Position numbers and translations under genes: made by a program
Shown here: positions 1 to 64,000 of the stretch, piece by piece
Position numbering within the stretch: the stretch's first letter is position 1
Layout: every line of letters begins with the position of its first letter
Notes under the pieces: model-generated
What the model was told of the DNA's origin: nothing
What the model saw: only the letters and a program-made list of their open reading frames with translations
Databases searched by the model: none
From: Naegleria gruberi
Taxonomy: Eukaryota
Length of the DNA: 64,000 nt
Assembly (NCBI GenBank): GCA_000004985.1
Contig: GG738875.1
Direction: 5' to 3' (one strand)

Positions 1-50
1 GAACAGGAGTACCACTACCAGAGTAGTTTCTATCAGCCAGGCGAAAACTA

Positions 51-1013
51 GTGTACCGACAAGAAAAAAAAAATGCGACAACAACTGAAGATGAATCTAC
101 ACAATATCAATCATTACATCAACACCACAAAACGCAAACAAATACGATAATAATGGATTTCATTGACTATATGGATTTTGAAGAAGAATCCAATGAACAA
201 CAAAACAGTGCTGAAGAAATGTTACTTCTAATGAGACAGCAGCGATATGGAAGAACAGATATCTCTTTGATGGATATTTTACACAATAACACACAAACAA
301 TATCCACCAACTTGAACCAATACAAAGAAAGAATAATCAACAATGACCAACAACAATATGAAGACAACGATGACATTGATGATTTGGATGAAGATGGTGA
401 TGTGTTAATGGCAGAGGCTAATACTTATCAACAATGGAGAATCATTGAAGAGAAGTATTGGGATAAATATATAGATATTTGTAAGGATGGATTTAAATCA
501 GAATCCTATGACAAACAAAACTCTGTGGAAAAAGCAATCCTTTTTAGTGCCATCCAACATTTGGGAAGAGTTGCAAGACATAAGGTTTTCAATGCCATGA
601 AACCTGGAAAAGCAAGAATTAGAAAAGATATATTCATTGGAGCAATGGAACCAAGATTGTTTGATTATTTTATGAAAGAAGCTGGTGGTGAGAGATCTTT
701 CAGGAGATACACAAAAACACAAGAGGATGGATCAAAATTGCTGCAAGGTTGTGTTGTATATTCATTTGAAGGTGAGAAATATCCATATTTCGGAATCAGT
801 GATAATTGGCGAATTAAGTATCATTATGAGGTAGAAGATGATGTTCAATTAATTGTTAGAAAAAGAGTATCTACAATGACTAGCTGTAAAGTTAAATGCA
901 ATGTTGTTTCGTGGGAGGTTAGAATGGATTTAACTTGGAAACGAGAGGTAATGGATGTTATTAACTATGATCAAGAAAATGAACAGTATGGAGAGCCAGA
1001 ACTCTGTGATTAA
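51..1013 (+). CDS. Hypothetical acidic, N/Q/D/E-rich protein. The true start is probably an internal Met near position 155.
   Basis: Uninterrupted 320-codon ORF in AT-rich DNA. No motif I can name. Confidence 0.35.
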   Translation: MYRQEKKNATTTEDESTQYQSLHQHHKTQTNTIIMDFIDYMDFEEESNEQQNSAEEMLLLMRQQRYGRTDISLMDILHNNTQTISTNLNQYKERIINNDQQQYEDNDDIDDLDEDGDVLMAEANTYQQWRIIEEKYWDKYIDICKDGFKSESYDKQNSVEKAILFSAIQHLGRVARHKVFNAMKPGKARIRKDIFIGAMEPRLFDYFMKEAGGERSFRRYTKTQEDGSKLLQGCVVYSFEGEKYPYFGISDNWRIKYHYEVEDDVQLIVRKRVSTMTSCKVKCNVVSWEVRMDLTWKREVMDVINYDQENEQYGEPELCD

Positions 1014-1784
1014 TTGGTAGTAATTAATAAAAAAATTAAAATCGGTTTAAAAAAAATGACAATCACTACAACCTTTATTAATTTGTTTCATCCATCAAAA
1101 TCCAACATACCCAAACCTTTATTGGCGGGCCCCGTCATTAGTAGGCTTTTGGGTTGGAAAATGATGCATAAATAATTGGTAAAGGTTGTCACTAAATGGC
1201 AGGGAATGGCAAAGCAGGTTCTTCATGGATATGGATTATGTGATGACCATGATGCGGCGATTATTGTTCCTATTCATTGATGTTTGCTTGTGTGAACTTT
1301 GATGACATGTGTCTTTTGGTTCTTGGTTGCCCTGGGTAGACCATCACATCTATCGCAACCTAACACAAGTAAATGTGGTGGTGAAAATCTTTTTTCATTT
1401 AACCCTTCTACAAACAACAATATTTAAACCGGTTAGTTTTTATTTAAATTTTCAAATTTATTAATTAATAATTTGTAAATTAATGTTGGAAAATATAAAG
1501 GAATTTTGTTGTGAAAAAGTCCAAACAAATATGTTCTGTTGGTAACAAACACGGGTGCTGTTTAGTTGACATAAGTTGCCAAGAGTGGTTTATTGGGTGA
1601 GAATGTTGTTACTTATTCTAACAGCAATGCTGCATTGACTTTTACTGGTTGTGTTGTTATGGTTGTCGCAACTCTGTTCTTTTCTCTTTGGATGTATTAA
1701 TGACAGGAGATGAGATTTTGTTCACCATTCAAACATGGGAAGAAAATCACTTGACCAACACTTTGAAATCAAGATTATCAACAA

Positions 1785-2426
1785 ATGCGANNNNNNNNNN
1801 NNNNNNNNNNNNNNNNNNNNNNNNNNNNNNNNNNNNNNNNATCTATGTTCTATTTGTTTGATGAACATAATGAATTATTCAGACCTGACTATTACAATAA
1901 GATTCCTGCTTCTTTTGCTTATTTTCAAGATTTTATCAGATGGACAGGAGTTACATCAGGGAATTATACAGTTACTATCTATTGTGGAAGTGCTCATAGC
2001 TCCTTCGAAGACCATTTACCAGGAGGAGAAAGAGGAAGGGTAGTTAGAATCACTCCTCCAACAACGACAGAGTTTGAACAACTTGTTTCAGCTGTGGGTT
2101 TGAACCCAAAGGATAAAAGAATAGCCCATGTAACAGGAAGAATTCCAAGAGAGTTGAAATACTTGACTGACCATTTGAAAGGTAAAAAGGGTACTGATGA
2201 AGATATCAATCATTTTATCACAGTAAGACAGGGAGAATATGCTTCTAGATTGCGCTCATTAGTTAACAAAATGGACAAAGAGGAGAATGATGAGTTTTTA
2301 AAAACACTTGAAGATCTTTTTACTCTGGGTCTTTTCGATGGAAGGCCTTGCACTGTTTCAGGAAATGTATACGATATGGGTTTACTATTCAAGGATTCTG
2401 ATCAAAACCTTTATATTATTGAGTGA
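1785..2426 (+). CDS. Hypothetical protein, 5' part interrupted by scaffold gap 1791-1840. ORF 1649-1790 is a possible upstream piece.
   Basis: ORF runs out of the N gap and extends about 195 codons beyond it. Frame relation to the upstream ORF is indeterminate because the gap length is unknown. Confidence 0.3.
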   Translation: MRXXXXXXXXXXXXXXXXXSMFYLFDEHNELFRPDYYNKIPASFAYFQDFIRWTGVTSGNYTVTIYCGSAHSSFEDHLPGGERGRVVRITPPTTTEFEQLVSAVGLNPKDKRIAHVTGRIPRELKYLTDHLKGKKGTDEDINHFITVRQGEYASRLRSLVNKMDKEENDEFLKTLEDLFTLGLFDGRPCTVSGNVYDMGLLFKDSDQNLYIIE

Positions 2427-3380
2427 ATACTAAGAAACGGAGTGACGGAACACAGAGTCTCACGGAATCCGCCTCAAGTAAGAAACTGTCCAACGGGGCA
2501 GTCTGAAGTAAGAAACGGAATTAAGAATGGATATTAAGCTCAATAACACAGTAACATTCTAAAATTGTTCTAATATGAATTGAATAAAATAGGCTATTCC
2601 ATTTGTTGTTGGATTTAATCTACTTGTTCTTAACGATTTCATTCCCAAGATCAAATTTCACATTTTTATTTCATGAAACTTTCCCCACTCGATGTGTGCA
2701 TTCATATATGTTACCAGGTCAAGTTTCATTGTTTGATTTTGTAACTTCAACTAACAAATTAGCAAATCTTTGAATAGATTTGTTTCAAGTTTATTCGCAA
2801 ATAATAAAACATGTCAATTACAGTTAGTAGCATTGTCATTATTTATATATATCCATAATTATTCAAAAAATTCAGGTTTCGTCATCTGATCCAAGAGTTA
2901 TTTAGAATTAAGGGAAAAAAAGAGTGTTAAGGAATGCCTCTTATATAAAAAATTAAAAAAAAAGTGAAATTTATTATTAATTTGATATTTACTAATACAT
3001 GGGAAAGTTGCATGATTTGGAAATTTAATTTGGGCGAGTAAATAACCAATTCTTAGTCAACCCAACCAGAACTTGACCAACACAAAAGAAAAGGAATATA
3101 TTATAATAAATATGATGTTTATTATCAATTTAAATAGTACTACTAGAAGAAACTTTTTGATTTGGTGAAGTACATGATGATCCAGTGAGTTGATACAAAT
3201 AAACGGTGAGACGGGCAACGGGATGAACGGGATTCAGGCCGTTTCTTATTCTAAACGGGAGATTCTGGATCATTAATAATATACTACTGCACCAAAGTTG
3301 ACATGCCACACATACCCAAGAATATTTCTGTTTCACAGAAAGGAGAGCACTGTTTGAAAAATTCTTGTTAAGACGAGAGT

Positions 3381-3848
3381 ATGGACTGGAAATTCTATGT
3401 AACGAACAAGTTGAGTACAACCACAACATCCACCTTATCATATGAAGTTAACGAACATGCAAGTTTGGATCTAAAGGATTTACATTCCCTCAATCGAAGA
3501 AACTATTTGCGTGGAACAGGAGTACTATTCATTCCAGAATCTGAGACTTTCCCAAGCTTTGATTATGCTATTGTTATATACAAAGAGAAATCAGTAGAAA
3601 TCTTTCTGAAACAAAGCACCATTTCTACTGTTGAATCTCATTATTGTCATAGTAATGGCAAAACAGATGTGGATAATTTACTGGAACGTCTTTATGTTTT
3701 AAATAGAGAAGGAAAGGTAATGAAAAGGAAACAAAACGTTCCAGAACAATATCATTTCTCATTGCTTGAATTGATACTTCATGGAATTGTTGGAAGTGAA
3801 GAAACCAAAGTTGAATTGATACTTTTTAGAAATAGACAAGAAATGAAG
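3381..3848 (+). CDS. Hypothetical protein, 3' end lost in scaffold gap 3849-3898.
   Basis: ORF of 156+ codons running into the N gap. Confidence 0.3.
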
Positions 3849-3908
3849 NNNNNNNNNNNNNNNNNNNNNNNNNNNNNNNNNNNNNNNNNNNNNNNNNNAA
3901 ATCTCTTT

Positions 3909-4703
3909 TCAATATTTCCCATTTGGTTTTGTTTCTGAAAAGAATTTCCATATCCAATTGTTCATCTTGTAAATTCCTGTAGAGCTGTCTTGTGTGGTTG
4001 ATAATGAAAATGAGGACAAACTCTTTTGTTTTTCAATATTGTCAGAGAGTCCACTTGATGATGATGTGTTTTCTCCAGTATTAGATTTAGCTGTTGATGA
4101 GCTAGTTGGATTTAGTTCAGTTTCGGTTGTTTCAGTAATTTGTTTAGGATTATCTGATGATATCGAATGACGCAGTTCATATTGTCTATTACCAATCCTC
4201 ACTTTCAATTCATATAATTTTGTCAATATCAACAATCGAATACATCTCAATATGACAGTATTCGAAAGTGCAGGCACAGCCAAATAATAGATTAGTGAAA
4301 ATATGAAACATGGATAAATCTTTCGTCCAATTAACACTCTAGTCATTAATACGAAAGTATAGGTCCATCCAATAATTGCTCCCATGACCATCAATGCTGG
4401 ATTCCTGGCAACCTGCAAATAATTCACAACTTGTTTGTGTTCCTTTTGGAGAATATGCAACTTTCTCAATTTATAAACTAAACCTCCAACCGAAACTAAT
4501 AACAAGCTTGTATGAAGGAACAAAACGATAGCTGAAATAACAATGGCCGATGTGGTGTCATCACACAATCCCTTCTCACTCTTGTTTCCTTGTGAAAGGA
4601 GGAGTGGATGACAGATCGTTGAATCATTTGTACTGGGATTCGAATAGTTAGAGACCAGCAACGCATCAAATATTGCCGTAGGAAAGATCACTTTGGCAGA
4701 CAT
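3909..4703 (-). CDS. Hypothetical multi-pass membrane protein.
   Basis: 264-aa ORF with several hydrophobic helix-length segments (e.g. VISAIVLFLHTSLLLVSVGGLV, MVMGAIIGWTYTFVLM) and a Ser/Thr-rich C-terminal tail. Confidence 0.35.
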   Translation of the reverse strand: MSAKVIFPTAIFDALLVSNYSNPSTNDSTICHPLLLSQGNKSEKGLCDDTTSAIVISAIVLFLHTSLLLVSVGGLVYKLRKLHILQKEHKQVVNYLQVARNPALMVMGAIIGWTYTFVLMTRVLIGRKIYPCFIFSLIYYLAVPALSNTVILRCIRLLILTKLYELKVRIGNRQYELRHSISSDNPKQITETTETELNPTSSSTAKSNTGENTSSSSGLSDNIEKQKSLSSFSLSTTQDSSTGIYKMNNWIWKFFSETKPNGKY

Positions 4704-4893
4704 ATGGTGTTTTTTTTTGTTGTTAGAAAGGTGAAAGTGGGTGAAAGTACCGTATTTCTAAAATTGTGTAGTGGATTCCCTTTTGGGTGCCATTTTCATT
4801 GTGTTCGTGATATAGAACCAACACGAAATATGAAACGACGATTTTATTTTGTGGACTAGCATAATAATCTATCATAAAGTGCTAATAACCTAA

Positions 4894-6519
4894 TTACCAC
4901 CTACTTGAGAAGGCAAATATTTCAATCTTGGTGAAATCAAAAGGACGACCACCTTGCAAAGTACAGGTTCCTTTCTTGGAAATTTCTGCAAATGATTTTA
5001 CATAAATAAAGTAGTTTGAATCAGTTTTTGGAGTTGCTTTTTGTTTTTCACATGTGAGAATCAAGTGATTGTTAATTATTTCAGCTCGCTCAGAGTCTTT
5101 TCCAATTGGGTTTTCAAAATAAACAGATTGTTTCTCAGATTCACTCCAAATAATGGCAAGAAAGCCATAACATGTTGATTGCTCATTCACTTCCTTCTTA
5201 AATTCCTCAATAGATGTTTTTGGGTTGATGGTAAGAATCAATTGATTTTGATATCTGAAACGTGTTTGCAATTCAAAATGATATAGTTGATTTGAGTCTA
5301 ATAAGGCACATTTCATATTGTTAATTGATATTTTGATTTCAAGAGGTTTTGTTTTTGAAAACTTGTTGCCTTGGAAATAGTTCAAATTTGGGAAAATGGC
5401 ACCTGACAAGTCACATTGGTTGAAACTGTTCTCCCAATCATCACTGAAACAATATCCAAACATATTACAGGATTCAAATTCACAATTTTCAAATTTAGCA
5501 CCTGATTGCTTCCAAAATTCACAGTCTTTGAATAAGGTATTTACAAATACTTTTCCTTTCAAAGATTCTTGATCGAATGATTTCTTTTCAAATTTTAAAA
5601 TTGGGGTACAGTTTCTAAATGTTGCATTTTCGGGATTGGAATTAGTGAAATCTATATTTTGAAAATCACAATTTTCGAAACATGCATATTTTAAATTGCA
5701 TGAGGTCAGATTTGCTGCAGAAAAGTTTCTACAAGATCTGAATTGTGCACTCTCAAGATTAGAATTACTCAAATTTGCAGAATTAAAATCACATTCTTTG
5801 AAAAGTACTTTTTTCAGACTACAAGAGCTCAAGTTTACCGAACTAAAATTACACGATTCAAATGTTGTGTCATCCATTCGATTTGAATTTAGTTTGGCTG
5901 ATGTGAAATTTGAATATTTGAAAAAAGAATTGTCCATTTTTGAAGAACTCAAATCACAATTCGAAAAATCAGCATTTGATAGTGTTGCTTTGCATAAAGA
6001 GGAATCACTCATTACACAATCTTTGAACGAAATTTTCTGTGCTTGTTCTAGTTTAACTCTATCCAAATTAATTCTCTTCAAATTTCGACCAGTAAAGTCC
6101 AAAATAGGTACATGCATTATCTCATGTTTAACAATCTCCAACACTGCACTGCTGACATCAAGTGTAGTGCTGTTACTTGTTTCAGATTCCAAGATTTTCA
6201 ACAAATTCACACAATTCAACTCTTTGCAAGCATTTATCAATTCTAATTTTTGATATTCTGATAAATCTCTATTTACCATTCCGTACTTTAACCAGTTAAA
6301 GATCATGTTAAATATTTTGTGTGGACAATTAACAAAATACACAGGATCAGTGAATAAATTGGATGGTGTTATTGTAGGTTGAATTTGTTGTTGTGTGAAA
6401 AGTTTAGAAAAGAAGGTGTCTGTTTCTCTTCCACTTTTAATTAATTCATCAGGAATGATGGTGCGGATCGTACCACCAACATTCAAATGAACGGGTTGTG
6501 AGGTAGTGATTGTGGACAT
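4894..6519 (-). CDS. KCTD9-like protein: N-terminal BTB/T1 (K+-channel tetramerisation-type) domain followed by a long pentapeptide-repeat region.
   Basis: The N-terminus (VHLNVGGTIRTIIPDELIKSGRETDTFFSKLF) resembles the KCTD BTB motif. The C-terminal half has tandem 5-residue periodicity typical of pentapeptide repeats, e.g. SNADFSNCDLSSSKM, ANLSNSNLESAQFRSC, FENCDFQNIDFTNSN. Confidence 0.6.
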   Translation of the reverse strand: MSTITTSQPVHLNVGGTIRTIIPDELIKSGRETDTFFSKLFTQQQIQPTITPSNLFTDPVYFVNCPHKIFNMIFNWLKYGMVNRDLSEYQKLELINACKELNCVNLLKILESETSNSTTLDVSSAVLEIVKHEIMHVPILDFTGRNLKRINLDRVKLEQAQKISFKDCVMSDSSLCKATLSNADFSNCDLSSSKMDNSFFKYSNFTSAKLNSNRMDDTTFESCNFSSVNLSSCSLKKVLFKECDFNSANLSNSNLESAQFRSCRNFSAANLTSCNLKYACFENCDFQNIDFTNSNPENATFRNCTPILKFEKKSFDQESLKGKVFVNTLFKDCEFWKQSGAKFENCEFESCNMFGYCFSDDWENSFNQCDLSGAIFPNLNYFQGNKFSKTKPLEIKISINNMKCALLDSNQLYHFELQTRFRYQNQLILTINPKTSIEEFKKEVNEQSTCYGFLAIIWSESEKQSVYFENPIGKDSERAEIINNHLILTCEKQKATPKTDSNYFIYVKSFAEISKKGTCTLQGGRPFDFTKIEIFAFSSRW

Positions 6520-6581
6520 TTTTTAATACAATAAATCTTTGCATGACGGGCCTTGACATGTTGATGGCATCATTTAAATTA

Positions 6582-7751
6582 TTAAAAACATTTTCTTTGA
6601 ACTATTCCACTCCCAACCTCCTTATATTCATCTTTAGTAATCCACAAAGATTGAAAGCTTGATAATGATGCAAGAATGCTACCTCCAATCCAGACTGTTT
6701 CGCATCCCTTAGTTGGGCCATCCACACGAATTTTCATTGATGAAGGAGCTACCAGTGTTAATTCCTTGTGTATCCTCTCTGACATTCCCTTAAACATGGT
6801 TGTTCCACCTGAAAGAATAACATTCGAATATAAATCCTTTCTAATGTCAATATCACAATTTCGAATAGAATCAAATATTATTTCGTGTACTCCTTTATCT
6901 TCAATTCCAACTAAATTAGGTTGAAACAGTAATTCTGGACATCTGAATAGCTCATTTCCAATAGCGAGAAGTGTTCCATCTGGCCATTCATAATCAACAA
7001 TAGATGAATTGATCTTATATTGCTTCATTTCCTCCTCAAAATCCAAAGCTACATAACAATATCTTTCTTTCATATCTTTTACATATTCTCTTTCAAAACT
7101 GTATTGTAAATTGTATCCTCTTTCTTTCAAGAGGATCATCAAATGGTCAACCAAATCATCTCCTGCCCAATCTAATCTGCAAGTGGCATGCTGCAAAGCA
7201 TGACCTTCAAACACTGGAACCGATTGTGTAATATGATAACCAGAATCCAAAACTATTCCAGTCACGCCACCAGATGCATAGAGCGACAATACAGCTTGAT
7301 TGGCCAAATACATGGCTGGTACCTTATACCCTTCAAACATGATTTGAGTTGTTTTTTCTCTATTTTCCTTTGGATTTTGTTGTTCAGTTAGCATGACTTG
7401 ATGTTCCTCTGGCACAACTCTCAACTCATTGTAAAAGGCATGGTTCCAAACCAGCTCCATATCCTCCCAATTTGTGATCACTCTCTTGTCCACTGGATAA
7501 TGGAGACAAAGTGATTCTCCCCGATGAGAGGTTGCTCTATATCCTACATATGTAGGATTGCTTGAAAGTTTATTCCTTCGTTTGCCTACGATTGAAGGAA
7601 AGCTGTCTGTTGGAGAGTTTTCACCTGCAAAACCAACTTTACACATGCAAGATCCATTATCAATCACGATAGATTTGTTTAGAGACATTTTTTTGTTGGT
7701 TCTAGTGCAAATGATGATTGAACAATGTACTTGAAGAAATAATAGGGACAC
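6582..7751 (-). CDS. Divergent actin / actin-related protein.
   Basis: 389-aa ORF colinear with conventional actin over its full length: IVIDNGSCMCKVGFAGE, NWEDMELVWNHAFYNELRVVPEEH, NREKTTQIMFE, LDSGYHITQSVPVFEG, DIDIRKDLYSNVILSGGTTMF, WIGGSILASLSSFQSLWITKDEY, C-terminal RKCF. Confidence 0.8.
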   Translation of the reverse strand: MSLLFLQVHCSIIICTRTNKKMSLNKSIVIDNGSCMCKVGFAGENSPTDSFPSIVGKRRNKLSSNPTYVGYRATSHRGESLCLHYPVDKRVITNWEDMELVWNHAFYNELRVVPEEHQVMLTEQQNPKENREKTTQIMFEGYKVPAMYLANQAVLSLYASGGVTGIVLDSGYHITQSVPVFEGHALQHATCRLDWAGDDLVDHLMILLKERGYNLQYSFEREYVKDMKERYCYVALDFEEEMKQYKINSSIVDYEWPDGTLLAIGNELFRCPELLFQPNLVGIEDKGVHEIIFDSIRNCDIDIRKDLYSNVILSGGTTMFKGMSERIHKELTLVAPSSMKIRVDGPTKGCETVWIGGSILASLSSFQSLWITKDEYKEVGSGIVQRKCF

Positions 7752-7760
7752 GAAACGAAG

Positions 7761-8702
7761 TTAATGGTTGACTGGGGTAACCTTAAGAAGTTTCTTCAAA
7801 TCTTGGTTTTCAGTGTTGACTAAATTTACAGCCCTGAATCCATTGAGAGTTAATTTGTGTTTGTCAGCTCCATGATCAAGTAAATATTTACAAAGAGAAT
7901 AGTTTTGTTTGCAGGCAGCCAAATGTAGACATGTGTATCCATCAAAATCTGTAGCATTGAGATCCATACCTCTCTTTTCAATGAGATATTCCACAATTTG
8001 TGTGCTACCTCTTGCACAGGCAATGTGAAGGCAATTTTGTCCATAGGTTCTATTTCCAATCATAAAGTGATCATTGTTACACATTGGTGGAAGTAGATTT
8101 TCACACATCCAAATAAATTTTGAATAAGCATTGGAATAGGCAAAGTTCATAAGAAGGGTAGAACGATTGTAATCTTTCACATTGAAAATATTCAGAATGT
8201 CCATCGTTTCACGGTTACGATACAACATTTCATAAAGCTTACACAATTCACAGAACAGAGCTGTGCATTCCTGTTCTGGATCAAAAATTGCTTGTAACAC
8301 AACAGATTTTTCTATATAATGTTTCAAATTATAAACTCGAATCAAAACAAGTGGTCTTTCCAATTCGTATGAAATTATATTCTTCCAAGCAAACGGATTC
8401 TTTATCGTTTTCAATTCTTTCATGATGAAAATATCCACAAATTTCTCTTTAGGATCCAACAATTCTACTCTCATCACACAACTGTTACTTTTTTCATCGA
8501 AAAAACAAGATTCTACTCTTTGGAAATTACGAGAGAAATTATTTAAATACAATAATAGTTGAAAGGAAGGATCTTGATGAATAATTTGATAAAATTCGTG
8601 GCAAACTAAATTAGCAGATCGGAAGAGATTTTCCAGAGGTAAATACTCGAGAATGGAGTGATAAATTTCCCTTGGTAGTAATTGATTTTCTAATGATATC
8701 AT
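7761..8702 (-). CDS. F-box / ankyrin-repeat protein.
   Basis: N-terminal F-box-like LPREIYHSILEYLPLENLFRSANLVCHEFYQI. C-terminal ankyrin-type repeats (NCLHIACARGSTQIVEYLIEKRGMDLNATDFDGYTCLHLAACKQNYSLCKYLLDHGAD). Confidence 0.6.
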   Translation of the reverse strand: MISLENQLLPREIYHSILEYLPLENLFRSANLVCHEFYQIIHQDPSFQLLLYLNNFSRNFQRVESCFFDEKSNSCVMRVELLDPKEKFVDIFIMKELKTIKNPFAWKNIISYELERPLVLIRVYNLKHYIEKSVVLQAIFDPEQECTALFCELCKLYEMLYRNRETMDILNIFNVKDYNRSTLLMNFAYSNAYSKFIWMCENLLPPMCNNDHFMIGNRTYGQNCLHIACARGSTQIVEYLIEKRGMDLNATDFDGYTCLHLAACKQNYSLCKYLLDHGADKHKLTLNGFRAVNLVNTENQDLKKLLKVTPVNH

Positions 8703-8993
8703 TTTTTTTTAATTCTTTTTTTAGAAACTAATTACGAGAGAGATTGGCCCTTAATTTACATCTATTTTACACTCGTTGATTCATTTTACAAATAAACAAA
8801 AATTATTAATAAGCATACATGAAGTACAATCCTAGGATTCACAAATAAATATAAAAATTTAAAGATTTTAATTTTTTTTTCCAAAATCGCGATTTGAAAA
8901 TTTATGAACTGTCTGTGCTAGAAAACAAAGTTTGTCATTGATTAATAGTTAATTAGAAAACCTTCTTCCAACAGGTAACCTTTCAAAAACAAA

Positions 8994-11900
8994 ATGCCGC
9001 CACTCCTTTCCTTCCATTCTTCTTCCATTATTATCATCCTCATTCTCTTCATCAACAGCATTTTCTTCATTCACTCCTCATTGGCTTCATCTAAAACAAC
9101 AATTATAAAAACAACAGCAAATAATTACAATATTAAAATAGTGGCAGGAAGTTATGGCAATACCATTGATTCCTATCATTTTCCGATCATATCCGAGAGT
9201 CCAATTTATGTGCAATCATCCTCATCATCATCATCTGTGGTGGTGATGGAGAAGGAGGAGGATGATGGTGATGAAATAATATATTTATCAGATACACAGT
9301 TTTGTGTGGTGAGGAAAATTCAGAAAAGTTTGAGTGTTGTGGTGGCAGGAAATGGAATTTGTGCAGTTCCTGGAGAGACAAGTGGATTGGCTGTTGAATT
9401 TTCATTGACATCACCAGGTGGTGTTTATTTGGATGAATCTACTAATATATTATATATTTTGGATAATGGATTGAGTAATTCAGGAGGTTTTGTTAGAACT
9501 GTTGATATGTCAAGTGGAATGTTAAATACTTTGCAATTGACCTATGAACCTGCAGTGCTTATGTTAAAAAGTCCAACAATGATAACAAAGAATGGTGGAA
9601 TATTTTACATTGCTGATACTGGCAATAATGTTATTAGAAGTTTGACATTTACTGGACAAAATACTGCTCATTGTAAAGTAATTATTGGTGCAGTCAACCC
9701 TGACGTATCAATGAGTTGTGTTAATGTTGACCCATTGAGTTGTCAACTTTCTTCTCCAACAAGTATTACATTTTCATCTGATGGAATGATCATTACTGAC
9801 CAGCAAAACAGTAGATTTCTCGCTTTACAAAATGGAATTGTGTATCCATATTCTTTGGTAATACCAACTCCATTGCAAATAATGAGTTTGGGAAATGCTG
9901 AATATATAGTTTCGAATGGAGAAATATTGTATTCCCTCACACAAACCACAAAAAATGGTGCAGATTCAACTATTCTCCTGAAGGATAAAAGTTGGCCAAT
10001 TGGATATTTTGGAATTGATTCAGCACAAACTAATCTTTATTTCATGAGTCAATTGCCAAATTTAGCAGTATCACAAATTGTTAAATTCAACATTCAATCT
10101 CTTGGTCAGCCAACAGTCATTGGTGGTGCATATCCTTATACTTTGAGTCCAAACGTGCCTGCTTCTAGTTACTATTTTAATGGATTAACTCAATTAGAAT
10201 ATGTCAGTGATAGTGAAATTTATTTCGCATCCTATAATACAGATATTATCAAATTTGATATGACAGCAGGATTGGCCACAAGAATTGCTGGTAATATGAA
10301 TCAACCATCAGCGTTATCAAAAATTTCTAAAGGCCTATTAGTTGCAGATACTGTTAATAGGTTAATTAAACTTATTGATGGTGGTGGATCTGTCTCTACT
10401 GTAGCAGGTACAAATTCAAATGGAATAGGTTGTCCTGAAGGAGTTCAGGCTACTAGTTGTGAATTGAATTTACCCAGTGGTGTGGTAGGTACACCCTCAA
10501 TACTATCAAATCAATACATGTTTGTAATTGCTGACAGTAATGCTAATACTCTAAGGATGGTAGCTAATGATTTCACTGTTACAACATTAGCCAACTCTGT
10601 ATCAAATGTGAGATATCCAACGGGTTTATATTACACTGCTAATGGAGATTTATATTTTGCTAATACTGGAACTTCTCAAATAATGAAATTAGCTCATGAT
10701 AATACCATCGCAGTAATTGCAGGAACAGGAGAAAAAGGAAACAAAGGCGATGGTGGATTAGCTGTGAATGCTGCATTGAATTACCCAACACAGGTTACTG
10801 TCACTTCAAATGGAATATTGTATATAGCCGACACTGGCAACAATGCTATCAGAAAAATTGATTCCAATGGTATTATATCTACTGTTACACATAATGCTAT
10901 TCAAGGAATTAATGGTGTTGCCACGACTTCTGAGGGTGAACTACTATACGCTGATAGTTATACTGTAAGAATGATTCAATCGGTAGCATGTATTAATCCA
11001 CAAGGCCAAGTTTGTTCAAATCATGGGAAATGTGTGGATGGGCAATGTCTATGTGAAAGTGGATGGAGAGGTGATTCAGTGTGTGGAACTTTTTCATGTG
11101 ATATTCCAAAACCACCAAATGCACATAATTGTATTGGACCTAACCAGTATTCATGTATGAATGGTTGGTTTGGAGATTTGTGTAATTTACCAATTTGTTT
11201 TGGAATTCAATATAATAATTCAGCTGTTTGTAGCTCACATGGAAAATGTGTATCTAACAACACATGCAATTGTGAAAGTGGATGGAATGGAAATACAAAA
11301 TGTGGGACCTTTTCGTGTGACATTCCAAAACCACCAAACGCCTTTGAATGTATTGGACCTAATCAATATTCATGCATGACTGGTTGGTTTGGAAATTCTT
11401 GTGAACTACCAATTTGTTTTGGAATTCAATTTAATAATTCAGCTGTCTGTAGCTCACATGGACAATGTGTATCTAACAACACATGTATTTGTGAAAGTGG
11501 ATGGAGAGGTGATTCAGTGTGTGGAACTTTTTCATGTGATATTCCAAAACCACCAAACGGTCAGCAGTGTATTGGACCTAACCAGTATTCATGTATGAAT
11601 GGATGGTTTGGAGATTTGTGTAATTTACCAATGTGCTTTGGGATTCAATATAACAGCTCTTCTGTTTGTAGCTCACATGGAAAATGCATATCCAACAATA
11701 CATGCAATTGTGAAAGTGGATGGAATGGAAATAAGCAATGTGGGGCCTTTTCGTGTGACATTCCAAAACCACCAAACGCCTTTGAATGTATTGGACCTAA
11801 TCAATATTCATGTATGGATGGATGGTTTGGAGATTTGTGTACTTTTCCAATTTGTTTTGGAATTCAATTTAATAATTCAGCTGTTTGTAGCTCACATGGA

Positions 11901-13865
11901 AAATGTATTTCCAGTAATACATGCAAGTGTGAAAGTGGATGGAATGGAAATAACCAATGTGGAGCTTTTTCATGTGACATTCCTTCTCAACATGGAATTT
12001 GTATTGGTCCAAACACTTTCAAATGTCAAGATGGATGGACAGGACTCGAATGTGAAATTCCAATTTGTTTTGGAAAATTAGGAAATGATCCTAGAGTGTG
12101 TAACTCACAGGGAAGATGTATTTCTAATAATACATGTCAATGCAATAGTGGATGGAAAGGAAATTCTGAATGTTCTCAATTCTCATGTGATGGAATGGCT
12201 GAATGTTCTCAAAATGGTAAATGTATTTCTAATAATACATGCCAATGCAGATCAGGATGGTCTGGACCAAAATGTGATATTGTTGCATGTGATGGAGTTC
12301 AAAACTGTCATGCTAATGGTTTGTGTATTTCAAACAATACTTGCAAATGTAATAGTGGATGGGAAGGTCAATCATGTTTGGAGTATAATTGCAATGGTAC
12401 CAACAATTGTCAACCGAACGGTCTATGCATTTCGAATAATACTTGTAAATGTAATGATGAATTTGGTGGAAATGATTGTTCAATACCTTACTGTTTTGGA
12501 AAATTGGGTAATAGTGGATGTGAAGATAATGGAATTTGCTCATTTTTCAACAAGTGCTCATGTTTTCCTCTTTACTTTGGAGATCAATGTTCATGGTTAG
12601 ATTGTGATCCAACTTCAAAAGATACATCCCAAAATTCAACTAAAAGATGCTCCTCAAATGGTTATTGTGTTATGACCAGAAATAATTTGAATCAAAATTC
12701 TACCATTTGTGAATGTAATAAGGGATATAATGGTCAATTTTGCCAAAATAGTGATTCTACGAATGGATCGGGAACAATAGCTGCTATAGTTGTTACAATA
12801 CTTGTTATAATTTTGGTATTTATATTAATGATAAGTGTTGGTACTTTTATCTATGTTAAAAAGTTCAGAAACAAATATCAAGATCCAGAGAAAATGAAAA
12901 TGTTAAACAATACTACACCATCAACTTATTCAGAATCAAGTTGGTCAAATTCTCTCTCCATTCAGAATGACACTAGTTTAATAAGTAATACTCACAGTAG
13001 TATTTCATCAAAGACACATTTCAAAATTAGGGATAAAGAATACATAATGGAAAGAAAATTAGGAAGTGGTGCTAATGGTTCTGTATTTGTATTTAAGGAA
13101 ATTAATACCAATCAGCATTTTGCCGTAAAGCAAATAGAAGTAACAAATCCATTTGGTACGGAATTTAAAGAAGTCGTGAATATGTTTGAATTGACTGAGG
13201 ATTCTAATGCTCATATTGTACCAATTATTGGCTGTACAATGGTCGAGAATGGAGGATTCATTTGTATTCTCATGCCACTCTACAAGTGTGATTTGAGAGA
13301 TTGGATATATACAAATCAAAAATCAATCACAATTGATCTAATTATTGAAATTGTAAAACAAATTGCTTTAGGATTACAATATCTCCATTCCAAGAATATG
13401 ATACACAGAGATTTGAAACAAACAAACATATTCATTGCCAAAGCCAATGAAAAAGATGTATCAAAATGTGATGACTTTTTATTGTGCATTGGAGATTGGG
13501 GATCTTCCAGATCTAATTCACGATCTGGTCTGACTGTCTATGAAGGAACAATTCAATTCAGTTCTCCAGAAGCAATCATTAAGGGAGAAGTTGAACAAGC
13601 AAGTGATATTTGGAGTTTGGGATGTGTTTTCTATCAATTATTATCTGGAGATTATGAATCAATTTTGTTTAGGATTAAACAAGGCAATGATCTGGCAGAT
13701 AATGAAGTACTCTTACCAAAAATTCTTAATTTTGGTAAAAAGATGAATTACAGAGATGGAAAGGTTCAATTTTGTTTTGAATTATTGTGTGAAATGATTA
13801 GATATGATGCCAAGATGAGATTAACTGCCCATCAAATTTTAGCCAAGATTGAAAACTTTAAATAA
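8994..13865 (+). CDS. Receptor-like transmembrane kinase: signal peptide, NHL-type beta-propeller repeats, tandem tenascin-type EGF repeats, TM helix, cytoplasmic protein kinase domain.
   Basis: Hydrophobic N-terminus. Repeated YIADTGNNVIR/YIADTGNNAIRKI/YFANTGTSQIMKL NHL-like motifs. About 5 units of ~73 aa with the CxCxxGWxGxxC EGF pattern. TM stretch IAAIVVTILVIILVFILMISVGTFIYV. Kinase motifs GSGANGSV, AVKQ, HRDLKQTN, DWG (variant DFG), SSPE (variant APE). Confidence 0.7.
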   Translation: MPPLLSFHSSSIIIILILFINSIFFIHSSLASSKTTIIKTTANNYNIKIVAGSYGNTIDSYHFPIISESPIYVQSSSSSSSVVVMEKEEDDGDEIIYLSDTQFCVVRKIQKSLSVVVAGNGICAVPGETSGLAVEFSLTSPGGVYLDESTNILYILDNGLSNSGGFVRTVDMSSGMLNTLQLTYEPAVLMLKSPTMITKNGGIFYIADTGNNVIRSLTFTGQNTAHCKVIIGAVNPDVSMSCVNVDPLSCQLSSPTSITFSSDGMIITDQQNSRFLALQNGIVYPYSLVIPTPLQIMSLGNAEYIVSNGEILYSLTQTTKNGADSTILLKDKSWPIGYFGIDSAQTNLYFMSQLPNLAVSQIVKFNIQSLGQPTVIGGAYPYTLSPNVPASSYYFNGLTQLEYVSDSEIYFASYNTDIIKFDMTAGLATRIAGNMNQPSALSKISKGLLVADTVNRLIKLIDGGGSVSTVAGTNSNGIGCPEGVQATSCELNLPSGVVGTPSILSNQYMFVIADSNANTLRMVANDFTVTTLANSVSNVRYPTGLYYTANGDLYFANTGTSQIMKLAHDNTIAVIAGTGEKGNKGDGGLAVNAALNYPTQVTVTSNGILYIADTGNNAIRKIDSNGIISTVTHNAIQGINGVATTSEGELLYADSYTVRMIQSVACINPQGQVCSNHGKCVDGQCLCESGWRGDSVCGTFSCDIPKPPNAHNCIGPNQYSCMNGWFGDLCNLPICFGIQYNNSAVCSSHGKCVSNNTCNCESGWNGNTKCGTFSCDIPKPPNAFECIGPNQYSCMTGWFGNSCELPICFGIQFNNSAVCSSHGQCVSNNTCICESGWRGDSVCGTFSCDIPKPPNGQQCIGPNQYSCMNGWFGDLCNLPMCFGIQYNSSSVCSSHGKCISNNTCNCESGWNGNKQCGAFSCDIPKPPNAFECIGPNQYSCMDGWFGDLCTFPICFGIQFNNSAVCSSHGKCISSNTCKCESGWNGNNQCGAFSCDIPSQHGICIGPNTFKCQDGWTGLECEIPICFGKLGNDPRVCNSQGRCISNNTCQCNSGWKGNSECSQFSCDGMAECSQNGKCISNNTCQCRSGWSGPKCDIVACDGVQNCHANGLCISNNTCKCNSGWEGQSCLEYNCNGTNNCQPNGLCISNNTCKCNDEFGGNDCSIPYCFGKLGNSGCEDNGICSFFNKCSCFPLYFGDQCSWLDCDPTSKDTSQNSTKRCSSNGYCVMTRNNLNQNSTICECNKGYNGQFCQNSDSTNGSGTIAAIVVTILVIILVFILMISVGTFIYVKKFRNKYQDPEKMKMLNNTTPSTYSESSWSNSLSIQNDTSLISNTHSSISSKTHFKIRDKEYIMERKLGSGANGSVFVFKEINTNQHFAVKQIEVTNPFGTEFKEVVNMFELTEDSNAHIVPIIGCTMVENGGFICILMPLYKCDLRDWIYTNQKSITIDLIIEIVKQIALGLQYLHSKNMIHRDLKQTNIFIAKANEKDVSKCDDFLLCIGDWGSSRSNSRSGLTVYEGTIQFSSPEAIIKGEVEQASDIWSLGCVFYQLLSGDYESILFRIKQGNDLADNEVLLPKILNFGKKMNYRDGKVQFCFELLCEMIRYDAKMRLTAHQILAKIENFK
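10990..12060 (+). repeat. Tandem 219-bp coding repeats (EGF-like units) with a two-unit, ~438-bp higher-order periodicity.
   Basis: ccaatttgttttggaattcaat... recurs at about 11191, 11409, 11629, 11847 and 12059. Alternate units share GWRGDSVCGTFSC versus GWNGN.QCG.FSC variants. Confidence 0.8.
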
Positions 13866-14090
13866 CACCCTCAATTACATTATTTGTGTGTTCATGTTTT
13901 AGATTTTATTGGTGTCTATTTCCCTTCATCCACCAACAAAGGATGATCTTTAATAGTAAGAATGTTCAAATCCTGTTCATTATTAGAAATGATAGCTGAA
14001 TATTTTCATGAACTTTTCACATCATGCTACATTGTTTCTTGGAATCAGAAATGATTGAATAAATTTTCCTTTCATTGGACACTAGCTTTT

Positions 14091-15170
14091 TTAATATTGT
14101 TTCTGGAGTCCATATTTGAAATCTTTAGTCTCAGTGGTGGTTCGGTATCGAATAATCATTTCAACGAGTAGTTCAGCAATACCCACACCATCCCTTGCAC
14201 TAGTGTGTACAATTGAGCAATTTAGGATCATGTTCTTTCTGAGAACTCGTTTCACATATAATTCCCTAGTTTTTTCATCGTGTTCTCCATATGTAATATC
14301 ACACTTTGTGAAAACAATGATTATTGGACTATTATTGACCTCTCTAATACGAACAATTCTCTGTAGCAATTTATCCAAAAAATTGTAACTGTGCTCTATT
14401 GATTTTTGATTATCCTTCGAATAATTACTCCAATAAGGTTGTGGTGGTATTGTTAGTAAAATTATATCACTAATCTGTATCATCCGATCCTGTAAGGACA
14501 CATACTCATCCATTGCATATGTATCCACAATTTCCAATTGATATTTAGCATCCGAATATCGAAACTCTTTCAAATAAGTATCCTCAATTTGCATCTCATA
14601 TGGAGAATTGAAAAATTCACCAGACAGTACTCGACATAGACTTGATTTTCCAGAACCATACTCTCCAATACAAAATATCTTACATTTCAAATCCTCAACA
14701 TTCATTTGAGAATTTTGATTAATATTACCAACACTATTCGATTCATTTTTCTTCATTATTGGAATCAATTGTTCCTCATACTGAATCTGCAACATTCTCA
14801 CTAACATGCAATAGTATCGTTTGGCTTTTTTCTTGATTTTTTCTCTAAGTTTCTTCTCTTCCTGCAGTAGAGAATGGCCAAGAAATTCCCTCTCCATCAA
14901 ACTCAACCAAAATTCATTGAAATAATTAGAAATTTCCAAAGATTCGGATAAAAAGAAGGAACAAGTGGATTGGAGTGAAAGGATGCTCTTTTTTACTTCA
15001 TCAATTTGTAGATTAATGAAATTATTTGATGAAGTGTTGGCAGTTTGATGATGAACAGGTAACAGAAAGGAAAATATTTCACGGAAAATGTCATGTGGTA
15101 AAGATAATAGTGTGAATTTTGACATTTTTTTTAAGTTGTTAATTACAAGTTGGAACTTGGTTTGGAACAA
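14091..15170 (-). CDS. F-box protein with a C-terminal Ras-superfamily small GTPase domain.
   Basis: N-terminal F-box-like FTLLSLPHDIFREIFSFLLP. GTPase motifs G1 GEYGSGKSS, G3 DTYAMDE (no catalytic Gln), G4 TKCD, G5 TSAR. Confidence 0.55.
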   Translation of the reverse strand: MFQTKFQLVINNLKKMSKFTLLSLPHDIFREIFSFLLPVHHQTANTSSNNFINLQIDEVKKSILSLQSTCSFFLSESLEISNYFNEFWLSLMEREFLGHSLLQEEKKLREKIKKKAKRYYCMLVRMLQIQYEEQLIPIMKKNESNSVGNINQNSQMNVEDLKCKIFCIGEYGSGKSSLCRVLSGEFFNSPYEMQIEDTYLKEFRYSDAKYQLEIVDTYAMDEYVSLQDRMIQISDIILLTIPPQPYWSNYSKDNQKSIEHSYNFLDKLLQRIVRIREVNNSPIIIVFTKCDITYGEHDEKTRELYVKRVLRKNMILNCSIVHTSARDGVGIAELLVEMIIRYRTTTETKDFKYGLQKQY

Positions 15171-15529
15171 TGTTCATAAAAACAAACTTATGAAAATTCA
15201 TATTCTATGAATATTTACAGAGATGCCATGCCTCCTATATGTTGTTCTTGTTATTTTGCATTGTAATTCATTTATATTTGATGAAATCGAATAAAATCTT
15301 TAAACTTAAATAACATTCACCAAATAATCCGATGAAGAATTACCTGAAAAATTAGCACTGGCCTCTAAACCTGTTGTGTATAGTGTTGATTTTTTTCTGT
15401 ATTTTCAAAACCGCCAAATAGCAAACCTTAGTATTTTCCTTTTTGAGAGATTCAAGTTCTGATTGAACTTTTCTCAAAAATAATTATTCCTCAATAAAAG
15501 TCTTCCATTTTGCAAAAAAAAAAATCGAG

Positions 15530-15969
15530 ATGAGCAAACTGGAAAAAACGGAAGCCAAAAAGTCAAAAATTAAGATTAAAATAGGAGGCAGTGATGGTAT
15601 AACACACTATACAACTTTTAAGGGAGCTCCCTGCTCTACGTAAGTTTTGATTCCTCCTTAATTCATCACACAATATTTAGGGAGTTAAAAGGATGGGAAA
15701 TGAAAATCACAGTTAAGGAAGATGGTTCCGTCTCGGGATCTAATAAGAATGAAGGCAGTTCCGCTAAAAAGACCTATAGTGGAACGTTTAAGAACGGTTA
15801 TTTGAATGTGGTTTCATCTTTTTCCGATGGAAAACAATTTAATTACACTGGTTTTATTTCGTTGAGTGATTCAAAAGCAAAGTTGGATTTCACGTGTATT
15901 TCTGGAGGCGTTGGATGTAGTGTTGGTGATAAAGGGTATTCTACTGGAAAATTAAAGGTTGATACTTGA
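15530..15969 (+). CDS. Small hypothetical protein, two exons: join(15530..15639, 15681..15969).
   Basis: ATG at 15530. Canonical GTAAGT donor at 15640 and TTTAG acceptor ending at 15680 keep the frame into ORF 15700-15969. Confidence 0.35.
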
Positions 15970-16228
15970 GAATTACTAGTAAAGCCATTAGTTGAAAGTA
16001 ATTGTCTCCTTAATTCCAATATCAAACTCAATGAACTACCACTAAAACTTTTCTGTTAATATTTCCCGCCAAGAAAAAATCCACTTTTATGCAGCAAAAA
16101 AAATGCCAGAAATTCGCTGATAATCCACCTGCTGGTGGAAAACGCGTCTTCGCCTTTAAATATTCTCGCGTTTTGTGATGGAATTTCCAACAACAAAAAA
16201 CAACAATAACAATAATAATAACTAAGAA

Positions 16229-17797
16229 ATGTCAAGCAGCAGACCAACAAGAGAAAGAAGATTACCGATTCATTTGGAAGATTATATCGTTGGTGAATTA
16301 GATTTACGAAAGAATTATGAAAAGGAAGAAAAGAAGAAACAAAAATTATTATTAAAGAAGAAGGCTGAAATTTCAAAGAAGGAACAAGCTGAAAAGAGAA
16401 AGAAAGAAGCAATGGAAGCAACAAAGAAAAAGAAGGAAGCTGTTAAAAAATCTATTAGAAAAAAGCCTACTTCATCATATTATACTTCATCTTCAACAAC
16501 AATTTCTAAAAGATCTTCATCTGCAATTACACCATATACAGATTATACTAATCCAAAATTTAAAGTTTTTACATCAACATCTGAAGCAAGAAACAAATTA
16601 ATTGAAAAAACACCTGGTAATAAGATTTTAAAAGGGTCAGATGATGCTTCTAAATGGTCAATGTCAAAATTAGATACATCAATTAGATACAAATCACTTA
16701 ATATTTCAGATATTTTAAGTGGATGTTATTATGTACCAGGTAATAATCACAAATTAGATACAACTGGTAGTGATAGAGTACCTGCAGTTCAAATTTGTTT
16801 TTCATTTGATACAACTGGTTCAATGTCTTCATATTTAAATAATTTGAAATTTAAATTACAAACTATTTGTCAACAATTAATGAATGATGTTAGAGGTTTA
16901 GAAATTGCAATTATTGCACATGGTGATTATGAAGATTCTAAAGATACTGGATCATATTGCTTATACAAATTAGATTTTACAACAGATATCGAACAAATTA
17001 TTTCATTTGTTCAATCAATTAATTCAACAAGTGGTTATGATGGTGATGAATGTTATGAAGCTGTTTTATTAGAAGCTCAATCTTTATCTTGGGTTAATGT
17101 TGAAAATACATTTACAAATAGATCACTTGTTGTAATTGGTGATGCTGATCCTCACAAATCAACTGAATGGTTTAATATTGATTGGAAACAAGAAACAAGT
17201 AATTTATTTGATAATCATCATGTTAAAATTCATAGTGTTAGATGCGGTTCATCTTCATGGTCAACAAAAGATTTTTACAAAACAATTTCAGAAGAAACAG
17301 GTGGATCTGAATATTTATTAGATACATTTGAAAAAACAATTGAAATGTTTTGTGGATTAATTTATAGAGAAGCTGCTGATAATATTATGATGAATGATAC
17401 AACAATGCAAGCACATATTGATGGTGCAGTTTCAGGTGAAGTTACAATTGTTAAACCAACAATGTCTTCAAGTGATAAGATGATTGATGATGGTGAAAAG
17501 AGTGATGATATTACATCATTAGGTTCATATATTGTTACAGATGATGATATTTTAAAGATTCACACTGCAATTCATAGTACTTGTACAGAAGTTAAAATTA
17601 ATGGTATTGAATTTGCAATTCAAATGAATGAAAGTTCATGTAGATTTGTAAGAGTTGATGGAGTTGTCTATATTGAACAAAATAAGGAAAAGAAGACTAA
17701 GTATGCCAAGATGGCTCTCGAAGGAAAGAAATTAACTTGGATTTGTCATGCTGGTAATTGGGGTCTTATCATTGATGATAAAATTGAAAAGAGATAG
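16229..17797 (+). CDS. Protein with N-terminal K/E-rich coiled-coil-like region and a von Willebrand factor A-like (vWA) domain.
   Basis: KKEEKKKQKLLLKKKAEISKKEQAEKRKKE low-complexity region. vWA/MIDAS-like core VQICFSFDTTGSMSSYL...IAIIAHGDYED...VVIGDADPH. Confidence 0.45.
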   Translation: MSSSRPTRERRLPIHLEDYIVGELDLRKNYEKEEKKKQKLLLKKKAEISKKEQAEKRKKEAMEATKKKKEAVKKSIRKKPTSSYYTSSSTTISKRSSSAITPYTDYTNPKFKVFTSTSEARNKLIEKTPGNKILKGSDDASKWSMSKLDTSIRYKSLNISDILSGCYYVPGNNHKLDTTGSDRVPAVQICFSFDTTGSMSSYLNNLKFKLQTICQQLMNDVRGLEIAIIAHGDYEDSKDTGSYCLYKLDFTTDIEQIISFVQSINSTSGYDGDECYEAVLLEAQSLSWVNVENTFTNRSLVVIGDADPHKSTEWFNIDWKQETSNLFDNHHVKIHSVRCGSSSWSTKDFYKTISEETGGSEYLLDTFEKTIEMFCGLIYREAADNIMMNDTTMQAHIDGAVSGEVTIVKPTMSSSDKMIDDGEKSDDITSLGSYIVTDDDILKIHTAIHSTCTEVKINGIEFAIQMNESSCRFVRVDGVVYIEQNKEKKTKYAKMALEGKKLTWICHAGNWGLIIDDKIEKR

Positions 17798-18010
17798 GAA
17801 ACCAATCCTTAAAAACCATAGTCGAGTGTAAATAAAACTAATCTAAAATCAAATTATTTATTGAATTGTGGAATTCTAGAAGATTAAGGTCGTACCAACG
17901 AAACTGCCCAACAAGAGAACAGTTTAAATGAAAGGGAGAATGTCTTGAATTCTTTGAGAGCCAATTCCTTGCATGGTTCAACTATCAAACGAAAAATAAA
18001 TAAAAGTGGT

Positions 18011-21000
18011 TTATTGGGCTTTTCTTGGTTCAATAACGAGAGACTTCTTGTGAAGTTCATCATCATTGGTGATAATTCCTTCAAAGATTTGTTCTTTAAG
18101 AACATATTGAAGGTAAGGAATAGGTTCTAAACGATACAAGTTGGAACAACTTTGTAAATCCTTTACAGTTTGAATAGTATTATAGTAAATTCTTCTCTTT
18201 TGATAATTAATGAGTTTCTTGTTTGGATTCTTAGGGTGATTAAATTCATCAGGATTACCATCAGAAGTGAAGGTCAAATCAGTTTGGAAGATACCAATAA
18301 ATGGAACGATTGGAGTATTATTGTTAACAATGGTATTCTTCAAATTTTCTCTCAATTTGATACGATTGTTAGCATGTAAGTCATCAAAGATCTTAAAGAT
18401 GTTGGCATCGTCTTGTGAGAGAACTTTTCTTGTTTCTTTCAATCTATAAACAGGAACAGATTGCAAACCTGAAATAATGGCAAAGAAGGCACTATAGTTA
18501 TTCAATTCATAAGTTTCCTTAGCAATTTCAACAAACTTCTTAAACAATGCCTTTCTAATTTCGGTATTTGACTCTGTCAAGATTGTAGTTTGAACCCAGT
18601 AACTGATATTGTTTACACGGTCAGTCAATGAAGAAATGTGAGGAGCCAATTCATACTTGTACTTGATATCACTCCATGCAGAGTTATAGAATTCGTTTGC
18701 TTCAATCTTCTTAAAGATCTTCAAATCAATAATAGTTTCTTGTCTAGCAATTTCAGTAGCTGGCCAACTCAACAAGTTGAATTGAATATTGTAAGGATTA
18801 GGCATGCCTTCATTAATGTATTTGGACTTTTGAATCTTCCATTGGTTAAGAGAGATTTCTGGTTCTTTCAACTTTTCAATTGGAACACCTTTAGGAATCA
18901 TGACAGTGTTAGATTGGCCATGATGACTGGTTGAACCGGATTCATCCTTCTTGAAACTAAGCAAGTTTTGAACAAGAGTCTTTCTAATCTTCTTCAAAGT
19001 TGGGTGAACCCTCTTTGCACCATCCTCTTGTTGTTTCTTTCTGATTGGTTGGGCAATTTCTTCAAAATAGTGCGCATAAAGAGCAACAGCTTCATTGTCA
19101 AGAGCATGGAAAGCTTCCTTGAGGAGTTCATTCATTGCTTGTTCAATGTAGAGACGAACAGTGTTATTCTTGATAACAGATCTGTAGACTCCCATAAGAC
19201 GATTCATCAGAGAACGTGCTGTGGTGAATGATGAGAAGGTATTGAGGAAGGTAGAATGGAAAACACCTCTCAATTCAGTTTCACCTTCCAATGTTAGCAT
19301 TCCTACGAATTTTTCCACCAACTTCTTCAATGTACCAGATGAAATTGTACTACGCTTAATATCAACATTGACATCTTCTGGTTCATCTTCCAAATCAACT
19401 TCACTCTCAAAGTTAAGAACATAAGAAAATGGTTCCAAGAGCAAAGCCATACATTCCTTTGAGATTTGAATAGACTCACCAATAGCCTTATCACCCATCA
19501 GTTCTTCAGTGTACAAACTACAAGCTCCCAAAAGCCATCTCCACTTTTGTTCAACCTTACGTTTTTGGGCGTAAGGAACTCTGTCCTTCTTTGGAATTGT
19601 TAGGTCATATAAATCTGGACAGACAAGACTGTGGTTAAAGCTAGTAAGGAATGGATGCAAACAATCTTGGAATATGAGAGACACAACCTTGAATTCATCC
19701 TTCATAGTCAATTGGAAAATCATGTTAAATATCAATCTTGAAATTGAACGCAAAAGCAAGGATTTGACTGGAGTCATTGTCTTGGTATTTCTGGTGATTT
19801 CTAGTTTTGAAATGACTTGGACATATTCTTCCTTGTTAGCCAAGAGCTTATCTATTGGATATTTAACATTGATATTTTCAAAGATTTGATTGAGAACATT
19901 CTTCTCAGTGATCTTGCTGAGGATATAATTAACAGACAAAACTGTTTCGATACGAATATTTCTTTGTCCTCCCTTCTTCCTTTCTTTTGGAATGGATGAA
20001 GAATAATCGAGGTGATGTACAGACATGACTACATAGTCTAAGAATGAAATACAATTGATCATCACGTGTAGAGGAGCTTGAGTCCACCATTGGATGAGTC
20101 TTTGTTCTGAGAGGTTTCTCAAAACCCAAAGAAGACAGAAAGAGGTCAAGATGTAAAGTTCATCATTGTGGAACATTGTAAGGTATTCTTCCTTATCCAT
20201 ATATCTGTCAACAAAATACAAGAAAATTTCTGCAATAGCGGCTCTCTTGGATGTATCTTGATATCTTGAATCAAAGTCAATCTTGCAGAATAAATCTAAC
20301 AAGTATTTGCCAACTTTGAGCATGAGCTTTTCATTATTAGTTTCAATGGTGGCAAAGAAAACATCAAATAAGTGTCTAACCATAAAGTTTCCTTCTTGCA
20401 ATTGCAAACTGTTGAGTGGAATGAAATAGTCATAGTCGCACAAAATGGCAACAAACTCTGACTTTAATCTCAAAAGTGCTTCAGTACTAGCATCTCCTGA
20501 AAGACAATCCATATAGTGCTTGACAATATCAATATAGTATTCTCTATCAATGAATGGAATTAAATCTCTAATAAACAATGCCAAGTTTCTGTTACTATTC
20601 AAACCAATATTTTGTCTACCTGAACCACTAGAAGACAATAATTTCTTTGTACGAGAACAGAAGTGATGCATTAATTGTTTGACCTTTCTCACAAAGTATT
20701 CTTGAGAAAGTGGATGTTCATCATTCCACCCATATCCATCGTTAGACTTATTCAAATACCAACTGTCCTTGATGGTGAGACAATCCAAAGAATCAGTCTT
20801 GATACACAATGTCAAACTCTTAATAATAACATCAAAGATAAACCAAGAGAAACGGAACGGATCGTGTTCAGTCAAATTGTTAGTAACAAAGTAGTGTTTG
20901 GTTGGTTCTTGCAAAATCTTTGTCAATTCTTCCAAATAGTCAGTAAAGACACGAGTTAAAACTGAATAAATTGGATAACCTCTATTCATTTCGTCAAAGA

Positions 21001-24000
21001 TATACTTGGTATATGAAGCCATAAACTTGTTACCTCTGGTATGATTCTTAGTAAGATGGTAAACACCTCTCAAACAGACCAATACTTGTTCGAAGATTAA
21101 TCTTTCAGCACCCTTTCTCAAATCAGTAGAGTGAATAGATAAATCAGAAATGTTACTCATGAGTTCAAACAAAATATTCATAACAATTGGTAAGTGAGGC
21201 ATAAATAAGGAAAAGTCAATATCACAGAACTTCATCAAAATGGATCTGCAAATGTATTCCAAAATCTTTTCCTTATTCTCAGTCTCAGGGCTATACAAAT
21301 CGTGAATACTGGCAAAGAAGAGTTTCAAAATATCATCACGTGGATTGATTGTTGAAACAAGTTGTGCCATAAGCTTGAATCTGGCATCACTTATTTTTTC
21401 AAGAGTGCCCTTAGTTTGACTCTTAGTAAGGTAATCTGGTTGGAGTTCCTTGTATACTCTGAGTTCTCCAGTAAAGAATTGCTTTTGGAAATCAGTATGT
21501 TTGAGTTGATAGATTGCTTGTGCCTTGTCAGCTTCATAAATCTTGTTCTTTTCAGTCAAATCCAAGAATGAATAACCTAGGATTGCTCTATCACTGTTAC
21601 CAAAATCATCCTTTCTATCCAAGAATTCATACTTTAGCTTATTAGACTTTTTATCAATATCAATATGATAGAAAGTGAAAAGCAAGTGATTACCCTTGTT
21701 TGAAACAGCTGGAATATCAAGCTTAATTTCATCAAGGAATTGTGGAGTCTTATTATCATACTCAAGAGCAGAGAATTCACTATGCTTCTTTTCAGAAGTA
21801 AATCTGTTAATAATGACTGGATTAGATTTTTGAAGCTCTTCCAATGTTGGAATAGTGCTATCTGATTCTCTGAAAATTACCTCAATGAGAATGTTCTTAC
21901 CATTAGCCTTTTCCAATTTGACACCTTGTGGATAGACATACAAAGTATTTTGTAAGTTCATGTATGGATATCTGATTTTGTACCATGGAATTTCATTAAC
22001 TGAAATAGACTCTAAAATCTTCATTTGCTCTTCAAAGAGGGCTTTTCCGAAATCACCAGAATTTAGGATGACTGAATTACGACGTTCGGCCTCACTTTCT
22101 TCATCTTCTTCTTCCATAACATTGGCAACATCAGTACTATCATCTCCCAAATAATTGTTTGGTGTTTGGTAAGATGAGTGGTCTTCATTGATACTTCCAC
22201 TGTCTTCAGAATCTTGCTTGTATATGAGTTGACTATCACCAATACCAGCTCCAGTATCTTCTGATGGTTTTGATAACTTGTACTTTTGAAGATCACTGAT
22301 CAACTCAACGTAAACCTTCATTGTAGCGTTAACAGAATGGTGTTTAGTCTTTTGCTTAAGTGCAGAGTAAACATTGAGTGGATTTTTGTAATCACCTTCA
22401 ACAAAGAACATTTGTTCAAAGTTCAAAATACTAGATGTCAACTCTATCTTCTTCTCATTGATTTTAAATAAAGGTACAAATCCAAAGAATGCTGGATACC
22501 TAAAGAAAGCCAACTTGTCCTTCTTTTCTAAAAATTCGGAACTAAATTCCTTCTTCTTGTGTGCCTTGATTGTATCCTTGGTTGGGCCATTGGATACACG
22601 GTTAACAAACAATACCAAAAACATTTCTTCATTTGGTGAAGAAACTGAGAATAATCTCTTCTCAGTTCTAGCAACACCTCTCTTTTGAAGAGAATTATGG
22701 AGGGATTCTGGAAGTTTCATCAATTGTTCATCAGTGAACATGTGGAAGTGATAATCTTCGCTGACCTTCTTTAAATATTTGGCATCATAGATGGCAACAG
22801 AGAATGTGAATAGATCATTTTGGAGTTCAGTACTATCCATAAAAATAAAATCGCTGCATGATAATTGGAATCTGAACTTTTTCTTGACAGGATATTCAAT
22901 TTCAGGGAATCTTTGACACATAGTAGTATGGAGTGGTTTGTATTCATATCTTGGTTGTAAAACTCCCATCAATCTCTTAGTATCCTTTTGAACATTTTTA
23001 CGATTCAATTCGGCAATATCGTTCAATTTCTTTTGAGGATCAACACTCAAACTGTCAGTCTTTTGCAGTTCTGCAGTGAGTTCATTCAAAAGTTCAAGAG
23101 GACGCTTAGCACACAATTCCTTAGCCTTTTCAACCAAACTCTTTTTCAAAGATTTGGAAATATCGATTTCATCAAAAGCATCAACAGCCTTCTTTTCACC
23201 AGTCTTCTTTTGAAGATTGGCAATTTCCTTCTCTGAAAGGTTTTGTTGATTAGTTACAAGAGAGGTGAAGCTCATTTGTCTTGGGAAGTTTGGATCGTTT
23301 GGATCGATGGTTGGAACCTCCTTCTTAGTTTCAGATCCTTCCTTTCCTTCCTTATCGTCCTTCTTAGTACTAGATTCGGTATTTTGTGCAGTAGTCTTGA
23401 AGATATTATTCCAAATTGATTTTCTCTTGTCTCTGTTTGTTGCTGCAGGGGAACCGGCTGAACTTGATTTACCACTACCAGAAGCAGCAATAGAATCACG
23501 ATTACTACTTCTAGACAAGGCATTCTTTAACTTTTTGGACAAGCCACTTTCTGTAAAGTCACCCATTTGTTCAGTAGCACGGAAAAGCTCCTCTGGATCT
23601 TTAGAAGTTTGTACTTCAGTAGCCTTTTCAGCTTGGGCTTTTTCAATGTCTAAAATCTTGGACATGGAAGGTAAGATATCGTCATCATTTGTATCTTGAT
23701 TCTCCTCTTCCTCTGATTTCTTTTGTTCCTTCTTATTCTTCTTAGCTGATTTATCCTCATGTTCAGTTGATTGTGTTGCTGTTGTTACCGTAGTACTGTT
23801 AGTAGGAGCCTCAGAATTAAGAATTGCATATTGTGGTTTGAAAGGAGACATTCTGTATGGATTTGCTTCATAATGCAAAATCTTGAATGGTTTATAGAAA
23901 ACTTGCAAACAGTGTCTCACATGAGGGAATTTGAAATAAACAACTTCCTCCAAATTAGTATCTGCATCACTTGATTTCTTTGTAACTTTTTGTAAATATC

Positions 24001-25522
24001 CACCTCCGTAAGAAAGGAATCTGAAAAAGTTTTTAACAAGTAATCCCTTATGTTCTGAATTTTCTTTGCTTGGTGATGTTTTTGTACCATTACTACTGGA
24101 TTCATTGGTGGAATTGCCTGTAGCAGGAGAGAGTGCATTTTGTTCAGAAGGTGATCCAAGAGTATTCAATGATGTATTAACACTACCACCTCCGCTACTA
24201 ATGAGCATACTATTAGAATGTTGTTGAATTCTCATACTTGATGATCTCATCAAAATTCTTCTAGATGTCTGATTACGAAGAGATCCAGTATTGAACAATA
24301 CCATCCACTGTGTTTGATCAATTTCCTCAATTGAAAATGGATCCATAGCTTGCATATTCACTGGTAAAGGTGATTTTTGCTCGCTGCTCTTTCCATTAGT
24401 GTCATCAGAGAGAGTTGAAGCAATCATTTTCATTAGCTTTTGTTGACGTCTCTTTTCCTCTTCTGTCATTGGTGGAGGAGGAGTGGCAGGTGGAGGAGGA
24501 AGAGGTCCATTATATGAAGTAATAGTGAGTTTTCCACTTGTAGTTGTAGTAACAGTGTTATTATTATTGGTGGAAGATGTAGAACTGCTAGCAGAACTGG
24601 TAGTGTCATGCTCAACACTTGTTTGACTAGTTGATGATGATGTCACTTCAGTGTGTTGTTGTACAGGTTCTTCTTCTTCGTTTAGACGTGGAGTTGGTTG
24701 TTCAACACTGATGGCAACATCAGCAACAAATGAAGTTGAATTACTGGTAGTAGTATTATCATTAGTGATACTAACAGCTACCTCTTGTTGTTCAATTACA
24801 ACAGCATCACTGTTGGAGTCTGCCCTAGAAACCAATGTTTCTTCTTGTGTAATATTAGTGGAAACTGGTTCATCAAGTACTACTTCTTGTTGGACAACAT
24901 CAGTGGACGATGTTTGTGATGAGTCAATAATGACCTGGCCAACAGGTGTTTCTTCTACAATAATTGTATTCTGTTCTTCGACAATAGTCTCGCTTTGTAC
25001 CTTTGATACTTCTTGTTGTTGATGATCATCGTGGTCAACATTCGTTATTTCTGCTGTACTTGTAGTTGAAGAATTCAAATTGTTGGAAACTGGTTCATCA
25101 TAATGATGATTTACTTCTTCTATTGTTGTTGTAATTGCTTCTTGTGGTTGTTCTACAGAATTGTTGCTGCTGTCATCACTTGCCTCCTTATGATGAGTAG
25201 AAGAAGATTTAGAAGGACTACCTTCAACTTTTGTATCCACAATAGTAGCAGTAGAATTATTATTATCATTGGAATTGTTGGTAGTAGTGGTACTATCATC
25301 ATGACTAGTTGGAGGTGTTATTGTTTGTGGTTGTGATGTATTATCTAGTTGTTTTTCTTCATCATCAGAAAGACTACTTCTTCTTGATGAATTAGTTGAA
25401 GAGGAAGAAGATGAAGTGGATCCTTCTTGATGTTCATCTTCTTGATTGCTGACAGCAGGTTGATGATGGGTTATTGATGAGTGATTTACTTCATCAACAT
25501 TAGATGATTCATGATGGTCCAT
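18011..25522 (-). CDS. Giant (2503-aa) Ras guanine-nucleotide exchange factor: low-complexity S/T/N-rich N-terminus, DOCK DHR-1-like segment, long helical/ARM-like middle, C-terminal CDC25-homology RasGEF domain.
   Basis: The C-terminus has CDC25 signature blocks NYSAFFAIISGLQSVPVYRL and VPFIGIFQTDLTFTSDGNPDEF. The middle segment NTLYVYPQGVKLEKANGKNILIEVIFRESD resembles the DOCK DHR-1 core (..DLYLTLERGEF.KG.K...NVEV..). Confidence 0.7.
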   Translation of the reverse strand: MDHHESSNVDEVNHSSITHHQPAVSNQEDEHQEGSTSSSSSSTNSSRRSSLSDDEEKQLDNTSQPQTITPPTSHDDSTTTTNNSNDNNNSTATIVDTKVEGSPSKSSSTHHKEASDDSSNNSVEQPQEAITTTIEEVNHHYDEPVSNNLNSSTTSTAEITNVDHDDHQQQEVSKVQSETIVEEQNTIIVEETPVGQVIIDSSQTSSTDVVQQEVVLDEPVSTNITQEETLVSRADSNSDAVVIEQQEVAVSITNDNTTTSNSTSFVADVAISVEQPTPRLNEEEEPVQQHTEVTSSSTSQTSVEHDTTSSASSSTSSTNNNNTVTTTTSGKLTITSYNGPLPPPPATPPPPMTEEEKRRQQKLMKMIASTLSDDTNGKSSEQKSPLPVNMQAMDPFSIEEIDQTQWMVLFNTGSLRNQTSRRILMRSSSMRIQQHSNSMLISSGGGSVNTSLNTLGSPSEQNALSPATGNSTNESSSNGTKTSPSKENSEHKGLLVKNFFRFLSYGGGYLQKVTKKSSDADTNLEEVVYFKFPHVRHCLQVFYKPFKILHYEANPYRMSPFKPQYAILNSEAPTNSTTVTTATQSTEHEDKSAKKNKKEQKKSEEEENQDTNDDDILPSMSKILDIEKAQAEKATEVQTSKDPEELFRATEQMGDFTESGLSKKLKNALSRSSNRDSIAASGSGKSSSAGSPAATNRDKRKSIWNNIFKTTAQNTESSTKKDDKEGKEGSETKKEVPTIDPNDPNFPRQMSFTSLVTNQQNLSEKEIANLQKKTGEKKAVDAFDEIDISKSLKKSLVEKAKELCAKRPLELLNELTAELQKTDSLSVDPQKKLNDIAELNRKNVQKDTKRLMGVLQPRYEYKPLHTTMCQRFPEIEYPVKKKFRFQLSCSDFIFMDSTELQNDLFTFSVAIYDAKYLKKVSEDYHFHMFTDEQLMKLPESLHNSLQKRGVARTEKRLFSVSSPNEEMFLVLFVNRVSNGPTKDTIKAHKKKEFSSEFLEKKDKLAFFRYPAFFGFVPLFKINEKKIELTSSILNFEQMFFVEGDYKNPLNVYSALKQKTKHHSVNATMKVYVELISDLQKYKLSKPSEDTGAGIGDSQLIYKQDSEDSGSINEDHSSYQTPNNYLGDDSTDVANVMEEEDEESEAERRNSVILNSGDFGKALFEEQMKILESISVNEIPWYKIRYPYMNLQNTLYVYPQGVKLEKANGKNILIEVIFRESDSTIPTLEELQKSNPVIINRFTSEKKHSEFSALEYDNKTPQFLDEIKLDIPAVSNKGNHLLFTFYHIDIDKKSNKLKYEFLDRKDDFGNSDRAILGYSFLDLTEKNKIYEADKAQAIYQLKHTDFQKQFFTGELRVYKELQPDYLTKSQTKGTLEKISDARFKLMAQLVSTINPRDDILKLFFASIHDLYSPETENKEKILEYICRSILMKFCDIDFSLFMPHLPIVMNILFELMSNISDLSIHSTDLRKGAERLIFEQVLVCLRGVYHLTKNHTRGNKFMASYTKYIFDEMNRGYPIYSVLTRVFTDYLEELTKILQEPTKHYFVTNNLTEHDPFRFSWFIFDVIIKSLTLCIKTDSLDCLTIKDSWYLNKSNDGYGWNDEHPLSQEYFVRKVKQLMHHFCSRTKKLLSSSGSGRQNIGLNSNRNLALFIRDLIPFIDREYYIDIVKHYMDCLSGDASTEALLRLKSEFVAILCDYDYFIPLNSLQLQEGNFMVRHLFDVFFATIETNNEKLMLKVGKYLLDLFCKIDFDSRYQDTSKRAAIAEIFLYFVDRYMDKEEYLTMFHNDELYILTSFCLLWVLRNLSEQRLIQWWTQAPLHVMINCISFLDYVVMSVHHLDYSSSIPKERKKGGQRNIRIETVLSVNYILSKITEKNVLNQIFENINVKYPIDKLLANKEEYVQVISKLEITRNTKTMTPVKSLLLRSISRLIFNMIFQLTMKDEFKVVSLIFQDCLHPFLTSFNHSLVCPDLYDLTIPKKDRVPYAQKRKVEQKWRWLLGACSLYTEELMGDKAIGESIQISKECMALLLEPFSYVLNFESEVDLEDEPEDVNVDIKRSTISSGTLKKLVEKFVGMLTLEGETELRGVFHSTFLNTFSSFTTARSLMNRLMGVYRSVIKNNTVRLYIEQAMNELLKEAFHALDNEAVALYAHYFEEIAQPIRKKQQEDGAKRVHPTLKKIRKTLVQNLLSFKKDESGSTSHHGQSNTVMIPKGVPIEKLKEPEISLNQWKIQKSKYINEGMPNPYNIQFNLLSWPATEIARQETIIDLKIFKKIEANEFYNSAWSDIKYKYELAPHISSLTDRVNNISYWVQTTILTESNTEIRKALFKKFVEIAKETYELNNYSAFFAIISGLQSVPVYRLKETRKVLSQDDANIFKIFDDLHANNRIKLRENLKNTIVNNNTPIVPFIGIFQTDLTFTSDGNPDEFNHPKNPNKKLINYQKRRIYYNTIQTVKDLQSCSNLYRLEPIPYLQYVLKEQIFEGIITNDDELHKKSLVIEPRKAQ

Positions 25523-26273
25523 TCTTTTCTCCTATACATAATATTGAATTGTTGTTAGTAAGATAATTGATTGTCTACTTACATAAAGCTTTATTTCTTC
25601 TCTCTTCCTTGTAGGTAGTGCAGGATGATGATTGGAAGTAAAATGGCTCTGAAACGAGAGAAAAAATAATCTAAATTTTTTTTGCTGATGTGAAAATATT
25701 TGTCAAATGTCAACTGCTTGTTGGTGACAAACATTTTCGCCTCAACAGACATCACCTAAACCCATCGCTTCAGACTAGAACTTCATGTTGACACAATTTC
25801 CTTAATATTGAAAATAATTCAACTTTCAACTTATTGTTGATGAAGCCTTCTTGCATTCTCTTGTAAGAGAAACAAATATTAAGGTACATTGATGTTGTAT
25901 AGCATGTTACTCAAAGAGGTCTTTTACTCTCCTCCAATCCATCACTTTTCGTCAGTGAACAATAATCTTCATCGGAAGCCAAAAAATATCTATCCTTTCC
26001 CATAAAGATTTTATCTTCCCTCACTTCCTGTTGATGCTCAAGGGTCAACGTTCATTATTGTTGTTGGTTGTGATATGACTCATTGAGGTGATTGAGATAT
26101 TTTTTATTTTAATTAATTAAATTTTAATTTAAATATTTGGCGGCAAAACGCCTTAACGGATTTACTAATTGCAGATAAACAATGAATATCTTGTAACCCA
26201 GTAATTAGCTCACAATCATGTCAATGTTTGGCAATTATTTATCCTACTATCAAGATGCAACAACACAAAAAAA

Positions 26274-26576
26274 ATGTCCTTCTTATCTACTCAAGATGTC
26301 TTCATCCCTTTTGGTGTGAATCTTCTTTCCTTGGCTGCTGGCGTTTGTCTTGGCTTTGGTTATTTGCTTTTATCTGAAAAGATTAACCCACCTGCAAGAA
26401 CAGATGTTTCTGATATCACAAGAATTGTAAAGATTTGTGCTCGTTATGGATTTGCTGGTGTTGCTATTTGTTTCTTCTACTATTTGATTAATGTTGGTTG
26501 GAAACCTGCCTTGTCTATTGTTGCTGGAGATGCTGCTATATTGTTGGGCTTGAGAATTTCTGGATTTTGGCAATAA
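26274..26576 (+). CDS. Small hypothetical two-helix membrane protein.
   Basis: 100-aa ORF with two hydrophobic segments. The adjacent ORF has the same topology. Confidence 0.3.
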   Translation: MSFLSTQDVFIPFGVNLLSLAAGVCLGFGYLLLSEKINPPARTDVSDITRIVKICARYGFAGVAICFFYYLINVGWKPALSIVAGDAAILLGLRISGFWQ

Positions 26577-26714
26577 ATTGTTTTACAATTCCCATTACAT
26601 CAGATTTGTTGTTCTATTCAATAGATATAATACGAAAGCTTACCATATTTCATCTCGCAATGATTGTAAGATTACAATATTTCATCTCGCCTTACTGCTA
26701 CTACTGTAATTTCA

Positions 26715-27149
26715 TTGAGGAACTCTTCTTTCGAACTCTTAATTCCAAAACAGTTGCAGGTCATTACTGTCCAAAATAGATATTCAACAAAACGAAGAGA
26801 CATTAAAAACCAAAAAAAGGTGTGCCTAAGGATTATAATTACACTTTTCTTTAAAAAAAGCATGCAAATCATATTGGATTTTGTCAAGTTTGTGGTTGTT
26901 CCAATCTTGTTTGCAGTCTTTTCCTTGTTTTTGGGATCAATGGTTGGAATTGCAATTGTTTTTCTCAATGAAAGATACATAAACAGTTCACCCACCAATC
27001 ACAGAAATCACTACGTAGCCAATTTACTGTTCAGTTTTGCAATATTGGGATTAATCGTGTCGATGGCAGCTAGCATTTTGTGGATTGGATGGCAATGTAT
27101 CATCACCATTGCTTTTGCTGTTTTATTAGTCTACTACTTTGTTACATAG
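26715..27149 (+). CDS. Small hypothetical membrane protein, possible tandem paralog of 26274-26576.
   Basis: ORF with hydrophobic segments of similar spacing to its neighbour. The upstream part of the ORF may be UTR. Confidence 0.25.
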   Translation: MRNSSFELLIPKQLQVITVQNRYSTKRRDIKNQKKVCLRIIITLFFKKSMQIILDFVKFVVVPILFAVFSLFLGSMVGIAIVFLNERYINSSPTNHRNHYVANLLFSFAILGLIVSMAASILWIGWQCIITIAFAVLLVYYFVT

Positions 27150-27341
27150 ACTTCTTCTCTCGGATGCCTTTCTCTTGAATGTATTGTGAATCATCCTACT
27201 GTGTTTCTTTCCAATACTTTTCGTGTTCCCTGTTCTTGATAGTTAGAAATAATAACAACAATGATGAACTTGAATATTGTCTTTTGAAATAAGAACAATA
27301 AAAAAATAGAAAACATTGTTTGGGGACGAGTTAATATTATT

Positions 27342-28457
27342 ATGAAGCGTCTATTTCCATCGACACAGGAAAGAGTTCGTGGTGTTCTCTTTGGGCTAGT
27401 GGCTGGTGATAAGAATCATGGACCTCAAGCGATGGGCATAATGGTTGGCAAGGCTTTGATTGATAATAAGAAGAACAGTTCAACTTTGGAGATGAAAGTG
27501 CCATCCTCCGAACGTTATTCATTGGAATTTAATCAATTATTGACTAATATATTGAAAAATTATTTGCATTGGTATCATTCCAAGTCGAAGGGATGGTATG
27601 ATACTGGTAAGTAGTAGTAAAATTGAGAAATTGTTTGGAATGATCAATTATCATCATCATCATTAATAGGACAAATTGGAAAGGAAATATTTGACAAGTT
27701 TAAATCAGGAGATTTTAATGGAGAATCAAATGATGTGAAGGAATTGGAAACGCAATTATATGAAGTGGCAATTGTAGTGAGACAATTGGATAATCAATTG
27801 AATGGACAAACTGGTGGAATTAATCCAGCTCATAGAAATGTAGTATTGAGCATGTACAATAGAATTAGTGATGATGATTTGTTAAAGATGGCAAAGGAAG
27901 AGACCAGATTGACTCATTATTCAGTATTTGCTTGTGAAGCAGCACAAATGCAGAATTATATTTGTAGAAGATATATCAAAATGAATATTTCTGAAAATGA
28001 GCCAAGATTATCAATTCTTGCAGTTTGTAAAGAGTTTGTGGAAAACAATCAATTGTCAAAGGAATTTAAAAATTCATTGAATCAAGTTTTGGAAAATAAG
28101 GAATTTCTGAGTGGAGATTCGAATGCAATTGCTTTACTGAGAAAGTCCATTTCAAGAGGAGGTTTTTCACCACAAACTTTGGCCTCTGCACTGTATTTTA
28201 TCATTCTTCATACAATGCTCATGGAAAATGAGTACACATCTGAGAGAGAAATGGCTGTGTCATGCCTTCTCGATTCGTTCCAATTTGCTGGCAGTGCTAA
28301 TTATTGTCCAGTATTGGTTGGTCCAATTCTTGGCTCAATGTTTGGAGATTCAGTTTTCTTTAACAACTCTGAGAGTGAAGATGATTTGCTCTCTCATTCT
28401 AAACGAATGGAGGAAGCCCTTGAAGTTTGTACTGAGCTTGCAGATATGTGGAATTAA
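27342..28457 (+). CDS. Putative ADP-ribosylglycohydrolase-like protein, two exons: join(27342..27606, 27670..28457).
   Basis: GTAAGT donor at 27607 and acceptor AG at 27668-27669 join ORFs 27342-27614 and 27735-28457 in frame. GLVAGDKNHGPQAMG and CPVLVGPILGSMFGD weakly resemble the ARH-family N- and C-terminal motifs. Confidence 0.4.
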
Positions 28458-28827
28458 AAACTATTTATTTTGTAAAAATATAATGCATCAATTATGGATC
28501 TATGAAGATATTGGCTGAAATAATATTGCAATTGCAATATTGGATAAATTTACGGTAAAATGCTCCCTAAACAGCAAAGGGTTAAAGGTTCTCTGGAAAT
28601 GCTTCCAACACGATAGTAATTATATTCTCGATCTGACTGTGCCCAATTAGGATTTCACAAAATTTTTATGCATTTCAATACTGCTGTGCATTGCAAGCAT
28701 TTAATTGAACTACCACAATGGGTCTATAATCAAGAGAGGATCAAAAATGGAAAATTTACATTTTGAAACCTCTGTTCCAGGAACAGTAGATGAGATAGGT
28801 AAATATCTAATTAGGTACTTTAATGGA

Positions 28828-29769
28828 TTATTTATTCGTTGTTGGCAAATCGAAGGATGCAATGTAGACTGAACGTTGTTGAGGTATCGCATTGGATATC
28901 ATGACAAGCAACTCCATATTATTTCTCACTATCGATTCAACTTGTATCAGTGAAGAATTATTCAACGATTGAAACAATCGTATTCTTTCTGAAAATTCTT
29001 CAGATTCTAGCAAGTCTTTTGAGATTATTTCCTTCTCTTGACAGGTCATGGTGTGAGCCGTTCTGTGCTCTTTCAATTCCTTTGCCAAGAGCAAGTTTTC
29101 AAATACTTTGGTCACTGTTGCTTTGATATATAATTGAAGTTGGCAATGAATACATTGGCATGGGGAATTAGTAGTAGAAGTGGTGGTGGTGCTATTGTTC
29201 AATGATTGATTGTTTGTTGTGTTTGTAGAGGATGAGGATAATGGAATGGATGGAGGTTGTGTGGATGGTGTTACATTAGTGGAGGAGGAAGAAGATGAAT
29301 TGGAGGAAATGGAATTTCTCATTTCAATCAGAGCAGCCAAAATCAATTGTTGACAATCAGCACTCGTTGAATTGTTGGTGGTTGTGTTACTACTACTACC
29401 CATTGGAATGTAATTTTGCAAGAGGGGTACTATCAATTTGAGAATGTTATCAAAATTGAAAGAGTTAGATGTAGCATTCACTAGAACTGGAGGAGCAACA
29501 GTGGCTGCTTGTTGTCTCTGATTGATTCTCTCCTGTTGTTGAAGAGCAATTTGAAATTGTCTCAATGCTACAATGTGTCTGCCACTTCTCATTCGGAAGG
29601 TCTTTCTAATTTTCCCAATATAACTCTTCGTTGACCTCATATCAGAATAATAGTTATTATCATAATCACCACCACCATCCTGTGTTGTTGTATTACTACT
29701 AATACTAGAGGTGCTATTGCTATTACTGAATAATGTTGTCATCTCCATGGTGGTGACGAGATTCTTCAA
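28828..29769 (-). CDS. Hypothetical S/T/N-rich low-complexity protein.
   Basis: 313-aa ORF. Compositionally biased, no recognisable domain. Confidence 0.35.
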   Translation of the reverse strand: MKNLVTTMEMTTLFSNSNSTSSISSNTTTQDGGGDYDNNYYSDMRSTKSYIGKIRKTFRMRSGRHIVALRQFQIALQQQERINQRQQAATVAPPVLVNATSNSFNFDNILKLIVPLLQNYIPMGSSSNTTTNNSTSADCQQLILAALIEMRNSISSNSSSSSSTNVTPSTQPPSIPLSSSSTNTTNNQSLNNSTTTTSTTNSPCQCIHCQLQLYIKATVTKVFENLLLAKELKEHRTAHTMTCQEKEIISKDLLESEEFSERIRLFQSLNNSSLIQVESIVRNNMELLVMISNAIPQQRSVYIASFDLPTTNK

Positions 29770-30372
29770 GTATGTTCGTTTATTATTTGAGCGCTATTAT
29801 GAATCTCTATAAGGAACAAGAGACTCTACGACCGAATATTTGTGTTGTGTTTTTTTTGATTAATTGCAGTTGAGAGAAGTCTCGAATCTGTTTTATGCTA
29901 ATCGAAAACCTTAGCGGACGATACATACTTGAATCTCAAAAATATTCTTAGTCGAGATTTAAATCTGGCCATTTTGGGACATCATGGTGTTTTAGGCAAC
30001 TTTTTTAGCCTCTTTTTTAAATCGATTTAACGTTCGATGAATGTGGAAGTTTTGTGTGTAAGAAAAGTAATATCATGGTTAAATCTCGATTCAAGCAGAT
30101 ATATTGAGGTGGTCCCAGGTTTGTTGTAGACTGAAAGAATGTTGGAAAATGTTGCTTGGATTTAAAGCCAGACTACTGTTAAAAGTTCTGAATATGGACA
30201 CCAGAAGCATAGGTTTCATTTCTGTTATCCATACCTGCTTCAAGCATAGAAATGGAACCAACAAGAAACCCTATCATATAAGAACTCAAATTACAACAAA
30301 TCAGTAAACAACCCTCAGATTAACAAAATCAAAACAAAAAACAACCTTCTTTTTTGACTGTTGTGTAAAAGC

Positions 30373-30442
30373 AAAATCATTTGCATTAGCCGGGAGTCGA
30401 ACCCGGGTCACCAGCTTGGAAGGCTGGTATGATACCGTTACA
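30373..30442 (-). tRNA. tRNA-Gly (anticodon UCC).
   Basis: Reverse complement GCATTAGTAGTGTAACGGTATCATACCAGCCTTCCAAGCTGGTGACCCGGGTTCGACTCCCGGCTAATGC folds as a cloverleaf: 7-bp acceptor stem, anticodon loop CTTCCAA, T-arm GGGTTCGACTCCC. Confidence 0.8.
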
Positions 30443-30489
30443 CTACTAATGCTCTTGAAATATTTTTTAAATTAAGGAAATTCAGGAAT

Positions 30490-32187
30490 GTGATGAATAT
30501 ATTTAAGGTGCTTTTGCATATTCCTCCTCAATTATATAAGTTTATTGTAACCTTTTGTAATACCTTGCTTTCAAGAATGAAGATGCATGTACCAATATTA
30601 CACTTCAACTTTGATATTGTGTTAAATATGAACTTGGTTCATTTAAAAATAGTGCAAATTTTCAAAAAAAAACAAATAGATAACAACAATATGATTAGCT
30701 ATTCTTCTTTGAATAATTCCTCTACAAATGGTGGATCTTCCAATAGAACCTCCACATCTTCTTCTTCTTCTCATCAATTTAGATCGGAACATCAGAATTC
30801 ATCATCATCCTCTTCTAATACAACAACAACAACACCTTCAAGTAGTAGTACTTCTGGACGAAATAATAAGAATAATCAGAGAGGTGGTAAATCTAATAAT
30901 GGAAAAGGTGGTGGAAGAAATAATCATCATTCGAATAATAATAATCAAAATCTTCAAAATGAAGAATTGAAACAGGCTGGAACTGGACTTCATTTAGATG
31001 CTTGGCCATATAATTTGTGGGCTAAATTGAGAAAGGACATGAGTTATGGTCAATTGGATAGATTTAGACCATTCCAATCGATGGTTTGTTTGACAGATGG
31101 TCATGAAGATCCAACTTTGAAAGAAGGTGGATTGGAATTAATTCCTGGATTTTCTGCAATTGCAGAAGAGTATTTCCCAGCCACTGACAGAAAATACAGA
31201 GATGGAAAATCATTTAGAGTGAAATCACCTTGGATTAGTTCATATCATATTAGATTTAATCAACCTGAAGATACTGATTTGTTTGAACTTGTTAGAAAGG
31301 TGAAAAGAGTTCCAAAAGATTGGAAGGCACCAACTAGTGCATCTGTTCCTTCTGCAGGATCATCTGTGGAAGAATATATGAAATATGTCAATATGGTTGT
31401 GAAAGAACATGATAATATTCCATATGAACCTGTCAAGAAGGGAGATTTTGTTTATTTTGACATTAGATCTCCACATAGAAATTCAGATGCCAATCACATG
31501 GATAGACCTAGAAGTGTATTCTATCATGCTTACTCTGTATCAAACAAGGTCAATTTGAAAACTATTGAAAATTTGAAGGAAAAGAGAAAGAAGTTTGAAC
31601 ATCCTGAAGATTTCAATGGTAAATTCAGTATGGAACAAAAGGTAATGAACACTGAAACTGATTTGTTACCTCTCTCAACCCTAGGAAAGTGTCTCTATAA
31701 TGAAATTTCATACAACCCCCTCTTGCAAGAAGATTCTAAAGATGACGCTATCAAGGTGATTCTCGAAAAACATTCAGATGTTTTAACACAAAGACATATT
31801 GATTTCTATCATAGATATGGATATGTTGTTGTGGAAAATCTAGTCTCCAATGAAGATGTCACTCAACTTTTTAAGGAATTGACTCATTATTCCGCCAAGT
31901 GTGGATGTAAGCTCGATTCTGATTCTCTCACTACTTCAGAATTCAAAAAAGTTGCATCTGGTTTTGGAGCTATGGTCGAATTCTACTATCTTCCAACTCA
32001 ACAAAAGTTGAGAATGGATGAAAAGTTGTATGCTTCCACTGTTAAACTTCTTTCCAATACTTGGTGTGCCAAATCTCCAAATGCTCTCAAGGTACCATAT
32101 AAATGTCCATTTGCCAGCGATTTGGATCCAAGATGTTTGTGGCTCTATGTTGACAGAATGAATTACAGACTTCCAGATAAGCAATAA
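30490..32187 (+). CDS. Hypothetical protein with S/T/N-rich N-terminus. The likely real start is the Met at 30691. Possible PhyH-like dioxygenase fold in the C-terminal part.
   Basis: The ORF begins 48 nt after the tRNA, so its first ~67 codons are probably UTR. HRYGYVVVENLVSNEDV weakly resembles phytanoyl-CoA dioxygenase-family N-terminal motifs. Confidence 0.4.
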   Translation: MMNIFKVLLHIPPQLYKFIVTFCNTLLSRMKMHVPILHFNFDIVLNMNLVHLKIVQIFKKKQIDNNNMISYSSLNNSSTNGGSSNRTSTSSSSSHQFRSEHQNSSSSSSNTTTTTPSSSSTSGRNNKNNQRGGKSNNGKGGGRNNHHSNNNNQNLQNEELKQAGTGLHLDAWPYNLWAKLRKDMSYGQLDRFRPFQSMVCLTDGHEDPTLKEGGLELIPGFSAIAEEYFPATDRKYRDGKSFRVKSPWISSYHIRFNQPEDTDLFELVRKVKRVPKDWKAPTSASVPSAGSSVEEYMKYVNMVVKEHDNIPYEPVKKGDFVYFDIRSPHRNSDANHMDRPRSVFYHAYSVSNKVNLKTIENLKEKRKKFEHPEDFNGKFSMEQKVMNTETDLLPLSTLGKCLYNEISYNPLLQEDSKDDAIKVILEKHSDVLTQRHIDFYHRYGYVVVENLVSNEDVTQLFKELTHYSAKCGCKLDSDSLTTSEFKKVASGFGAMVEFYYLPTQQKLRMDEKLYASTVKLLSNTWCAKSPNALKVPYKCPFASDLDPRCLWLYVDRMNYRLPDKQ

Positions 32188-32230
32188 GTCAGCCACACAA
32201 TTTATAAAATAAACCTGAATCACTAATTTA

Positions 32231-35077
32231 TTATTGATAAGTTTGACCAAAAAGATGACTAATATATTGAGCATTGCTTCCAGTCAATTGTATCAATTCA
32301 AATAATCTCTTATAACCACCATAAACAAAGGATGTCATCAACTCTTGATAATAATCTTTTGGAATTGAATGAGCTTGTTTTGGAGTTCTTCCCACCGACA
32401 TTGCATATAATGCCTCTGAAACAGAATGCTCATACTCATAGTGTGATTGAATCAAAAATTCGTGTAAATCGAAATTCTTTCTTTCAATTTTGTGATAGAC
32501 TGATGGAGGATTGATAAGTTTGGCAAATGCTGTTGGCATGGTATTCTCAATGTATCGATTGGACATAATTTCTGAAGCTCCAGCATTGAATGCAGCTACT
32601 ACTTCCTTATCATAGATGACTCCTTGAGCCACTTGTTTTGACCAACCTTCCAAAAGGGCTGGATGAATGAGAACATCTGAAAACTTCACTAAACTGCATT
32701 CATCTTTGAAATTTCTATTCAAAAAGAGAACATTATCTGAAACATCATTGTCAATAATTAACTTTTTCACATATTGCTCATACTTGCTGTTAATAAATTG
32801 GCCACTTATTATCAAGAGTGGTTGAGCTCCATATTTAATCTTCTTCTTTGCATAGGAAAGAGCAATAATAGAAACATGATGTCCCATTGCTGGACTAATC
32901 TCATCATCCATTTGTGAAACAACAACATAACCATTCGTGCTATTGTAAGGTAAAATTTGTGGATTGACAGTGTAGGGTAAAATATTTTTCTCCCATACGA
33001 GGTCTCTCTCATTATATTTCAGTGGTTTGAATGGACAATCTTCTAATTGAGAGTCACTAATTCCATTACTAATCACAACCATCTTGTTAATATCCAATCC
33101 AAGATTCATATCTGAAAATATGGCTACATCTGAAGAGACACTCGTGTACATGGATGTATAATGATCTGCCTTGTAAAATTTTTCCAATAACTTCTTGTGC
33201 TTATCCTCCAAAAGCCACATGTACTGATTGTGAAGAGTTTGAACAATTGGAATGTTCAATTCCTTAGCAATTTCTAATCCAAAGGTCGAGTAGTGTGCAT
33301 TGACCACTGTGAATTTTTCACTTTGCAACAATTGCTTATACTCTGCTTTGGTTTGAACTCGTTTGACTGGAATATTTTCACTCGAGGATTTGATTTCCAA
33401 TTTTCCACAATTAATAATTGTAACACGGGCATTGTGATCTCTCAAGTATTGGGCCAATTCCATGACAATTGCATCCATTCCTTTCAAATGAGCATGGAAA
33501 TCCTCAATTTGAATGGCAACGTTCAGCTTGATTGGCTTTGGATTCTTTCCTTCAAAGTATTGCACATATTCGATTTCATTCTTGATTTCTCTACTGAATA
33601 CCATCACCGGAAGTGCTTTCTGTTTGATGAGAGGTGAAATTGTGAATGCATCTGCTCCTTGAATTCTTGTAAGACAATGCAAATTGGCAGCAATTGATGT
33701 TGATCTCTTCTCCTCCATCAATAACACTTGAGGCATAAAGAGGGCAGCTCTATTATAAATTGTCTTGTCATTGGTAACGAACAAGTTGAATCTCCTTTTC
33801 AAAAAATGTCTAAATCTATACAAGAAGAAGGTAAATGTTTCTTCTAATTTCGTCTTTTCACTTTCGTCAATACTTTCTGGTAAAACCCAACTCAATACAT
33901 TACATTCCGAAAGTTCCTTCAAAATGTCAAATCGTTTAAACTTGTTCAATACTTCCATTTCATTCATATCCTCAATTTCAAATAAAGCATCGAAATGATT
34001 TCGTTGAATAATTTCTTCCATATCTGCCATGTGAAGTGGAGGATCCTCTCTCTGATAAAGCTTCTTTCCAATTCTTTCTACCAAGATATCAGTCCAAAAT
34101 TGAGTGCTCTTTTCAAATCTTTCCTTCCAGGTGCTTGGAATAGTTTGGATATCACTATTTTCGAAAACATCAAATTCCATTCCATCAATCCAATCGAATA
34201 ATTCATTGGAAATCAAATGGTGATAAGGATATACCATTGAAGGAAGTGATGAAAATTTAGATTCTTCAGAACAAACAATCAACCATGCATTTGAATGAGA
34301 TTCCATCAAATTCTTAACAGTTTCCAAATTGACATCTCTATCTTCATGGTTAACAATATGAACTCGAATTTTCTCACTAGTTTTAACATTTTCTGATATG
34401 AATTCACTCAATTTCTTTTGATTAATTGGATCATCTCCACTTGCTGTTCTAAAAACAATTAAATCCAAAATATTATCACTATTCGAAGGTTGAAACTGTT
34501 TCGACCACGTTTGCAACAAGTAATTATTCAATCCTTTAGCATATTCCTTGACCATTGATTGTTTTCTTTTTGCCATTTCGATCTTTTCACTATTCGAAAG
34601 AATCTTTTTTGAATTAATTCTTTCTCTGATAATTCTTTCAACTAGAATACTGTCATCTTTTCTAAAAATTTGCATGATTACCCATAAACCCAGGGCCACG
34701 AACGTGATGGCCACAAGTAAAAACAATCCAATAATTAACCAAAACTTTCGTCTTAGGATTATCTTTACCAGTTTGCTATTCGAAAGGGAACGAGTACTCC
34801 AAGAGTCCCTTTCTGAAAATTGTACAGGGGCATAATCATAGGTTGATGATGAATGGCCAGATTTTTTCCTGCCACTTTCGGAAGGATAAACTTCCTCTTC
34901 ATTACTGTTTCGTCTAGACATTTTGTATCTCGGATTAATATTTGACAAGTTTGTAGAGGATAAATTAATATTTACATGATCTGAAGTGTTTTCCTCTTCT
35001 TCATGAGTTGTTGTTTCTTCTGATAGATTCCTGTCAGTAGTACTACTGTCATGATGACGATTCGAATGGTTGTGCAT
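32231..35077 (-). CDS. Type II membrane protein with a C-terminal GT4/GT1-like glycosyltransferase domain.
   Basis: N-terminal cytosolic tail followed by TM helix LIIGLFLLVAITFVALGLWVIM. C-terminal PALLEGWSKQVAQGVIYDKEVVAAFNAGASEI matches the E(x7)E / EGF-G...EA..G.PVV retaining glycosyltransferase motif. Confidence 0.45.
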   Translation of the reverse strand: MHNHSNRHHDSSTTDRNLSEETTTHEEEENTSDHVNINLSSTNLSNINPRYKMSRRNSNEEEVYPSESGRKKSGHSSSTYDYAPVQFSERDSWSTRSLSNSKLVKIILRRKFWLIIGLFLLVAITFVALGLWVIMQIFRKDDSILVERIIRERINSKKILSNSEKIEMAKRKQSMVKEYAKGLNNYLLQTWSKQFQPSNSDNILDLIVFRTASGDDPINQKKLSEFISENVKTSEKIRVHIVNHEDRDVNLETVKNLMESHSNAWLIVCSEESKFSSLPSMVYPYHHLISNELFDWIDGMEFDVFENSDIQTIPSTWKERFEKSTQFWTDILVERIGKKLYQREDPPLHMADMEEIIQRNHFDALFEIEDMNEMEVLNKFKRFDILKELSECNVLSWVLPESIDESEKTKLEETFTFFLYRFRHFLKRRFNLFVTNDKTIYNRAALFMPQVLLMEEKRSTSIAANLHCLTRIQGADAFTISPLIKQKALPVMVFSREIKNEIEYVQYFEGKNPKPIKLNVAIQIEDFHAHLKGMDAIVMELAQYLRDHNARVTIINCGKLEIKSSSENIPVKRVQTKAEYKQLLQSEKFTVVNAHYSTFGLEIAKELNIPIVQTLHNQYMWLLEDKHKKLLEKFYKADHYTSMYTSVSSDVAIFSDMNLGLDINKMVVISNGISDSQLEDCPFKPLKYNERDLVWEKNILPYTVNPQILPYNSTNGYVVVSQMDDEISPAMGHHVSIIALSYAKKKIKYGAQPLLIISGQFINSKYEQYVKKLIIDNDVSDNVLFLNRNFKDECSLVKFSDVLIHPALLEGWSKQVAQGVIYDKEVVAAFNAGASEIMSNRYIENTMPTAFAKLINPPSVYHKIERKNFDLHEFLIQSHYEYEHSVSEALYAMSVGRTPKQAHSIPKDYYQELMTSFVYGGYKRLFELIQLTGSNAQYISHLFGQTYQ

Positions 35078-35149
35078 TTTTTTTTAAAGGTTTTTTGAAA
35101 TGAGATTTTACGTTGATTGATGGAATGATGGGGTTTGAAATAAAAAGAT

Positions 35150-35223
35150 TACGCCGTAAGGGAGTCGAACCCTTGACCTTCAGCGTGTAAAGCTGACGAT
35201 CTAACCAACTGATCTAACGGCGC
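35150..35223 (-). tRNA. tRNA-Val (anticodon UAC).
   Basis: Reverse complement GCGCCGTTAGATCAGTTGGTTAGATCGTCAGCTTTACACGCTGAAGGTCAAGGGTTCGACTCCCTTACGGCGTA has a 7-bp acceptor stem (one G-U), D-arm GATC...GATC, anticodon loop TTTACAC, T-arm GGGTTCGACTCCC. Confidence 0.8.
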
Positions 35224-35419
35224 TTACATTCAAAACGTGGATGAACCATATTTTGTGTACTTGTTATTTGACTATCTGCGTTGTAAAACTTTTTGCTTGT
35301 GCTACCTTGAAAACAACCCAAACGCAGCTAAATTGCTAAAAACCAACAAAAAAAAAAGTCTACACAAGTGCGTAACAAAAATTCAGCTGAAAATTCAAGA
35401 ATGACTAAATCGTGATCAG

Positions 35420-36712
35420 ATGCCAAGCACAAGAACCAACACCTCCAAGAATCAATCTACCAAGAGAAAACATGAAGAATCAACAAATATCACTGATTCC
35501 GAACCACAAACAAAAAATAGAAAAAAAAATAAAAATCGTGATGAGCGTCATGATGATCAAGAAATTGACAACCAAAGCATTGATGTCCTCTCTGCCAAAA
35601 CCAACTCAACAACAACCAACAAGAAGCAATCAAGAAGAGATCAATGGTACGCTTACGAATCTAGTGTATATCGCATTGATGTGTCCCTCCTGTTGAGTAG
35701 ACATGTAACTCTCTCGCTGACAGACATTTTATTTGATTATCAAAAGATTAGAGATGAAACAATCAAGGTAATTTTGCAGAATTATGAAGAAACTTTGATG
35801 GTAGATGTGAATAATCCTAATTGCCATTCAATGATGAGTCATGGTCAGTTGCATCTCAATGAAAGCATTCAATATAAGAGAAATCAATGCAAAATTATTG
35901 AAGATGAGAAATGTCGTGAAGCTTACTTGTGTGTTCACTCTAAGGAATTCACCAAAGATTCAGTCAAGAAAGCTGACGAAACGCTCATGTTTTCATGTGA
36001 TGGATGGTTAATTTACAGATGTGATAGAATGAAGGGAGACACCCATGCCTTCTCCACAATTCATGGCAAGATGATTGGTGACAAGATCAATACTAAAACT
36101 TTGTATTGGTTGGGAATTCATGATTCTCATTGTACTATTAGAAAAATTGAATGGGAAATTAAGGAAATTGTTGATAAGAAGAAAGAGAATTTTCCAGAAC
36201 CAGCATCCAAGAAGGAAATTGAACAAGAACTTGAAAAGCTAAAGGCAACACCTACCGACTATTTCATTCCAAATAGAGTGTTGGTTGTCGATTATCCCTT
36301 CATTGATGCAAATAGTGGTGTTCAGGGTAATTTACAATTTCAACCGCCACATGCTCAAACAGCTTTCCAAGAATCACCAATTCAAGATAATGAAACCAAT
36401 CCAACCAATTTACCTTTCCAATCGGATGGACATGGAGAATGGACAGATAACTCAGAAACCATTCAATCGGGAGATGATTTTGAGAATAAGAAAAGTCCTT
36501 GTCCATGGGGAAATGATATGTATAGTGCTGTGTTATCACCAATTCAAGATAATACCCAAACTATTTTACCTGCCCAAGTAGATTGCTCTGGAACAGAAGA
36601 ACCTGTAGCCAGTAATTTTGATCTTTTACCGATTCTAGACGAATTCGATAGTGAGATGAAGTTACAATCTAGCGATCTTGTTGATAACATACTAAATATT
36701 CTTTACTGTTGA
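35420..36712 (+). CDS. Hypothetical protein with basic, probably nuclear, N-terminus.
   Basis: 430-aa ORF with K/R-rich N-terminal ~60 aa (KRKHEE...KNRKKNKNRDERHDD). No recognisable domain. Confidence 0.4.
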   Translation: MPSTRTNTSKNQSTKRKHEESTNITDSEPQTKNRKKNKNRDERHDDQEIDNQSIDVLSAKTNSTTTNKKQSRRDQWYAYESSVYRIDVSLLLSRHVTLSLTDILFDYQKIRDETIKVILQNYEETLMVDVNNPNCHSMMSHGQLHLNESIQYKRNQCKIIEDEKCREAYLCVHSKEFTKDSVKKADETLMFSCDGWLIYRCDRMKGDTHAFSTIHGKMIGDKINTKTLYWLGIHDSHCTIRKIEWEIKEIVDKKKENFPEPASKKEIEQELEKLKATPTDYFIPNRVLVVDYPFIDANSGVQGNLQFQPPHAQTAFQESPIQDNETNPTNLPFQSDGHGEWTDNSETIQSGDDFENKKSPCPWGNDMYSAVLSPIQDNTQTILPAQVDCSGTEEPVASNFDLLPILDEFDSEMKLQSSDLVDNILNILYC

Positions 36713-36794
36713 ATTCCATATGTATACGGTATAGCAGAATAAATATTATTTCGTATTTTCTTAGAGAATGTTTAAAGAGCAAGATCTGAATAAT

Positions 36795-38441
36795 TTAATT
36801 ATCAGTAGGTTTATTTAAGAATAGTTTGAAAACTGTTTTCATAGTTTTAACATATGGCTTCTTTTTGTGTTGATCTATACAATCAAATATTTCTTTCTGT
36901 CCAATAATATGAACTGTATGTGATGCATTGACGTCTTCATCATAGGCTGTTGCTTTCTTTTTATATGAATTATACTGTTGTTTAAGAGAGGAAATACTAA
37001 GTGTTTCCATATTTGGAGAAATAAGCAATCTTAGACATGGATTTGATTCTAATTTAAAATTCTTAATGATGTCTTGAGTGTCTAGTTCGGTGTGTGGAAG
37101 ATAGATCTCTTTTTTGGTGATTTGTAAATTTTTGAAATTAGTCGTTTCTAACATTCTACAAGCTTTACAAGGTTGAATTGGATTATTAACAGGATCAGAG
37201 ATTAAGGATATAGCTGAAAGCACTGTGACATGAAGATTCTCCGAATTCTTCAGATAAAATATAAGATCAGGGCCCATTTTGTTATATGGTTTGATACCAG
37301 AATCAAGAAATATGTTGTCTAATTGTGAGTACCACATTCCTAGAATATTATTAGAAAGCTCGAGGTCGGATTTAGATAAAGTTTTATCCCTTATAAAGCT
37401 GTTAAAATTCAAACAACAGTTGTCAAAAGAGAGGTCTTTTAGCTTTCTAAATAAAGGACTGGAGGAATGATTCTTGGATTTGGATTCTGATAATCTCTCA
37501 CTTTCTTCCATCAGCAATAAGGTTATAAATATTTCAAAGGTATCCTCATTAGTGGATGTTTCACATCGTCTGGCAATATAGGTCCATAATTCTTCTCTAT
37601 AATTAGTAAAAACAAATTTGAAATAGCACTTGTAATCTATTGGATCCACAATTTCAAAAAAGTTGTTGGTTCCAATTCGAACTACATGAGCTACCGAGAG
37701 AGTTATTAGCGCATTTTCAATAGTCCCTTCTCCACTACATGAACACGGCTGACCAAACAACATTTTGAATATTGTTTCCAGAAAAACATGTCTATCACCT
37801 GAATCTATAAATTTAACAACCTTACTTTGAGCATGGGCTACTTTCTCTACCACAACATCATCCAAAATGCTCATACACACACTTTTCAATTGTTTGTTGG
37901 TTGGTTTGTGTAAAGTTCTTGAGTTCATAAGGAGAGCCTTATGAAAATCAGTGGTGTGTTGTGGAGGTCCTGATAACAAATAACAAAATAAAGCCATGTT
38001 TTTGGGACTGAGTGAAAGGTTGAATTTGTGTTCCAAAATTGTTTGAACATGAGTTGGTGACCAAGGTTCAAGACTACCCATTACAATTTTTGAAATTAGT
38101 CTCCCATTATCTGAAATACTTAAATCCACTTTAACCAAATTCAATGTGCTGCCTATGAAAACGACATTATTGAAGGGTAATATTGCCTTATAAATTGCGT
38201 GGAAAAGGCTCCCCTTTGTGCCATCAGAAAGATCAATTGAGCCTTTCTTCATATTCAATAATTCTTGAGATTCATCAAAGGCAATTACAATTTTCACTTT
38301 ATACCTGAGTCGAAATTCAAGTGTTAAACGTGAGCAAATTGTTGAGAGTGTTTCATTTTTCATCATGGAAAACAATGGCTTCCATAGCTCCCAACTGGTC
38401 ATAAGTGGCTGTCTTTTTCCTCTCATATATCTATTAATCAA
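36795..38441 (-). CDS. Hypothetical protein.
   Basis: 548-aa uninterrupted ORF. No motif recognised. Confidence 0.4.
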   Translation of the reverse strand: MINRYMRGKRQPLMTSWELWKPLFSMMKNETLSTICSRLTLEFRLRYKVKIVIAFDESQELLNMKKGSIDLSDGTKGSLFHAIYKAILPFNNVVFIGSTLNLVKVDLSISDNGRLISKIVMGSLEPWSPTHVQTILEHKFNLSLSPKNMALFCYLLSGPPQHTTDFHKALLMNSRTLHKPTNKQLKSVCMSILDDVVVEKVAHAQSKVVKFIDSGDRHVFLETIFKMLFGQPCSCSGEGTIENALITLSVAHVVRIGTNNFFEIVDPIDYKCYFKFVFTNYREELWTYIARRCETSTNEDTFEIFITLLLMEESERLSESKSKNHSSSPLFRKLKDLSFDNCCLNFNSFIRDKTLSKSDLELSNNILGMWYSQLDNIFLDSGIKPYNKMGPDLIFYLKNSENLHVTVLSAISLISDPVNNPIQPCKACRMLETTNFKNLQITKKEIYLPHTELDTQDIIKNFKLESNPCLRLLISPNMETLSISSLKQQYNSYKKKATAYDEDVNASHTVHIIGQKEIFDCIDQHKKKPYVKTMKTVFKLFLNKPTDN

Positions 38442-38470
38442 TACTTCTCAGAATAACTATTGAATGATAC

Positions 38471-38917
38471 CTACTTGAAAAAATCAATTCCTGAAATTGT
38501 TTCATCATATTCCAATAATGTTTTAACAATTAACAAAGCTGATAGTACCATCATCAATACGGATTGTGTAACATCTCCATCAAAATCTTTCATTGCATTA
38601 ATAACATTATCTGAATAACAATTGAAGTAAAGGACGAAAAATCTCTCATAAATGGAAGTATTTGTTGGTGTTGAGCTAGCCAAATTGAAAATAGTATATG
38701 TTTTTCCCGATGAACTCAAATCAATAAATTTGATCATAGTGTAACCATCCTGATCCCTTCCGAACATTGTGGGTTCCTCTAACAGATTTCTAAGGTCTTT
38801 CCCCTTTGACTCAGGAACTCGAACAGTGTCAAAGTTGGAAGACCAGACACTAAGAGCTTCCTTATCAAACCCTTCAAGAGAACTTGGCAACAAAGGAGTT
38901 CTGAAAAAACTCCCCAA
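38471..38917 (-). CDS. Hypothetical small protein.
   Basis: 148-aa ORF on the same strand as, and immediately downstream of, 36795-38441. Could be an upstream exon or a separate gene. Confidence 0.3.
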   Translation of the reverse strand: MGSFFRTPLLPSSLEGFDKEALSVWSSNFDTVRVPESKGKDLRNLLEEPTMFGRDQDGYTMIKFIDLSSSGKTYTIFNLASSTPTNTSIYERFFVLYFNCYSDNVINAMKDFDGDVTQSVLMMVLSALLIVKTLLEYDETISGIDFFK

Positions 38918-39016
38918 TATCGCTCTTTGTTTTTCTGTTTCGTTTGCAATGTTAAGTTTCCCACAACTGCTTGTCTGTTTTGAAATGGTAGACTTGTGCC
39001 CTTTGTGCCTCCAATG

Positions 39017-39529
39017 TTAATAGAATAATGTTAATGTGCTGAATTTTTGTTCGAGAATGTCCTTTGAAATGTAACTCACTAATTGAGGTTTGTGGACCCA
39101 ATAGGCAATCGTGTGACTAGTGGCATTCACAAATGGTTGTTTGTTTTTCTTAAATCTATCACTGATATTTGCTTCAGTTTCTTGTATGTCGGCTCCTCTT
39201 AGAAACTTCAAATCAGATCCCTTAAAATTGTCTAAAAGAAGGAAAATCGCTTTAGTAAAGTCAAGGCTCATTCCTCCCTCAACAAGACCAAGCATTAAAA
39301 CTTTGCAAAAAGTTAAAGAGTCCCACAAATGATAATTTTCAAAATAAATCCTCTCGGAGTTTTTTTCTATTGTAGATTGCATTGTATTATTTACTTCTTT
39401 TGAGGATTGAGTTGTGGTGTTGTTCCTTTCTGTTACGGTTTGGCTTTCATTGTTTTGAGTTGTGTTGAAGAGAAATATTAAAAAAGCGATGAATGCAATA
39501 AACAAAATCAAATAGTCTGTTAAGGTCAT
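39017..39529 (-). CDS. Hypothetical signal-anchor membrane protein (copy 1).
   Basis: N-terminal TM helix LILFIAFIAFLIFLF. Duplicated at 43070-43684, where a 1-nt indel removes the stop. Confidence 0.4.
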   Translation of the reverse strand: MTLTDYLILFIAFIAFLIFLFNTTQNNESQTVTERNNTTTQSSKEVNNTMQSTIEKNSERIYFENYHLWDSLTFCKVLMLGLVEGGMSLDFTKAIFLLLDNFKGSDLKFLRGADIQETEANISDRFKKNKQPFVNATSHTIAYWVHKPQLVSYISKDILEQKFSTLTLFY

Positions 39530-40153
39530 TTTTTACATATTCTCCCATAAAAAATTGTTAGAACTAAGTACATCCACCATATTAAGACAAAATCTAGCAC
39601 ATTTATCATGCAATTTTATTGCAGTCTGTGAGTGAAGTAAATATGATAAATTGCCACTCTCTATACGTTAGAATTCAACGTCGTGGACTCTTGCTCAGTT
39701 CCAGAGGATTGTGAAACTTGGAATTATTGCTTCCTGTGTGTCAAAACACCATAATCCAAGTCATAATTGTGGTTGTTAAAAGGGAGGGTGGTATGTGGAT
39801 CGGAAGTTCAAATACTCTAATGAACAATCATAAACGACAAAATTTCGAAAATAATATCATCATGAAAAAGGTTAAATACTGTACAAGCTCCTTCCTAGTT
39901 CGTGTTGGTGTTTTTTAATAATGTATCGGGTGAGATTTCACTTACTGTAGTCGTTGGATTATCTACACACGAGGTATACATTTGAATTTCCAACATTTAA
40001 ACCCCACCAACTCCAAAACTTGCTTGAAATTCCGCTCACTCTTCCATTAAGATTCAAAATTAAGGAGTAGATTAGTAGCCGATTAAGGTCACCATCTACA
40101 GCTCAAATATAAAGCTGATTGGAAACCAGGTAACAATACTCCATATCGAAAAA

Positions 40154-40794
40154 ATGTTCAAATTCAACACCATCTATCTTTTAGTTGTTGTGGTAACTCT
40201 TTTCATCGCTTTGATAAACAACAATTCTCATGTCAATGCTCTTCAGTTGCAAACAAGAGCAAATTCCACATGTCAAGTTATGATTAACGGAGCAGAAGTT
40301 AATATTGCATCCATCGATAGACCAAAAGGATATTTTATCATTGCAAGATCTGATCATAATATCAAGTTCCTTCTGTAAGTTGTTTCGTTATGTGACATTT
40401 GCTTAATGTGTGAAAATGTAGTAATCTTTGTAATGCTTCTCCTAATCCATATTACTGGAATTCACTTTGTAAATTCCCAGCTAAATCTGCTGGATATCAA
40501 TTCGCTTTTGAATATAATCTTTGTTATTCACTTTCAACTCCAGAAAATCCAAAAGTTTCTTACAATAGTGAAACTAAAACAGTTACCATTACTCATCCTC
40601 CAAGTGTTATCAATAGAGATGGAGTTTCAAGACAAATGAAAGTTAGCTTAGTGTGTGACAGAAATTCAAGTTTGTGGCCAGAATTGGATTTCGAAGGAGA
40701 ACAAAACTTGTTGTCTATCGTTTCTCTGGAAAGACAAGTTATATTTGTCATTAATGAATCCTTTGCTGATAAAGATCTTTCAATTTGTTTCTAA
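40154..40794 (+). pseudogene. MRH (mannose-6-phosphate-receptor-homology)-like small secreted protein, copy 1: join(40154..40374, 40422..40794). A 10-bp deletion relative to copy 2 shifts the frame of the C-terminus.
   Basis: Signal peptide, then 47-nt intron GTAAGT...TGTAG. Copy 1 lacks agatatggag present in copy 2, replacing the conserved ...RYGVVVYRFSGKTSYICH end with an unrelated tail. Confidence 0.4.
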
Positions 40795-41219
40795 TTGTTA
40801 GTTTACTTTTCGTATTATCCATGTTGGAAAATTCACCATTAGTGAATTTTATTGATGGTTTGATGATGATGATCATATAGATATTTACCTTAATGATCGG
40901 AAGTGAATTTGCTGGTGATCTTTATCATAAACGCTATTCCAAAATGATGATGAGTTCAGTGATGATGTAGAGGAGTGGAAAGTGAGTAGAGAGCAATCAT
41001 TTTGTTTCTACATTGCTGTTGTTGATTTTGTAGCAGTTGTTTATTGCTTCCCAAGGAAAAAATTGATCAATTATGGCTTAATTTTTGATTTTGCATGACC
41101 AATTTGATTGTAAGAAATATCAAGTGATGTTAATTGTTTCATTTCACTTATGAATTTGGCTCCTTCATTATCAATTTCATTGCTACTAATATTAAGTAAT
41201 GTTAATTGTTTCATTTCGC

Positions 41220-42029
41220 TTATAATTTTGATTTTGCATGACCAATTTGATTGTAAGAAATATCAAGTGATGTTAATTGTTTCATTTCACTTATGAATTT
41301 GGCTCCTTCATTATCAATTTCATTGCTACTAATATTAAGTAATGTTAATTGTTTCATTTCACTTATGAATTTGGCTCCTTCATCACCAATTTGATTGTTA
41401 GAAATATCAAGTGATGTTAATTGTTTCATTTCACTTATGAATTTGGCCCCTTCATCATCAATTTCATTGCTACTAATATTAAGTAATGTTAATTGTTTCA
41501 TTTCAGTTATGAATTTGGCTCCTTCAATACCAATTTGATTGTTAGAAATATCAAGTGATGTTAATTGTTTCATTTCAGTTATCGATTTAGCTCCTTCATC
41601 ACCAATTCGATTGCAACCTATATTAAGTGATGTTAATTGTTTCATTTCACTTATGAATTTGGTGTTTTCTATGTCACCAAGCAACCAACCAGAAAAATTA
41701 AGATTAACAATACTATTCACGAATTGACTTTTTCTGAATAGTTCAATTCTTTTCTCTGTAAACTTTTTTTTAAATTCAATTACAAGTTTTGAACGTTCCT
41801 TGATCACATTAAAGAATTGTTTTGAAATTAAAGAACAATTATTCAAAATAAACCATGAATCATCAATCATGGAAATTATTTCAAAGCAAACATCATCCGA
41901 AAATATTTCAATCTTCATCTCCATATTGTTATGATTGATCACAATTATTAATATTAATATTATTAGTATTCTTATATATTTGATATAGTTTGTTGTAACT
42001 TGTTTGTTCTTTGCTTTTCGACTTGACAC
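41220..42029 (-). CDS. F-box / leucine-rich-repeat protein (ribonuclease-inhibitor-type 24-aa LRRs), copy 1 with 7 LRR units.
   Basis: N-terminal F-box-like DDVCFEIISMIDDSWFILNNCSLISKQFFNVI. Tandem units EMKQLTSLDISNNQIGDEGAKFIS. The 72-bp DNA periodicity is visible at 41100-41650. Confidence 0.65.
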   Translation of the reverse strand: MSSRKAKNKQVTTNYIKYIRILIILILIIVINHNNMEMKIEIFSDDVCFEIISMIDDSWFILNNCSLISKQFFNVIKERSKLVIEFKKKFTEKRIELFRKSQFVNSIVNLNFSGWLLGDIENTKFISEMKQLTSLNIGCNRIGDEGAKSITEMKQLTSLDISNNQIGIEGAKFITEMKQLTLLNISSNEIDDEGAKFISEMKQLTSLDISNNQIGDEGAKFISEMKQLTLLNISSNEIDNEGAKFISEMKQLTSLDISYNQIGHAKSKL

Positions 42030-42763
42030 CTTCTTGATATTTGCTTTTAAATATTTTTTTTGGTTCTAAACTCGAAGAGGAAATGATTCGTGATAATTTT
42101 TCTGGATCGCTGACTTCAAATGATTGGTAAGGTGACACAATATCCAACCATTATCTGTGGATATGAAGTAATATTTCAGATCGTTGTCAGCATTTTTCCT
42201 CAGTGAATCTGTAGTTTCACTCTTGAGAGCCTTATTTATCATTGCTCATGCGAAGAGGAGCTTTGAACAATAGGAGAGGTAGAAATGACAAACCTACAGA
42301 CAGATGCCATCCTTTCCACGTGACATATATCAACTGGAGATGAAAGCACTTGTGTGTCAAAACACCATAATCTAAATCTTAATTCTGAGCTAACCACCCC
42401 TTTCAATTGTTTTGAACACTGAGTAATAATTACTGGTAATAAATAGCTGAATTGGTCAAAATTTAGAAAAGATTCAACACTGCTTCCCATTGAATTTTCA
42501 AAACAATTGTCATTATTAATAAAATCCAATTTAAACATGTCAATCCGTCCTACCAAAGATGGAGATCAAGTTATCAATTCACATACTGGTTAGCCGTTCT
42601 TGTTCAATTACCAAATTATTTCACATGATTCAAAAAACATCAGTGATTAAAATTTACCTGTAGTTCTGACAGAGGCAAATTAGTCAACAAGAATGTCAAA
42701 TGTCTACATCATTTCATTCACAAAAAAATATCAACAAAATAGCAACATCAAAAACACATCAAA

Positions 42764-43003
42764 ATGGGTAACGGTATTTCTAGAGACGAAATGAAACAGC
42801 TTCAAGAGCAAACTAAAAATCGTTTGACCAAGAAGGACATTCAACGTTATCACAAATTCTGGCATGAGCTCTACCCAAGTGGTGACATGACAAGAGAAGG
42901 TTTCAGTAAATTTGCACAAATTGCTCTTCCAAGTGCTCCTCCAGATGCTGATGTTGAATACTTGTTCAGAGCCATGGATGCTAACAAGGATGGTACTATT
43001 ACT
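42764..43003 (+). CDS. Exon 1 of the duplicated EF-hand (NCS/calcineurin-B-like) gene, copy 1. Truncated by the scaffold gap.
   Basis: Identical to 46939-47178. Followed by a GTAAGT donor and then N's. Confidence 0.4.
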
Positions 43004-43069
43004 GTAAGTGTGTTATATATTTTGAAATAGTAGTGGTTTTTACGCTAATTGATGATGATGATTTTGATA

Positions 43070-43684
43070 TTATNNNNNNNNNNNNNNNNNNNNNNNNNNN
43101 NNNNNNNNNNNNNNNNNNNNNNNCTTGTCTGTTTTGAAATGGTAGACTTGTGCCCTTTGTGCCTCCAATGTATAATAGAATAATGTTAATGTGCTGAATT
43201 TTTGTTCGAGAATGTCCTTTGAAATGTAACTCACTAATTGAGGTTTGTGGACCCAATAGGCAAGCGTGTGACTAGTGGCATTCACAAATGGTTGTTTGTT
43301 TTTCTTAAATCTATCACTGATATTTGCTTCAGTTTCTTGTATGTCGGCTCCTCTTAGAAACTTCAAATCAGATCCCTTAAAATTGTCTAAAAGAAGGAAA
43401 ATCGCTTTAGTAAAGTCAAGGCTCATTCCTCCCTCAACAAGACCAAGCATTAAAACTTTGCAAAAAGTTAAAGAGTCCCACAAATGATAATTTTCAAAAT
43501 AAATCCTCTCGGAGTTTTTTTCTATTGTAGATTGCATTGTATTATTTACTTCTTTTGAGGATTGAGTTGTGGTGTTGTTCCTTTCTGTTGCGGTTTGGCT
43601 TTCATTGTTTTGAGTTGTGTTGAAGAGAAATATTAAAAAAGCGATGAATGCAATAAACAAAATCAAATAGTCTGTTAAGGTCAT
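43070..43684 (-). CDS. Hypothetical signal-anchor membrane protein (copy 2). C-terminus runs into gap 43074-43123.
   Basis: Identical to copy 1 except for a few substitutions and an indel near the 3' end. Confidence 0.35.
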   Translation of the reverse strand: MTLTDYLILFIAFIAFLIFLFNTTQNNESQTATERNNTTTQSSKEVNNTMQSTIEKNSERIYFENYHLWDSLTFCKVLMLGLVEGGMSLDFTKAIFLLLDNFKGSDLKFLRGADIQETEANISDRFKKNKQPFVNATSHTLAYWVHKPQLVSYISKDILEQKFSTLTLFYYTLEAQRAQVYHFKTDKXXXXXXXXXXXXXXXXX

Positions 43685-44308
43685 TTTTTACATATTCTCC
43701 CATAAAAAATTGTTAGAACAAAGCACATCCTCCATATTAAGACAAAATCTAGCACATTTATCATGCAATTTTATTGCAGTCTGTGAGTGAAGTAAATATG
43801 ATAAATTGCCACTCTCTATACGTTAGAATTCAACGTCGTGGACTCTTGCTCAGTTCCAGAGGATTGTGAAACTTGGAATTATTGCTTCCTGTGTGTCAAA
43901 ACACCATAATCCAAGTCATAATTGTGGTTGTTAAAAGGGAGGGTGGTATGTGGATCGGAAGTTCAAATACTCTAATGAACAATCATAAACGACAAAATTT
44001 CGAAAATAATATCATCATGAAAAAGGTTAAATACTGTACAAGCTCCTTCCTAGTTCGTGTTGGTGTTTTTTAATAATGTATCGGGTGAGATTTCACTTAC
44101 TGTAGTCGTTGGATTATCTACACACGAGGTATACATTTGAATTTCCAACATTTAAACCCCACCAACTCCAAAACTTGCTTGAAATTCCGCTCACTCTTCC
44201 ATTAAGATTCAAAATTAAGGAGTAGATTAGTAGCCGATTAAGGTCACCATCTACAGCTCAAATATAAAGCTGATTGGAAACCAGGTAACAATACTCCATA
44301 TCGAAAAA

Positions 44309-44919
44309 ATGTTCAAATTCAACACCATCTATCTTTTAGTTGTTGTGGTAACTCTTTTCATCGCTTTGATAAACAACAATTCTCATGTCAATGCTCTTCA
44401 GTTGCAAACAAGAGCAAATTCCACATGTCAAGTTATGATTAACGGAGCAGAAGTTAATATTGCATCCATCGATAGACCAAAAGGATATTTTATCATTGCA
44501 AGATCTGATCATAATATCAAGTTCCTTCTGTAAGTTGTTTCGTTATGTGACATTTGCTTAATGTGTGAAAATGTAGTAATCTTTGTAATGCTTCTCCTAA
44601 TCCATATTACTGGAATTCACTTTGTAAATTCCCAGCTAAATCTGCTGGATATCAATTCGCTTTTGAATATAATCTTTGTTATTCACTTTCAACTCCAGAA
44701 AATCCAAAAGTTTCTTACAATAGTGAAACTACAACAGTTACCATTACTCATCCTCCAAGTGTTATCAACAGAGATGGAGTTTCAAGACAAATGGAAGTTA
44801 GCTTAGTGTGTGATAGAAATTCAAGTTTGTGGCCAGAATTGGATTTCGAAGGAGAACAAAACAGATATGGAGTTGTTGTCTATCGTTTCTCTGGAAAGAC
44901 AAGTTATATTTGTCATTAA
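44309..44919 (+). CDS. MRH-domain-like small secreted protein, intact copy: join(44309..44529, 44577..44919).
   Basis: Signal peptide MFKFNTIYLLVVVVTLFIALI. 47-nt intron with GTAAGT donor and TGTAG acceptor. Cys spacing STCQV...FLLNLC...NLCYS...LVCDR...YIC and the GYQFAFEYNLC motif fit an MRH fold. Confidence 0.45.
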
Positions 44920-45246
44920 TGAATCCTTTGCTGATAAAGATCTTTCAATTTGTTAGATTATTGACTTTTCTAATTGTTGGTTTACTTTTCGTATTATCCA
45001 TGTTGGAAAATTCACCATTAGTGAATTTTATTGATGGTTTGATGATGATCATATAGATATTTACCTTAATGATCGGAAGTGAATTTGCTGGTGATCTTTA
45101 TCATAAACGCTATTCCAAAATGATGATGAGTTCAGTGATGATGTAGAGGAGTGGAAAGTGAGTAGAGAGCAATCATTTTGTTTCTACATTGCTGTTGTTG
45201 ATTTTGTAGCAGTTGTTTATTGCTTCCCAAGGAAAAAATTGATCAA

Positions 45247-46203
45247 TTATGGCTTAATTTTTGATTTTGCATGACCAATTTGATTGTAAGAAATATCAAG
45301 TGATGTTAATTGTTTCATTTCACTTATGAATTTGGCTCCTTCATTATCAATTTCATTGCTACTAATATTAAGTAATGTTAATTGTTTCATTTCACTTATG
45401 AATTTGGCTCCTTCATCACCAATTTGATTGTTAGAAATATCAAGTGATGTTAATTGTTTCATTTCACTTATGAATTTGGCCCCTTCATCATCAATTTCAT
45501 TGCTACTAATATTAAGTAATGTTAATTGTTTCATTTCACTTATGAATTTGGCTCCCTCAACACCAATTTCATTGCTACTAATATTAAGTAATGTTAATTG
45601 TTTCATTTCACTTATGAATTTGGCCCCTTCAACACCAATTTGATTGCTAGAAATTTTAATTGATGTTAATTGTTTCATTTCAGTTATGAATTTGGCTCCT
45701 TCAATACCAATTTGATTGTTAGAAATATCAAGTGATGTTAATTGTTTCATTTCAGTTATCGATTTAGCTCCTTCATCACCAATTCGATTGCAACCTATAT
45801 TAAGTGATGTTAATTGTTTCATTTCACTTATGAATTTGGTGTTTTCTATGTCACCAAGCAACCAACCAGAAAAATTAAGATTAACAATACTATTCACGAA
45901 TTGACTTTTTCTGAATAGTTCAATTCTTTTCTCTGTAAACTTTTTTTTAAATTCAATTACAAGTTTTGAACGTTCCTTGATCACATTAAAGAATTGTTTT
46001 GAAATTAAAGAACAATTATTCAAAATAAACCATGAATCATCAATCATGGAAATTATTTCAAAGCAAACATCATCCGAAAATATTTCAATCTTCATCTCCA
46101 TATTGTTATGATTGATCACAATTATTAATATTAATATTAGTATTCTTATATATTTGATATAGTTTGTTGTAACTTGTTTGTTCTTTGCTTTTCGACTTGA
46201 CAC
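45247..46203 (-). CDS. F-box / leucine-rich-repeat protein, copy 2 with 9 LRR units.
   Basis: Same as copy 1 with two extra 24-aa LRR units (318 vs 269 aa). Confidence 0.65.
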   Translation of the reverse strand: MSSRKAKNKQVTTNYIKYIRILILILIIVINHNNMEMKIEIFSDDVCFEIISMIDDSWFILNNCSLISKQFFNVIKERSKLVIEFKKKFTEKRIELFRKSQFVNSIVNLNFSGWLLGDIENTKFISEMKQLTSLNIGCNRIGDEGAKSITEMKQLTSLDISNNQIGIEGAKFITEMKQLTSIKISSNQIGVEGAKFISEMKQLTLLNISSNEIGVEGAKFISEMKQLTLLNISSNEIDDEGAKFISEMKQLTSLDISNNQIGDEGAKFISEMKQLTLLNISSNEIDNEGAKFISEMKQLTSLDISYNQIGHAKSKIKP

Positions 46204-46938
46204 CTTCTTGATATTTGCTTTTAAATATTTTTTTTGGTTCTAAACTAGAGAAGGAAATGATTCGTGATAATTTTTCTGGATCGCTGACTTCAAATGATTG
46301 GTTAGGTGATACAATATCCAACCATTATCTGTGGATATGAAGTAATATTTCAGATCTTTGTTGAGGACTCAGCATTTTTCCTCAGTGAATCTGTAGTTTC
46401 ACTCTTGAGAGCCTTATTTATCATTGCTCATGCGAAGAGGAGCTTTGAACAATAGGAGAGGTAGAAATGACAAACCTACAGACAGATGCCATCCTTTCCA
46501 CGTGACATATATCAACTGGAGATGAAAGCACTTGTGTGTCAAGACACCATAATCTAAATCTTAATTCTGAGCTAACCACCCCTTTCAATTGTTTTGAACA
46601 CTGAGTAATAATTACTGGAAATAATATATAGCTGAATTGGTCAAAATTTAAAAAAGATTCAACACTGCTTCCCATTGAATTTTCAAAACAATTATATCCA
46701 ATATAAACATGTCAATCCGTCCTACCAAAGATGGAGATCAAGTTGATATCAATTCACATACTGGTTAGCCGTTCTTGTTCAATTACCAAATTATTTCACA
46801 TGATTCAAAAAACATCAGTGATTAAAATTTACCTGTAGTTCTGACAGAGGCAAATTAGTCAACAAGAATGTCAAATGTCTACATCATTTCATTCACAAAA
46901 AAATATCAACAAAATAGCAACATCAAAAACACATCAAA

Positions 46939-47973
46939 ATGGGTAACGGTATTTCTAGAGACGAAATGAAACAGCTTCAAGAGCAAACTAAAAATCGTTT
47001 GACCAAGAAGGACATTCAACGTTATCACAAATTCTGGCATGAGCTCTACCCAAGTGGTGACATGACAAGAGAAGGTTTCAGTAAATTTGCACAAATTGCT
47101 CTTCCAAGTGCTCCTCCAGATGCTGATGTTGAATACTTGTTCAGAGCCATGGATGCTAACAAGGATGGTACTATTACTGTAAGTGTGTTATATATTTTGA
47201 AATAGTAGTGGTTTTTACGCTAATTGATGATGATGATTTTGATATTATTATTTGTGTGTATGATGTGTTATAATTTCTTGTTATTGTTGATGTAAATTTG
47301 ATATGATTTGATATATGATCATGGAATATTTCGTTATTATGTTGTTATGAATTGTTTAAAATTATTAATTGGAATGTTAATGATGCAATACGTAATTTTA
47401 CATAACGATCATCATGATGAACTTCTACACTAATTATTACCATTGCTACCACTTGAATATTTTGCATTGATTGTATATATATGAATATTTATAATCGTTT
47501 AATAATAACACATTGATCAAACTCTTCCGAAAACACTCTACAATTCAGTTCAAAGAATTCCTCTTCTTCCAATCTATCACTGCTCCAACAACACAACCTC
47601 TTCAATTCCATGAATTAATTGATTTGGCCTTTGATATGTACGATGAAGACAATGATGGGTATGTTTTTACATCTATTTAACTAATTAATCAATACAATAT
47701 ATATTATTAATATTATCATCATCAATTCATCATCATCAAAATACAACAACAATTATATATAGCTTTGTAACTGCCGAAGAAATGAGAGACAGTTTAAGGA
47801 ACATGTTCAAGGCTAAGGGCATGAATGTAAACTCTTCAGAAATTGAGGGAACCATCAATACTCGTATTGAAAATCTGCTCAAGATTGCCGATAGTAATGG
47901 TGATGGAAAACTCACCCGAGATGAAATTGTTAAGGCTTGCCAAAAAGATCCATCTCTCTTGGTCTTGTTCTAA
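46939..47973 (+). CDS. Neuronal-calcium-sensor / calcineurin-B-like EF-hand protein, three exons: join(46939..47178, 47549..47658, 47763..47973), 186 aa.
   Basis: N-myristoylation-type start MGNGIS. Three canonical EF loops DANKDGTITFKEF, DEDNDGFVTAEEM, DSNGDGKLTRDEI. GTAAGT/GTATGT donors and AG acceptors preserve the frame. Confidence 0.6.
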
Positions 47974-48133
47974 TTTTTTTTTAAAAACAAACTTGTAAAA
48001 TCATGAATAAATTAAATAATTTCTCTTTTTGGATTATTTAATATTTATGGAAATTTGTAAATTCATTGTAAACTCAAAACCATTTGGAATGAAAAATTAA
48101 ATTTTTATTAATAAATTACGACTATTCCAACAA

Positions 48134-50515
48134 TTATTTAACGAACTTAGTCTTTCTCATATTTCTCACAATATTCGAAATAGGATAAACTCTCTCAACA
48201 GTGCAAGTCTTGGTTGTTGCCTTCATTTGAATTGCAAAACTCTTAAAGTTGAATTTTGCATCACACAACAAGTAGAATTCAACTTTACAATAGTCAGTTT
48301 CCAATACTTTCATTGGAACTCGTTCCTTCTTTTGACTTTCATAATCAAAGATCAATTCAGATAATTCATAACTATTCTCTGCACTCAATGATTTACCTCT
48401 TCCAGTAACGAACGTGGTCAATTGACCTTCTTTTAATTTGATTCCAGCAAAATATTGTTCCTTATTTAGGGTATCGCTACATTCGTCAAAGAAATCAGTG
48501 GAGAGATTTAAATTTTGATTAGTTTGGAATTCTTCTCTTGTTTTCACAACGAGATCGGTGGTTACATAGATTGCCTTGAGGGATTTAGTTCCACCATTCG
48601 TATCTTGGTATGAGATTCGAATAGTGAGTGGATAAGGCAAACTATCTGGAGGTCTAATCATGGCTCTAGCAGAGGTTGGACATGGATCTTCACTATTAGT
48701 TCTAATTAACGAATTGATGTGGTAATAGGACGAAACTTCACCTGGTTTCAAACTTAATGTCAATCCCCAAATATATTTACCATAATAATCGCTCTTCTCA
48801 AAGACAACCTCTTCAGAAAATGGAGCAACTCTTCTGGCAACGAGATCAGGTTCCCAATATCCAACTTGAGTATCCTCCATGGCAATCCATTCCTCTTTAG
48901 AATTAAGATATTCGACCTTAAACTTTTCAAGGGTGATTGCTTGAGAGGAAGAATTTCCAAATGCTAAATTCTGAATTTTGAATTGAGTACTTCCAACAGA
49001 TTGCTTAATTTCATAAATGGATGATCTGATGGTTGGATCCAGTGAGGTAAAACTTGGATGAAGATAGAAACCAACTACTGAACTACCTTCATCAGGATAG
49101 TTGACAATTAAGGAAGGATCATTGTTAACTTGTTGTAAAGCAGTTTTTCCTTCATCGATTGGTTTGTAATTCTCCTTGATATGGTCTTCATAATACTTGG
49201 CAAGTCCATCAAAATCATTTGGTCTGTCACTTTCCAATTGACTTCCCAAGGGAACTAAAGATCCTGATTTGGTTTTTGCTGCAACAAATGGACCATATCC
49301 ATACATTCTCAAGGTACCAAATAAAATTGGTTTCTTTGATAAAAACTTCCATCCACTAACCTCAATTACACCCTCAGTTGACTCGAGTGAAAATCTATTC
49401 AAATGAGGATAAGCTTTCGTTCCTTTAATAATTCCAAATGAAATCCATTTTCCGTGTTCTGTTGCCTTATAAAAGACTTCAATGTTATTACAAAAAGCAA
49501 CTTGATCAGAATCTGTATAGAGAGCATGAGTAAAATATTCCAAGTATTTGAATTGTTGAGCTTGTTTGTACTCGAAAATCATAACTCCACCAGTTGACAA
49601 GGCACCATACTGAGCAGATTCGTCCAATAAACCCTCCAATGTATTATCAGCTCTATTGGCAGTATCTTCAGGAACCATTAAAAGATCGCCATTGACTTTG
49701 AAAATATCTGGAACAAGAACATTGACCTCACCTGTTTTTTGAACTATTGTGGTAGTGGAGGTAGAGGAAGAGGTGGTGCTACTACTTGAACTTGGTTTAA
49801 CTTGTTCCACAATTGGTTTTTCTTGATTGGTGGTTGAGGAATTTTTGTCAACCTTGGAATTTGGTTTGCTAGTGGTCTTGTTTGATTGCTTACTACTTGG
49901 TGTAACTGAAGAAGAACCTTGAGACTTAACAGCACCTTTTTTATCCTCAGTTGATTGACTTGGAATTGAGTTGACTTTAGTGTCAGCACCAACCTTTGGT
50001 TTTTTTTCCTTAATAGGAGGATTGGCTAAACCACTATTGGCATTAATTGGAACATATGGAGCATAACCAAATAATCTGAGCATTCCAAAGAAGATTCTGC
50101 TGTATCTATTCTTGAAAAATCTCCAATATTTGGCCTTGACAGGTTTTTCAAATGGAATTGACATGATGGCAGGTTGTGGAATAATTTCCTTTCCATCAAT
50201 GGTTCTCAAAAGTGTCCATTCATCAGACTCATTCACCTTGTATTGAATTTCTACATCTTCTAACATGGCCCTCTGCCAACTGTCACCAACATTTCCACCC
50301 ATAAACTTCATCTCAGTAAAAAGATAGACATCATCATATTCCAATTGAATAAATCTGTTTGAACCCTCACTTGTGCAAGCACCATTCTTACCAATCTTTT
50401 TATCAATTAGTCCGGCAATAGTGTTATCTCCCCAATTACCAACACAGGACATTTTGAGATTTGCAATGGGGATCAAGTTGACTTCCCCTGAAACATACTT
50501 TGGTTCAGTAGACAT
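48134..50515 (-). CDS. Protein with two internally repeated galactose-binding / discoidin (F5/8 type C)-like domains separated by an S/T/P-rich linker.
   Basis: Two ~150-aa segments with similar patterns (NWGDNTIAGLIDKK...FIQLEYDD...W...EDVEIQYKVNESDEWTLL versus ...NTLEGLLDES...MIFEYKQ...NIEVFYKATEHGKWISF). Central TTSSSTSTTT linker. Confidence 0.4.
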   Translation of the reverse strand: MSTEPKYVSGEVNLIPIANLKMSCVGNWGDNTIAGLIDKKIGKNGACTSEGSNRFIQLEYDDVYLFTEMKFMGGNVGDSWQRAMLEDVEIQYKVNESDEWTLLRTIDGKEIIPQPAIMSIPFEKPVKAKYWRFFKNRYSRIFFGMLRLFGYAPYVPINANSGLANPPIKEKKPKVGADTKVNSIPSQSTEDKKGAVKSQGSSSVTPSSKQSNKTTSKPNSKVDKNSSTTNQEKPIVEQVKPSSSSSTTSSSTSTTTIVQKTGEVNVLVPDIFKVNGDLLMVPEDTANRADNTLEGLLDESAQYGALSTGGVMIFEYKQAQQFKYLEYFTHALYTDSDQVAFCNNIEVFYKATEHGKWISFGIIKGTKAYPHLNRFSLESTEGVIEVSGWKFLSKKPILFGTLRMYGYGPFVAAKTKSGSLVPLGSQLESDRPNDFDGLAKYYEDHIKENYKPIDEGKTALQQVNNDPSLIVNYPDEGSSVVGFYLHPSFTSLDPTIRSSIYEIKQSVGSTQFKIQNLAFGNSSSQAITLEKFKVEYLNSKEEWIAMEDTQVGYWEPDLVARRVAPFSEEVVFEKSDYYGKYIWGLTLSLKPGEVSSYYHINSLIRTNSEDPCPTSARAMIRPPDSLPYPLTIRISYQDTNGGTKSLKAIYVTTDLVVKTREEFQTNQNLNLSTDFFDECSDTLNKEQYFAGIKLKEGQLTTFVTGRGKSLSAENSYELSELIFDYESQKKERVPMKVLETDYCKVEFYLLCDAKFNFKSFAIQMKATTKTCTVERVYPISNIVRNMRKTKFVK

Positions 50516-50967
50516 TGTTTGTTTTTTTTTGTTGCGTAGTTAGTATACGAAACTGAACTATTTAACGGTCCAAACAAATATCGTGTGGATTCATCCGAAC
50601 TTGAGTATCTCTTGTAAGTTTCTTCGTGTTCTTGAAACCGTCACTGAGCAATTAATAGAATTGGAGGAGTAACAACAAACAGTTACTAACACTCCTGAAC
50701 TGGAACAAAAACATGATATTTCCCTTTGTCGTGATAGGGTTTTTCAATTTTGGTTTCATTAGTTTGTAGTAGTATTAATAGTTTCTCGAATCAGGCAAGC
50801 GCATTGCATTGTTTTGTAAACATGGTTTTAATTGCAATTCGACATTGAGTGTGTTAAATTATCACGACTTGCAACTCTATTTTTGAAAAAGACAATTTAA
50901 GAATTTAAAGTAATTCTAGAATAAACATTTGTTTAATATATTGTACAATTGTTAAATAAATAATAAA

Positions 50968-51651
50968 TTAATAATAACGAGGTTGTTGATAGACAGGTGG
51001 TTGAGGAGGTTGATAAACACTTGTAGTTGGTTGACCAAAAGGTTGAGGTGGTGGCATGTTAGAATTATAAGAATTTGGTTGATAAACACTTGTAGTTGGT
51101 TGACCATAAGGTTGTGGATTATAAACTTGTGGTTGAGGTTGATAATAACTTGGTTGTTGTGATGGAATTGGTTGATAATAGGAAGGTTGTGGTTGTTGAT
51201 ATGTAATATTTTGTTGATAAGTAACTGTTTGTTGTTGTGGAGGTGGTTGATACATTGGTTGAGAATGGGTTGGAACTTGTTGATAAGTTGTAATAGATTG
51301 AGTTGGTTGTTGTTGATATTGGGTTGTTGTGACAGTAACAGTTTGATTTGGTTGGAGTGAGAATGAAGATGGATACATAACTCCACTCATTCCTCTAAAT
51401 CCACATTGTGACAATCCACCTGACATGACAAACAAGTAGGCATTGATAAATTCATCAAGAGTAATCACTCCATTTCTATCAGTATCCATCATAAAGAACA
51501 AGTGCTTGGATTGATGTTTGTGAACACCTAAACATCTCATGGCCAACTTGAAACTTCTCTTATTCAAATAGGTCAATCCCATAGAGTGTTGATAAAAGAG
51601 AGTTTGAGCTTGATTTACCCATGTTCCTCTATTAGAATGATAACTTGATGA
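50968..51651 (-). CDS. EF-hand protein with P/Q/Y-rich C-terminal tail. Possible additional 5' exon at 51808-52012.
   Basis: EF loop DTDRNGVITLDEF. C-terminal tail PQPSYYQP/QQPTTSVYQP repeats. The open frame continues upstream of the first Met to an AG at 51652-51653. Confidence 0.45.
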   Translation of the reverse strand, partial: SSSYHSNRGTWVNQAQTLFYQHSMGLTYLNKRSFKLAMRCLGVHKHQSKHLFFMMDTDRNGVITLDEFINAYLFVMSGGLSQCGFRGMSGVMYPSSFSLQPNQTVTVTTTQYQQQPTQSITTYQQVPTHSQPMYQPPPQQQTVTYQQNITYQQPQPSYYQPIPSQQPSYYQPQPQVYNPQPYGQPTTSVYQPNSYNSNMPPPQPFGQPTTSVYQPPQPPVYQQPRYY

Positions 51652-53237
51652 CTATTCATATTATTATCATCATTAATAATACAAACACATAACAGTATTA
51701 TTATCATCAGAATTAAATTTTTGATCACAATAAATCACAAATATTCACATCATCATCCACCAGATCAGCAAAATATTTAAAATTAACTGAGAAGAATAAA
51801 AAACATACCACTACAAAATTATTAGGTAACCATCTTGGTCTACAACCATGCCAGAAAGTACATGTTGGAGTAGTAGAGACGGTCACAGTTGGACGTGATG
51901 GAGTAGTCAAAACAGCAGCGGTAGCCAATCCCAAGCCTAAACCTAACAATCCAGCTCCAACGGCTCCTCCAATTCCATGATGATGGTGATGATGATGACG
52001 ACGACCGACCATATTGTTGTTGTTTGTTCTAAGAGTTTGATATTTGACTTTTACTACAAAAGAAAAGAATGGGAAAATTCGAGTGTTGCCTTTTTTTTTG
52101 TTTTATTTTTAAAAACTGGAAAATGGAGAGCGGAGTTTTGAAGAATTATTAAGGTTACTGTGTCAAGGTGAAAGCGGGTTACAGTCATGTTAATTGGAAA
52201 GTTATTGGATTGGGAACACGAAAAAATTTGATTTTGTAATCATGTTAATAGTTTACAAAAATACCATGAATTGCAAAGAAGCTTCCAATAATCATTGTTG
52301 AACACAATGAAATGTGTATCTGCTCAATAATAAGGAAAAGTCGCAAAAAGTTAATAATTAATTTCGGTTTTAATTTGAATGATTTCAAAGACTGCAAAAT
52401 ACACATCTTCAAAAATCCAAACACAAAAGCACAAAAACTAGTCAACAAATTGCAAAACTCATTCCAATAGTGGATTTGATTTCCCTCCTAACATTTTATA
52501 CAATCATCATCATCATTGTTATCCAAATCAATGAATTTTTGATTGTCTCTCAGCTTTTTTGATTCAATGAAAGAACAAAAGAAGAATGGATTTAGCAATT
52601 TGATATTCACTCTTGAAAATTATCTCTCGGAAAATCATAGCGAAAGACCAAATTGTTACGAATTTACAATGAAGTTGAGTGCTATTTTTAACTTGGCATT
52701 GGGCCATAAAAAGAACTGTTGGTCTTTTATTCATTTATGAAATTGAAAAAAAATAACAATCAAATAATACTAAGAGAACCACACAAGATGAATACAAAGC
52801 ACGTTCATTGCCAAATTTCTTCAAACAGACAAAACATGTCAATGCCATTATCTAGGAAAAGCATTACAAAGAATACAATGGTTGACAATAGAAAGAGTGT
52901 GAATTTAAAGAAGAACAAGTCCGCCAATGTTTCTTCTTCATCACCAAATAAGAAGGCTTCTGAAATTTCTTCTACAAATCAAATTACTAGTAACAAGCAA
53001 GAGGAACAACAATTAGATCCATTGTTTCAATTAACCTTGCTTTTAACCTTGATTGGCAGTTCTTCATCATCACAGTAATTGTTTTTCGAATATATGGTCG
53101 TGTTATTTCAACAAGAAACATGATACTAATTGAACCAACCCTAATTTAAAGATTTATCAGGATCAAGAATGATATGAAATCTGTCCAATAAACAAGACAA
53201 AAATCACAACCTACTCGTCGACATTCAGTTTAAAAAT

Positions 53238-56048
53238 TTAAATTCTTTCTTCTTCTGTTCTATCCTCAATACCTGAATAGTCAACCGAATCAACAACTTC
53301 CTGCTCTTGGTGACCTTCCTGTTGTTCTTCATAGGTTTCATCCTCTGGATCTTGATTTTCATCGTGTTGTTCTTCAAAATCATTATCAAAATCCTCAAAC
53401 TCTTCCTCTTCCACTTCTTGGACAACTTGTTGTTGAGGTTGATATTCTTCCTGCTGTTGATCATCATAATAATTATTATTATTATCAGTATTATCCTGTG
53501 AAACATGAACCACTGAAAAATCTTCAGTTCTGAGAGTGTCTGATTGAGGAGCCTCAGAGGTGTCAAAATGAGAATTATCAAACTCTTCAAAATCGCCAAA
53601 AGATGTCTCAGTCTCTCCTGTTGTCTTGATTTCACTAACACCCAAAGAGGCACTAAGTGGGAGATATGCATCCGTTGCAGTCATTATCTCTATTGGATTC
53701 TGGTTGGCTTGAGTTTGGAACATTTGAGATGTATCATGTTGCGGTTCATAGTTTTGATTCTCATTTCCTTCATCATATTGTTTAAGGAAATCTTCTGCTG
53801 ATTGAGGTTGATTTGGAGCATATCCATTGGATTCTTCTTCTTCTTGTGTTTCTTCAACCTCAATAACTGGCGTTGGATCATGATCGCCATGGAATTGAGA
53901 AAATTGATAGCCTTGATCTTCTTCCTCTTCTTGTGTTTCCTCAACCTCAATAACTGGCTTGGTATTGATTTCCTTCTCTTTCTTCTCCTTCTTCTTTTCC
54001 TTTTTATCCTTTTTGTCCTTCTTGTCCTTCTTTTTCTTTTTTTCTTCTTCAGATGAAGATGAAGAGGAAGAGTCTGTACTCTCTTCGACCTCTTCAACTT
54101 TTCTTGGTGATGGTTTTTTCACACTAGACTCTATTATTGGAGATCTCTTTTGACTACTCTTAACGTCCTTCAAGGCTTGCATGCCGTTTTCCTTCTTGAT
54201 TTGATTGTAATTATCTCGTAAGAGTGTTATCAACTTGTTTTGATTCTTCCACAATTCCTTTTCTCTGAATGACATTCCTCTTGTATCAACTCTGGTCATT
54301 GAAGAAAAGAGTTTGTTTGGATTGTCAACAAACTCTTCCATAATAGCTTGATAACTTCTCTGTAAATTATTGTACCTGTCATTATTTTCCTTAATAGTTT
54401 TATACAGTTCTGAGGGTATGGTAATCATTTCCTCTGGTTCTTCCTCTTGTTTTTGGCTCTTTCTTGCCAAAAGTTTAAGTGTATCGGCTAGCTGAGGAAT
54501 GAGGCCACTCATTGTGGTTCCTTCTCTTTCATCATCCTCTTGTTGCTGATGTAAATTTTCCAAAACATGTCTAGCCAATTCCTCCTCCAACCGAACTGAC
54601 TTGTCCACTTTTTTTGAAGTTTTCATACTACTCGTTGCACTTGAGGGGGTTACAGTTTTTTTCTTTGATACAGAAGATTTCGTTGATGAGGAAGCAGATT
54701 GTGGTTTTCTTACTGTTGATGTTCCATGTAAGACATGATACCAATCCTTGGTTGGTTGTTCAAGGTAAGAGTTTGTATTTCTTCCAAGTGTTACGTTTTT
54801 CTTTCTCATACTCAATGAGTCAACTGTCTTTGTACTATTGCTTAGAGAACTGGGTCTGGAAGGGTTTGCTGATGAGGGCCTTTTAATTGGTTGCGTATTT
54901 AAAACCTTTCCTGATGAGGTAATTGATTTTTTCTTGACCTTCTTTTTCGTTTGTCTTTCCTCCACGAAACGTTGAGGCTCCCCTTTCAACTGTCTTGAAA
55001 TATCAGCCAGTTGATTTGCCATCGTATTGATTTGATTCTCTATTTGTCCTCTCATCATGATTGTTTGAGCCTGAGTATCCTTGTAGTGTTGTACAAGAGT
55101 AGACAGTGCTCCCATCTCTCCGTTTGCCATTGTACCTAGCATTGGATTGTATGTATTTTGTACAGGTTGATTTTGGAATGTGTTATCAGTTACAGTAAAC
55201 AGAGGATTTCTTGTGACAGCTCCTGTTTGCATTCTCAATGACTTGTCCATGGTACCAGAGTGTGGACCTCCATCAGTCATTGGTCTCTGTAATGAGAAAC
55301 TCTTGGAAAAGTTTTGAGTCAAGTATTCATTAAAATTATCTATTGGACCTGCCTTAACAAGTGACCTCAATCTCACATCCATATCAATCACTCCAACATC
55401 GTATCCTCTATCATTTTTAATTGTAAATGTTCCACTAATGGTACGTTTCTGTGGTATTCTTTCACCTTTTGGAGCATCAATTTCATCCGAAACTTTCAAT
55501 TCATTGAGAGGTATACTAACACTTCCTATAAGAACTGGTTTCCAATTACCACGACCCATATTAGGATCAGCCATACTTCCTCCGTATGTCATGTCAGTAG
55601 GTGAGGCTGTCAAAATGAATAAAAACACATAGAGGGGTAATGTTTGGATATATTGTCCCAATTCCATTCTTTCCATTGAAAATACTACACTTTTTCCTGT
55701 TCTAAATAACATATTATGTGATGAGACTTTTTCCTGATTCTTCATCATACCAGTTCCATAAAAACTTGTTTGCTTAAATCCTTCTTTAAACATTCTATTT
55801 TCTTGGGTGTCATCTCTTCCATAGGGACCCTCAGGTTTTTGAATGTACATTAGAGGAAACTCCCACAATCTGAATCCTATACAACTGTCATTGGAGAGGA
55901 GTGGATTTGTAGTTTTATAGATGAAATGAGAAACTTCGTGAATGTAGACATCAAGAGACCATAAACTGAGAATAGAGTATGTCACTTTAATTTTAAGTGA
56001 ACCTTGAAACTTACTTTGAGTCAACTTCTGATATTTCTTCCTCTTCAT
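53238..56048 (-). CDS. Large hypothetical protein with K/E-rich and acidic tandem-repeat C-terminus. Probably contiguous with ORF 56011-56412, with a frame change.
   Basis: 936-aa ORF. Repeat PVIEVEETQEEEE...x2. KKKKDKKDKKDKKEKKKEKKEKE. The upstream ORF overlaps by 38 nt in another frame. Confidence 0.45.
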   Translation of the reverse strand: MKRKKYQKLTQSKFQGSLKIKVTYSILSLWSLDVYIHEVSHFIYKTTNPLLSNDSCIGFRLWEFPLMYIQKPEGPYGRDDTQENRMFKEGFKQTSFYGTGMMKNQEKVSSHNMLFRTGKSVVFSMERMELGQYIQTLPLYVFLFILTASPTDMTYGGSMADPNMGRGNWKPVLIGSVSIPLNELKVSDEIDAPKGERIPQKRTISGTFTIKNDRGYDVGVIDMDVRLRSLVKAGPIDNFNEYLTQNFSKSFSLQRPMTDGGPHSGTMDKSLRMQTGAVTRNPLFTVTDNTFQNQPVQNTYNPMLGTMANGEMGALSTLVQHYKDTQAQTIMMRGQIENQINTMANQLADISRQLKGEPQRFVEERQTKKKVKKKSITSSGKVLNTQPIKRPSSANPSRPSSLSNSTKTVDSLSMRKKNVTLGRNTNSYLEQPTKDWYHVLHGTSTVRKPQSASSSTKSSVSKKKTVTPSSATSSMKTSKKVDKSVRLEEELARHVLENLHQQQEDDEREGTTMSGLIPQLADTLKLLARKSQKQEEEPEEMITIPSELYKTIKENNDRYNNLQRSYQAIMEEFVDNPNKLFSSMTRVDTRGMSFREKELWKNQNKLITLLRDNYNQIKKENGMQALKDVKSSQKRSPIIESSVKKPSPRKVEEVEESTDSSSSSSSEEEKKKKKDKKDKKDKKEKKKEKKEKEINTKPVIEVEETQEEEEDQGYQFSQFHGDHDPTPVIEVEETQEEEESNGYAPNQPQSAEDFLKQYDEGNENQNYEPQHDTSQMFQTQANQNPIEIMTATDAYLPLSASLGVSEIKTTGETETSFGDFEEFDNSHFDTSEAPQSDTLRTEDFSVVHVSQDNTDNNNNYYDDQQQEEYQPQQQVVQEVEEEEFEDFDNDFEEQHDENQDPEDETYEEQQEGHQEQEVVDSVDYSGIEDRTEEERI

Positions 56049-56412
56049 AGTAGTCGTTTTGAGAAGATAAAGATGAGGTGGATCGAGGTGAATCCTCCAC
56101 TAATTGTTGTTGAGAACGAGAAGTGTTTTTCATAGATGATGGTTTCCTTGAAGAGGATGATGAGCCAGCATCTTGTCTGTAATTTGATGAAGAAGGTTCA
56201 GGTTGTGTTTGATAATTCGTTCCAATAGTTGGCTGTGTTTTTTTCATCTTACTTTGATGAGGTTGATATTCATAGGGAACAGAATCCGATCCTTCTTTCC
56301 TACTTTTTGGTTGTTGTTTTGTATCAAATGACACCATTCCTCCAGTCCAACTCGATTGAGAGGTACTATGATCATTAGGGTATTTATGTATCGATACTTT
56401 AGAATTCATCAT
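56011..56412 (-). CDS. S/T-rich ORF, probable 5' part of the 53238-56048 gene.
   Basis: Same strand, overlapping ORF ends. Frame change implies a short intron or an indel. Confidence 0.3.
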   Translation of the reverse strand: MMNSKVSIHKYPNDHSTSQSSWTGGMVSFDTKQQPKSRKEGSDSVPYEYQPHQSKMKKTQPTIGTNYQTQPEPSSSNYRQDAGSSSSSRKPSSMKNTSRSQQQLVEDSPRSTSSLSSQNDYYEEEEISEVDSK

Positions 56413-56677
56413 TGAGCGTTTATACTATTTGAATATTATTTCAATAATGAAAAAATCTCTATAGCCCAGTAGTTGATGTACTTTTTTTTAATGTATTTTC
56501 TAAAATTAAGGCGGTAAAATTTAGGCGCCAAAAATAATGTTTTTCAACCTCAAAAAAAATATCTTCACATTGTCCACCCTGAAACATTTTTTCATATTCG
56601 ATCAAAAACAAGCCTCTTCGGAGTGTAAGATAACAATGAAGAATGAAATATTACAAACAAATTAATTTAATTTACAT

Positions 56678-58735
56678 TTAATGGAAAGCACCTCCATTAA
56701 CATTCAAAGTGTTACCACCCAAATTGTAAATGTAACCATACAAGTTGACATTGTTAAAGTTGAAAACACCCTTAGTCAAGACGTTACCATAGAATGGACC
56801 ATTAACAGCAACACTGTTACCAATAACCCAGAAAACATTGTTTTGAGTGGCACCATTGGTGAAAACAAAGTTGATATTGTTGGCATTCAAGTTGGTGCTC
56901 AACTTTAAGACAATCTTACCAGTACCAGAGAAGGTAACCTTGCTGTTACCATTCAAACCTTGTGGGAAACAGTAGACACCAGCAGTGAAAGTCAAACCAG
57001 CACTTGGAATGTTTTGATCCAAATTGCTTTGAGTACAAGTGGCAGCAAACAATTCATCATACTTGGCAATGGCATTTTCAATAACTTCAGCAGATTCACC
57101 ATTAGCAACATTGACAGCATAACCAGAGGCAGCAACGAGTTTTTGAACAGCAAAGGCTCTATCAGTGGCAACACTTCCTGGAACAGTCAATGAGGCAGAG
57201 TTTTGAACCAAGATGGATCCCTTTGAAATGACCTTGTATGGAGTCAAGATAGTACCAAAGGTAGTATCATAGTCACATGGCAAGACATTTGGAACGACAT
57301 ATGAGTCAGTAGTGAACTTCAAGTATGGAATTGTCTTATCTTCAAAGTATCCATCGAAAGTCAATTCAATAGTGAGAGCAGTGTAACCTTGAGCTGGATT
57401 TGGGAAGAAGACTTCATATTCGAATGGGTTTCCAGTAGCCTTTGGAGCAACAGTAACAGCAGTGAAAATTCTACCAATAGTGGTTTGTCTGAAATCTCTA
57501 CCATTTGGATTGTTGGCAGACCACAACTTGACAGCAGTAGGAACCTTACCATTCAAAATGTTCAACTTGACATTAACACCAGCAGCAGTGTAAGTGTGAG
57601 AGAAGGTATATTCAGGAAGTTCAATATTTTTCAAGACAGCATAGTAGAATGAGGCAACAGTCAAGACAACATCGGAACCAGTCATACCGTGACCAGTATT
57701 TGGAATATATCTCAAGTGCTTGTTCTTTCTATTTGGCATATCATTATAACTCAAAGTACTCATATCTGGCCAGAAGAATTCATCACCCATAGAGTTGACC
57801 ATATATTTTCTGTACTTGGCAAGATCTTCCTTCCATTCGAATGGATCAATAACTTCACAGAGCTTGGTAAAACCATAAGAGTTGACGTGTGGAGTGAAAC
57901 CAGCAGCAATATAATCATACATGGCAATTGGGAAGTCACAGAGAGAATTGTAAATGTGCTTGATAGCCTTTTGAGTATTTGGAATTTGAATAACGAGTGG
58001 AATGAGAGCCTTAACTCTTGGATCATTGGCAATACCAACTGTCCAAGTAGTCCAACCTCTCTTTGAGGCACCAGCAACAGTGAATTTTTCAATAGTGACA
58101 CCTGACACTTTGGTTGGCACAAAAGATTGAGTAGTATCCAATGCCAAGAGAGATGCCTTAGTCATAGGAAGTCTTGGAATCCACTTAACGTCCCTTGGGA
58201 AGTCGACTATATGCTTCCAAGCATATCCGATAATACCATCTTCAACTCTAACTTGATGCAATGGATCATTGGCATATGTCAATGGTTGATTAGGAATCAT
58301 CTTGACAGTGACACCAATAGTTTTACCAACAGTAGCCATAGCAATAGTGATTGGATCACCAGTTGGAAGACCATCAGTGGTATCTCCGTTAGTAATATAC
58401 ACAAAAGCTTCCTTTAAGCTTTTATCCAAATTGGTTGGAACAACAACTTCGAGATAGTGGAACCACAATGCACGATAACCAAATTCTTCTGGCAACCATT
58501 CAACTGAGGTCATATTAAGTACATATACAGTAGCACCAGTAACGGTGAATTCACTCAATAATTGATATGAATATTTTGGAGTTGGCTTATTTACATAGTC
58601 GGCCATAACTTTCTTATAGTCGATAATTTTGGTTGGGTCAGCAGCAATGTCAAATTGGTCTTCTGCATTGGAAAGGGCAGCAACAAGAGCCAAAATAACA
58701 GCCAACAAGACAATCAAGCTCTTTGAAAGCTTCAT
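56678..58735 (-). CDS. Secreted protein with signal peptide, large N-terminal domain (possibly PhoPQ-activated-pathogenicity-related-like) and C-terminal DUF3494 ice-binding-protein-like beta-helix domain.
   Basis: Signal peptide MKLSKSLIVLLAVILALVAALSNA. C-terminal LTFTAGVYCFPQGL...INFVFTNGATQNNVFWVIGNSVAVNG...GNVLTKGVFNFNNVNL matches the DUF3494 pattern (PGVY...AVFIFQ...NVFWQVGSSATLG...). Confidence 0.55.
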   Translation of the reverse strand: MKLSKSLIVLLAVILALVAALSNAEDQFDIAADPTKIIDYKKVMADYVNKPTPKYSYQLLSEFTVTGATVYVLNMTSVEWLPEEFGYRALWFHYLEVVVPTNLDKSLKEAFVYITNGDTTDGLPTGDPITIAMATVGKTIGVTVKMIPNQPLTYANDPLHQVRVEDGIIGYAWKHIVDFPRDVKWIPRLPMTKASLLALDTTQSFVPTKVSGVTIEKFTVAGASKRGWTTWTVGIANDPRVKALIPLVIQIPNTQKAIKHIYNSLCDFPIAMYDYIAAGFTPHVNSYGFTKLCEVIDPFEWKEDLAKYRKYMVNSMGDEFFWPDMSTLSYNDMPNRKNKHLRYIPNTGHGMTGSDVVLTVASFYYAVLKNIELPEYTFSHTYTAAGVNVKLNILNGKVPTAVKLWSANNPNGRDFRQTTIGRIFTAVTVAPKATGNPFEYEVFFPNPAQGYTALTIELTFDGYFEDKTIPYLKFTTDSYVVPNVLPCDYDTTFGTILTPYKVISKGSILVQNSASLTVPGSVATDRAFAVQKLVAASGYAVNVANGESAEVIENAIAKYDELFAATCTQSNLDQNIPSAGLTFTAGVYCFPQGLNGNSKVTFSGTGKIVLKLSTNLNANNINFVFTNGATQNNVFWVIGNSVAVNGPFYGNVLTKGVFNFNNVNLYGYIYNLGGNTLNVNGGAFH

Positions 58736-59458
58736 TTGTTATGTGTGGATAGTTGAGTTGTTTTTTTTTGTTATGTTGATTGTTGAGGAGCAATTGACTG
58801 GGTTTTTAAATCTTTGATTGCGCAACTCCAGATTGTGAGACACAGTATTGCGCAAAAATAAATAGTATTGTAAAGTGTGAAATGTAACTTACACAACACT
58901 TTAGACTGCAAACTTCCCTTTTTATCGTTTGCCAAAATTGTGACCAGTTGGTAATTTATAGAAGTGATGTGTAAAATGAAAGTGCTACCTTACCCTATGA
59001 ATGTAAAGAGCGCTATGGTTTTTTGAATTAAATGTAATCTTTGGACAACACTTGGCATGTTTGTAATCTTCAAACCAGATCGAGAATTTCTTCTACTTCG
59101 TATTAGAGAAGGAAATTGAACTGTGTGCCGACTTCAATGTGTCATTGTGTTGAAAATAAATACCAAATGTTGAAGTGTCAACTGATTATTTGAACAAGAA
59201 TGGTTTACAGCTTATTGTAGTGGAGCGATTTAATGGTTTTTGATTGACTAAGAGGGTTAGAAAATTGTTTATGGAACTCTACAGCCATTTCCTAAAGATC
59301 GTTACTAAAGTGTTGGACATGTCTTAGTGCTTTCAGTGAACTGAAGGTGTGGTTAAGGTTATGATTGTAATAATATTGTGGTCAACTGTTTATCCACAAC
59401 AACCGTAGATGCTCAAACAAAATCCAACATAAATGAAGTATGGTTGGCTTTTCAATTA

Positions 59459-60955
59459 TTACCAGAACACATTGAAGTATGGTTCGATTTCATGTTCATA
59501 AAGAAGATCATCATCTTGTTCAATTTTCACAAAGGCAAAACAATTCACCTCCACAATGTGATCCTTGGCTTGCTCTTCATTGTCAACCTGGTAAACTACT
59601 TGATCGCAAACATTGCAAAATCTATTACTATTTTTGTAAACTTGTAGAGATTCAAATTTGAGAGGACATTTGTAGATACATTCGCATTGATTGACTAAAT
59701 TCCATTCATACTCTTTAATTCTGTAATATTTCTTTCGTTCTTTTGAAATATTAATAGTAGGATTATGTATTTTGATGTGATTGATTCTTCTTCTAAGAAC
59801 GCAAAGCCAATTCTTGATATTTAGGTTGTTTCCATTAAAGTTTGGAAAATAAAAACAAACTAATGGTTTCCAAATTTCCAATTGAACTCTTTCAAATGCT
59901 GAACTTTCTTCATTGACGATAGAGGTGATGTTATCGACAACATGACAAAGGGCTCCAGAATTATCTGATTGTGGATCTATTCTTCTATTGAAGAATAGAC
60001 TCAATAATGATTGGTTTACCCATCGCAAATCTATTCAATTCTGATAAATTCAGAAACTTCCAATCAGTATTAGAATCTCAGATGGCAATTCATAGATAGT
60101 AAATTGTGAAATAGATTCTCCAGTACCCAAATCCACATTAATACTACAAATATTCATTAATCCATTTAAAATACTGTGTGGAATAGATGCTGAATTGGGA
60201 ATATCCAATTCTAATCCAATACTTGCCACATTATCCATTGCTTCCTGAACTAACTTATTCAATTCGGGTGTGGTCGTTAAATTCATTAATTTCATATATG
60301 AACGGTTCCAAACCACAGGTGAATTCTCATAGTAATTCAACACCTTCAATCCATATTCAATTACTGGCATCATGTCTAACATTTCCAATAAATCAGCTTG
60401 CATTTTTCCAATTTTCTCTCCCTCACTCAAAATTAAACAATCTCTACAAGATTCCACCTGTCCCACTATTGTTCGAAACACAACTCCCAATTGTTGAAAC
60501 ATTGGAGCAAGTATAGGAACTGGAATGGTGGCGGTGAATCCACTTCTGATGTAAATATTGCGTGGAGATCTTTCTCCAATTTTTGCCCTTGTTTCAAATT
60601 TGAAAGATTGAATTTGTTCAATCAATTCTTCAATTTCTGATGAATTTGTAAAGATTAGTCCAACATTTCCATTCAAATATTCGCAAATTTTGAGTAATGA
60701 CTCTGGATTGTGTTTCCTCTCCGAGGGTTTCACATTAAATTGAATGTCCTGAGCCAAGTTTCGAATAGCACTCTTGATCAATGTATTCTTTCCTTTCAAT
60801 AATATTGCTCTTCCTCTCAATTTCATTCGAATTATTTGCAATTGATCCGATTTCATACGAGTATCTATTTCAACAATAATTACATTCGAATGATCATGAA
60901 AATGTTGAATGACATCCTCGAATTTTACACTATTTTCATCATCATTCATTTTCAC
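59459..60955 (-). pseudogene. P0/Mrt4 (uL10)-like domain + F-box + Cys-rich C-terminal domain protein, disrupted copy. ORFs 60050-60955 and 59459-60028 are separated by a compensating -1/+1 indel pair with two in-frame TGA codons.
   Basis: Colinear with the intact paralog 61274-62689. Relative to it, ...agtttc-tgaattt... lacks a T and ...gggtaaaccaatca... has one extra base. Between the two, the frame reads F*IYQN*. Confidence 0.55.
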
Positions 60956-61273
60956 TTATTATTGATTTTAAAAATATGATGAACGTGCAATTGGTTCCAA
61001 GAGTGAGTTGCCGTATTTTTTTTTAATTTTACAGTAAATTTCAGAATTTACTTTTTTAAAGAGCAATTACAATCTTTGTAATGTGTTAATGAGATTAAAA
61101 TATTCAGATATTTATTAAGGTTCAATGAGATTCTCTTTACAATTTGCACAGAGTTTATTGTGGGTGCTGGTTTAATGTCTGGTTTCACACTTGGTTTACT
61201 TTCCATTGACATACAATGCATTGGATATTCTCAAATCGACTGAAAAGGAGTGAAAGGTTGCTGCTCGTTTGGC

Positions 61274-62689
61274 TCATTCATCCCAATAAATAATTCCCAT
61301 AGCTAAATCATCATCGTATTCATCCCCTCCTTCCACAAAAGCAATGCAATTTCCCTTAATGATATGATGTTTGGCTTGTTCTTCACTACCAACTTGGTAA
61401 ACTATCTTGTTGCAGACATTACACATTCTACTGGAAGAGGTGTGAAGTGGAAGAGAATCGTATTTGAGAGGACATTTGTAGATCCATTCACATTGGTTGA
61501 TGAGATTCCATTCGTAACTCTTAATTGCAAAAGATTCGTTTCTTGCTGATGCAAGGTTGACTGAAGGCATGTGTAGCTTGATATGGTCAATTCTTCTTCT
61601 GAGAACGTGGAGCCAATTCTTGATATTTAAATTATTTTTCCTAAAGTTAGGGAAGTAGAAACAAACTAATGGTTTCCAAATTTCCAATTGAACTCGTGTA
61701 AATAGTTCACTCTCTTCATTTATCATAGCAATTGAATTCTTGAGTGATTTCTCAATTGAATGAGATTGTGAAATAATTCTTCTATTGAAGAATAGACTCA
61801 ATAATGATTGATTACCCATCGCAAATCTATTCAATTCTGATAAATTCAAGAAACTTGCAATTAATATCAAAATTTCAGATGGTAATTCATTTACAGTAAA
61901 TTGTTGAATGGAATTAATTGTTCTCAGTTCTACCAAAACTCGACCGACATTCAATAATCCATTGAAAAGACTATGTGGAATAGATGCTGAATTCGGAATA
62001 TCCAATTCTAATCCAATACTTGCCACATTATCTACTGCTTCCTGAATTATACTATTCAAATTTAGAGATGCTCTCAGGTTTTCATATGTTTGATTCCAAA
62101 CCACGTGTGAATTTTCATAGGAAGCTACCACTTTCAGTCCGTATGCAATCATCGGTTCCATCTTCAACAATTCCAAAAAATCTGCCTTTTCCTTTGTAAT
62201 TTTCTCTCCAGCTCTCAAAAGTAAAAAATCTGTCGATGCATATACATCCTGTTGAGCTATGTCTCCAACCTTTGCCTTTGCTTCAAATTTGAAAGATTGA
62301 ATTTGTTCAATCAATTCTTCAATTTCTGTTGAATTTGTAAAGATTAGTCCAACATTTCCTCTCAAATATTCGCAAATTTGATAAAGAACTTCTGGATTGT
62401 GCTTCCACTCTGATGGTTTCACATTAAATTGAATATCCTGAGCCAAGTTTCGAATAGCACTTCTGATCAATGTATTCTTTCCCACCAATAATTCGGCCTT
62501 CTCTCTCAATTTCATTCGAACTATTTGTAACTGATCCGATTTCATTCGAGGATGTATTTTAATAATAATTACATTCGAATGATCATGAAAATGTTGAATG
62601 ACCTTCTCGAATTTTGCACATTTATGAGAGAGACCCTTCTTTTCGGAATGAAATTGTTGTTTTGAAGCTGATTCGTCCAAGTTTTTCAT
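61274..62689 (-). CDS. Ribosomal P0/Mrt4 (uL10)-like domain fused to an F-box and a Cys-rich C-terminal domain (intact paralog).
   Basis: QLQIVRMKLREKAELLVGKNTLIRSAIR, LRGNVGLIFTNSTEIEELIEQIQSFKF and LLRAGEKITKEKADFLELL match uL10/P0/Mrt4 conserved blocks. F-box-like LPSEILILIASFLNLSELNRFAMGNQS. C-terminal CPLKYDSL...CNVCNKIVYQV. Confidence 0.6.
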   Translation of the reverse strand: MKNLDESASKQQFHSEKKGLSHKCAKFEKVIQHFHDHSNVIIIKIHPRMKSDQLQIVRMKLREKAELLVGKNTLIRSAIRNLAQDIQFNVKPSEWKHNPEVLYQICEYLRGNVGLIFTNSTEIEELIEQIQSFKFEAKAKVGDIAQQDVYASTDFLLLRAGEKITKEKADFLELLKMEPMIAYGLKVVASYENSHVVWNQTYENLRASLNLNSIIQEAVDNVASIGLELDIPNSASIPHSLFNGLLNVGRVLVELRTINSIQQFTVNELPSEILILIASFLNLSELNRFAMGNQSLLSLFFNRRIISQSHSIEKSLKNSIAMINEESELFTRVQLEIWKPLVCFYFPNFRKNNLNIKNWLHVLRRRIDHIKLHMPSVNLASARNESFAIKSYEWNLINQCEWIYKCPLKYDSLPLHTSSSRMCNVCNKIVYQVGSEEQAKHHIIKGNCIAFVEGGDEYDDDLAMGIIYWDE

Positions 62690-62807
62690 TCCAACTCAAC
62701 CTCTGAAGGAATATCAATGCATTTCCAGCTGGTTCAGTAACCTTTCTAGTCATCAACTCCATTCGAGAATCGTAAAATATCGTCGATCCACCCTCAAACT
62801 CTCCATC

Positions 62808-63353
62808 CTATTGAGAATTCAGATAAATAATGAGAGTGAGATAACTCTTTGTTTTGTTCTTGTGATCCTCAAAGCTGCCATCGACGTGTTTGTTGAAATA
62901 ATGCCCTGGTTTATACTTGCATAATCTCCAACGAGGATTTATACTTGCTAAGTGCAATGTTCTGCCATCCTTACTCAATGTTTGTGGCAGATGTTGCTTT
63001 ATACGATTCCAGACTATTTCAGTAAATTTTGGATCGTCACTCATTAAACGATCATTAAATCGATCATTATAGGCATAGCAAAACTTATCCGCATCCTCAT
63101 ATCCCATCTTTTCACTCAACTCTATCATTAATTTACATTCGTCTTTTGAAAGCACTTGATCCAATACGAAACATGGTTTCTTTACTTGTTCAACCTCCTC
63201 AACTGTTTTTCTTGAAACTCGTGGACACCAATTATTCGAATCCATCAGAAGCATATTTTTTTGTATTTGTGAAATATTCTCATCATTAGAATCATTCAGT
63301 ATTGGTGCATAGACCATCTCGTTCCATCCTGTAGGAGCAGAAAGTAAAGTCAT
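62808..63353 (-). CDS. 2-oxoglutarate/Fe(II)-dependent oxygenase (prolyl-4-hydroxylase-like) N-terminal part. The ORF is terminated by a TAG inside the conserved core. The conserved continuation is at ~62640-62807.
   Basis: RWRLCKYKPGHYFNKHVDG...SYLTLIIYLN matches the P4H/2OG-FeII HxD...TxLxYLN block. Immediately after the TAG the same frame encodes DGEFEGGSTIFY...AGNALIF, matching the EGGET.F...G.ALLF blocks. Confidence 0.5.
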   Translation of the reverse strand: MTLLSAPTGWNEMVYAPILNDSNDENISQIQKNMLLMDSNNWCPRVSRKTVEEVEQVKKPCFVLDQVLSKDECKLMIELSEKMGYEDADKFCYAYNDRFNDRLMSDDPKFTEIVWNRIKQHLPQTLSKDGRTLHLASINPRWRLCKYKPGHYFNKHVDGSFEDHKNKTKSYLTLIIYLNSQ

Positions 63354-63516
63354 TTTTTTTTAATTTTGTGTGCTTTTTTTATTTTGCACTTTTAATTATT
63401 TTACAAAGTTATTAATAGAATTTTTACTTTTTTTAGAATGATTTCAAAGTTCATCATCAAATAACCAGTTATTAGTTTACAATATTTACAATATTTACAA
63501 TGAGGTGCTGATTAAG

Positions 63517-63855
63517 TTACATTAGTTTTTCAGCCACTTTATCCCTTAGTTCTTCAAGTTGCTCTGCACCTAATACTCGCTTTTGTGTCTTGTTTGAAAC
63601 AAGAACAGTTGGTTTAGTCCCGATGGCACCTCCTTCTACATTTCCAATTCTAAATGTAGTCATCACAATTCCTGCAACGTTTGGTTGACCATTGACAGTT
63701 CTGTCATCATTCAACATTTCTTCGTTATCTTCTTCTTCTTGAGAACTTGATTCGTCCACAGTTTTGAAAACAGTTGCTTGGTCACCAATAGCACATTCTC
63801 TTGCTTTCTTTATATCAAAAACTGAAACCTCATCCTTGCATTCTTGTCCTGTCAA
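63517..63855 (-). CDS. Hypothetical protein, possibly one exon of a multi-exon gene.
   Basis: 112-aa ORF. No recognisable motif. Confidence 0.25.
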   Translation of the reverse strand: MTGQECKDEVSVFDIKKARECAIGDQATVFKTVDESSSQEEEDNEEMLNDDRTVNGQPNVAGIVMTTFRIGNVEGGAIGTKPTVLVSNKTQKRVLGAEQLEELRDKVAEKLM

Positions 63856-64000
63856 TTGAGGAATGTTTACAATTTCGTCATCTTCGCTGCTATCCTTTAC
63901 AACATAGCAAGAATTTGTTCCAACTGCAGCTTGCTTACACTGGTTGATTTCAAATACTGAAGAAACAGAGGAGGAGTAGCACTCTTACAGTTTGAATTTC

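What the first reader, a model, noticed from the sequence alone, without database searches (positions are those of the whole stretch)
56678..58735. Secreted protein ending in a DUF3494 ice-binding-protein-like beta-helix, a candidate horizontally acquired module
The last ~200 aa contain the hallmark DUF3494/IBP-1 blocks: AGVY, I(N/A)FVF, NVFW(V/Q)(I/V)G(N/S)S, and repeated short beta-strand triplets ending in ...LNVNGGAFH. This fold is known from bacterial, fungal, diatom and other microbial ice-binding or adhesin proteins. It is patchily distributed in eukaryotes, a pattern attributed to horizontal transfer. Here it is fused to a large N-terminal domain, possibly of the PhoPQ-activated pathogenicity-related type, behind a signal peptide. 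The gene lies next to a P/Q-rich EF-hand gene and a discoidin-like gene, so the locus may form a secreted or adhesive cluster.
Basis: partly seen in the sequence, partly recalled or inferred. Interest (0 to 1): 0.65.

Follow-up and report, generated by a model that had tools for sequence, protein, structure and literature searches.

The report
Amoeba hydrolase fused to ice-binding-like domain
This is a real, intact Naegleria gruberi gene for a secreted serine-hydrolase-type protein that has picked up a C-terminal "ice-binding-like" beta-helix domain, copied from a family of such domains already spread through the amoeba's own surface proteins rather than freshly imported from bacteria.

Summary
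Window 56678-58735 (-) is one uninterrupted 685-aa ORF, identical to Naegleria gruberi XP_002675978.1 (NAEGRDRAFT_49989, "predicted protein").

It has three parts:
- A signal-peptide-like N-terminus.
- A full-length PhoPQ_related / MEROPS S82 alpha/beta-hydrolase domain (Pfam E=4e-94), with invariant Ser224, Asp318 and His349.
- A divergent but genuine DUF3494 domain at aa ~495-685. Pfam gives 41.9 bits against a cut-off of 28.7. The AlphaFold model's 31 best PDB matches are all DUF3494 ice-binding proteins.

- The closest relatives of the C-terminal domain (38-47% identity) are DUF3494-like modules in other N. gruberi proteins of EGF/REJ and cadherin/VWA type, and in metagenomic proteins. One of the metagenomic proteins is a subtilase fusion. 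Prokaryotic homologues reach about 32% at most.
- Codon usage is the same in both halves of the gene.
- The N. fowleri and N. lovaniensis homologues stop exactly where the extra domain begins.

So the fusion arose by domain shuffling within the N. gruberi lineage, not by recent transfer. An older prokaryotic origin of the whole family stays open. The neighbouring genes are not secreted or adhesive.

The domain most likely acts as a binding or targeting module; this is inferred. Ice binding is untested.

The parts
56678..58735 (-). Complete single-exon coding sequence, 685 codons plus a TAA stop at 56678-56680. It is identical to N. gruberi XP_002675978.1 / NAEGRDRAFT_49989 / UniProt D2VJ80.
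   Evidence: ORF list. 685/685 identity to P0121. The same gene is present in an independent contig that is 98.8% identical (L001), with 5 nucleotide and 2 amino-acid differences.
58664..58735 (-). Signal-peptide-like N-terminus, aa 1-24 (MKLSKSLIVLLAVILALVAALSNA), with likely cleavage after SNA.
   Evidence: Read directly from the sequence. It is the only strongly hydrophobic 15-residue window in the protein (Kyte-Doolittle 3.4). The N. lovaniensis homologue P0004 has an equivalent N-terminus. No SignalP-type tool was run.
57488..58603 (-). PhoPQ_related (PF10142, MEROPS S82) alpha/beta-hydrolase domain, aa 45-416.
58064..58066 (-). Ser224 in the motif GASKRGW: candidate catalytic nucleophile.
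   Evidence: G222, S224, K225, R226, G227 and W228 are invariant in 66 homologues. In the model Ser224 sits between strand 217-223 and helix 225-235, the nucleophile-elbow position.
57782..57784 (-). Asp318 in GDEFF: candidate catalytic acid.
   Evidence: Invariant in 66 homologues. It follows strand 309-315 in the model. D324 is also invariant and is an alternative.
57689..57691 (-). His349 in NTGHG: candidate catalytic base.
   Evidence: Invariant in 66 homologues. It follows strand 339-344 in the model.
57293..57610 (-). All-beta sub-domain, aa ~376-481, that ends the ancestral PhoPQ-related protein.
   Evidence: Strands 376-382, 386-393, 401-409, 425-428, 439-445, 451-460 and 472-481 in the model. 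Bacterial and Naegleria homologues cover the query up to about here.
57254..57292 (-). Fusion junction, aa 482-494 (PNVLPCDYDTTFG). The N. fowleri, N. lovaniensis and metagenomic homologues terminate within or just after the LPC.Y motif.
   Evidence: P0002 ends ...FPCKY, P0003 ends ...VPNVLPCSYNKLKQNNP and P0004 ends ...TPCEISPTNLPSHQLV. tblastn finds no DUF3494 sequence in the stretch held downstream of the N. lovaniensis gene, about 2.5 kb to the contig end.
56681..57253 (-). DUF3494 / Ice_binding-like beta-helix domain of the Naegleria subtype, aa 495-685. It runs to the last residue of the protein.
   Evidence: Pfam PF11999 at 41.9 bits. It aligns end to end with 40 DUF3494 proteins. The model shows short strands plus one long helix at aa 546-563, and its 31 best PDB hits are all DUF3494 IBPs. 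An HMM of the Naegleria subtype matches aa 495-685.
56969..57037 (-). Stretch holding the conserved Cys567 ... Cys589 pair (AATC ... GVYCF), the best-conserved DUF3494 core motif.
   Evidence: Both cysteine columns are 97% conserved in 40 DUF3494 homologues and are present here. GVYCF, NVFW, G639, S641, F648 and G650 are also retained. Overall 26 of 71 highly conserved columns are shared.

Best explanation
Shown:
- The locus is an ordinary, intact, single-exon Naegleria gruberi gene.
- The protein has a secretory N-terminus, a complete PhoPQ-related (MEROPS S82) alpha/beta-hydrolase with an invariant Ser224-Asp318-His349 set in canonical topological positions, a beta sub-domain, and a C-terminal DUF3494 beta-helix.
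- The DUF3494 part belongs to a Naegleria-type subfamily that also occurs inside at least four other large N. gruberi proteins: EGF+PKD/REJ, Big_9/cadherin+VWA, and two giant multi-copy proteins. It also occurs behind a subtilase in a metagenomic relative.
- The homologous hydrolases of N. fowleri and N. lovaniensis end exactly where the extra domain starts.
- Both halves of the gene share one strongly biased codon usage.

Inferred, origin:
- The gene arose in the N. gruberi lineage when a copy of an already resident DUF3494 module was joined to the 3' end of a native secreted hydrolase gene. This was domain shuffling, not a fresh transfer.

Inferred, mechanism:
- The protein enters the secretory or endolysosomal route.
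- The N-terminal domain acts as a serine hydrolase (esterase or peptidase; substrate unknown).
- The C-terminal beta-helix acts as a non-catalytic binding or targeting module. It would hold the enzyme on a surface such as prey bacteria, the cell coat or extracellular matrix, or the cyst wall, much as a carbohydrate-binding module serves a glycoside hydrolase.
- Ice binding is neither required nor shown.
For: Domain calls and folds: DUF3494; alpha/beta-hydrolase with invariant S224, D318, H349.

Identity with N. gruberi XP_002675978.1.

Independent 98.8%-identical contig with the same intact fusion and only 5 differences in 2055 coding bases.

Paralogous origin of the C-terminal domain:
- An exhaustive phmmer search puts N. 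gruberi proteins NAEGRDRAFT_61915 (E 3.5e-37, 45% identity) and 72752 (5e-32, 45%) on top, together with metagenomic P0125 and P0126. N. gruberi 51207 and 76139 also appear. The best prokaryote-type hits have E>=1e-14.
- Their architectures (EGF/REJ, Big_9/cadherin/VWA, Peptidase_S8) are.
- The four Naegleria-type domains group together in the NJ tree.

Fusion specific to N. gruberi:
- None of the other 119 listed N-terminal homologues carries PF11999, and none of the 157 C-terminal-type proteins matches the hydrolase HMM.
- N. lovaniensis locus L002 has no DUF3494 sequence in the held downstream stretch.
- Homologue C-termini stop at the LPC.Y motif.

Native composition: RSCU r=0.91 between the halves, Nc 31.4 and 30.3, GC3 0.34 and 0.37.

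Binding-module reading:
- The same module sits behind two unrelated catalytic domains (S82 hydrolase here, S8 subtilase in P0126) and inside adhesion-type repeat proteins.
- Bacterial DUF3494 domains are likewise combined with adhesion and tether domains (PMC9957290).
- S82 relatives in Dictyostelium are secreted proteins: AprA, and the 'PhoPQ' protein of multilamellar bodies (PMC4920372, PMC11878206).
Against: - No experiment or expression data bear on secretion, catalysis or ligand.
- The nucleophile motif G-A-S-K-R-G is not a textbook G-x-S-x-G, and triad geometry could not be inspected.
- Fold matches do not separate esterase from peptidase.
- The binding-module role rests only on domain architecture.
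- Bootstrap support for the Naegleria-type clade is moderate: 89 and 121 of 200 in two runs.
- I could not search the N. fowleri or N. lovaniensis genomes for DUF3494 domains elsewhere. The age of the family in Naegleria, and whether the 46%-identical proteins are strict orthologues, remain uncertain. The N. lovaniensis neighbours differ from those in the window.
- All characterised DUF3494 proteins bind ice, so ice binding cannot be excluded.
Confidence: 0.6

Rival explanations
1. The C-terminal domain is a working ice-binding module. The protein would be secreted by a soil or freshwater amoeba to modify ice (recrystallisation inhibition) or to hold the enzyme or cell at ice surfaces during freeze-thaw, as in other DUF3494 proteins.
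For: It is a member of PF11999 above the gathering score. Its predicted fold matches only solved ice-binding proteins. Every DUF3494 protein with a solved structure in these lists is an ice-binding protein. A secretory N-terminus fits an extracellular role.
Against: - The N. gruberi laboratory strains come from temperate soil and grow at mesophilic temperatures (my own knowledge). Authors in the field report no DUF3494 homologues in mesophilic algae and tie eukaryotic IBPs to icy habitats (PMC6892780, PMC10796529).
- The domain is very divergent: it shares 26 of 71 conserved columns and keeps 3 of 12 conserved Thr columns.
- It is Thr-poor (7.9% against 13.8 +/- 2.4%) and Asn-rich.
- The same module sits inside cadherin/VWA, EGF/REJ and subtilase proteins, which looks like a general extracellular module.
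- None of this is decisive, because ice-binding sites have no sequence signature.
Confidence: 0.15
2. One reading: the DUF3494 part of this gene was acquired directly by horizontal transfer from a bacterium, or from a fungus or alga, and landed behind the hydrolase gene.
For: DUF3494 is overwhelmingly prokaryotic and patchy in eukaryotes, and transfer is the accepted explanation in algae, fungi and rotifers (papers listed). The domain is absent from the homologous N. fowleri and N. lovaniensis proteins.
Against: - The closest relatives are other N. gruberi genes at 45-47% identity. Prokaryotic hits reach about 32% at most, and solved fungal and diatom IBPs score only E 4e-6 to 2e-5.
- Codon usage, GC3 and Nc match the native N-terminal half.
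- Domain boundaries coincide with those of the paralogues, which all start at Y-x-(I/V)-I-S-K-G.
Confidence: 0.05
3. The beta-helix is not a ligand-binding module. It would instead be a structural or processing appendage: an oligomerisation or spacer domain, or a C-terminal pro-domain removed during maturation. Such extensions are seen on many secreted hydrolases, including subtilases.
For: It sits at the extreme C-terminus of two different secreted-type hydrolases, this gene and the P0126/P0128 subtilase. The family has no conserved functional site.
Against: In NAEGRDRAFT_61915 and 72752 the module is internal, and in 51207 and 76139 it is repeated, within long extracellular repeat proteins. 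That does not suit a removable pro-domain. The coding sequence is more conserved between the two alleles (0.24% difference) than the surrounding 9.2 kb (1.16%), although there are too few changes to judge each domain separately.
Confidence: 0.15
4. The fusion is an artefact: two adjacent genes joined by an assembly or annotation error.
For: The architecture is unique among all homologues retrieved.
Against: One continuous ORF without stop or frame change. An independently assembled contig from another sample carries the same ORF. Codon usage is uniform across the junction. The junction lies in well-aligned sequence.
Confidence: 0.02

Closest known systems
Single-domain DUF3494 (IBP-1 fold) ice-binding proteins with solved structures: ColAFP 3wp9, FfIBP 4nu2, AnpIBP 7bwx, FcIBP 6a8k, TisAFP 3vn3/5b5h, LeIBP 3uyu
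   Same: Same Pfam family (PF11999). Same predicted fold, a beta-helix with one long flanking helix, at TM 0.62-0.78. Same core motifs: the Cys pair, GVYCF and NVFW.
   Different: Sequence identity is only 14-22%. The loops are shorter. Most conserved Thr columns are lost and the domain is Asn-rich. It is not a stand-alone protein but the C-terminal third of a hydrolase. The host is, to my knowledge, a mesophilic amoeba. No ice-binding activity is known.
Multi-domain bacterial DUF3494 proteins, e.g. Shewanella frigidimarina SfIBP_1 (6bg8, a proposed ice adhesin with tandem beta-sandwich domains), and the DUF3494+REJ, Big and thrombospondin architectures of Arctic metagenomes
   Same: DUF3494 used as one module of a secreted or surface multi-domain protein. 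The N. gruberi paralogues combine it with REJ, Big_9/cadherin and VWA domains, much like the bacterial architectures listed in PMC9957290.
   Different: Those are prokaryotic and come from ice habitats. Here the partner is an S82 alpha/beta-hydrolase, a combination not seen in any other retrieved protein.
PhoPQ-activated pathogenicity-related / MEROPS S82 proteins: bacterial PqaA-type proteins, Dictyostelium AprA, and the multilamellar-body 'PhoPQ' protein DDB_G0276897
   Same: Full-length PF10142 domain, secretory N-terminus and an amoebal secreted context.
   Different: All others retrieved are about 420-560 aa without DUF3494, or carry other additions such as PKD or RCC1. The biochemical activity of the family is barely characterised (PMC11878206). 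No evidence links this protein to AprA-like signalling.
Catalytic domain plus non-catalytic binding module enzymes, e.g. carbohydrate esterases with carbohydrate-binding modules. CE7 acetyl xylan esterases are the best structural matches of the N-terminal domain.
   Different: This is a similarity of fold and architecture only, at 10-16% identity. DUF3494 is not a recognised carbohydrate-binding module, and no substrate is known.
N. gruberi paralogous modules in NAEGRDRAFT_61915, 72752, 51207 and 76139
   Same: Same Naegleria-type DUF3494 subfamily. Identity is 45-47% for 61915 and 72752. They share boundaries and signature motifs: PGS(V/I)A, DQ.IPS.GL, GVYCFPQGL.G, TNGA..NVFW.
   Different: Those are large EGF/REJ, cadherin/VWA or multi-copy proteins of 1082-4968 aa. 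Only this gene couples the module to a hydrolase.

Membership tests
DUF3494 / Ice_binding (PF11999) | Match to the family HMM above the curated gathering score | tested here: met
   41.9 bits against a cut-off of 28.7, E=1.2e-10, aa 503-662, profile positions 15-185 of 208.
DUF3494 / Ice_binding (PF11999) | IBP-1 fold: beta-helix with a long alpha-helix packed alongside | tested here: met
   Template-free AlphaFold2 model, pLDDT 83.9, with helix 67-84 of the 206-aa segment and about 20 short strands. The 31 best Foldseek PDB hits are all DUF3494 IBPs at TM 0.62-0.78, and the next hit has E>1. Caveat: the input alignment consisted of DUF3494 homologues.
DUF3494 / Ice_binding (PF11999) | Conserved core motifs (Cys pair, GVYCF, NVFW..G.S, F.G) | tested here: met
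   All are present (C567, 586-GVYCF-590, 633-NVFW-636, G639, S641, F648, G650). Overall only 26 of 71 columns that are at least 80% conserved are shared.
Functional ice-binding proteins (IBP/AFP) | Demonstrated adsorption to ice: thermal hysteresis, recrystallisation inhibition or ice shaping | not testable with these tools
   Needs recombinant protein. Sequence composition (Thr 7.9% against 13.8% in homologues) is only a weak hint against.
Functional ice-binding proteins (IBP/AFP) | Host lives in an ice-associated habitat, the usual correlate for eukaryotic DUF3494 genes | tested here: not met
   The host is identified as N. gruberi. That it is a temperate-soil mesophile is my own knowledge. 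The literature states that mesophilic algae lack the domain.
PhoPQ_related (PF10142) / MEROPS S82 | Full-length match to the family HMM | tested here: met
   315.8 bits against a cut-off of 20.3, E=4e-94, profile positions 2-367 of 367. 477 homologues have E<=1e-3.
PhoPQ_related (PF10142) / MEROPS S82 | Alpha/beta-hydrolase fold with a Ser-Asp-His catalytic set | tested here: met
PhoPQ_related (PF10142) / MEROPS S82 | Hydrolase (peptidase or esterase) activity | not testable with these tools
   The family is described as barely characterised in PMC11878206.
Horizontally acquired eukaryotic DUF3494 genes (as in algae, fungi, rotifers) | Nearest relatives are prokaryotic rather than from the same genome or lineage | tested here: not met
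   The top hits are N. gruberi paralogues and Naegleria-type metagenomic proteins. Prokaryote-type hits are at least 12 orders of magnitude weaker in E-value.
Horizontally acquired eukaryotic DUF3494 genes (as in algae, fungi, rotifers) | Composition or codon usage deviating from the host | tested here: not met
   The C-terminal and N-terminal halves give RSCU r=0.91, Nc 30.3 and 31.4, and GC3 0.37 and 0.34. RSCU correlation with the pooled window ORFs is 0.77-0.82, within the range of 0.56-0.96 seen for other ORFs.
Horizontally acquired eukaryotic DUF3494 genes (as in algae, fungi, rotifers) | Family absent from sister lineages (other Naegleria species, other Heterolobosea) | not tested
   Only the homologous hydrolase genes could be examined, and they lack the domain. 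No eukaryotic genome collection was searchable. Metagenome scans found nothing.
   The neighbours are MAP10_N-like and two Ribosomal_L10/Mrt4-like plus F-box-like genes. The EF-hand ORF is 5 kb away with sub-threshold hits. No discoidin hit appears in any ORF of at least 200 aa.

The most novel reading that the evidence does not exclude
In Naegleria the DUF3494 beta-helix may have been adopted as a general-purpose extracellular binding module with a non-ice ligand, such as glycan, a bacterial surface or matrix. It has been shuffled among hydrolases (S82 esterase/peptidase, S8 subtilase) and giant adhesin-like proteins (EGF/REJ, cadherin/VWA). If so, a mesophilic eukaryote would show that 'ice binding' is only one use of this fold. 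This hydrolase fusion would be a tractable small protein for finding the other ligand.
Probability: 0.4. Interest if true: 0.55.

Novelty: new variant of a known kind. Interest (0 to 1): 0.35.

Why it matters
Both domains belong to known families, and the protein is already in public databases as an uncharacterised 'predicted protein', so nothing here is categorically new. Two points are of modest interest.

First, the domain combination (S82 alpha/beta-hydrolase plus DUF3494) was not found in any other protein among the several hundred homologues retrieved from collections of billions of sequences.

Second, a non-polar amoeba carries a small family of divergent DUF3494 modules: at least 9 copies in 5 genes, as a lower bound. 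They are embedded in extracellular-type proteins. This runs against the usual picture that eukaryotic DUF3494 genes are recent bacterial imports confined to ice-associated species. I found no paper mentioning DUF3494 or ice binding together with Naegleria.

If the domain binds something other than ice, annotation pipelines that label every PF11999 hit 'ice-binding' would need tempering. The finding also shows that a patchily distributed domain in a eukaryote can reflect in-genome shuffling rather than a fresh transfer at that locus.

Tried and rejected
1. A word-index search with the C-terminal domain alone found nothing, not even the protein itself. With a profile of Naegleria-type domains it returned only short prokaryote-type DUF3494 proteins. 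It was useless for taxonomy but supplied the alignment used for structure prediction.

2. A mixed alignment of the full-length protein with N-terminal and C-terminal homologues mis-aligned the C-terminal homologues onto the hydrolase. I dropped it and modelled the two parts separately, so I have no model of how the domains pack.

I replaced it with a numpy NJ implementation. Only NJ with Kimura distances was possible, and the deep branching is unresolved.

4. Metagenome scans for more Naegleria-type domains or further fusions failed:
- The single-protein scan gave no relatives.
- The back-translated GVYCFPQGL pattern gave two chance matches, one in a bacterial glycosyltransferase locus.

5. 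The AlphaFold-database fold library was not available.

6. The PDB sequence search with the N-terminal domain found nothing. Fold searches were needed instead.

7. pN/pS between the two alleles rests on only 5 differences, so it says nothing about either domain separately.

8. Considered and rejected: recent transfer of a ready-made bacterial fusion gene, since no bacterial homologue has both domains; an assembly artefact; and a co-functional gene cluster.
Full report
**What is at the coordinates**

One search lists one ORF at 56678..58735 on the minus strand: 685 aa, ATG start, with the stop codon at 56678-56680. The DNA shows no interruption. The protein is identical over all 685 residues to Naegleria gruberi XP_002675978.1 (NAEGRDRAFT_49989, UniProt D2VJ80), which is annotated only as 'predicted protein'. 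The window is therefore N. gruberi nuclear DNA. This fits its 30-37% G+C and its gene content: actin, RasGEF/DOCK, receptor-kinase-like, LRR, ankyrin/F-box and Ras genes.

An independently assembled ENA contig, L001 (run ERR1078381), is 98.8% identical over 9.2 kb. It carries the same gene with 5 nucleotide and 2 amino-acid differences, A426D and F658V. The fusion is therefore not an assembly artefact.

**Checking the observation**

Pfam gives two matches:
- PF10142 PhoPQ_related, aa 45-416, E=4e-94, covering the whole profile.
- PF11999 Ice_binding, aa 503-662, E=1.2e-10, 41.9 bits against a gathering score of 28.7.

A sequence search of aa 480-685 against PDB finds only ice-binding proteins: 3wp9 at 3e-7, 7bwx at 4e-6 and 6a8k at 2e-5.

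Aligned with 40 DUF3494 proteins, the segment matches from its first strand to its last residue. It keeps the Cys567/Cys589 pair, GVYCF, NVFW, G639, S641, F648 and G650, but shares only 26 of the 71 most conserved columns.

A template-free AlphaFold2 model (pLDDT 83.9, pTM 0.84) shows one long helix and about twenty short strands. Its 31 best Foldseek matches in PDB are all DUF3494 ice-binding proteins (TM 0.62-0.78), and the next hit has E>1.

The N-terminus has the form of a cleavable signal peptide and is the only strongly hydrophobic stretch in the protein.

**The N-terminal two thirds**

Aligned with 65 homologues, the invariant residues are G222, S224, K225, R226, G227, W228, D318, D324, H349 and about 35 others.

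The model (pLDDT 93.4) is an alpha/beta-hydrolase followed by an all-beta sub-domain at aa ~376-481. Ser224 lies between a strand and a helix, the nucleophile-elbow position. Asp318 and His349 lie after the next-to-last and last core strands.

The fold matches are:
- Foldseek: best matches are CE7 acetyl xylan esterases and cephalosporin C deacetylase, at E about 1e-10.

No PDB entry is related by sequence.

The literature equates PF10142 with MEROPS family S82 and calls it barely characterised (PMC11878206). In Dictyostelium its members include the secreted proliferation repressor and chemorepellent AprA, and a major protein of secreted multilamellar bodies (PMC4920372). AprA was noted for predicted structural similarity to DPPIV (PMC8326840). 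The N-terminal part is therefore very likely an active secreted serine hydrolase of unknown substrate.

**Where the C-terminal domain came from**

*Architecture.* Of the 120 best homologues of the whole protein, only the protein itself carries PF11999. None of the 157 proteins matching the DUF3494 models matches a hydrolase HMM, apart from the two alleles of this gene. The architecture is unique in everything retrieved.

*Closest homologues of the hydrolase.* These are from N. fowleri (46% identity, 461 aa), N. lovaniensis (43%, 496 aa) and a metagenomic relative (46%, 423 aa). All three end within or just after the motif (V/T/L)P(N/Q)..PC.(Y/I). In N. gruberi the reading frame continues past this motif into the beta-helix. 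The N. lovaniensis locus has no DUF3494-like sequence in the roughly 2.5 kb held downstream of the gene, up to the contig end. Its neighbours differ from those in the window, so strict orthology is not proven.

*Closest homologues of the domain.* An exhaustive phmmer search of aa 480-685 against 1.84 billion representatives gave 118 hits. The best were:

| Hit | Identity of hit | Architecture | E-value | Identity |
|---|---|---|---|---|
| P0122 | N. gruberi NAEGRDRAFT_61915 | EGF + PKD/REJ | 3.5e-37 | 45% |
| P0124 | N. gruberi NAEGRDRAFT_72752 | Big_9/cadherin repeats + VWA | 5e-32 | 45% |
| P0125 | metagenomic | no Pfam family | 1.6e-26 | 40% |
| P0126 + P0128 | metagenomic, one gene split in two on one contig | S8 subtilase followed by the same kind of domain | 2.0e-25 (P0126), 3.9e-14 (P0128) | 40% (P0126), 56% (P0128) |

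- N. gruberi NAEGRDRAFT_51207 (four copies) and NAEGRDRAFT_76139 (two copies) also appear.
- The best prokaryote-type single domains score E>=1e-14 and about 32% identity at most. They include Nitrosotalea and Nitrosotenuis 'ice-binding family' proteins.

*Tree.* In an NJ tree of 147 domains, the query groups with P0122, P0124 and P0125. Bootstrap support for this group was 89 and 121 of 200 in two runs. Its sister group alternates between the other N. gruberi copies and some unnamed metagenomic proteins. The deep origin is unresolved.

*Boundaries.* All Naegleria-type copies start at the same Y-x-(I/V)-I-S-K-G strand.

*Composition.* The two halves of the gene have the same strongly biased codon usage: Nc 31.4 and 30.3, RSCU r=0.91, GC3 0.34 and 0.37. 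RSCU correlation with the pooled window ORFs is 0.77-0.82, within the range shown by other genes.

*Conclusion on origin.* The N-terminal half is clearly a Naegleria gene, and the C-terminal half shares its composition. The simplest reading is that a resident DUF3494 module was joined to the 3' end of a native hydrolase gene in the N. gruberi lineage. A recent transfer into this locus is not supported. Whether the founding copy of the family came from prokaryotes long ago remains open.

**Surroundings**

- Downstream on the same strand, at 53238-56412, lies a Ser/Glu-rich protein with a MAP10_N match.
- Upstream lie two tandem genes with a Ribosomal_L10/Mrt4-like N-terminus and an F-box-like motif.
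- The weak EF-hand ORF is 5 kb away at 50968-51582.
- No ORF of at least 200 aa has a discoidin match.

There is no secreted or adhesive cluster.

**How it most likely works**

*Shown:* the anatomy, the fold assignments, the conserved catalytic candidates and the paralogous origin of the C-terminal domain.

*Inferred:* the protein enters the secretory or endolysosomal pathway. The S82 domain hydrolyses an ester or peptide substrate. The beta-helix is a non-catalytic binding or targeting module.

The argument for a binding role is architectural:
- The same module follows two unrelated catalytic domains, S82 here and S8 in P0126.
- It is embedded, once or repeatedly, in long proteins built from adhesion-type repeats.
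- Bacterial DUF3494 domains are likewise combined with tether and adhesion domains (PMC9957290).

Ice binding remains possible, but nothing beyond family membership favours it:
- To my knowledge the host is a temperate mesophile.
- The field reports no such genes in mesophilic algae.
- The domain has lost most conserved Thr columns and is Thr-poor and Asn-rich.

These are weak arguments, because ice-binding faces have no sequence signature.

**Comparison with what is known, and novelty**

The protein is a member of both PF10142 and PF11999 by every computational criterion I could test. It cannot be called an ice-binding protein without an assay. It resembles multi-domain bacterial DUF3494 proteins in using the domain as a module. 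It resembles enzymes carrying carbohydrate-binding modules in overall logic.

It differs from all retrieved proteins in its particular domain pair, and from the usual eukaryotic DUF3494 genes in its host ecology and in its mode of origin at this locus. No paper in the searchable library links DUF3494 or ice binding with Naegleria.

I rate it a new variant of a known kind, of modest interest.

Noticed in passing
window 59459-60955 (-) and 61274-62689 (-): Tandem paralogous genes with an unusual build: a Ribosomal_L10/Mrt4-like N-terminal domain, an F-box-like motif and a Cys-rich C-terminal region. In the window the proximal copy is interrupted near 60028-60052 by a short out-of-frame stretch with two stops, associated with a TTT/TTTT homopolymer difference. 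The 98.8%-identical contig L001 has an intact 496-aa ORF there. This is either a sequencing error or a strain-specific disruption.
   Followed up: partly
window 41220-42029 (-) and 45247-46203 (-): Two closely related leucine-rich-repeat genes about 4 kb apart. Identical weak tblastn matches at 41015-41137 and 45191-45313 point to a local segmental duplication.
   Followed up: no
window 57299-58735 (N-terminal domain); proteins P0005-P0120: After the Naegleria homologues, the best matches of the hydrolase domain are bacterial (Verrucomicrobia, Acidobacteria, Hydrogenedentes and others, 35-38% identity), plus one 813-aa protein annotated from the mussel Dreissena polymorpha (34%). No Dictyostelium protein appears among the 120 listed. 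The hydrolase gene itself may have a bacterial history in Naegleria, and the mussel entry may be contamination or a transfer.
   Followed up: no
proteins P0126 and P0128 (same 5284-bp JGI contig): An S8 subtilase is followed by the first half of a Naegleria-type DUF3494 domain, and the second half is called as a separate 71-aa protein. This is probably one eukaryotic gene split by an intron or a frameshift. It is a second, independent hydrolase-DUF3494 fusion.
   Followed up: partly
locus L001 (ENA ERZ929261 / ERR1078381, PRJEB11402), equivalent to window 53483-62697: A contig labelled as metagenomic is 98.8% identical to this N. gruberi region, with 73 mismatches and 13 gaps in 9.2 kb. That sample therefore contains a second N. 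gruberi strain or allele.
   Followed up: partly
window 56678-58735: The gene has one of the strongest codon biases in the window (Nc 31, against 34-50 for nearly all other ORFs) and somewhat higher GC3. This suggests high expression. No expression data were available to check.
   Followed up: no
window 8994-13865 (+): A 1623-aa ORF combines NHL and teneurin-like EGF repeats with a C-terminal protein kinase domain, a receptor-kinase-like architecture. The EGF type is the same as in the DUF3494-bearing paralogue NAEGRDRAFT_61915.
   Followed up: no

What the first reader, a model, noticed from the sequence alone, without database searches (positions are those of the whole stretch)
59459..62689. 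Tandem paralogs fusing a ribosomal-stalk P0/Mrt4 (uL10)-like domain to an F-box
Both genes open with a ~230-aa domain colinear with the uL10/P0/Mrt4 family. The conserved blocks are QLQI(I/V)RMKLRG+A.LL.GKNTLI.SAIR, NGNVGLIFTNS.EIEELIEQIQSFKF and L(I/L).(E/A)GEKI.K..ADLLE(M/L)L. They then carry a clear F-box (LPSEILILIASFLNLSELNRFAMGNQ) and a Cys-containing C-terminal domain (CPLK(F/Y)(E/D)SL...CNVC..(V/I)VYQV). The uL10/Mrt4 fold normally docks on the 25S/28S rRNA GTPase-associated centre or on pre-60S particles. An F-box normally recruits Skp1/cullin. I do not recall this combination as a described architecture. It suggests an SCF adaptor that uses a P0-mimic to target ribosomes or pre-60S particles, or an Mrt4-like assembly factor that recruits ubiquitination machinery. 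The fact that it exists as a locally duplicated pair argues it is a real, evolving gene family rather than a chimeric assembly.
Basis: partly seen in the sequence, partly recalled or inferred. Interest (0 to 1): 0.85.

Follow-up and report, generated by a model that had tools for sequence, protein, structure and literature searches.

The report
P0 stalk protein fused to F-box
Two neighbouring Naegleria gruberi genes join a diverged copy of the ribosomal stalk-base protein P0, without its acidic tail, to an F-box ubiquitin-ligase adaptor module; the architecture is real, selected and apparently unique, but its function is untested.

Summary
The window is Naegleria gruberi. Gene 1 (61274-62689, minus strand) is one 471-aa ORF. 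It contains a P0/uL10 N-terminal domain, both P1-P2-binding helices, a probable F-box, a conserved helical segment and a four-cysteine domain.

Gene 2 (59459-60949) has the same layout plus an intact P0 domain II. In this window two 1-bp indels place two stop codons inside its F-box. An independent, syntenic assembly carries gene 2 as an intact 496-aa ORF.

The P0-like part derives from P0, not Mrt4 (PDB E 2.5e-21 versus 0.03). It lacks the acidic factor-recruiting tail. N. gruberi has a canonical P0 elsewhere.

The C-terminal half belongs to a Naegleria family of stand-alone F-box proteins of about 240 aa. Another member carries a CCT-delta apical domain.

Both halves are under purifying selection: dN/dS is 0.19-0.24 between strains and 0.33 between paralogs.

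Among 5.8 billion proteins, only these two genes and their counterparts in that second assembly combine P0 with this module.

The likeliest role is an SCF adaptor that engages P0's partners, meaning stalk-base rRNA/uL11 or P1-P2 dimers. That role is inferred, not shown.

Verdict: a new variant of a known kind, of moderate-to-high interest.

The parts
61274..62689 (-). Gene 1: complete 471-aa ORF. NCBI XP_002675980 / EFC43236, 'ribosomal large P0-like protein', N. gruberi NEG-M.
   Evidence: It is 98.5% identical (7 aa differences) to the 471-aa ORF in the independent contig L004.
62264..62614 (-). Gene 1 P0/uL10 N-terminal (rRNA-binding) domain, aa 26-142.
   Evidence: Pfam PF00466 E=4.1e-13. 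AF2 pLDDT is above 90. Foldseek top hits are P0 in 80S ribosomes, E=1.9e-12. GKNTLI and GNVGL.F motifs are kept.
62084..62263 (-). Gene 1 remnant of P0 domain II and the return strand, aa 143-202. It lacks 33 aa relative to gene 2 and P0.
   Evidence: Alignments. 14 conserved domain-II columns are deleted. RL10P_insert scores only 13.4 bits, below cutoff. The deletion is also present in L004.
61925..62053 (-). Gene 1 P0 spine: helix I (I215, A218, V222, I225), loop (IPNS 231-234), helix II (L241, G244, V248, V251). These are the P1-P2 dimer docking helices.
   Evidence: phmmer alignment to vertebrate P0, mapped on the silkworm P0 mutagenesis in PMC3616719. AF2 pLDDT is low here, as expected without partners.
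61775..61885 (-). Gene 1 probable F-box, aa 269-305 (LPSEILILIASFLNLSELNRFAMGNQSLLSLFFNRRI).
61571..61702 (-). Gene 1 family-specific helical segment, aa 330-373 (IWKPLVCFYFP..NIKNWLHVLRRRI).
   Evidence: Invariant columns in the family alignment A2. dN/dS is 0.13.
61334..61504 (-). Gene 1 C-terminal four-cysteine domain, aa 396-452 (CEWIYKCPL..L..C..C...VY.V..E....G.C.AF). A zinc-binding role is presumed.
   Evidence: Four invariant Cys in A5. 1814 proteins match the whole-module profile A2 at E<=1e-3; most listed hits beyond about the top 60 match only these Cys-domain positions. No Pfam, NCBIfam or PDB match.
60050..60949 (-). Gene 2, part 1: ATG to the first in-frame stop (299 aa; NCBI XP_002675979, NAEGRDRAFT_49990). 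It contains the P0 N-terminal domain, intact domain II, the spine helices and the first 12 aa of the F-box.
60296..60574 (-). Gene 2 intact P0 domain II.
   Evidence: Pfam RL10P_insert E=2.1e-8, above cutoff.
60013..60056 (-). Gene 2 lesion: a 1-bp loss in a T-run (about 60054-60056) and a 1-bp gain within GCGATGGGTAAACC (60013-60026). Two in-frame stops lie between them. The shifted frame encodes LNLSELNRFAMG.
   Evidence: The second site is identical to gene 1, which looks like gene conversion.
59459..60028 (-). Gene 2, part 2: ORF homologous to the gene 1 C-terminal module (end of the F-box, helical segment, Cys domain). It is in the same frame as part 1.
   Evidence: It is contiguous with part 1 in the intact 496-aa ORF of L004.

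Best explanation
These are two tandem, selected, N. gruberi-lineage genes. Each encodes a chimeric F-box protein.

Origin (inferred from homology):
- A duplicate of the organism's own P0 (uL10) gene was joined to the 5' end of a member of a Naegleria-specific family of small F-box proteins.
- The P0 copy keeps the rRNA-binding N-terminal domain, domain II and both P1-P2-binding helices. It has lost everything after helix II, including the acidic tail that recruits translation GTPases.
- The F-box family member contributes the F-box, a conserved helical segment and a four-cysteine domain.
- The fusion then duplicated in tandem, and the two copies still exchange sequence by gene conversion.

Most likely mode of action (inferred, not shown):
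- The F-box binds Skp1-Cul1.
- The P0-derived half acts as a targeting or bait domain for P0's normal partners. These are the rRNA/uL11 stalk base of 60S or pre-60S particles lacking P0, or free P1-P2 dimers.
- An SCF ubiquitin ligase is thereby brought to the ribosomal stalk or its unassembled components.

In the NEG-M reference, gene 2 is a truncated allele or contains sequence errors. In a second strain it is intact.

Confidence by step: architecture real and selected, about 0.95. F-box acting through SCF, about 0.6. Target is one of P0's partners, about 0.45.
For: Architecture:
- Gene 1 is a single ORF.
- The same 471-aa ORF and an intact 496-aa gene 2 lie side by side, with the same downstream PhoPQ_related gene, on the independent contig L004.

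P0 identity:
- Pfam Ribosomal_L10 E=4e-13 and 9e-11, and RL10P_insert E=2e-8 in gene 2.
- PDB P0 E=2.5e-21 against Mrt4 0.03-0.1.
- AF2 pLDDT above 90 for aa 21-195, with P0 in 80S ribosomes as the top Foldseek hits.
- 19 of 27 N-terminal-domain columns that are at least 80% conserved in P0 are identical, including GKNTLI and GNVGL.F.
- The hydrophobic -5/-2/+2/+5 pattern of helices I and II is kept in both genes.
- The acidic tail is absent.
- A canonical N. gruberi P0 (P0208, 328 aa, with tail) lies elsewhere in the genome.
- The 34-37-aa GKNT..GNVG spacer is shared with heterolobosean P0. Other P0s have 22-26, a few 32.

C-terminal module:
- Stand-alone homologues of 166-268 aa occur in N. 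gruberi, N. lovaniensis and environmental contigs, E=1e-23 to 1e-41.
- The N. lovaniensis member has no P0-like ORF upstream.

F-box:
- F-box and F-box-like are the only recurring Pfam hits across the family, best E=3e-4 to 4e-5.

Selection:
- Paralog dN/dS is 0.33 overall, 0.07 in the F-box and 0.27 in the part downstream of the frameshift.
- Between strains dN/dS is 0.19 for gene 1 and 0.24 for gene 2. The excess of synonymous changes gives P=2e-5.

Gene conversion: identical codons are clustered, P=0.001-0.006.
Against: - There is no expression, interaction or localisation data.
- The F-box is below Pfam's curated cutoff, and a family F-box profile found no F-box protein among PDB sequences.
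- The P0-like part is only 35-39% identical to Naegleria P0. Naegleria P0 is about 45-58% identical to most non-heterolobosean P0s listed.
- 7 of 17 conserved basic columns are lost and the N-terminal domain's net charge is lower, so rRNA binding may be weakened or gone.
- Each copy in the reference carries a lesion: the gene 1 domain II deletion and the gene 2 frameshift.
- It was seen only in N. gruberi-type sequences. It was not found in the annotated N. fowleri or N. lovaniensis proteins, in JGI metagenomes or in viral contigs.
- The spine helices are low-confidence in the AF2 model.
Confidence: 0.55

Rival explanations
1. P1-P2 receptor version. The P0-derived half no longer docks on rRNA. 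It uses helices I and II to capture free P1-P2 stalk dimers, and the SCF complex then ubiquitinates them or proteins bound to their tails. This would control the pool of unassembled stalk proteins.
For: Both helices keep the hydrophobic pattern shown by mutagenesis to bind P1-P2. The segment NVASIGL.LDIPN.ASIPHS is nearly identical to Naegleria P0. Conserved basic residues of the rRNA-binding domain are partly lost.
Against: The N-terminal domain is among the best conserved parts between paralogs (dN 0.098, against 0.162 for the spine). It keeps the GKNT and GNVG core motifs, which would not be needed for a pure P1-P2 trap. No binding data exist.
Confidence: 0.2
2. Evolutionary debris. This is a young, lineage-specific chimera that is decaying or has no function tied to P0's partners. 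Its conservation would reflect recent origin and gene conversion rather than selection.
For: In the reference, gene 2 has two stops in the F-box. Gene 1 has lost half of domain II. It is found only in N. gruberi-type sequences. It is very diverged from P0. Gene conversion is detectable.
Against: Between strains, synonymous changes are strongly over-represented: 18 of 34 against about 20% expected, P=2e-5. Both ORFs are intact in the second strain. Paralog dS approaches 1 in the C-terminal module while dN/dS stays at 0.27. The gene 1 deletion is in frame, fixed in both strains, and AF2 still models a confident fold.
Confidence: 0.15
3. Variant stalk base without a ubiquitin role. The protein replaces P0 on a subset of ribosomes. 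The F-box-like helices and the Cys domain would serve as a different recruitment platform in place of the acidic tail, independent of Skp1 and Cul1.
For: The P0 part corresponds to a C-terminally truncated P0. The P0deltaC constructs used in PMC3616719 still assembled with P1-P2 on the ribosome. The F-box is below curated thresholds. The function of the Cys domain is unknown.
Against: The module is homologous to stand-alone proteins with no ribosomal part. The same family is joined to SPRY, Ras-like and CCT-delta domains, a pattern typical of modular E3 adaptors. The model superposes on Skp1-bound F-boxes.
Confidence: 0.07
4. Annotation or assembly artefact: two separate genes, a P0 paralog and an F-box gene, merged by chance read-through.
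For: A comparable N. fowleri 'fusion' of this module to an eEF1A-like GTPase does depend on a predicted intron that joins separate ORFs.
Against: In this locus there is no stop and no frame change between the halves in gene 1. The same junction is conserved in gene 2 and in an independent assembly. The junction region evolves under constraint.
Confidence: 0.03

Closest known systems
Eukaryotic ribosomal protein P0 (uL10), stalk base; canonical N. gruberi copy P0208
   Same: It has the Ribosomal_L10 N-terminal domain with the GKNT and GNVG motifs, domain II (in gene 2), and helices I and II with the P1-P2-binding hydrophobic pattern. It shares the heterolobosean-type long spacer in the N-terminal domain.
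   Different: It has no segment after helix II and no acidic tail (no PF00428). Identity to Naegleria P0 is only 35-39%. 7 of 17 conserved basic columns are lost. Gene 1 lacks half of domain II. About 215 aa of F-box/Cys module are appended.
Mrt4, the pre-60S placeholder paralog of P0
   Same: It has the same uL10 fold, lacks the acidic tail and is a non-ribosomal paralog of P0. Mrt4 structures appear among the Foldseek hits at E=5e-10 to 1e-9.
   Different: By sequence it is far closer to P0 (E=2.5e-21 against 0.03-0.1). It keeps the P1-P2-binding helices. It is a recent lineage-specific offshoot, not the ancient Mrt4 lineage.
F-box proteins (SCF substrate receptors such as Skp2, Fbw7, Cdc4)
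   Same: It has the LPxEIL..I..L motif and a three-helix F-box that superposes on Skp1-bound F-boxes in the model. It has a modular layout with separate interaction domains.
   Different: The F-box scores below the Pfam cutoff and lacks the usual Trp in helix 3. The added recognition domain lies N-terminal to the F-box and is a ribosomal-protein copy. No such combination appeared in the databases searched.
Naegleria stand-alone F-box/Cys-domain family (N. lovaniensis C9374_001344; N. gruberi NAEGRDRAFT_72562, _69407, _63199)
   Same: It is collinear from the F-box to the C-terminus, at 37-47% identity, with the same invariant residues.
   Different: Those proteins are 166-268 aa with only a short N-terminal leader. 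The window genes carry about 260-285 aa of P0 in front.
N. gruberi NAEGRDRAFT_75352 (P0069): CCT-delta apical domain plus the same F-box/Cys module
   Same: It has the same module and the same logic, with a fragment of an abundant proteostasis protein placed N-terminal to the F-box. It is a single ORF in an independent contig.
   Different: The captured domain is different (chaperonin apical domain), and the gene is single-copy at another locus.

Membership tests
uL10/P0 (eukaryotic stalk base protein) | Ribosomal_L10 N-terminal domain | tested here: met
   PF00466 E=4.1e-13 (gene 1) and 8.8e-11 (gene 2), above cutoff. AF2 model and Foldseek hits to P0 in 80S ribosomes, E=1.9e-12.
uL10/P0 (eukaryotic stalk base protein) | Domain II (RL10P_insert), gene 2 | tested here: met
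   PF17777 E=2.1e-8, 34.4 bits against a cutoff of 29.1. The same holds for P0201.
uL10/P0 (eukaryotic stalk base protein) | Domain II (RL10P_insert), gene 1 | tested here: not met
   13.4 bits against a cutoff of 29.1. A 33-aa deletion removes 14 conserved columns.
uL10/P0 (eukaryotic stalk base protein) | Two spine helices with the -5/-2/+2/+5 hydrophobic pattern that binds P1-P2 dimers | tested here: met
   Gene 1 has I215, A218, V222, I225 and L241, G244, V248, V251. The gene 2 equivalents are V, A, V, I and I, G, I, I. Residues were placed by alignment to vertebrate P0 and mapped on PMC3616719. Binding itself was not tested.
uL10/P0 (eukaryotic stalk base protein) | Acidic C-terminal tail with the conserved factor-binding end (PF00428, ..GFGLFD) | tested here: not met
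   No PF00428 hit. P0 homology ends after helix II and the F-box follows.
uL10/P0 (eukaryotic stalk base protein) | Incorporation into the 60S subunit at the GTPase-associated centre | not testable with these tools
   This needs ribosome fractionation or cryo-EM. Indirect evidence: 10 of 17 conserved basic columns are kept.
Mrt4 | Sequence closer to Mrt4 than to P0 | tested here: not met
   PDB Mrt4 chains score E=0.03-0.1, against 2.5e-21 for P0.
F-box proteins | F-box motif recognised by a curated profile | tested here: inconclusive
   F-box-like scores 18.7 bits against a cutoff of 24.3. It is the only recurring Pfam hit in the family, best E=3.4e-4 to 4.3e-5. The family F-box profile found no F-box among PDB sequences.
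F-box proteins | Three-helix F-box fold | tested here: met
F-box proteins | Binding to Skp1 | not testable with these tools
   No complex prediction or experiment was available.
Naegleria F-box/Cys-domain family | Collinear homology across the F-box, the IWKPL..RRR segment and the four-Cys domain | tested here: met
   E=1e-23 to 4e-41 to nine members. 25 invariant columns in A2.

The most novel reading that the evidence does not exclude
Naegleria may build SCF adaptors by fusing an F-box module to copies of core translation and folding proteins, here P0 without its tail and, at another locus, the CCT-delta apical domain. These copies would act as baits that slot into the partner-binding sites of the originals.

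On this reading the P0-F-box protein occupies the stalk base, or the free P0-(P1-P2)2 complex, in place of P0. That would turn the GTPase-associated centre into a docking site for a cullin ligase. It could serve for quality control of stalk-less 60S subunits or orphan P1-P2. Alternatively it could intercept pathogen factors that target these hubs.
Probability: 0.22. Interest if true: 0.8.

Novelty: new variant of a known kind. Interest (0 to 1): 0.58.

Why it matters
Ubiquitin ligases known to act on ribosomes reach them through their own dedicated domains. This statement rests on my own knowledge of the field, not on a tool result. An F-box protein that carries the ribosome-anchoring and P1-P2-binding parts of P0 itself would be a different solution, in which a ribosomal protein paralog is reused as the address label of an E3 ligase.

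If it docks on ribosomes, it offers a natural tool and a precedent for stalk-directed ubiquitination. If it traps P1-P2, it would be a dedicated pathway for orphan stalk proteins.

The CCT-delta sibling suggests a broader 'bait-fusion' habit in this protist. The practical limits are that the genes are confined to one Naegleria lineage and nothing about their function is known.

Tried and rejected
- Exact-sequence look-ups of gene 1 and P0002 found no contig. The cluster look-up later exposed the second-strain copies.
- A JGI metagenome scan with gene 1 found no relative. A viral-contig scan with the module alignment found none, so there is no sign of giant-virus origin.
- The afdb50 fold library was unavailable.
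- A profile of the family's F-box region against PDB sequences found no F-box protein.
- NJ trees of P0 domains were uninformative. The fusion branch is long and falls at the base, and support for grouping with Naegleria P0 is 4-33% (one search timed out).
- The N. fowleri 745-aa 'F-box plus eEF1A-like GTPase' protein was considered as a second fusion aimed at the GTPase-associated centre. It rests on predicted introns between separate ORFs, so it is not used as evidence.
- A very short intron (17 or 27 nt) or a double programmed frameshift to rescue gene 2 was considered and rejected as implausible. This was read directly from the sequence.
- Literature searches found no description of this architecture and no paper citing the ENA project PRJEB11402.
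- No tRNA or Rfam family lies in 58000-64000.
Full report
**Source and gene layout**

The window is from Naegleria gruberi. Gene 1 translates to a protein 100% identical to XP_002675980, 'ribosomal large P0-like protein [N. gruberi NEG-M]'.

Two paralogous genes lie head-to-tail on the minus strand. Gene 1 (61274-62689) is a single 471-aa ORF. Gene 2 occupies 59459-60949.

The duplicated DNA is confined to the coding regions, with a unit of about 1.7-1.8 kb. No tRNA or Rfam family lies in the region.

**Checking the observation**

Pfam finds Ribosomal_L10 above the curated cutoff in both genes, at E=4.1e-13 and 8.8e-11. It finds RL10P_insert above cutoff in gene 2, at E=2.1e-8.

Two details were missed. 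First, in this window gene 2 is interrupted inside the F-box. Compared with gene 1 there is a 1-bp loss in a T-run and, 36 nt downstream, a 1-bp gain. Two in-frame stop codons lie between them.

The F-box residues LNLSELNRFAMG are therefore encoded in a shifted frame. The original frame resumes as ORF 59459-60028. NCBI accordingly annotates only a 299-aa protein.

Second, gene 1 lacks 33 aa (99 nt) of P0 domain II. This removes 14 columns that are at least 80% conserved in canonical P0.

**Independent confirmation from a second assembly**

A cluster look-up revealed a second, independent assembly: ENA ERZ929261, run ERR1078381, a 9425-nt contig held here as L004. It is syntenic with the window.

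It carries gene 1 as the same 471-aa ORF with 7 amino-acid differences. It carries gene 2 as an intact 496-aa ORF, followed by the same PhoPQ_related gene.

At the lesion, L004 reads GGAAGTTTTCTG...GCAA-AGGTAAAC, while the window reads GGAAG-TTTCTG...GCGATGGGTAAAC. The window's second site is identical to gene 1.

So the full architecture exists for both paralogs. The disruption in NEG-M is a strain-specific allele, a conversion by-product or a sequence error.

**What the N-terminal half is**

It is P0, not Mrt4. phmmer against PDB sequences gives E=2.5e-21 to vertebrate P0 and E=0.03-0.1 to Mrt4.

An AlphaFold2 model of gene 1 has pLDDT above 90 for aa 21-195, despite the deletion. Its best Foldseek matches are P0 chains in 80S ribosomes, with E=1.9e-12 and a target-normalised TM-score of 0.71.

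In the N-terminal domain, 19 of 27 columns that are at least 80% conserved in P0 are identical, including GKNTLI and GNVGL.F.

Homology runs through P0 residue 254 or so. Baba et al. 2013 (PMC3616719) showed for silkworm P0 that F215, G218, V222 and L225 in helix I bind one P1-P2 dimer. I241, G244, L248 and I251 in helix II bind the other. A YPT loop lies between the helices.

By the alignment, gene 1 has I215, A218, V222 and I225, then IPNS at 231-234, then L241, G244, V248 and V251. Gene 2 has V, A, V, I and I, G, I, I. Both dimer-docking helices therefore keep their signature.

What is missing is everything after helix II, including the acidic tail. There is no PF00428 hit.

N. gruberi has a canonical P0 with the tail on another contig (P0208, 328 aa), so these genes are extra paralogs.

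Naegleria-type P0s are the nearest relatives by identity, at 35-39%. They share an unusually long GKNT..GNVG spacer of 34-37 aa, against 22-26 aa in most other P0s. Distance trees were dominated by the long fusion branch and did not resolve the origin.

The divergence is large. Naegleria P0 is about 45-58% identical to most non-heterolobosean P0s listed. Seven of 17 conserved basic columns are lost in each fusion gene. Retention of rRNA binding is therefore uncertain.

**What the C-terminal half is**

Searching with aa 257-471 finds stand-alone proteins of 166-268 aa in N. gruberi, N. lovaniensis and environmental contigs, at E=1e-23 to 4e-41. The N. lovaniensis member is named 'F-box domain-containing' by UniProt.

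These proteins are collinear with the window genes over three parts. The first is the F-box, the second a conserved segment (IWKPLVCYYFP..N.KNWMHVLRRR), and the third a domain with four invariant cysteines.

The N. lovaniensis gene has no P0-like ORF upstream. The window genes thus arose by adding a P0 copy to a pre-existing F-box gene.

The F-box itself is below Pfam's cutoff, at 18.7 bits against 24.3. A family F-box profile found no F-box protein among PDB sequences.

However, F-box and F-box-like are the only recurring Pfam hits across the family, with best E values of 3.4e-4 to 4.3e-5. The AF2 models show the three-helix unit.

The profile of the whole module matches 1814 proteins at E<=1e-3. 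Most listed hits beyond about the top 60 match only the Cys-domain positions. Many are proteins of about 80 aa that consist of this domain alone.

The two I examined lie on bacterial-type contigs. The domain has no Pfam, NCBIfam, PDB-sequence or structural match.

**Selection**

Between the paralogs, with the gene 2 frame repaired, dN/dS is 0.33 overall. It is 0.34 in the N-terminal domain, 0.07 in the F-box, 0.13 in the helical segment and 0.15 in the Cys domain.

In everything downstream of the frameshift it is 0.27, with dS of about 1. Most of the divergence therefore accumulated under constraint on both halves.

Between the two strains, gene 1 has 9 synonymous and 7 non-synonymous changes (dN/dS 0.19). 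Gene 2 has 9 and 9 (dN/dS 0.24). Synonymous sites are only about 20% of all sites, which gives a combined binomial P of 2e-5.

Identical codons between the paralogs are clustered, with a longest run of 31 codons (permutation P=0.006 for that run; P=0.001 for the three longest runs summed). This indicates gene conversion tracts, one of which covers the F-box.

**Rarity and context**

Among 5.8 billion clustered proteins, only these two genes and their second-strain copies join P0 to this module. JGI metagenomes and viral contigs gave nothing. No paper describing the architecture was found.

Within the same family, N. gruberi NAEGRDRAFT_75352 places a CCT-delta apical domain in front of the module. 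That domain scores Pfam E=6.6e-9 and PDB CCT4 E=1.3e-6. It is a single ORF in an independent contig.

Environmental relatives combine the F-box and Cys domain with SPRY or Ras-like domains.

An N. fowleri model joins the module to an eEF1A-like GTPase. That join depends on predicted introns between separate ORFs, so I do not rely on it.

**Interpretation**

Shown:
- A real, selected and apparently unique gene pair encodes [P0 without its tail]-[F-box]-[helical segment]-[four-Cys domain].

Inferred:
- The F-box recruits Skp1-Cul1.
- The P0-derived half supplies the address, by engaging the stalk-base rRNA/uL11 site on particles lacking P0, or P1-P2 dimers.

The N-terminal domain and the F-box are the most constrained parts. 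The erosion of basic residues keeps the P1-P2-trap version alive as a rival.

Decay, a non-ubiquitin stalk variant and an annotation artefact are less likely, for the reasons given under the rival explanations.

**Verdict**

The 'P0 mimic on an SCF adaptor' idea is the best available reading, and the 'Mrt4-like' alternative is not supported.

This is a new variant of known kinds, a P0 paralog and an F-box protein. It is confined to one protist lineage and has no functional data. Interest is moderate to high.

Noticed in passing
window 61334-61504 and 59528-59698 (Cys domain); loci L005 4001-4231, L006 856-1095: The C-terminal four-cysteine domain (consensus I.NCEF.FKCP..W..L..T....RFC..C...VY.....EL..H..GHCVA) appears to be a widespread, uncurated domain. 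1814 proteins match the whole-module profile at E<=1e-3, and most hits beyond the top ~60 cover only the Cys-domain positions. Many are ~80-aa stand-alone proteins; the two examined lie on bacterial-type contigs, one next to Lon protease and an ABC transporter. No Pfam, NCBIfam or PDB match was found.
   Followed up: partly
L002 123-1451 (ENA contig); N. gruberi NAEGRDRAFT_75352 (P0069): A sibling gene fuses a CCT-delta (TCP-1) apical-domain fragment to the same F-box/Cys module in a single ORF. This suggests repeated capture of proteostasis-protein domains by this F-box family.
   Followed up: partly
L003 1501-3849 (N. fowleri FDP41_004214, P0080): An F-box/Cys family member (277-aa ORF) lies directly upstream of an eEF1A-like GTPase with a degenerate P-loop. 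The annotation joins them into a 745-aa protein through predicted introns. Whether this fusion is real is unresolved.
   Followed up: partly
window 59459-62689 (both paralogs): Runs of identical codons between the paralogs (up to 31 codons; aa 105-139, 26-45, 67-84, 211-231 and 277-304 of gene 1) are more clustered than expected (P=0.001-0.006), indicating gene conversion. The +1 site of the gene 2 lesion matches the gene 1 sequence.
   Followed up: yes
window 56678-58735 (-): The downstream neighbour is a 685-aa secreted-looking protein. It combines a PhoPQ-activated pathogenicity-related domain (E=4e-94) with an ice-binding-like domain (E=1.2e-10). It is conserved in the second strain.
   Followed up: no
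N. gruberi NAEGRDRAFT_50526 (P0063), not in the window: Another family member has a ~400-aa N-terminal region before the F-box, with no Pfam or PDB match.
   Followed up: no
window 53238-56048 (-): A 936-aa ORF carries a MAP10 N-terminal domain (E=8e-11). It is unrelated to the finding.
   Followed up: no

Follow-up and report, generated by a model that had tools for sequence, protein, structure and literature searches.

A broken F-box in a P0-like gene of Naegleria gruberi NEG-M and its possible origin in gene conversion from the tandem paralog

Inactivation by gene conversion between tandem duplicates is known from the textbook cases CYP21A2/CYP21A1P and SBDS/SBDSP, and the usual hallmark of an ectopic conversion event is a patch that is identical to a paralog at several sites and lies between shared flanks. 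Lineage-specific families of F-box genes, as described in plants and nematodes, evolve by birth and death. Here we describe a locus in Naegleria gruberi NEG-M that can be compared with both. It lies in a stretch of 64,000 nucleotides of contig GG738875.1 (the window), in which a tblastn search identified two P0-like F-box paralogs and no others: copy A, at 59459-60955 on the minus strand, and its intact tandem neighbour, copy B. Copy A can be aligned over its whole length with the open reading frame of copy B, which is intact and encodes 471 aa, and, as assembled, is divided into a front ORF of 301/299 aa (60050-60955) and a back ORF of 189 aa (59459-60028). The front ORF is 100% identical to XP_002675979. 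The features to which we refer are listed here in the direction of transcription, copy A first.

60050-60949, minus strand: front ORF of copy A, from the ATG at 60949 to the TGA at 60050-60052; 299 aa; XP_002675979 / NAEGRDRAFT_49990, named 'predicted protein' at NCBI; it holds a P0-like domain (Ribosomal_L10 + RL10P_insert) and then F-box helix 1 (LPSEILILIGSF, starting at 60088).
60054-60056, minus strand: upstream lesion, a run of three T (TTT) in place of TTTT in the ortholog (TTT CTG) and of TTC TTG in paralog B; one base short of both.
60050-60052, minus strand: first in-frame TGA, made directly by the 1-nt deletion (TTC TGA).
60018-60053, minus strand: out-of-frame F-box core, 36 nt that read LNLSELNRFAMG in the -1 register; helix 2 and the loops of the F-box in the AF2 model.
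60035-60037, minus strand: second in-frame TGA, inside the out-of-frame stretch.
60019-60024, minus strand: downstream lesion, a B-like patch GATGGG in place of AAAGG in the ortholog; two substitutions and an extra G.
59459-60034, minus strand: back part of copy A, open for 191 codons, with F-box helix 3, the helical linker and, at the C-terminus, the Cys-rich domain; free of methionine codons.
61274-62689, minus strand: copy B, the tandem paralog with an uninterrupted frame; 471 aa; annotated as 'ribosomal large P0-like protein' (XP_002675980); probable source of the B-like patch.

Copy A shares with CYP21A2/CYP21A1P and SBDS/SBDSP a short paralog-identical patch, identical flanks and a frame break in an otherwise healthy gene. 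It differs from them in that the donor is itself an intact gene rather than a pseudogene, and in that the break stems from a register conflict between compensated indels and not from a defect already present in the donor; the direction and reality of the event we infer from a single comparator. In the same way, the locus resembles the F-box families of plants and nematodes in its tandem copies, lineage expansion, fast-evolving parts outside the F-box and strain-specific pseudogenes, while its partner domains are unusual, the one at the N-terminus being P0-like and the one at the C-terminus Cys-rich. Finally, as in other compensated frameshift pairs, the -1 and the +1 of copy A are 35 nt apart and the frame downstream is restored, but the interval between them holds two stops, so that the protein is not rescued. 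The kind of event is a familiar one, ordinary gene-family decay, and the instance is new.

The window carries genes with eukaryotic domains around the two copies (RasGEF/DOCK, MAP10) and has a GC content of about 33%. Three 50-N scaffold gaps, at 1791-1840, 3849-3898 and 43074-43123, mark it as draft assembly, the gap nearest to the lesion being 17 kb away. At 56678-58735 (minus strand) lies a gene for a secreted-looking protein of 685 aa with a PhoPQ-activated pathogenicity-related domain and an ice-binding-like domain.

The intact gene encodes, in this order, a P0-derived domain, an F-box, a helical linker and, at the C-terminus, a Cys-rich domain. Copy A matches PF00466 (Ribosomal_L10) with 42 bits (cut-off 22.8) and PF17777 (RL10P_insert) with 34 bits (cut-off 29.1), and its residues 9-273 align with residues 13-254 of P0 among PDB P0 chains (E = 9e-30). 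Both the L10 rRNA-binding domain and the eukaryote/archaea-specific insertion domain of uL10/P0 are therefore present. The acidic C-terminal stalk tail of uL10/P0 is absent: the alignment with P0 stops at about residue 254, and the F-box module stands in its place, so the protein is P0-like and not a P0 orthologue. Identity with Mrt4, the nuclear paralog of P0 and a factor in pre-60S assembly, was rejected, as the best Mrt4 chain gave E = 1.4e-5 (residues 75-209) against 9e-30 for P0. Copy B matches PF00466 only, having lost the match to RL10P_insert, and its P0-like part is eroded; at about 62224, in both strains compared below, it lacks 33 codons of the P0 insertion domain (TATIPVP...SCRDC; 60437-60535 in copy A).

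The F-box itself scores below the profile thresholds. The intact ortholog of copy A reaches 19.4 bits for F-box-like (cut-off 24.3) and 14.9 for F-box (cut-off 20.5), copy B reaches 18.7, and the N. lovaniensis relative P0007 reaches 20.1 for F-box against the cut-off of 20.5. The F-box motif LPxEIL...L..F is present, and a three-helix F-box fold is followed by the helical linker. Both copies end in a stretch of ~60 aa (59462-59680 and 61277-61500, minus strand) with the terminal Cys-rich motif CEWIYKCP...C..C...G.C[VI]AF, with a near-invariant C-x5-C-P...C-x2-C pattern (C139, C145, P146, C162, C165). No Pfam match and no PDB fold match was found for this domain; the motif also occurs on its own in metagenome proteins of 60-110 aa, and it may be an undescribed small metal-binding domain.

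An earlier note on this DNA had reported a -1/+1 pair with in-frame stops at 59990-60070, and the same pair appeared in the minus-strand reading, in the alignment of copy A with copy B and in the three-frame translation. At the upstream join copy A reads GGAAGTTTCTGAATTT and copy B GCAAGTTTCTTGAATTT (in a wider quotation, AAGTTTCTGAATTT and AAGTTTCTTGAATTT), copy A being shorter by one base; at the downstream join the two read GGGTAAACCAATCA and GGGTAATCAATCA, and copy A is longer by one base. Since the total of 1497 nt is conserved, the downstream frame is restored. Between the lesions the zero frame gives F*IYQN*IDLRW, and the shifted frame still gives LNLSELNRFAMG, so that the affected stretch is the F-box core, as had been proposed. 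The second lesion had been described as the insertion of a single base. One base is indeed extra, but this is not a simple insertion of A: the AAA in GGTAAACC is common to the intact ortholog, and because TAAACC is shared by the window and that ortholog, A is not the inserted base; the base in excess sits a few nt further upstream, within a B-like patch. Measured against the ortholog, GCAAAGG has become GCGATGGG, and all three changes match paralog B.

The intact ortholog comes from a close strain. The front ORF shares its 90% cluster with another protein, of 496 aa, which derives from an ENA metagenome assembly, and 496 aa is the exact length of copy A once both indels are repaired. Its contig, here called L001 (9,425 bp; ERZ929261, run ERR1078381), has the gene order copy B, copy A, PhoPQ-related, MAP10-like, the same as the window, and aligns with window positions 62697-53483 at 98.83% identity over 9.2 kb. 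Comparison with an orthologous locus in a related strain had been suggested as a check of the break, and in L001 copy A is an uninterrupted 496-aa ORF that reads GSFLNLSELNRFAKVNQSLLSLFF. The two indels of copy A are the only frame-breaking coding differences in those 9.2 kb; the two other coding indels, both in runs of low complexity, measure 3 and 6 nt, and the rest are intergenic. The frame that holds two TGA codons in NEG-M is thus intact in a strain that is 98.8% identical, as expected of a pseudogene. The break also looks young, as first described: the syntenic strain, at ~98.8% identity, is intact, and the 191 codons past the second stop are still open.

L001 is the sole comparator. Among JGI metagenome contigs no further relatives were found, either with the peptide patterns IQHFHDH / CFYFPNF or with the exact 27-mer GAATTTATCAGAATTGAATAGATTTGC, and exact-protein look-ups with copy B, the copy A front ORF and the 685-aa neighbour returned zero indexed contigs. 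A literature search for PRJEB11402 found no paper that mentions it. The gene for the 685-aa PhoPQ-related protein keeps 99.8% nucleotide identity in L001. The first ~206 nt of L001 (1-206) do not align with the NEG-M sequence upstream of copy B (62698-62950), where a 181-aa ORF lies (62808-63353), because synteny between the strains breaks here or because the end of the contig is chimeric; for a tRNA-like string at the start of L001, ARAGORN made no tRNA call.

With the ortholog at hand, the broken sequence can be taken apart exactly. The ortholog reads GGAAG TTTTCTG AATTTATCAGAATTGAATAGATTT GCAAAGGTAAAC CAATCA. Paralog B, in both strains, reads GCAAG TTTCTTG, the same middle, and GCGATGGGTAAT CAATCA. 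The window reads GGAAG TTTCTG, again the same middle, and GCGATGGGTAAAC CAATCA. It is the ortholog with exactly two edits, the removal of one T and the change of GCAAAGG to GCGATGGG. From TGAATTT on, it is also paralog B through GGTAA and then the ortholog from ACCAATCA, and the GGTAA/ACCAATCA junction falls between two hidden compensating indels (AAG GTA AAC in the A-type, ATG GGT AAT in the B-type). Over eight variant sites, the window follows the pattern A-B-A-B-B-B-A-A.

What makes such a mixture harmful is that the intact A-type and B-type F-box cores differ by two compensated indel pairs, TTT-CTG against TTC-TTG at the upstream site and the AAG-GTA-AAC against ATG-GGT-AAT pair at the downstream one. 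A mixture with one member from each type therefore shifts the frame. The downstream pair is a genuine compensated pair over a single codon, KV in the A-type and MG in the B-type; when window 60013-60026 is set beside L001 ~2880-2895 and copy B, the intact types differ there by -1/+1 over one codon, KVN against MGN.

These relations lead us to favour, with modest confidence, the reading that copy A is a strain- or allele-specific pseudogene, produced by a patchy ectopic gene conversion in which the tandem paralog B was the donor. The patch GCGATGGG equals B at 3/3 variant sites, it lies between flanks of 27 and 35 nt that are identical in A and B, the right-hand junction can be reconstructed exactly from two pieces, and paralog B lies 1.3 kb from the patch. 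A small recombination accident with copy B would then have inactivated copy A very recently, either in the NEG-M lineage or in a single allele of NEG-M. A short B-to-A conversion, or a heteroduplex-repair patch, would have brought in the extra G of B while the extra A of copy A was kept, giving the +1. The -1 would have come from the T-run 35 nt upstream, which lost one T either during that patchy repair or through a separate slip, and the 36 nt between the lesions would thereby have come to lie out of frame, with two TGA, at unchanged net length. The lesions themselves, their exact relation to ortholog and paralog, the intact ortholog and the domain content are observed directly, whereas gene conversion as the mechanism, its direction from B to A, and the presence of the lesion in the organism rather than in the assembly alone are what we infer here; that the lesion is real in NEG-M, in at least one allele, seems somewhat the better supposition.

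The two lesions do not fit a single simple tract equally well. A conversion tract with two breakpoints accounts exactly for the downstream +1 but not for the upstream -1, as neither a prefix of A with a suffix of B nor the reverse gives TTTCTG, and this simple form was rejected for the upstream lesion, which needs patchy repair of heteroduplex loops or an additional slippage within the T-run. Copy A differs from the ortholog at 16 places in 1,491 nt, four of them within 37 nt (P about 0.07 for any 4 of 16), and two indels of opposite sign would fall so close together with P about 0.025. With statistics this marginal, the clustering favours one complex event over independent mutations only modestly. 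Nucleotide identity between A and B is itself a mosaic, ranging from 0.55 to 0.97 over 60-nt windows. Several stretches of 35-47 nt are identical in the two copies, and by codon shuffling the longest of them has P about 0.004-0.012. The patchiness suggests repeated short gene conversions or uneven constraint, and the long runs are consistent with earlier exchanges between the copies.

The most serious alternative is that the sequence exists in no molecule at all. NEG-M would carry two intact copy A alleles, one ortholog-like and one with a B-type core, and the columns of the Sanger draft would have been mixed in the consensus. We regard this as quite possible, though short of probable. A column-wise mix of two in-frame sequences, the ortholog-like TTTTCTG/GCAAAGGTAAAC and the B-like TTTCTTG/GCGATGGGTAATC, gives the window exactly and accounts for the conserved net length, and the window is of draft quality, with its three 50-N gaps. 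N. gruberi is moreover described as heterozygous in a passage of PMC9928731, citing Fritz-Laylin 2010. Set against this, long Sanger reads span all seven variant columns (T3/T4, CTG/CTTG, G/A, T/A, GGG/GG, AAA/AA, C/T), and a majority vote ought not to switch four times in 45 nt; the distance to the nearest assembly gap (17 kb) and the lack of any other frame-breaking discrepancy with L001 over 9.2 kb also tell against a local failure of the consensus, and a fully B-converted allele was not seen in the protein look-ups.

An old frameshift would reverse the order of events. On this account the ancestor of both copy A sequences already stood at +1 (GCGATGGGTAAAC), after which the L001 strain regained the frame through loss of a G five nt upstream, and in NEG-M a T was lost 35 nt upstream. 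TAAACC is found in copy A of both strains, unlike in B, and with B as the outgroup simple parsimony makes GCG ATG GG ancestral. However, a broken gene would have to persist for long and then be repaired, selection could not have favoured the NEG-M 'repair', which produces a TGA at once, and about four events are called for against one or two for conversion. We therefore consider this history very improbable. Polarised by parsimony with the one comparator, conversion in NEG-M would amount to one or two events.

Less probable again, and in our view hardly credible, is a functional interruption, whether through two programmed frameshifts (-1 on G-UUU-C where the UGA stands, then +1 at GGU-A-AAC), through stop-codon read-through, or through removal of an in-frame GT..AG mini-intron of 27 or 81 nt, the last of which would yield an isoform lacking the F-box. 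In-frame GT..AG segments of 27 and 81 nt whose removal would take out both stops do exist, and the context UUU-C-UGA would in principle permit P-site slippage. But the ortholog and the paralog code straight through this region in a single frame as a plain F-box under strong conservation (omega 0.06), and the interruption is not conserved, on which ground we rejected programmed frameshifting, read-through and the mini-intron alike. Read-through would give F*IYQN*IDLRW, which bears no relation to the family, GTTTCT makes a weak candidate for a 5' splice site, and the JGI gene model ends at the TGA and leaves the GT..AG segments unused. For Naegleria, 27 nt is a very short intron. Two independent base-call errors, the other explanation offered in the earlier note, are effectively excluded, because the downstream lesion carries two substitutions that match paralog B.

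Under the favoured reading, gene conversion from copy B, the first TGA would end translation after F-box helix 1, and the 299-aa P0-like fragment, which has the length annotated by NCBI, would be the only plausible product. Downstream, the frame stays open for 191 codons (P about 1e-7 by composition; the other frames have 10 and 22 stops). As it holds no methionine codon, ordinary initiation cannot give rise to the C-terminal domain as a protein of its own. This removes the proposal that copy A loses only its F-box and keeps both flanking domains as a natural dominant-negative, since the TGA comes after helix 1 and what follows is without a start. The rest of copy A would be a dead open frame that has not yet decayed. 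More speculatively, and with little weight attached, a bait-only P0-like protein of 299 aa made in NEG-M could antagonise the intact copy B, such baits might recognise orphan partners, for example free P1/P2 stalk proteins, and paralogs with compensated indel pairs might be mutually 'poisonous' donors.

Before the break, both copies were under purifying selection, with omega at 0.44 in the N-terminal part, 0.06 in the F-box and 0.25 in the C-terminal part. Polarised by the paralog, nonsynonymous to synonymous changes in copy A number 5:0 on the NEG-M branch against 0:2 in the L001 strain, which weakly suggests relaxed constraint on copy A in NEG-M. Copy B, its ORF intact, shows the mirror pattern, 0:4 in NEG-M against 5:1 in the L001 strain, so that skews of this kind occur where there is no lesion; the numbers are small, and polarisation by the paralog is confounded by gene conversion. 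The mirror pattern could reflect reciprocal relaxation of redundant paralogs, or an artefact of conversion and polarisation.

Beyond the two copies, the F-box with its C-terminal module of ~170 aa (59459-60088 and 61274-61906, minus strand) has 113 relatives in an exhaustive profile search, 47 of them at E<1e-10. Those with a source name are from Naegleria, and most stand alone, with 200-290 aa. The module is also found fused to a Cpn60/TCP-1 fragment (CCT apical domain) in N. gruberi NAEGRDRAFT_75352, to domains II/III of eEF1A in N. fowleri FDP41_004214, and to an N-terminus of 410 aa of unknown kind in NAEGRDRAFT_50526. The module might, at a guess that we rate as rather unlikely, mark a Naegleria family of predicted ubiquitin-ligase adaptors, several of which use captured pieces of abundant machines (P0, CCT, eEF1A) as baits. 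The titles and abstracts listed in a literature search on Naegleria F-box proteins did not reveal this family. The F-box fusions to copies of P0, CCT and eEF1A are the more interesting lead, one that is separate from the frameshift and no evidence about it.

For the genome of N. gruberi, the finding means that NAEGRDRAFT_49990 represents the front half of a disrupted gene, behind which 191 codons lie unannotated. The locus is not marked as a pseudogene in the NCBI annotation, and the site deserves a flag, as a pseudogene or as a consensus error. It also illustrates a general hazard of such gene families: where compensated indels set two paralogs apart, consensus callers working on a heterozygous draft can be misled, and the copies can break each other by partial gene conversion.

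What the first reader, a model, noticed from the sequence alone, without database searches (positions are those of the whole stretch)
62640..63353. 2OG-Fe(II) oxygenase (P4H-like) gene with a TAG inside its conserved core, overlapping the start of the neighbouring gene
On the minus strand, ...HVDGSF...SYLTLIIYLNSQ is followed by TAG. The same frame then encodes DGEFEGGSTIFY...AGNALIF. So the stop lies exactly between the H-x-D/T.LxYLN block and the EGGET.F block of the double-stranded beta-helix fold. This indicates a pseudogene, a base error, or stop-codon readthrough. The expected final His/Lys-Trp block is not found downstream in this frame, which suggests further disruption. The continuation also overlaps the annotated N-terminus of the P0-like/F-box gene at 62689 in another frame. 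The gene boundaries here are therefore uncertain.
Basis: partly seen in the sequence, partly recalled or inferred. Interest (0 to 1): 0.5.

Follow-up and report, generated by a model that had tools for sequence, protein, structure and literature searches.

The report
Broken copy of a Naegleria oxygenase gene
The stop codon is real in this assembly, but it sits in a dead copy of a Naegleria gruberi prolyl-hydroxylase-like gene that has also lost its last 33 codons to a chromosomal rearrangement, while an intact copy exists elsewhere in the same genome, so this is an ordinary pseudogene and not a recoding event.

Summary
The window comes from the 396-kb scaffold of Naegleria gruberi NEG-M. In detail: on the minus strand a P4H-like 2OG-Fe(II) oxygenase ORF (63353..62811) ends at TAG (62810..62808), between the HxD/YLN block and the FEGGSTIF block.

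The TAG aligns with Leu (TTG) in a 97.6%-identical environmental Naegleria contig, in NEG-M's own intact 251-aa version (NAEGRDRAFT_76964, on a 2,018-bp scaffold) and in three of the four more distant homologues. It is a single T>A change.

Homology to the gene stops at 62702 (codon 217). The last 33 codons, which hold the distal His and the 2OG-binding Lys, are absent from the whole window.

After four filler bases (GGTT), the sequence becomes the −8 position of the P0-like/F-box gene. In the relative, that gene is preceded by a tRNA and a spacer. The "overlap" is therefore the broken frame running into foreign DNA, and both gene boundaries are clear.

The old downstream neighbour lies on the same scaffold, apparently beyond the window's right end. 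This suggests an inversion, with the 2-kb scaffold as the uninverted haplotype.

TAG is a normal stop elsewhere in the window. Verdict: an ordinary inactivated allele or copy. A base or assembly error cannot be excluded without reads. Low interest.

The parts
63354..63452 (-). 5' flank/promoter region of the P4H-like gene, conserved with the relative's contig L001
   Evidence: L001 1-751 aligns without gaps to window 63452..62702 at 97.6% identity.
62811..63353 (-). First 181 codons of the P4H-like 2OG-Fe(II) oxygenase. This is the annotated N. gruberi protein XP_002675981 / NAEGRDRAFT_68945. It contains the HxD motif (H156, D158) and the YLN block.
   Evidence: ORF list. Exact look-up in the protein collection. 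Alignment with homologues.
62808..62810 (-). In-frame TAG at codon 182. It corresponds to TTG (Leu) in the orthologue; the change is a single T>A at window 62809.
   Evidence: Codon-by-codon comparison with L001. Leu is present in P0051, P0001, P0002, P0003 and P0005, and Ser in P0004.
62703..62807 (-). Codons 183-217 (DGEFEGGSTIFY...AGNALIFLQ). They are still colinear with the intact gene and identical to it at protein level.
   Evidence: tblastn with P0001. There is one synonymous difference, AGA/CGA.
62698..62702 (-). Rearrangement junction. Base 62702 is the last base matching the P4H orthologue. Bases 62701..62698 (GGTT) are filler that matches neither partner.
   Evidence: Three-way view of window, L001 and L005. 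blastn end points.
62622..62697 (-). Eight bases of native upstream sequence plus the start of the P0-like/F-box gene A. The broken P4H frame runs open through this stretch to TAA 62624..62622. It is not P4H sequence.
   Evidence: L005 207-9425 aligns to window 62697..53483 at 98.8% identity.
61274..62689 (-). Gene A: a P0-like (Ribosomal_L10) + F-box protein of 471 aa, XP_002675980. It is now joined to the P4H fragment and has lost its native tRNA and spacer upstream region.
   Evidence: 100% match to P0006. Pfam. The relative's upstream region is a 5'-cut tRNA followed by about 130 nt of AT-rich spacer.
59459..60955 (-). Gene B, a tandem paralogue of A. In this scaffold it is broken by a -1/+1 frameshift pair that creates a TGA at 60050..60052. 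It is intact (496 aa) in the relative.

Best explanation
The feature is an inactivated allele, or a very recent copy, of a P4H-like 2OG-Fe(II) dioxygenase gene in Naegleria gruberi NEG-M. It carries two independent lesions. The first is a TTG>TAG nonsense change at codon 182. The second is a breakpoint after codon 217 that removes the last 33-34 codons, which hold the distal iron-binding His and the 2-oxoglutarate-binding Lys. The breakpoint joins the fragment, through four filler bases, to position -8 of the neighbouring P0-like/F-box gene. Neither the annotated 181-aa product nor a read-through product could form the Fe/2OG site, so this copy is non-functional. An intact 251-aa version sits on an unplaced 2,018-bp scaffold of the same assembly. 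The most likely origin (inferred) is an inversion of roughly 6-7 genes, with one breakpoint in the P4H gene and the other in the promoter of gene A. NEG-M would be heterozygous for it, and the 2-kb scaffold would be the uninverted haplotype. Shown: the TAG, the junction, the missing C-terminus, the intact counterpart, and normal use of TAG as a stop. Inferred: the inversion, the heterozygosity, and the order of the two lesions.
For: The window is N. gruberi NEG-M: gene A is 100% identical to XP_002675980 on the 396,166-bp scaffold, and the 181-aa ORF is XP_002675981.

Contig L001 from a 97.6%-identical relative carries an intact 250-aa gene, with TTG where the window has TAG. The 217 shared codons differ by 10 synonymous, 6 missense and 1 nonsense change.

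Homology to L001 stops at 62702. The C-terminal peptide NDKHMLHGGEKVFKGVKYIMRSD... finds nothing better than chance anywhere in the window.

From 62697 downwards the window matches L005 at 98.8% identity. In L005, gene A is preceded by a tRNA and about 130 nt of spacer, not by P4H.

NEG-M's own P0051 (XP_002668126, on the 2,018-bp scaffold) is identical over the 217 codons except for Leu at the TAG, and it continues with the full C-terminus.

Pfam covers profile positions 3-93 of 98 in P0051, 3-73 in the window read-through, and nothing in the 181-aa product.

In the alignment to B. anthracis P4H (5iax), the His of LHGG and the Lys of GVKY match LHGG and GEKW. From my own knowledge of P4H structures, not read from the PDB entry, these are the enzyme's distal iron-binding His and its 2OG-binding Lys.

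The old downstream neighbour N (P0054, D2VJ90) is on the same 396-kb scaffold but not in the window. UniProt accession order is monotonic with window position for 6 genes and places N beyond the right end. That is on the 5' side of the fragment, which is what an inversion would produce.

N on the main scaffold and N' on the 2-kb scaffold differ at V5I, so they are distinct alleles or copies.

Relative to L005, coding indels in the window are multiples of 3, apart from the one frameshift pair in gene B, so sequence quality here is good.
Against: No sequencing reads were available, so neither the TAG nor the junction could be verified independently of the 2010 assembly. The DNA of the 2,018-bp scaffold and the scaffold to the right of the window could not be fetched. 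The second inversion junction (tRNA | P4H 3' remnant next to N) is therefore predicted, not seen. The strand of N is not established. Apart from the TAG, the broken copy shows no extra amino-acid change relative to the intact NEG-M version. The inactivation is therefore very recent, or the TAG is a base error.
Confidence: 0.75

Rival explanations
1. Assembly or sequencing artefact. The TAG would be a miscalled base, and/or the P4H|gene-A junction would be a chimeric join in the 2010 Sanger draft. On this reading the true gene is the intact one on the 2,018-bp scaffold.
For: An intact version that is otherwise identical at protein level exists in the same assembly on a tiny unplaced scaffold. 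The broken copy has no other amino-acid change. The junction carries 4 untemplated bases, as chimeric ligations can.
Against: Two independent defects in one gene would both have to be artefacts. The junction lies inside the main 396-kb scaffold sequence, with no run of N, whereas the intact version is the orphan. The neighbour gene on the 2-kb scaffold differs from the main-scaffold copy (V5I), so the small scaffold is a different haplotype or copy and not displaced reads of the same sequence. The neighbour N lies on the same scaffold in a position consistent with a two-breakpoint inversion. Local sequence quality is good.
Confidence: 0.15
2. The fragment is a partial segmental duplicate, a paralogous dead copy. 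The 2,018-bp scaffold would then be a separate, homozygous locus and not the other allele.
For: The window contains other recent duplications: a 4.1-kb tandem duplication at 97.4% identity, and the tandem A/B genes. Both the P4H gene and N exist twice in the assembly.
Against: No intact P4H of this sequence is recorded on the 396-kb scaffold: the cluster has only 3 members, and P0051 is on one contig of 2,018 bp. Near-identity at protein level (217 of 217 apart from the stop; 184 of 185 for N) fits allelic divergence in an organism described as a heterozygous diploid (PMC9928731).
Confidence: 0.08
3. Functional recoding: the TAG is read through or decoded (for example as Leu or Gln) and a full-length enzyme is made.
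For: The frame stays open and conserved for 35 codons after the TAG.
Against: Even with readthrough, the distal His and the Lys are missing, because the gene ends at the junction 35 codons later. TAG closes other long ORFs in the window, 6 of 36, and no other gene gains a homologous extension when TAG is ignored. No suppressor tRNA is present in the window. The 35 conserved codons are explained by the recency of the lesion.
Confidence: 0.02

Closest known systems
N. gruberi NEG-M NAEGRDRAFT_76964 (XP_002668126, 251 aa, on the 2,018-bp scaffold), and the 250-aa orthologue P0001 on metagenome contig ERZ929261 k127_565816
   Same: The protein is identical (P0051) or 97% identical (P0001) over codons 1-217. 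The 5' flank is also shared with P0001's contig.
   Different: These have Leu (TTG in L001) instead of TAG. They carry the C-terminal NDKHMLHGGEKVFKGVKYIMRSDIMYSKREEL.. block and are followed by the convergent gene N rather than by the P0-like gene.
Prolyl 4-hydroxylases with solved structures: Bacillus anthracis P4H (PDB 5iax) and PBCV-1 viral collagen P4H (5c5t)
   Same: Same double-stranded beta-helix family. phmmer of the intact allele gives E=5.7e-6 (5iax) and 1.2e-3 (5c5t). The HxD, the YLN...EGG.T.F block, the LHGG His and the G.K Lys align. Pfam assigns PF13640.
   Different: The relationship is distant and the substrate is unknown. The Naegleria family has its own conserved N-terminal domain (ECKLMIELSEKMGYEDAD..YAYNDRFNDRLM). 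The window copy lacks the distal His and the Lys.
Naegleria paralogues/orthologues P0002 (N. gruberi, 265 aa), P0003 (N. lovaniensis) and P0005 (N. fowleri)
   Same: 45-57% identity by the two measures reported, with the same architecture. All have YLNSQ(L/S) followed by ..GG.TIF and then MLH.G..V..GVKYILRTD.
   Different: They are intact. The N. fowleri gene is a single exon.
Haplotype-specific structural variants left as small orphan scaffolds (haplotigs) in draft assemblies of heterozygous diploids
   Same: A main scaffold carries one arrangement, and a 2-kb orphan scaffold carries the alternative arrangement with near-identical genes.
   Different: Heterozygosity at this locus is inferred, not shown by read counts.

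Membership tests
2OG-Fe(II) oxygenase superfamily, P4H-like (Pfam PF13640 2OG-FeII_Oxy_3) | Match to the family profile above the curated cut-off | tested here: met
   The read-through translation scores 33.5 bits against a cut-off of 27, but covers only profile positions 3-73 of 98. The annotated 181-aa product alone matches nothing. The intact allele P0051 scores 41.2 bits over positions 3-93 of 98.
2OG-Fe(II) oxygenase superfamily, P4H-like | Proximal H-x-D iron ligands | tested here: met
   H156 and D158 (KHVDG) are invariant across the 7 aligned sequences and align with AHYD of 5iax.
2OG-Fe(II) oxygenase superfamily, P4H-like | Distal His iron ligand | tested here: not met
   It is present as MLHGG in P0051, P0001 and the other homologues. 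It is absent from the window: homology ends at 62702, and tblastn with the C-terminal peptide finds only chance matches.
2OG-Fe(II) oxygenase superfamily, P4H-like | Basic residue (Lys/Arg) binding the C5 carboxylate of 2-oxoglutarate | tested here: not met
   The Lys of GVKY in the homologues aligns with the Lys of GEKW in 5iax. It lies in the deleted 33 codons.
2OG-Fe(II) oxygenase superfamily, P4H-like | Uninterrupted reading frame | tested here: not met
   TAG at 62810..62808, where relatives have Leu or Ser.
Stop-codon reassignment / programmed readthrough | The same stop codon occurs in frame inside other conserved genes of the genome and is not used as a terminator | tested here: not met
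   Of 36 ORFs of at least 150 codons, 6 end in TAG. Ignoring TAG adds only short, non-homologous extensions everywhere except in this gene.
Stop-codon reassignment / programmed readthrough | Cognate suppressor tRNA | tested here: inconclusive
   The window holds only tRNA-Gly(TCC) and tRNA-Val(TAC). The rest of the genome was not available.
Pseudogene / null allele | Disabling lesions relative to an intact, conserved counterpart | tested here: met
   Nonsense change plus 3' truncation relative to P0051 (same strain) and P0001 (a relative).
Pseudogene / null allele | The lesions are real in the organism's DNA, not assembly errors | not testable with these tools
   No reads or second assembly of NEG-M could be reached. 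N. gruberi records are not in the contig index. Metagenome scans for the TAG region and the junction found nothing.
Chromosomal inversion | Two reciprocal junctions flanking an inverted segment | tested here: inconclusive
   Junction 1 (P4H codon 217 | GGTT | -8 of gene A) is seen directly. Junction 2 lies outside the window. Its existence is inferred because the old 3' neighbour N is on the same scaffold, and accession order places it on the 5' side of the fragment.

The most novel reading that the evidence does not exclude
The junction is a real, heterozygous inversion in the laboratory strain NEG-M. Besides killing one P4H allele, it would place the P0-like/F-box gene A directly behind the P4H promoter and a 181-codon upstream ORF. 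That allele of the F-box gene would then be expressed under P4H regulation, or as a long-leader or chimeric transcript. The junction sequence AG|GTTGAGT also happens to resemble a 5' splice site.
Probability: 0.08. Interest if true: 0.3.

Novelty: new member of a known kind. Interest (0 to 1): 0.12.

Why it matters
It matters mainly for annotation. NAEGRDRAFT_68945 (181 aa, "predicted protein") should be flagged as a truncated pseudogene or null allele. NAEGRDRAFT_76964 on the orphan 2-kb scaffold is the functional form. The P0-like gene's start at 62689 is sound.

The locus also gives one concrete case of a candidate haplotype-specific structural variant in the NEG-M reference. It shows that small orphan scaffolds in this assembly can hold the intact versions of genes that look broken in the main scaffolds. 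It gives no evidence for unusual decoding.

Tried and rejected
Tried without result:
- I tried to fetch the N. gruberi scaffold DNA beyond the window and the 2,018-bp scaffold through the look-up of encoding contigs with P0002, P0006, P0051 and P0054. None is on record.
- Two JGI metagenome scans, one with a 27-mer around the TAG (allowing TTG or TAG) and one with a 31-mer at the start of gene A, gave 0 hits.
- Fritz-Laylin et al. 2010 is not held.
- The locus tags appear in no held paper.
- A general literature search for NEG-M haplotypes was unproductive.

Considered and rejected:
- TAG reassignment. The ORF statistics are standard-code, and TAG terminates other genes.
- An intron removing the TAG. 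The homologues, NEG-M's own allele included, align without a gap at the TAG position, and the N. fowleri gene is a single exon.
- The missing C-terminal exon lying further downstream in the window. tblastn finds nothing.
- A simple deletion between the P4H gene and gene A. The old neighbour N is still on the same scaffold.
- An in-frame P4H::P0-like fusion. The two frames differ.
- Conserved synteny of the P4H gene with a P0-like gene in N. fowleri. There is none.

Full report
**Observation**

On the minus strand, an ATG at 63353 opens a 181-codon ORF ending ...NKHVDGSFEDHKNKTKSYLTLIIYLNSQ. It is followed by TAG at 62810..62808. The same frame continues DGEFEGGSTIFYDSRMELMTRKVTEPAGNALIFLQ... 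and stays open to TAA at 62624..62622. In doing so it crosses, in a different frame, the ATG (62689) of a 471-aa ORF.

Pfam 2OG-FeII_Oxy_3 (PF13640) matches the read-through translation at 33.5 bits against a cut-off of 27. The match covers only profile positions 3-73 of 98, so the distal part of the fold is missing.

**Source organism**

The 471-aa ORF is 100% identical to "ribosomal large P0-like protein" XP_002675980 of Naegleria gruberi NEG-M, on a 396,166-bp scaffold. The 181-aa ORF is the annotated XP_002675981 / NAEGRDRAFT_68945, and four further window ORFs are exact NEG-M proteins.

The window is 30-37% G+C. About 49 of its 64 kb lie in standard-code ORFs of at least 150 codons. TAG closes 6 of those 36 ORFs. 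Ignoring TAG joins homologous coding sequence only in this one gene. The window holds only tRNA-Gly and tRNA-Val. There is no sign of stop-codon reassignment.

**The TAG**

The closest relative is P0001, an intact 250-aa protein on a 1,558-bp ENA metagenome contig (L001). L001 positions 1-751 align without gaps to window 63452..62702 at 97.6% identity.

Codon by codon, the 217 shared codons differ by 10 synonymous, 6 missense and 1 nonsense change. The nonsense change is TTG (Leu) to TAG, a single T>A at window 62809. The position is Leu in P0051, P0001, P0002, P0003 and P0005, and Ser in P0004.

The N. fowleri homologue is a single exon of 831 nt for 276 aa. In the alignment, none of the homologues has a gap at the TAG position. 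So no intron removes the TAG.

**The missing distal block**

Homology to L001 stops at window 62702, one base into codon 218. L001 continues NDKHMLHGGEKVFKGVKYIMRSDIMYSKREELN. The window continues with unrelated sequence. A tblastn search of the whole window with this C-terminal peptide gives only chance-level hits.

In the alignment of the intact allele to Bacillus anthracis P4H (PDB 5iax, E=5.7e-6), the His of LHGG and the Lys of GVKY align with LHGG and GEKW. From my own knowledge of P4H structures, not read from the PDB entry, those are the enzyme's distal iron ligand and its 2OG-binding Lys. Both lie in the lost segment. Even a read-through product would lack them, so this copy cannot encode an active dioxygenase.

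**What the fragment is joined to**

From 62697 downwards, the window matches a second contig from the same metagenome. L005 (9,425 bp) positions 207-9425 align to window 62697..53483 at 98.8% identity.

In L005, the P0-like gene starts at the same ATG and has the same 471-aa length. It is preceded by about 130 nt of AT-rich spacer and a tRNA that is cut off at the contig end (Rfam RF00005, 48.5 bits). By eye the anticodon loop reads GCT, which would make it tRNA-Ser. There is no P4H sequence upstream of the gene in L005.

The three-way view shows:
- window: ...ATATTCCTTCAGA GGTT GAGTTGGAATGAAAAAC
- L001: ...ATATTCCTTCAGA ATGATAAACAC
- L005: ...CATCTTAGCTC GAGTTGGAATGAAAAAC

Gene A's start is conserved, and the boundaries are not in doubt.

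**An intact counterpart in the same strain**

The protein cluster containing the 181-aa product also holds P0051 (XP_002668126, NAEGRDRAFT_76964, 251 aa) on a 2,018-bp NEG-M scaffold. P0051 is identical to the window translation over all 217 codons, except for Leu at the TAG. It then continues with the full C-terminus. Pfam covers profile positions 3-93 of 98 in P0051.

That small scaffold also carries N' (P0058). N' is the orthologue of the gene that lies convergent to the P4H gene in L001.

**Origin of the rearrangement (inferred)**

The convergent neighbour N of L001 has a 99%-identical NEG-M orthologue, P0054 (NAEGRDRAFT_80168, UniProt D2VJ90). It lies on the same 396-kb scaffold but not in the window (tblastn).

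UniProt accessions rise monotonically with window coordinate for the genes I could place: D2VJ70 at 32 kb, J71 at 35 kb, J76 at 48 kb, J80 at 57 kb, J81 for gene B and J82 for gene A. By this order, D2VJ90 lies some 6-7 genes beyond the right end of the window. That is on the 5' side of the P4H fragment, whereas ancestrally N lay on its 3' side.

The simplest reading is an inversion with one breakpoint in P4H codon 217/218 and the other 8 nt upstream of gene A. This predicts a second junction next to N: the tRNA and spacer joined to the P4H 3' remnant. I could not read that region.

N on the main scaffold and N' on the 2-kb scaffold differ by one residue, V5I. N' has the residue found in the relative. 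The small scaffold is therefore a distinct haplotype or copy. Naegleria is described as mainly a heterozygous diploid (PMC9928731). From memory, the 2010 genome paper also reported heterozygosity in NEG-M, but I could not consult it.

I therefore favour a heterozygous inversion, with the 2-kb scaffold as the uninverted junction.

**Alternatives**

An artefact (a miscalled base and/or a chimeric join) cannot be excluded without reads. It is favoured by the absence of any other amino-acid change in the broken copy. Several points argue against it:
- It would need two independent errors in one gene.
- The junction lies in the main scaffold, while the intact form is the orphan.
- The two copies of N differ as alleles would.
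- N's placement fits a two-breakpoint event.
- Local sequence quality is good. Relative to L005, coding indels are multiples of three, apart from one specific -1/+1 pair in gene B.

A partial segmental duplication, rather than an allele, is possible and would not change the functional verdict. Functional readthrough is contradicted by the missing catalytic residues.

**Comparison with known families, and novelty**

The intact protein belongs to the P4H-like branch of the 2OG-Fe(II) oxygenases (PF13640). It is distantly related to the B. anthracis and PBCV-1 P4Hs and has a Naegleria-specific conserved N-terminal region. The window copy meets the profile and HxD criteria but fails the distal His, the Lys and the intact-ORF criteria. 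It is a pseudogene or null allele of that family.

No held paper mentions these loci. This is a new instance of a well-known kind of thing. It is useful for annotation and not surprising. Interest: 0.12.

Noticed in passing
window 59459-60955 (-): Gene B, the tandem paralogue of the P0-like/F-box gene, is split into 301-aa and 189-aa ORFs. The cause is a -1 deletion in a T-run (about 60057) and a +1 insertion about 35 nt later (about 60022). The +1 lies in a patch (GCGATGGGTAA) that copies gene A, which looks like a short gene-conversion tract. The relative's contig L005 encodes an intact 496-aa protein (P0053). NCBI annotates only the 299-aa front half (XP_002675979).
   Followed up: partly
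window 61274-62689 (-) and 59459-60955 (-); L005 215-3448: An unusual architecture: the N-terminal Ribosomal_L10 and RL10P_insert domains of the ribosomal stalk protein P0, fused to an F-box and a Cys-rich C-terminal domain. Only the N. gruberi-lineage hits are reported with this length and an F-box; one 268-aa ENA protein with 33% identity (P0008) was not checked. All other hits are ordinary 300-330-aa P0 proteins. Gene A has also lost about 99 nt of the insert domain relative to gene B.
   Followed up: partly
window 38970-43073 and 43124-47248: A 4.1-kb tandem segmental duplication at 97.4% identity. Each copy contains a 72-nt-period tandem repeat (41094-41662 and 45270-45839) inside an ORF.
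   Followed up: no
window 11045-12166 (+): Internal repeats with a period of about 219 nt (77-82% identity) inside the 1,623-aa ORF 8994..13865.
   Followed up: no
window 56678-58735 (-): A 685-aa protein that combines a PhoPQ-activated pathogenicity-related domain (PF10142, E=4e-94) with a C-terminal ice-binding-like domain (PF11999).
   Followed up: no
window 36795-39529 (-): Three minus-strand ORFs (36795..38441, 38471..39016, 39017..39529) abut one another; at least the last two are separated only by an in-frame stop (TAA at 39017..39019). This may be an intron-containing gene or another broken gene, at the edge of the 4.1-kb duplication.
   Followed up: no
L005 1-77 (+): In the environmental relative, a tRNA lies about 130 nt upstream of gene A. 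It is cut by the contig end, and by eye the anticodon loop reads GCT (Ser). This tRNA and spacer are absent from the corresponding place in the window, where the P4H fragment replaces them.
   Followed up: partly
window 62697-62702 (-): The junction sequence CAGAG|GTTGAGT resembles a eukaryotic 5' splice site. This is probably coincidental.
   Followed up: no
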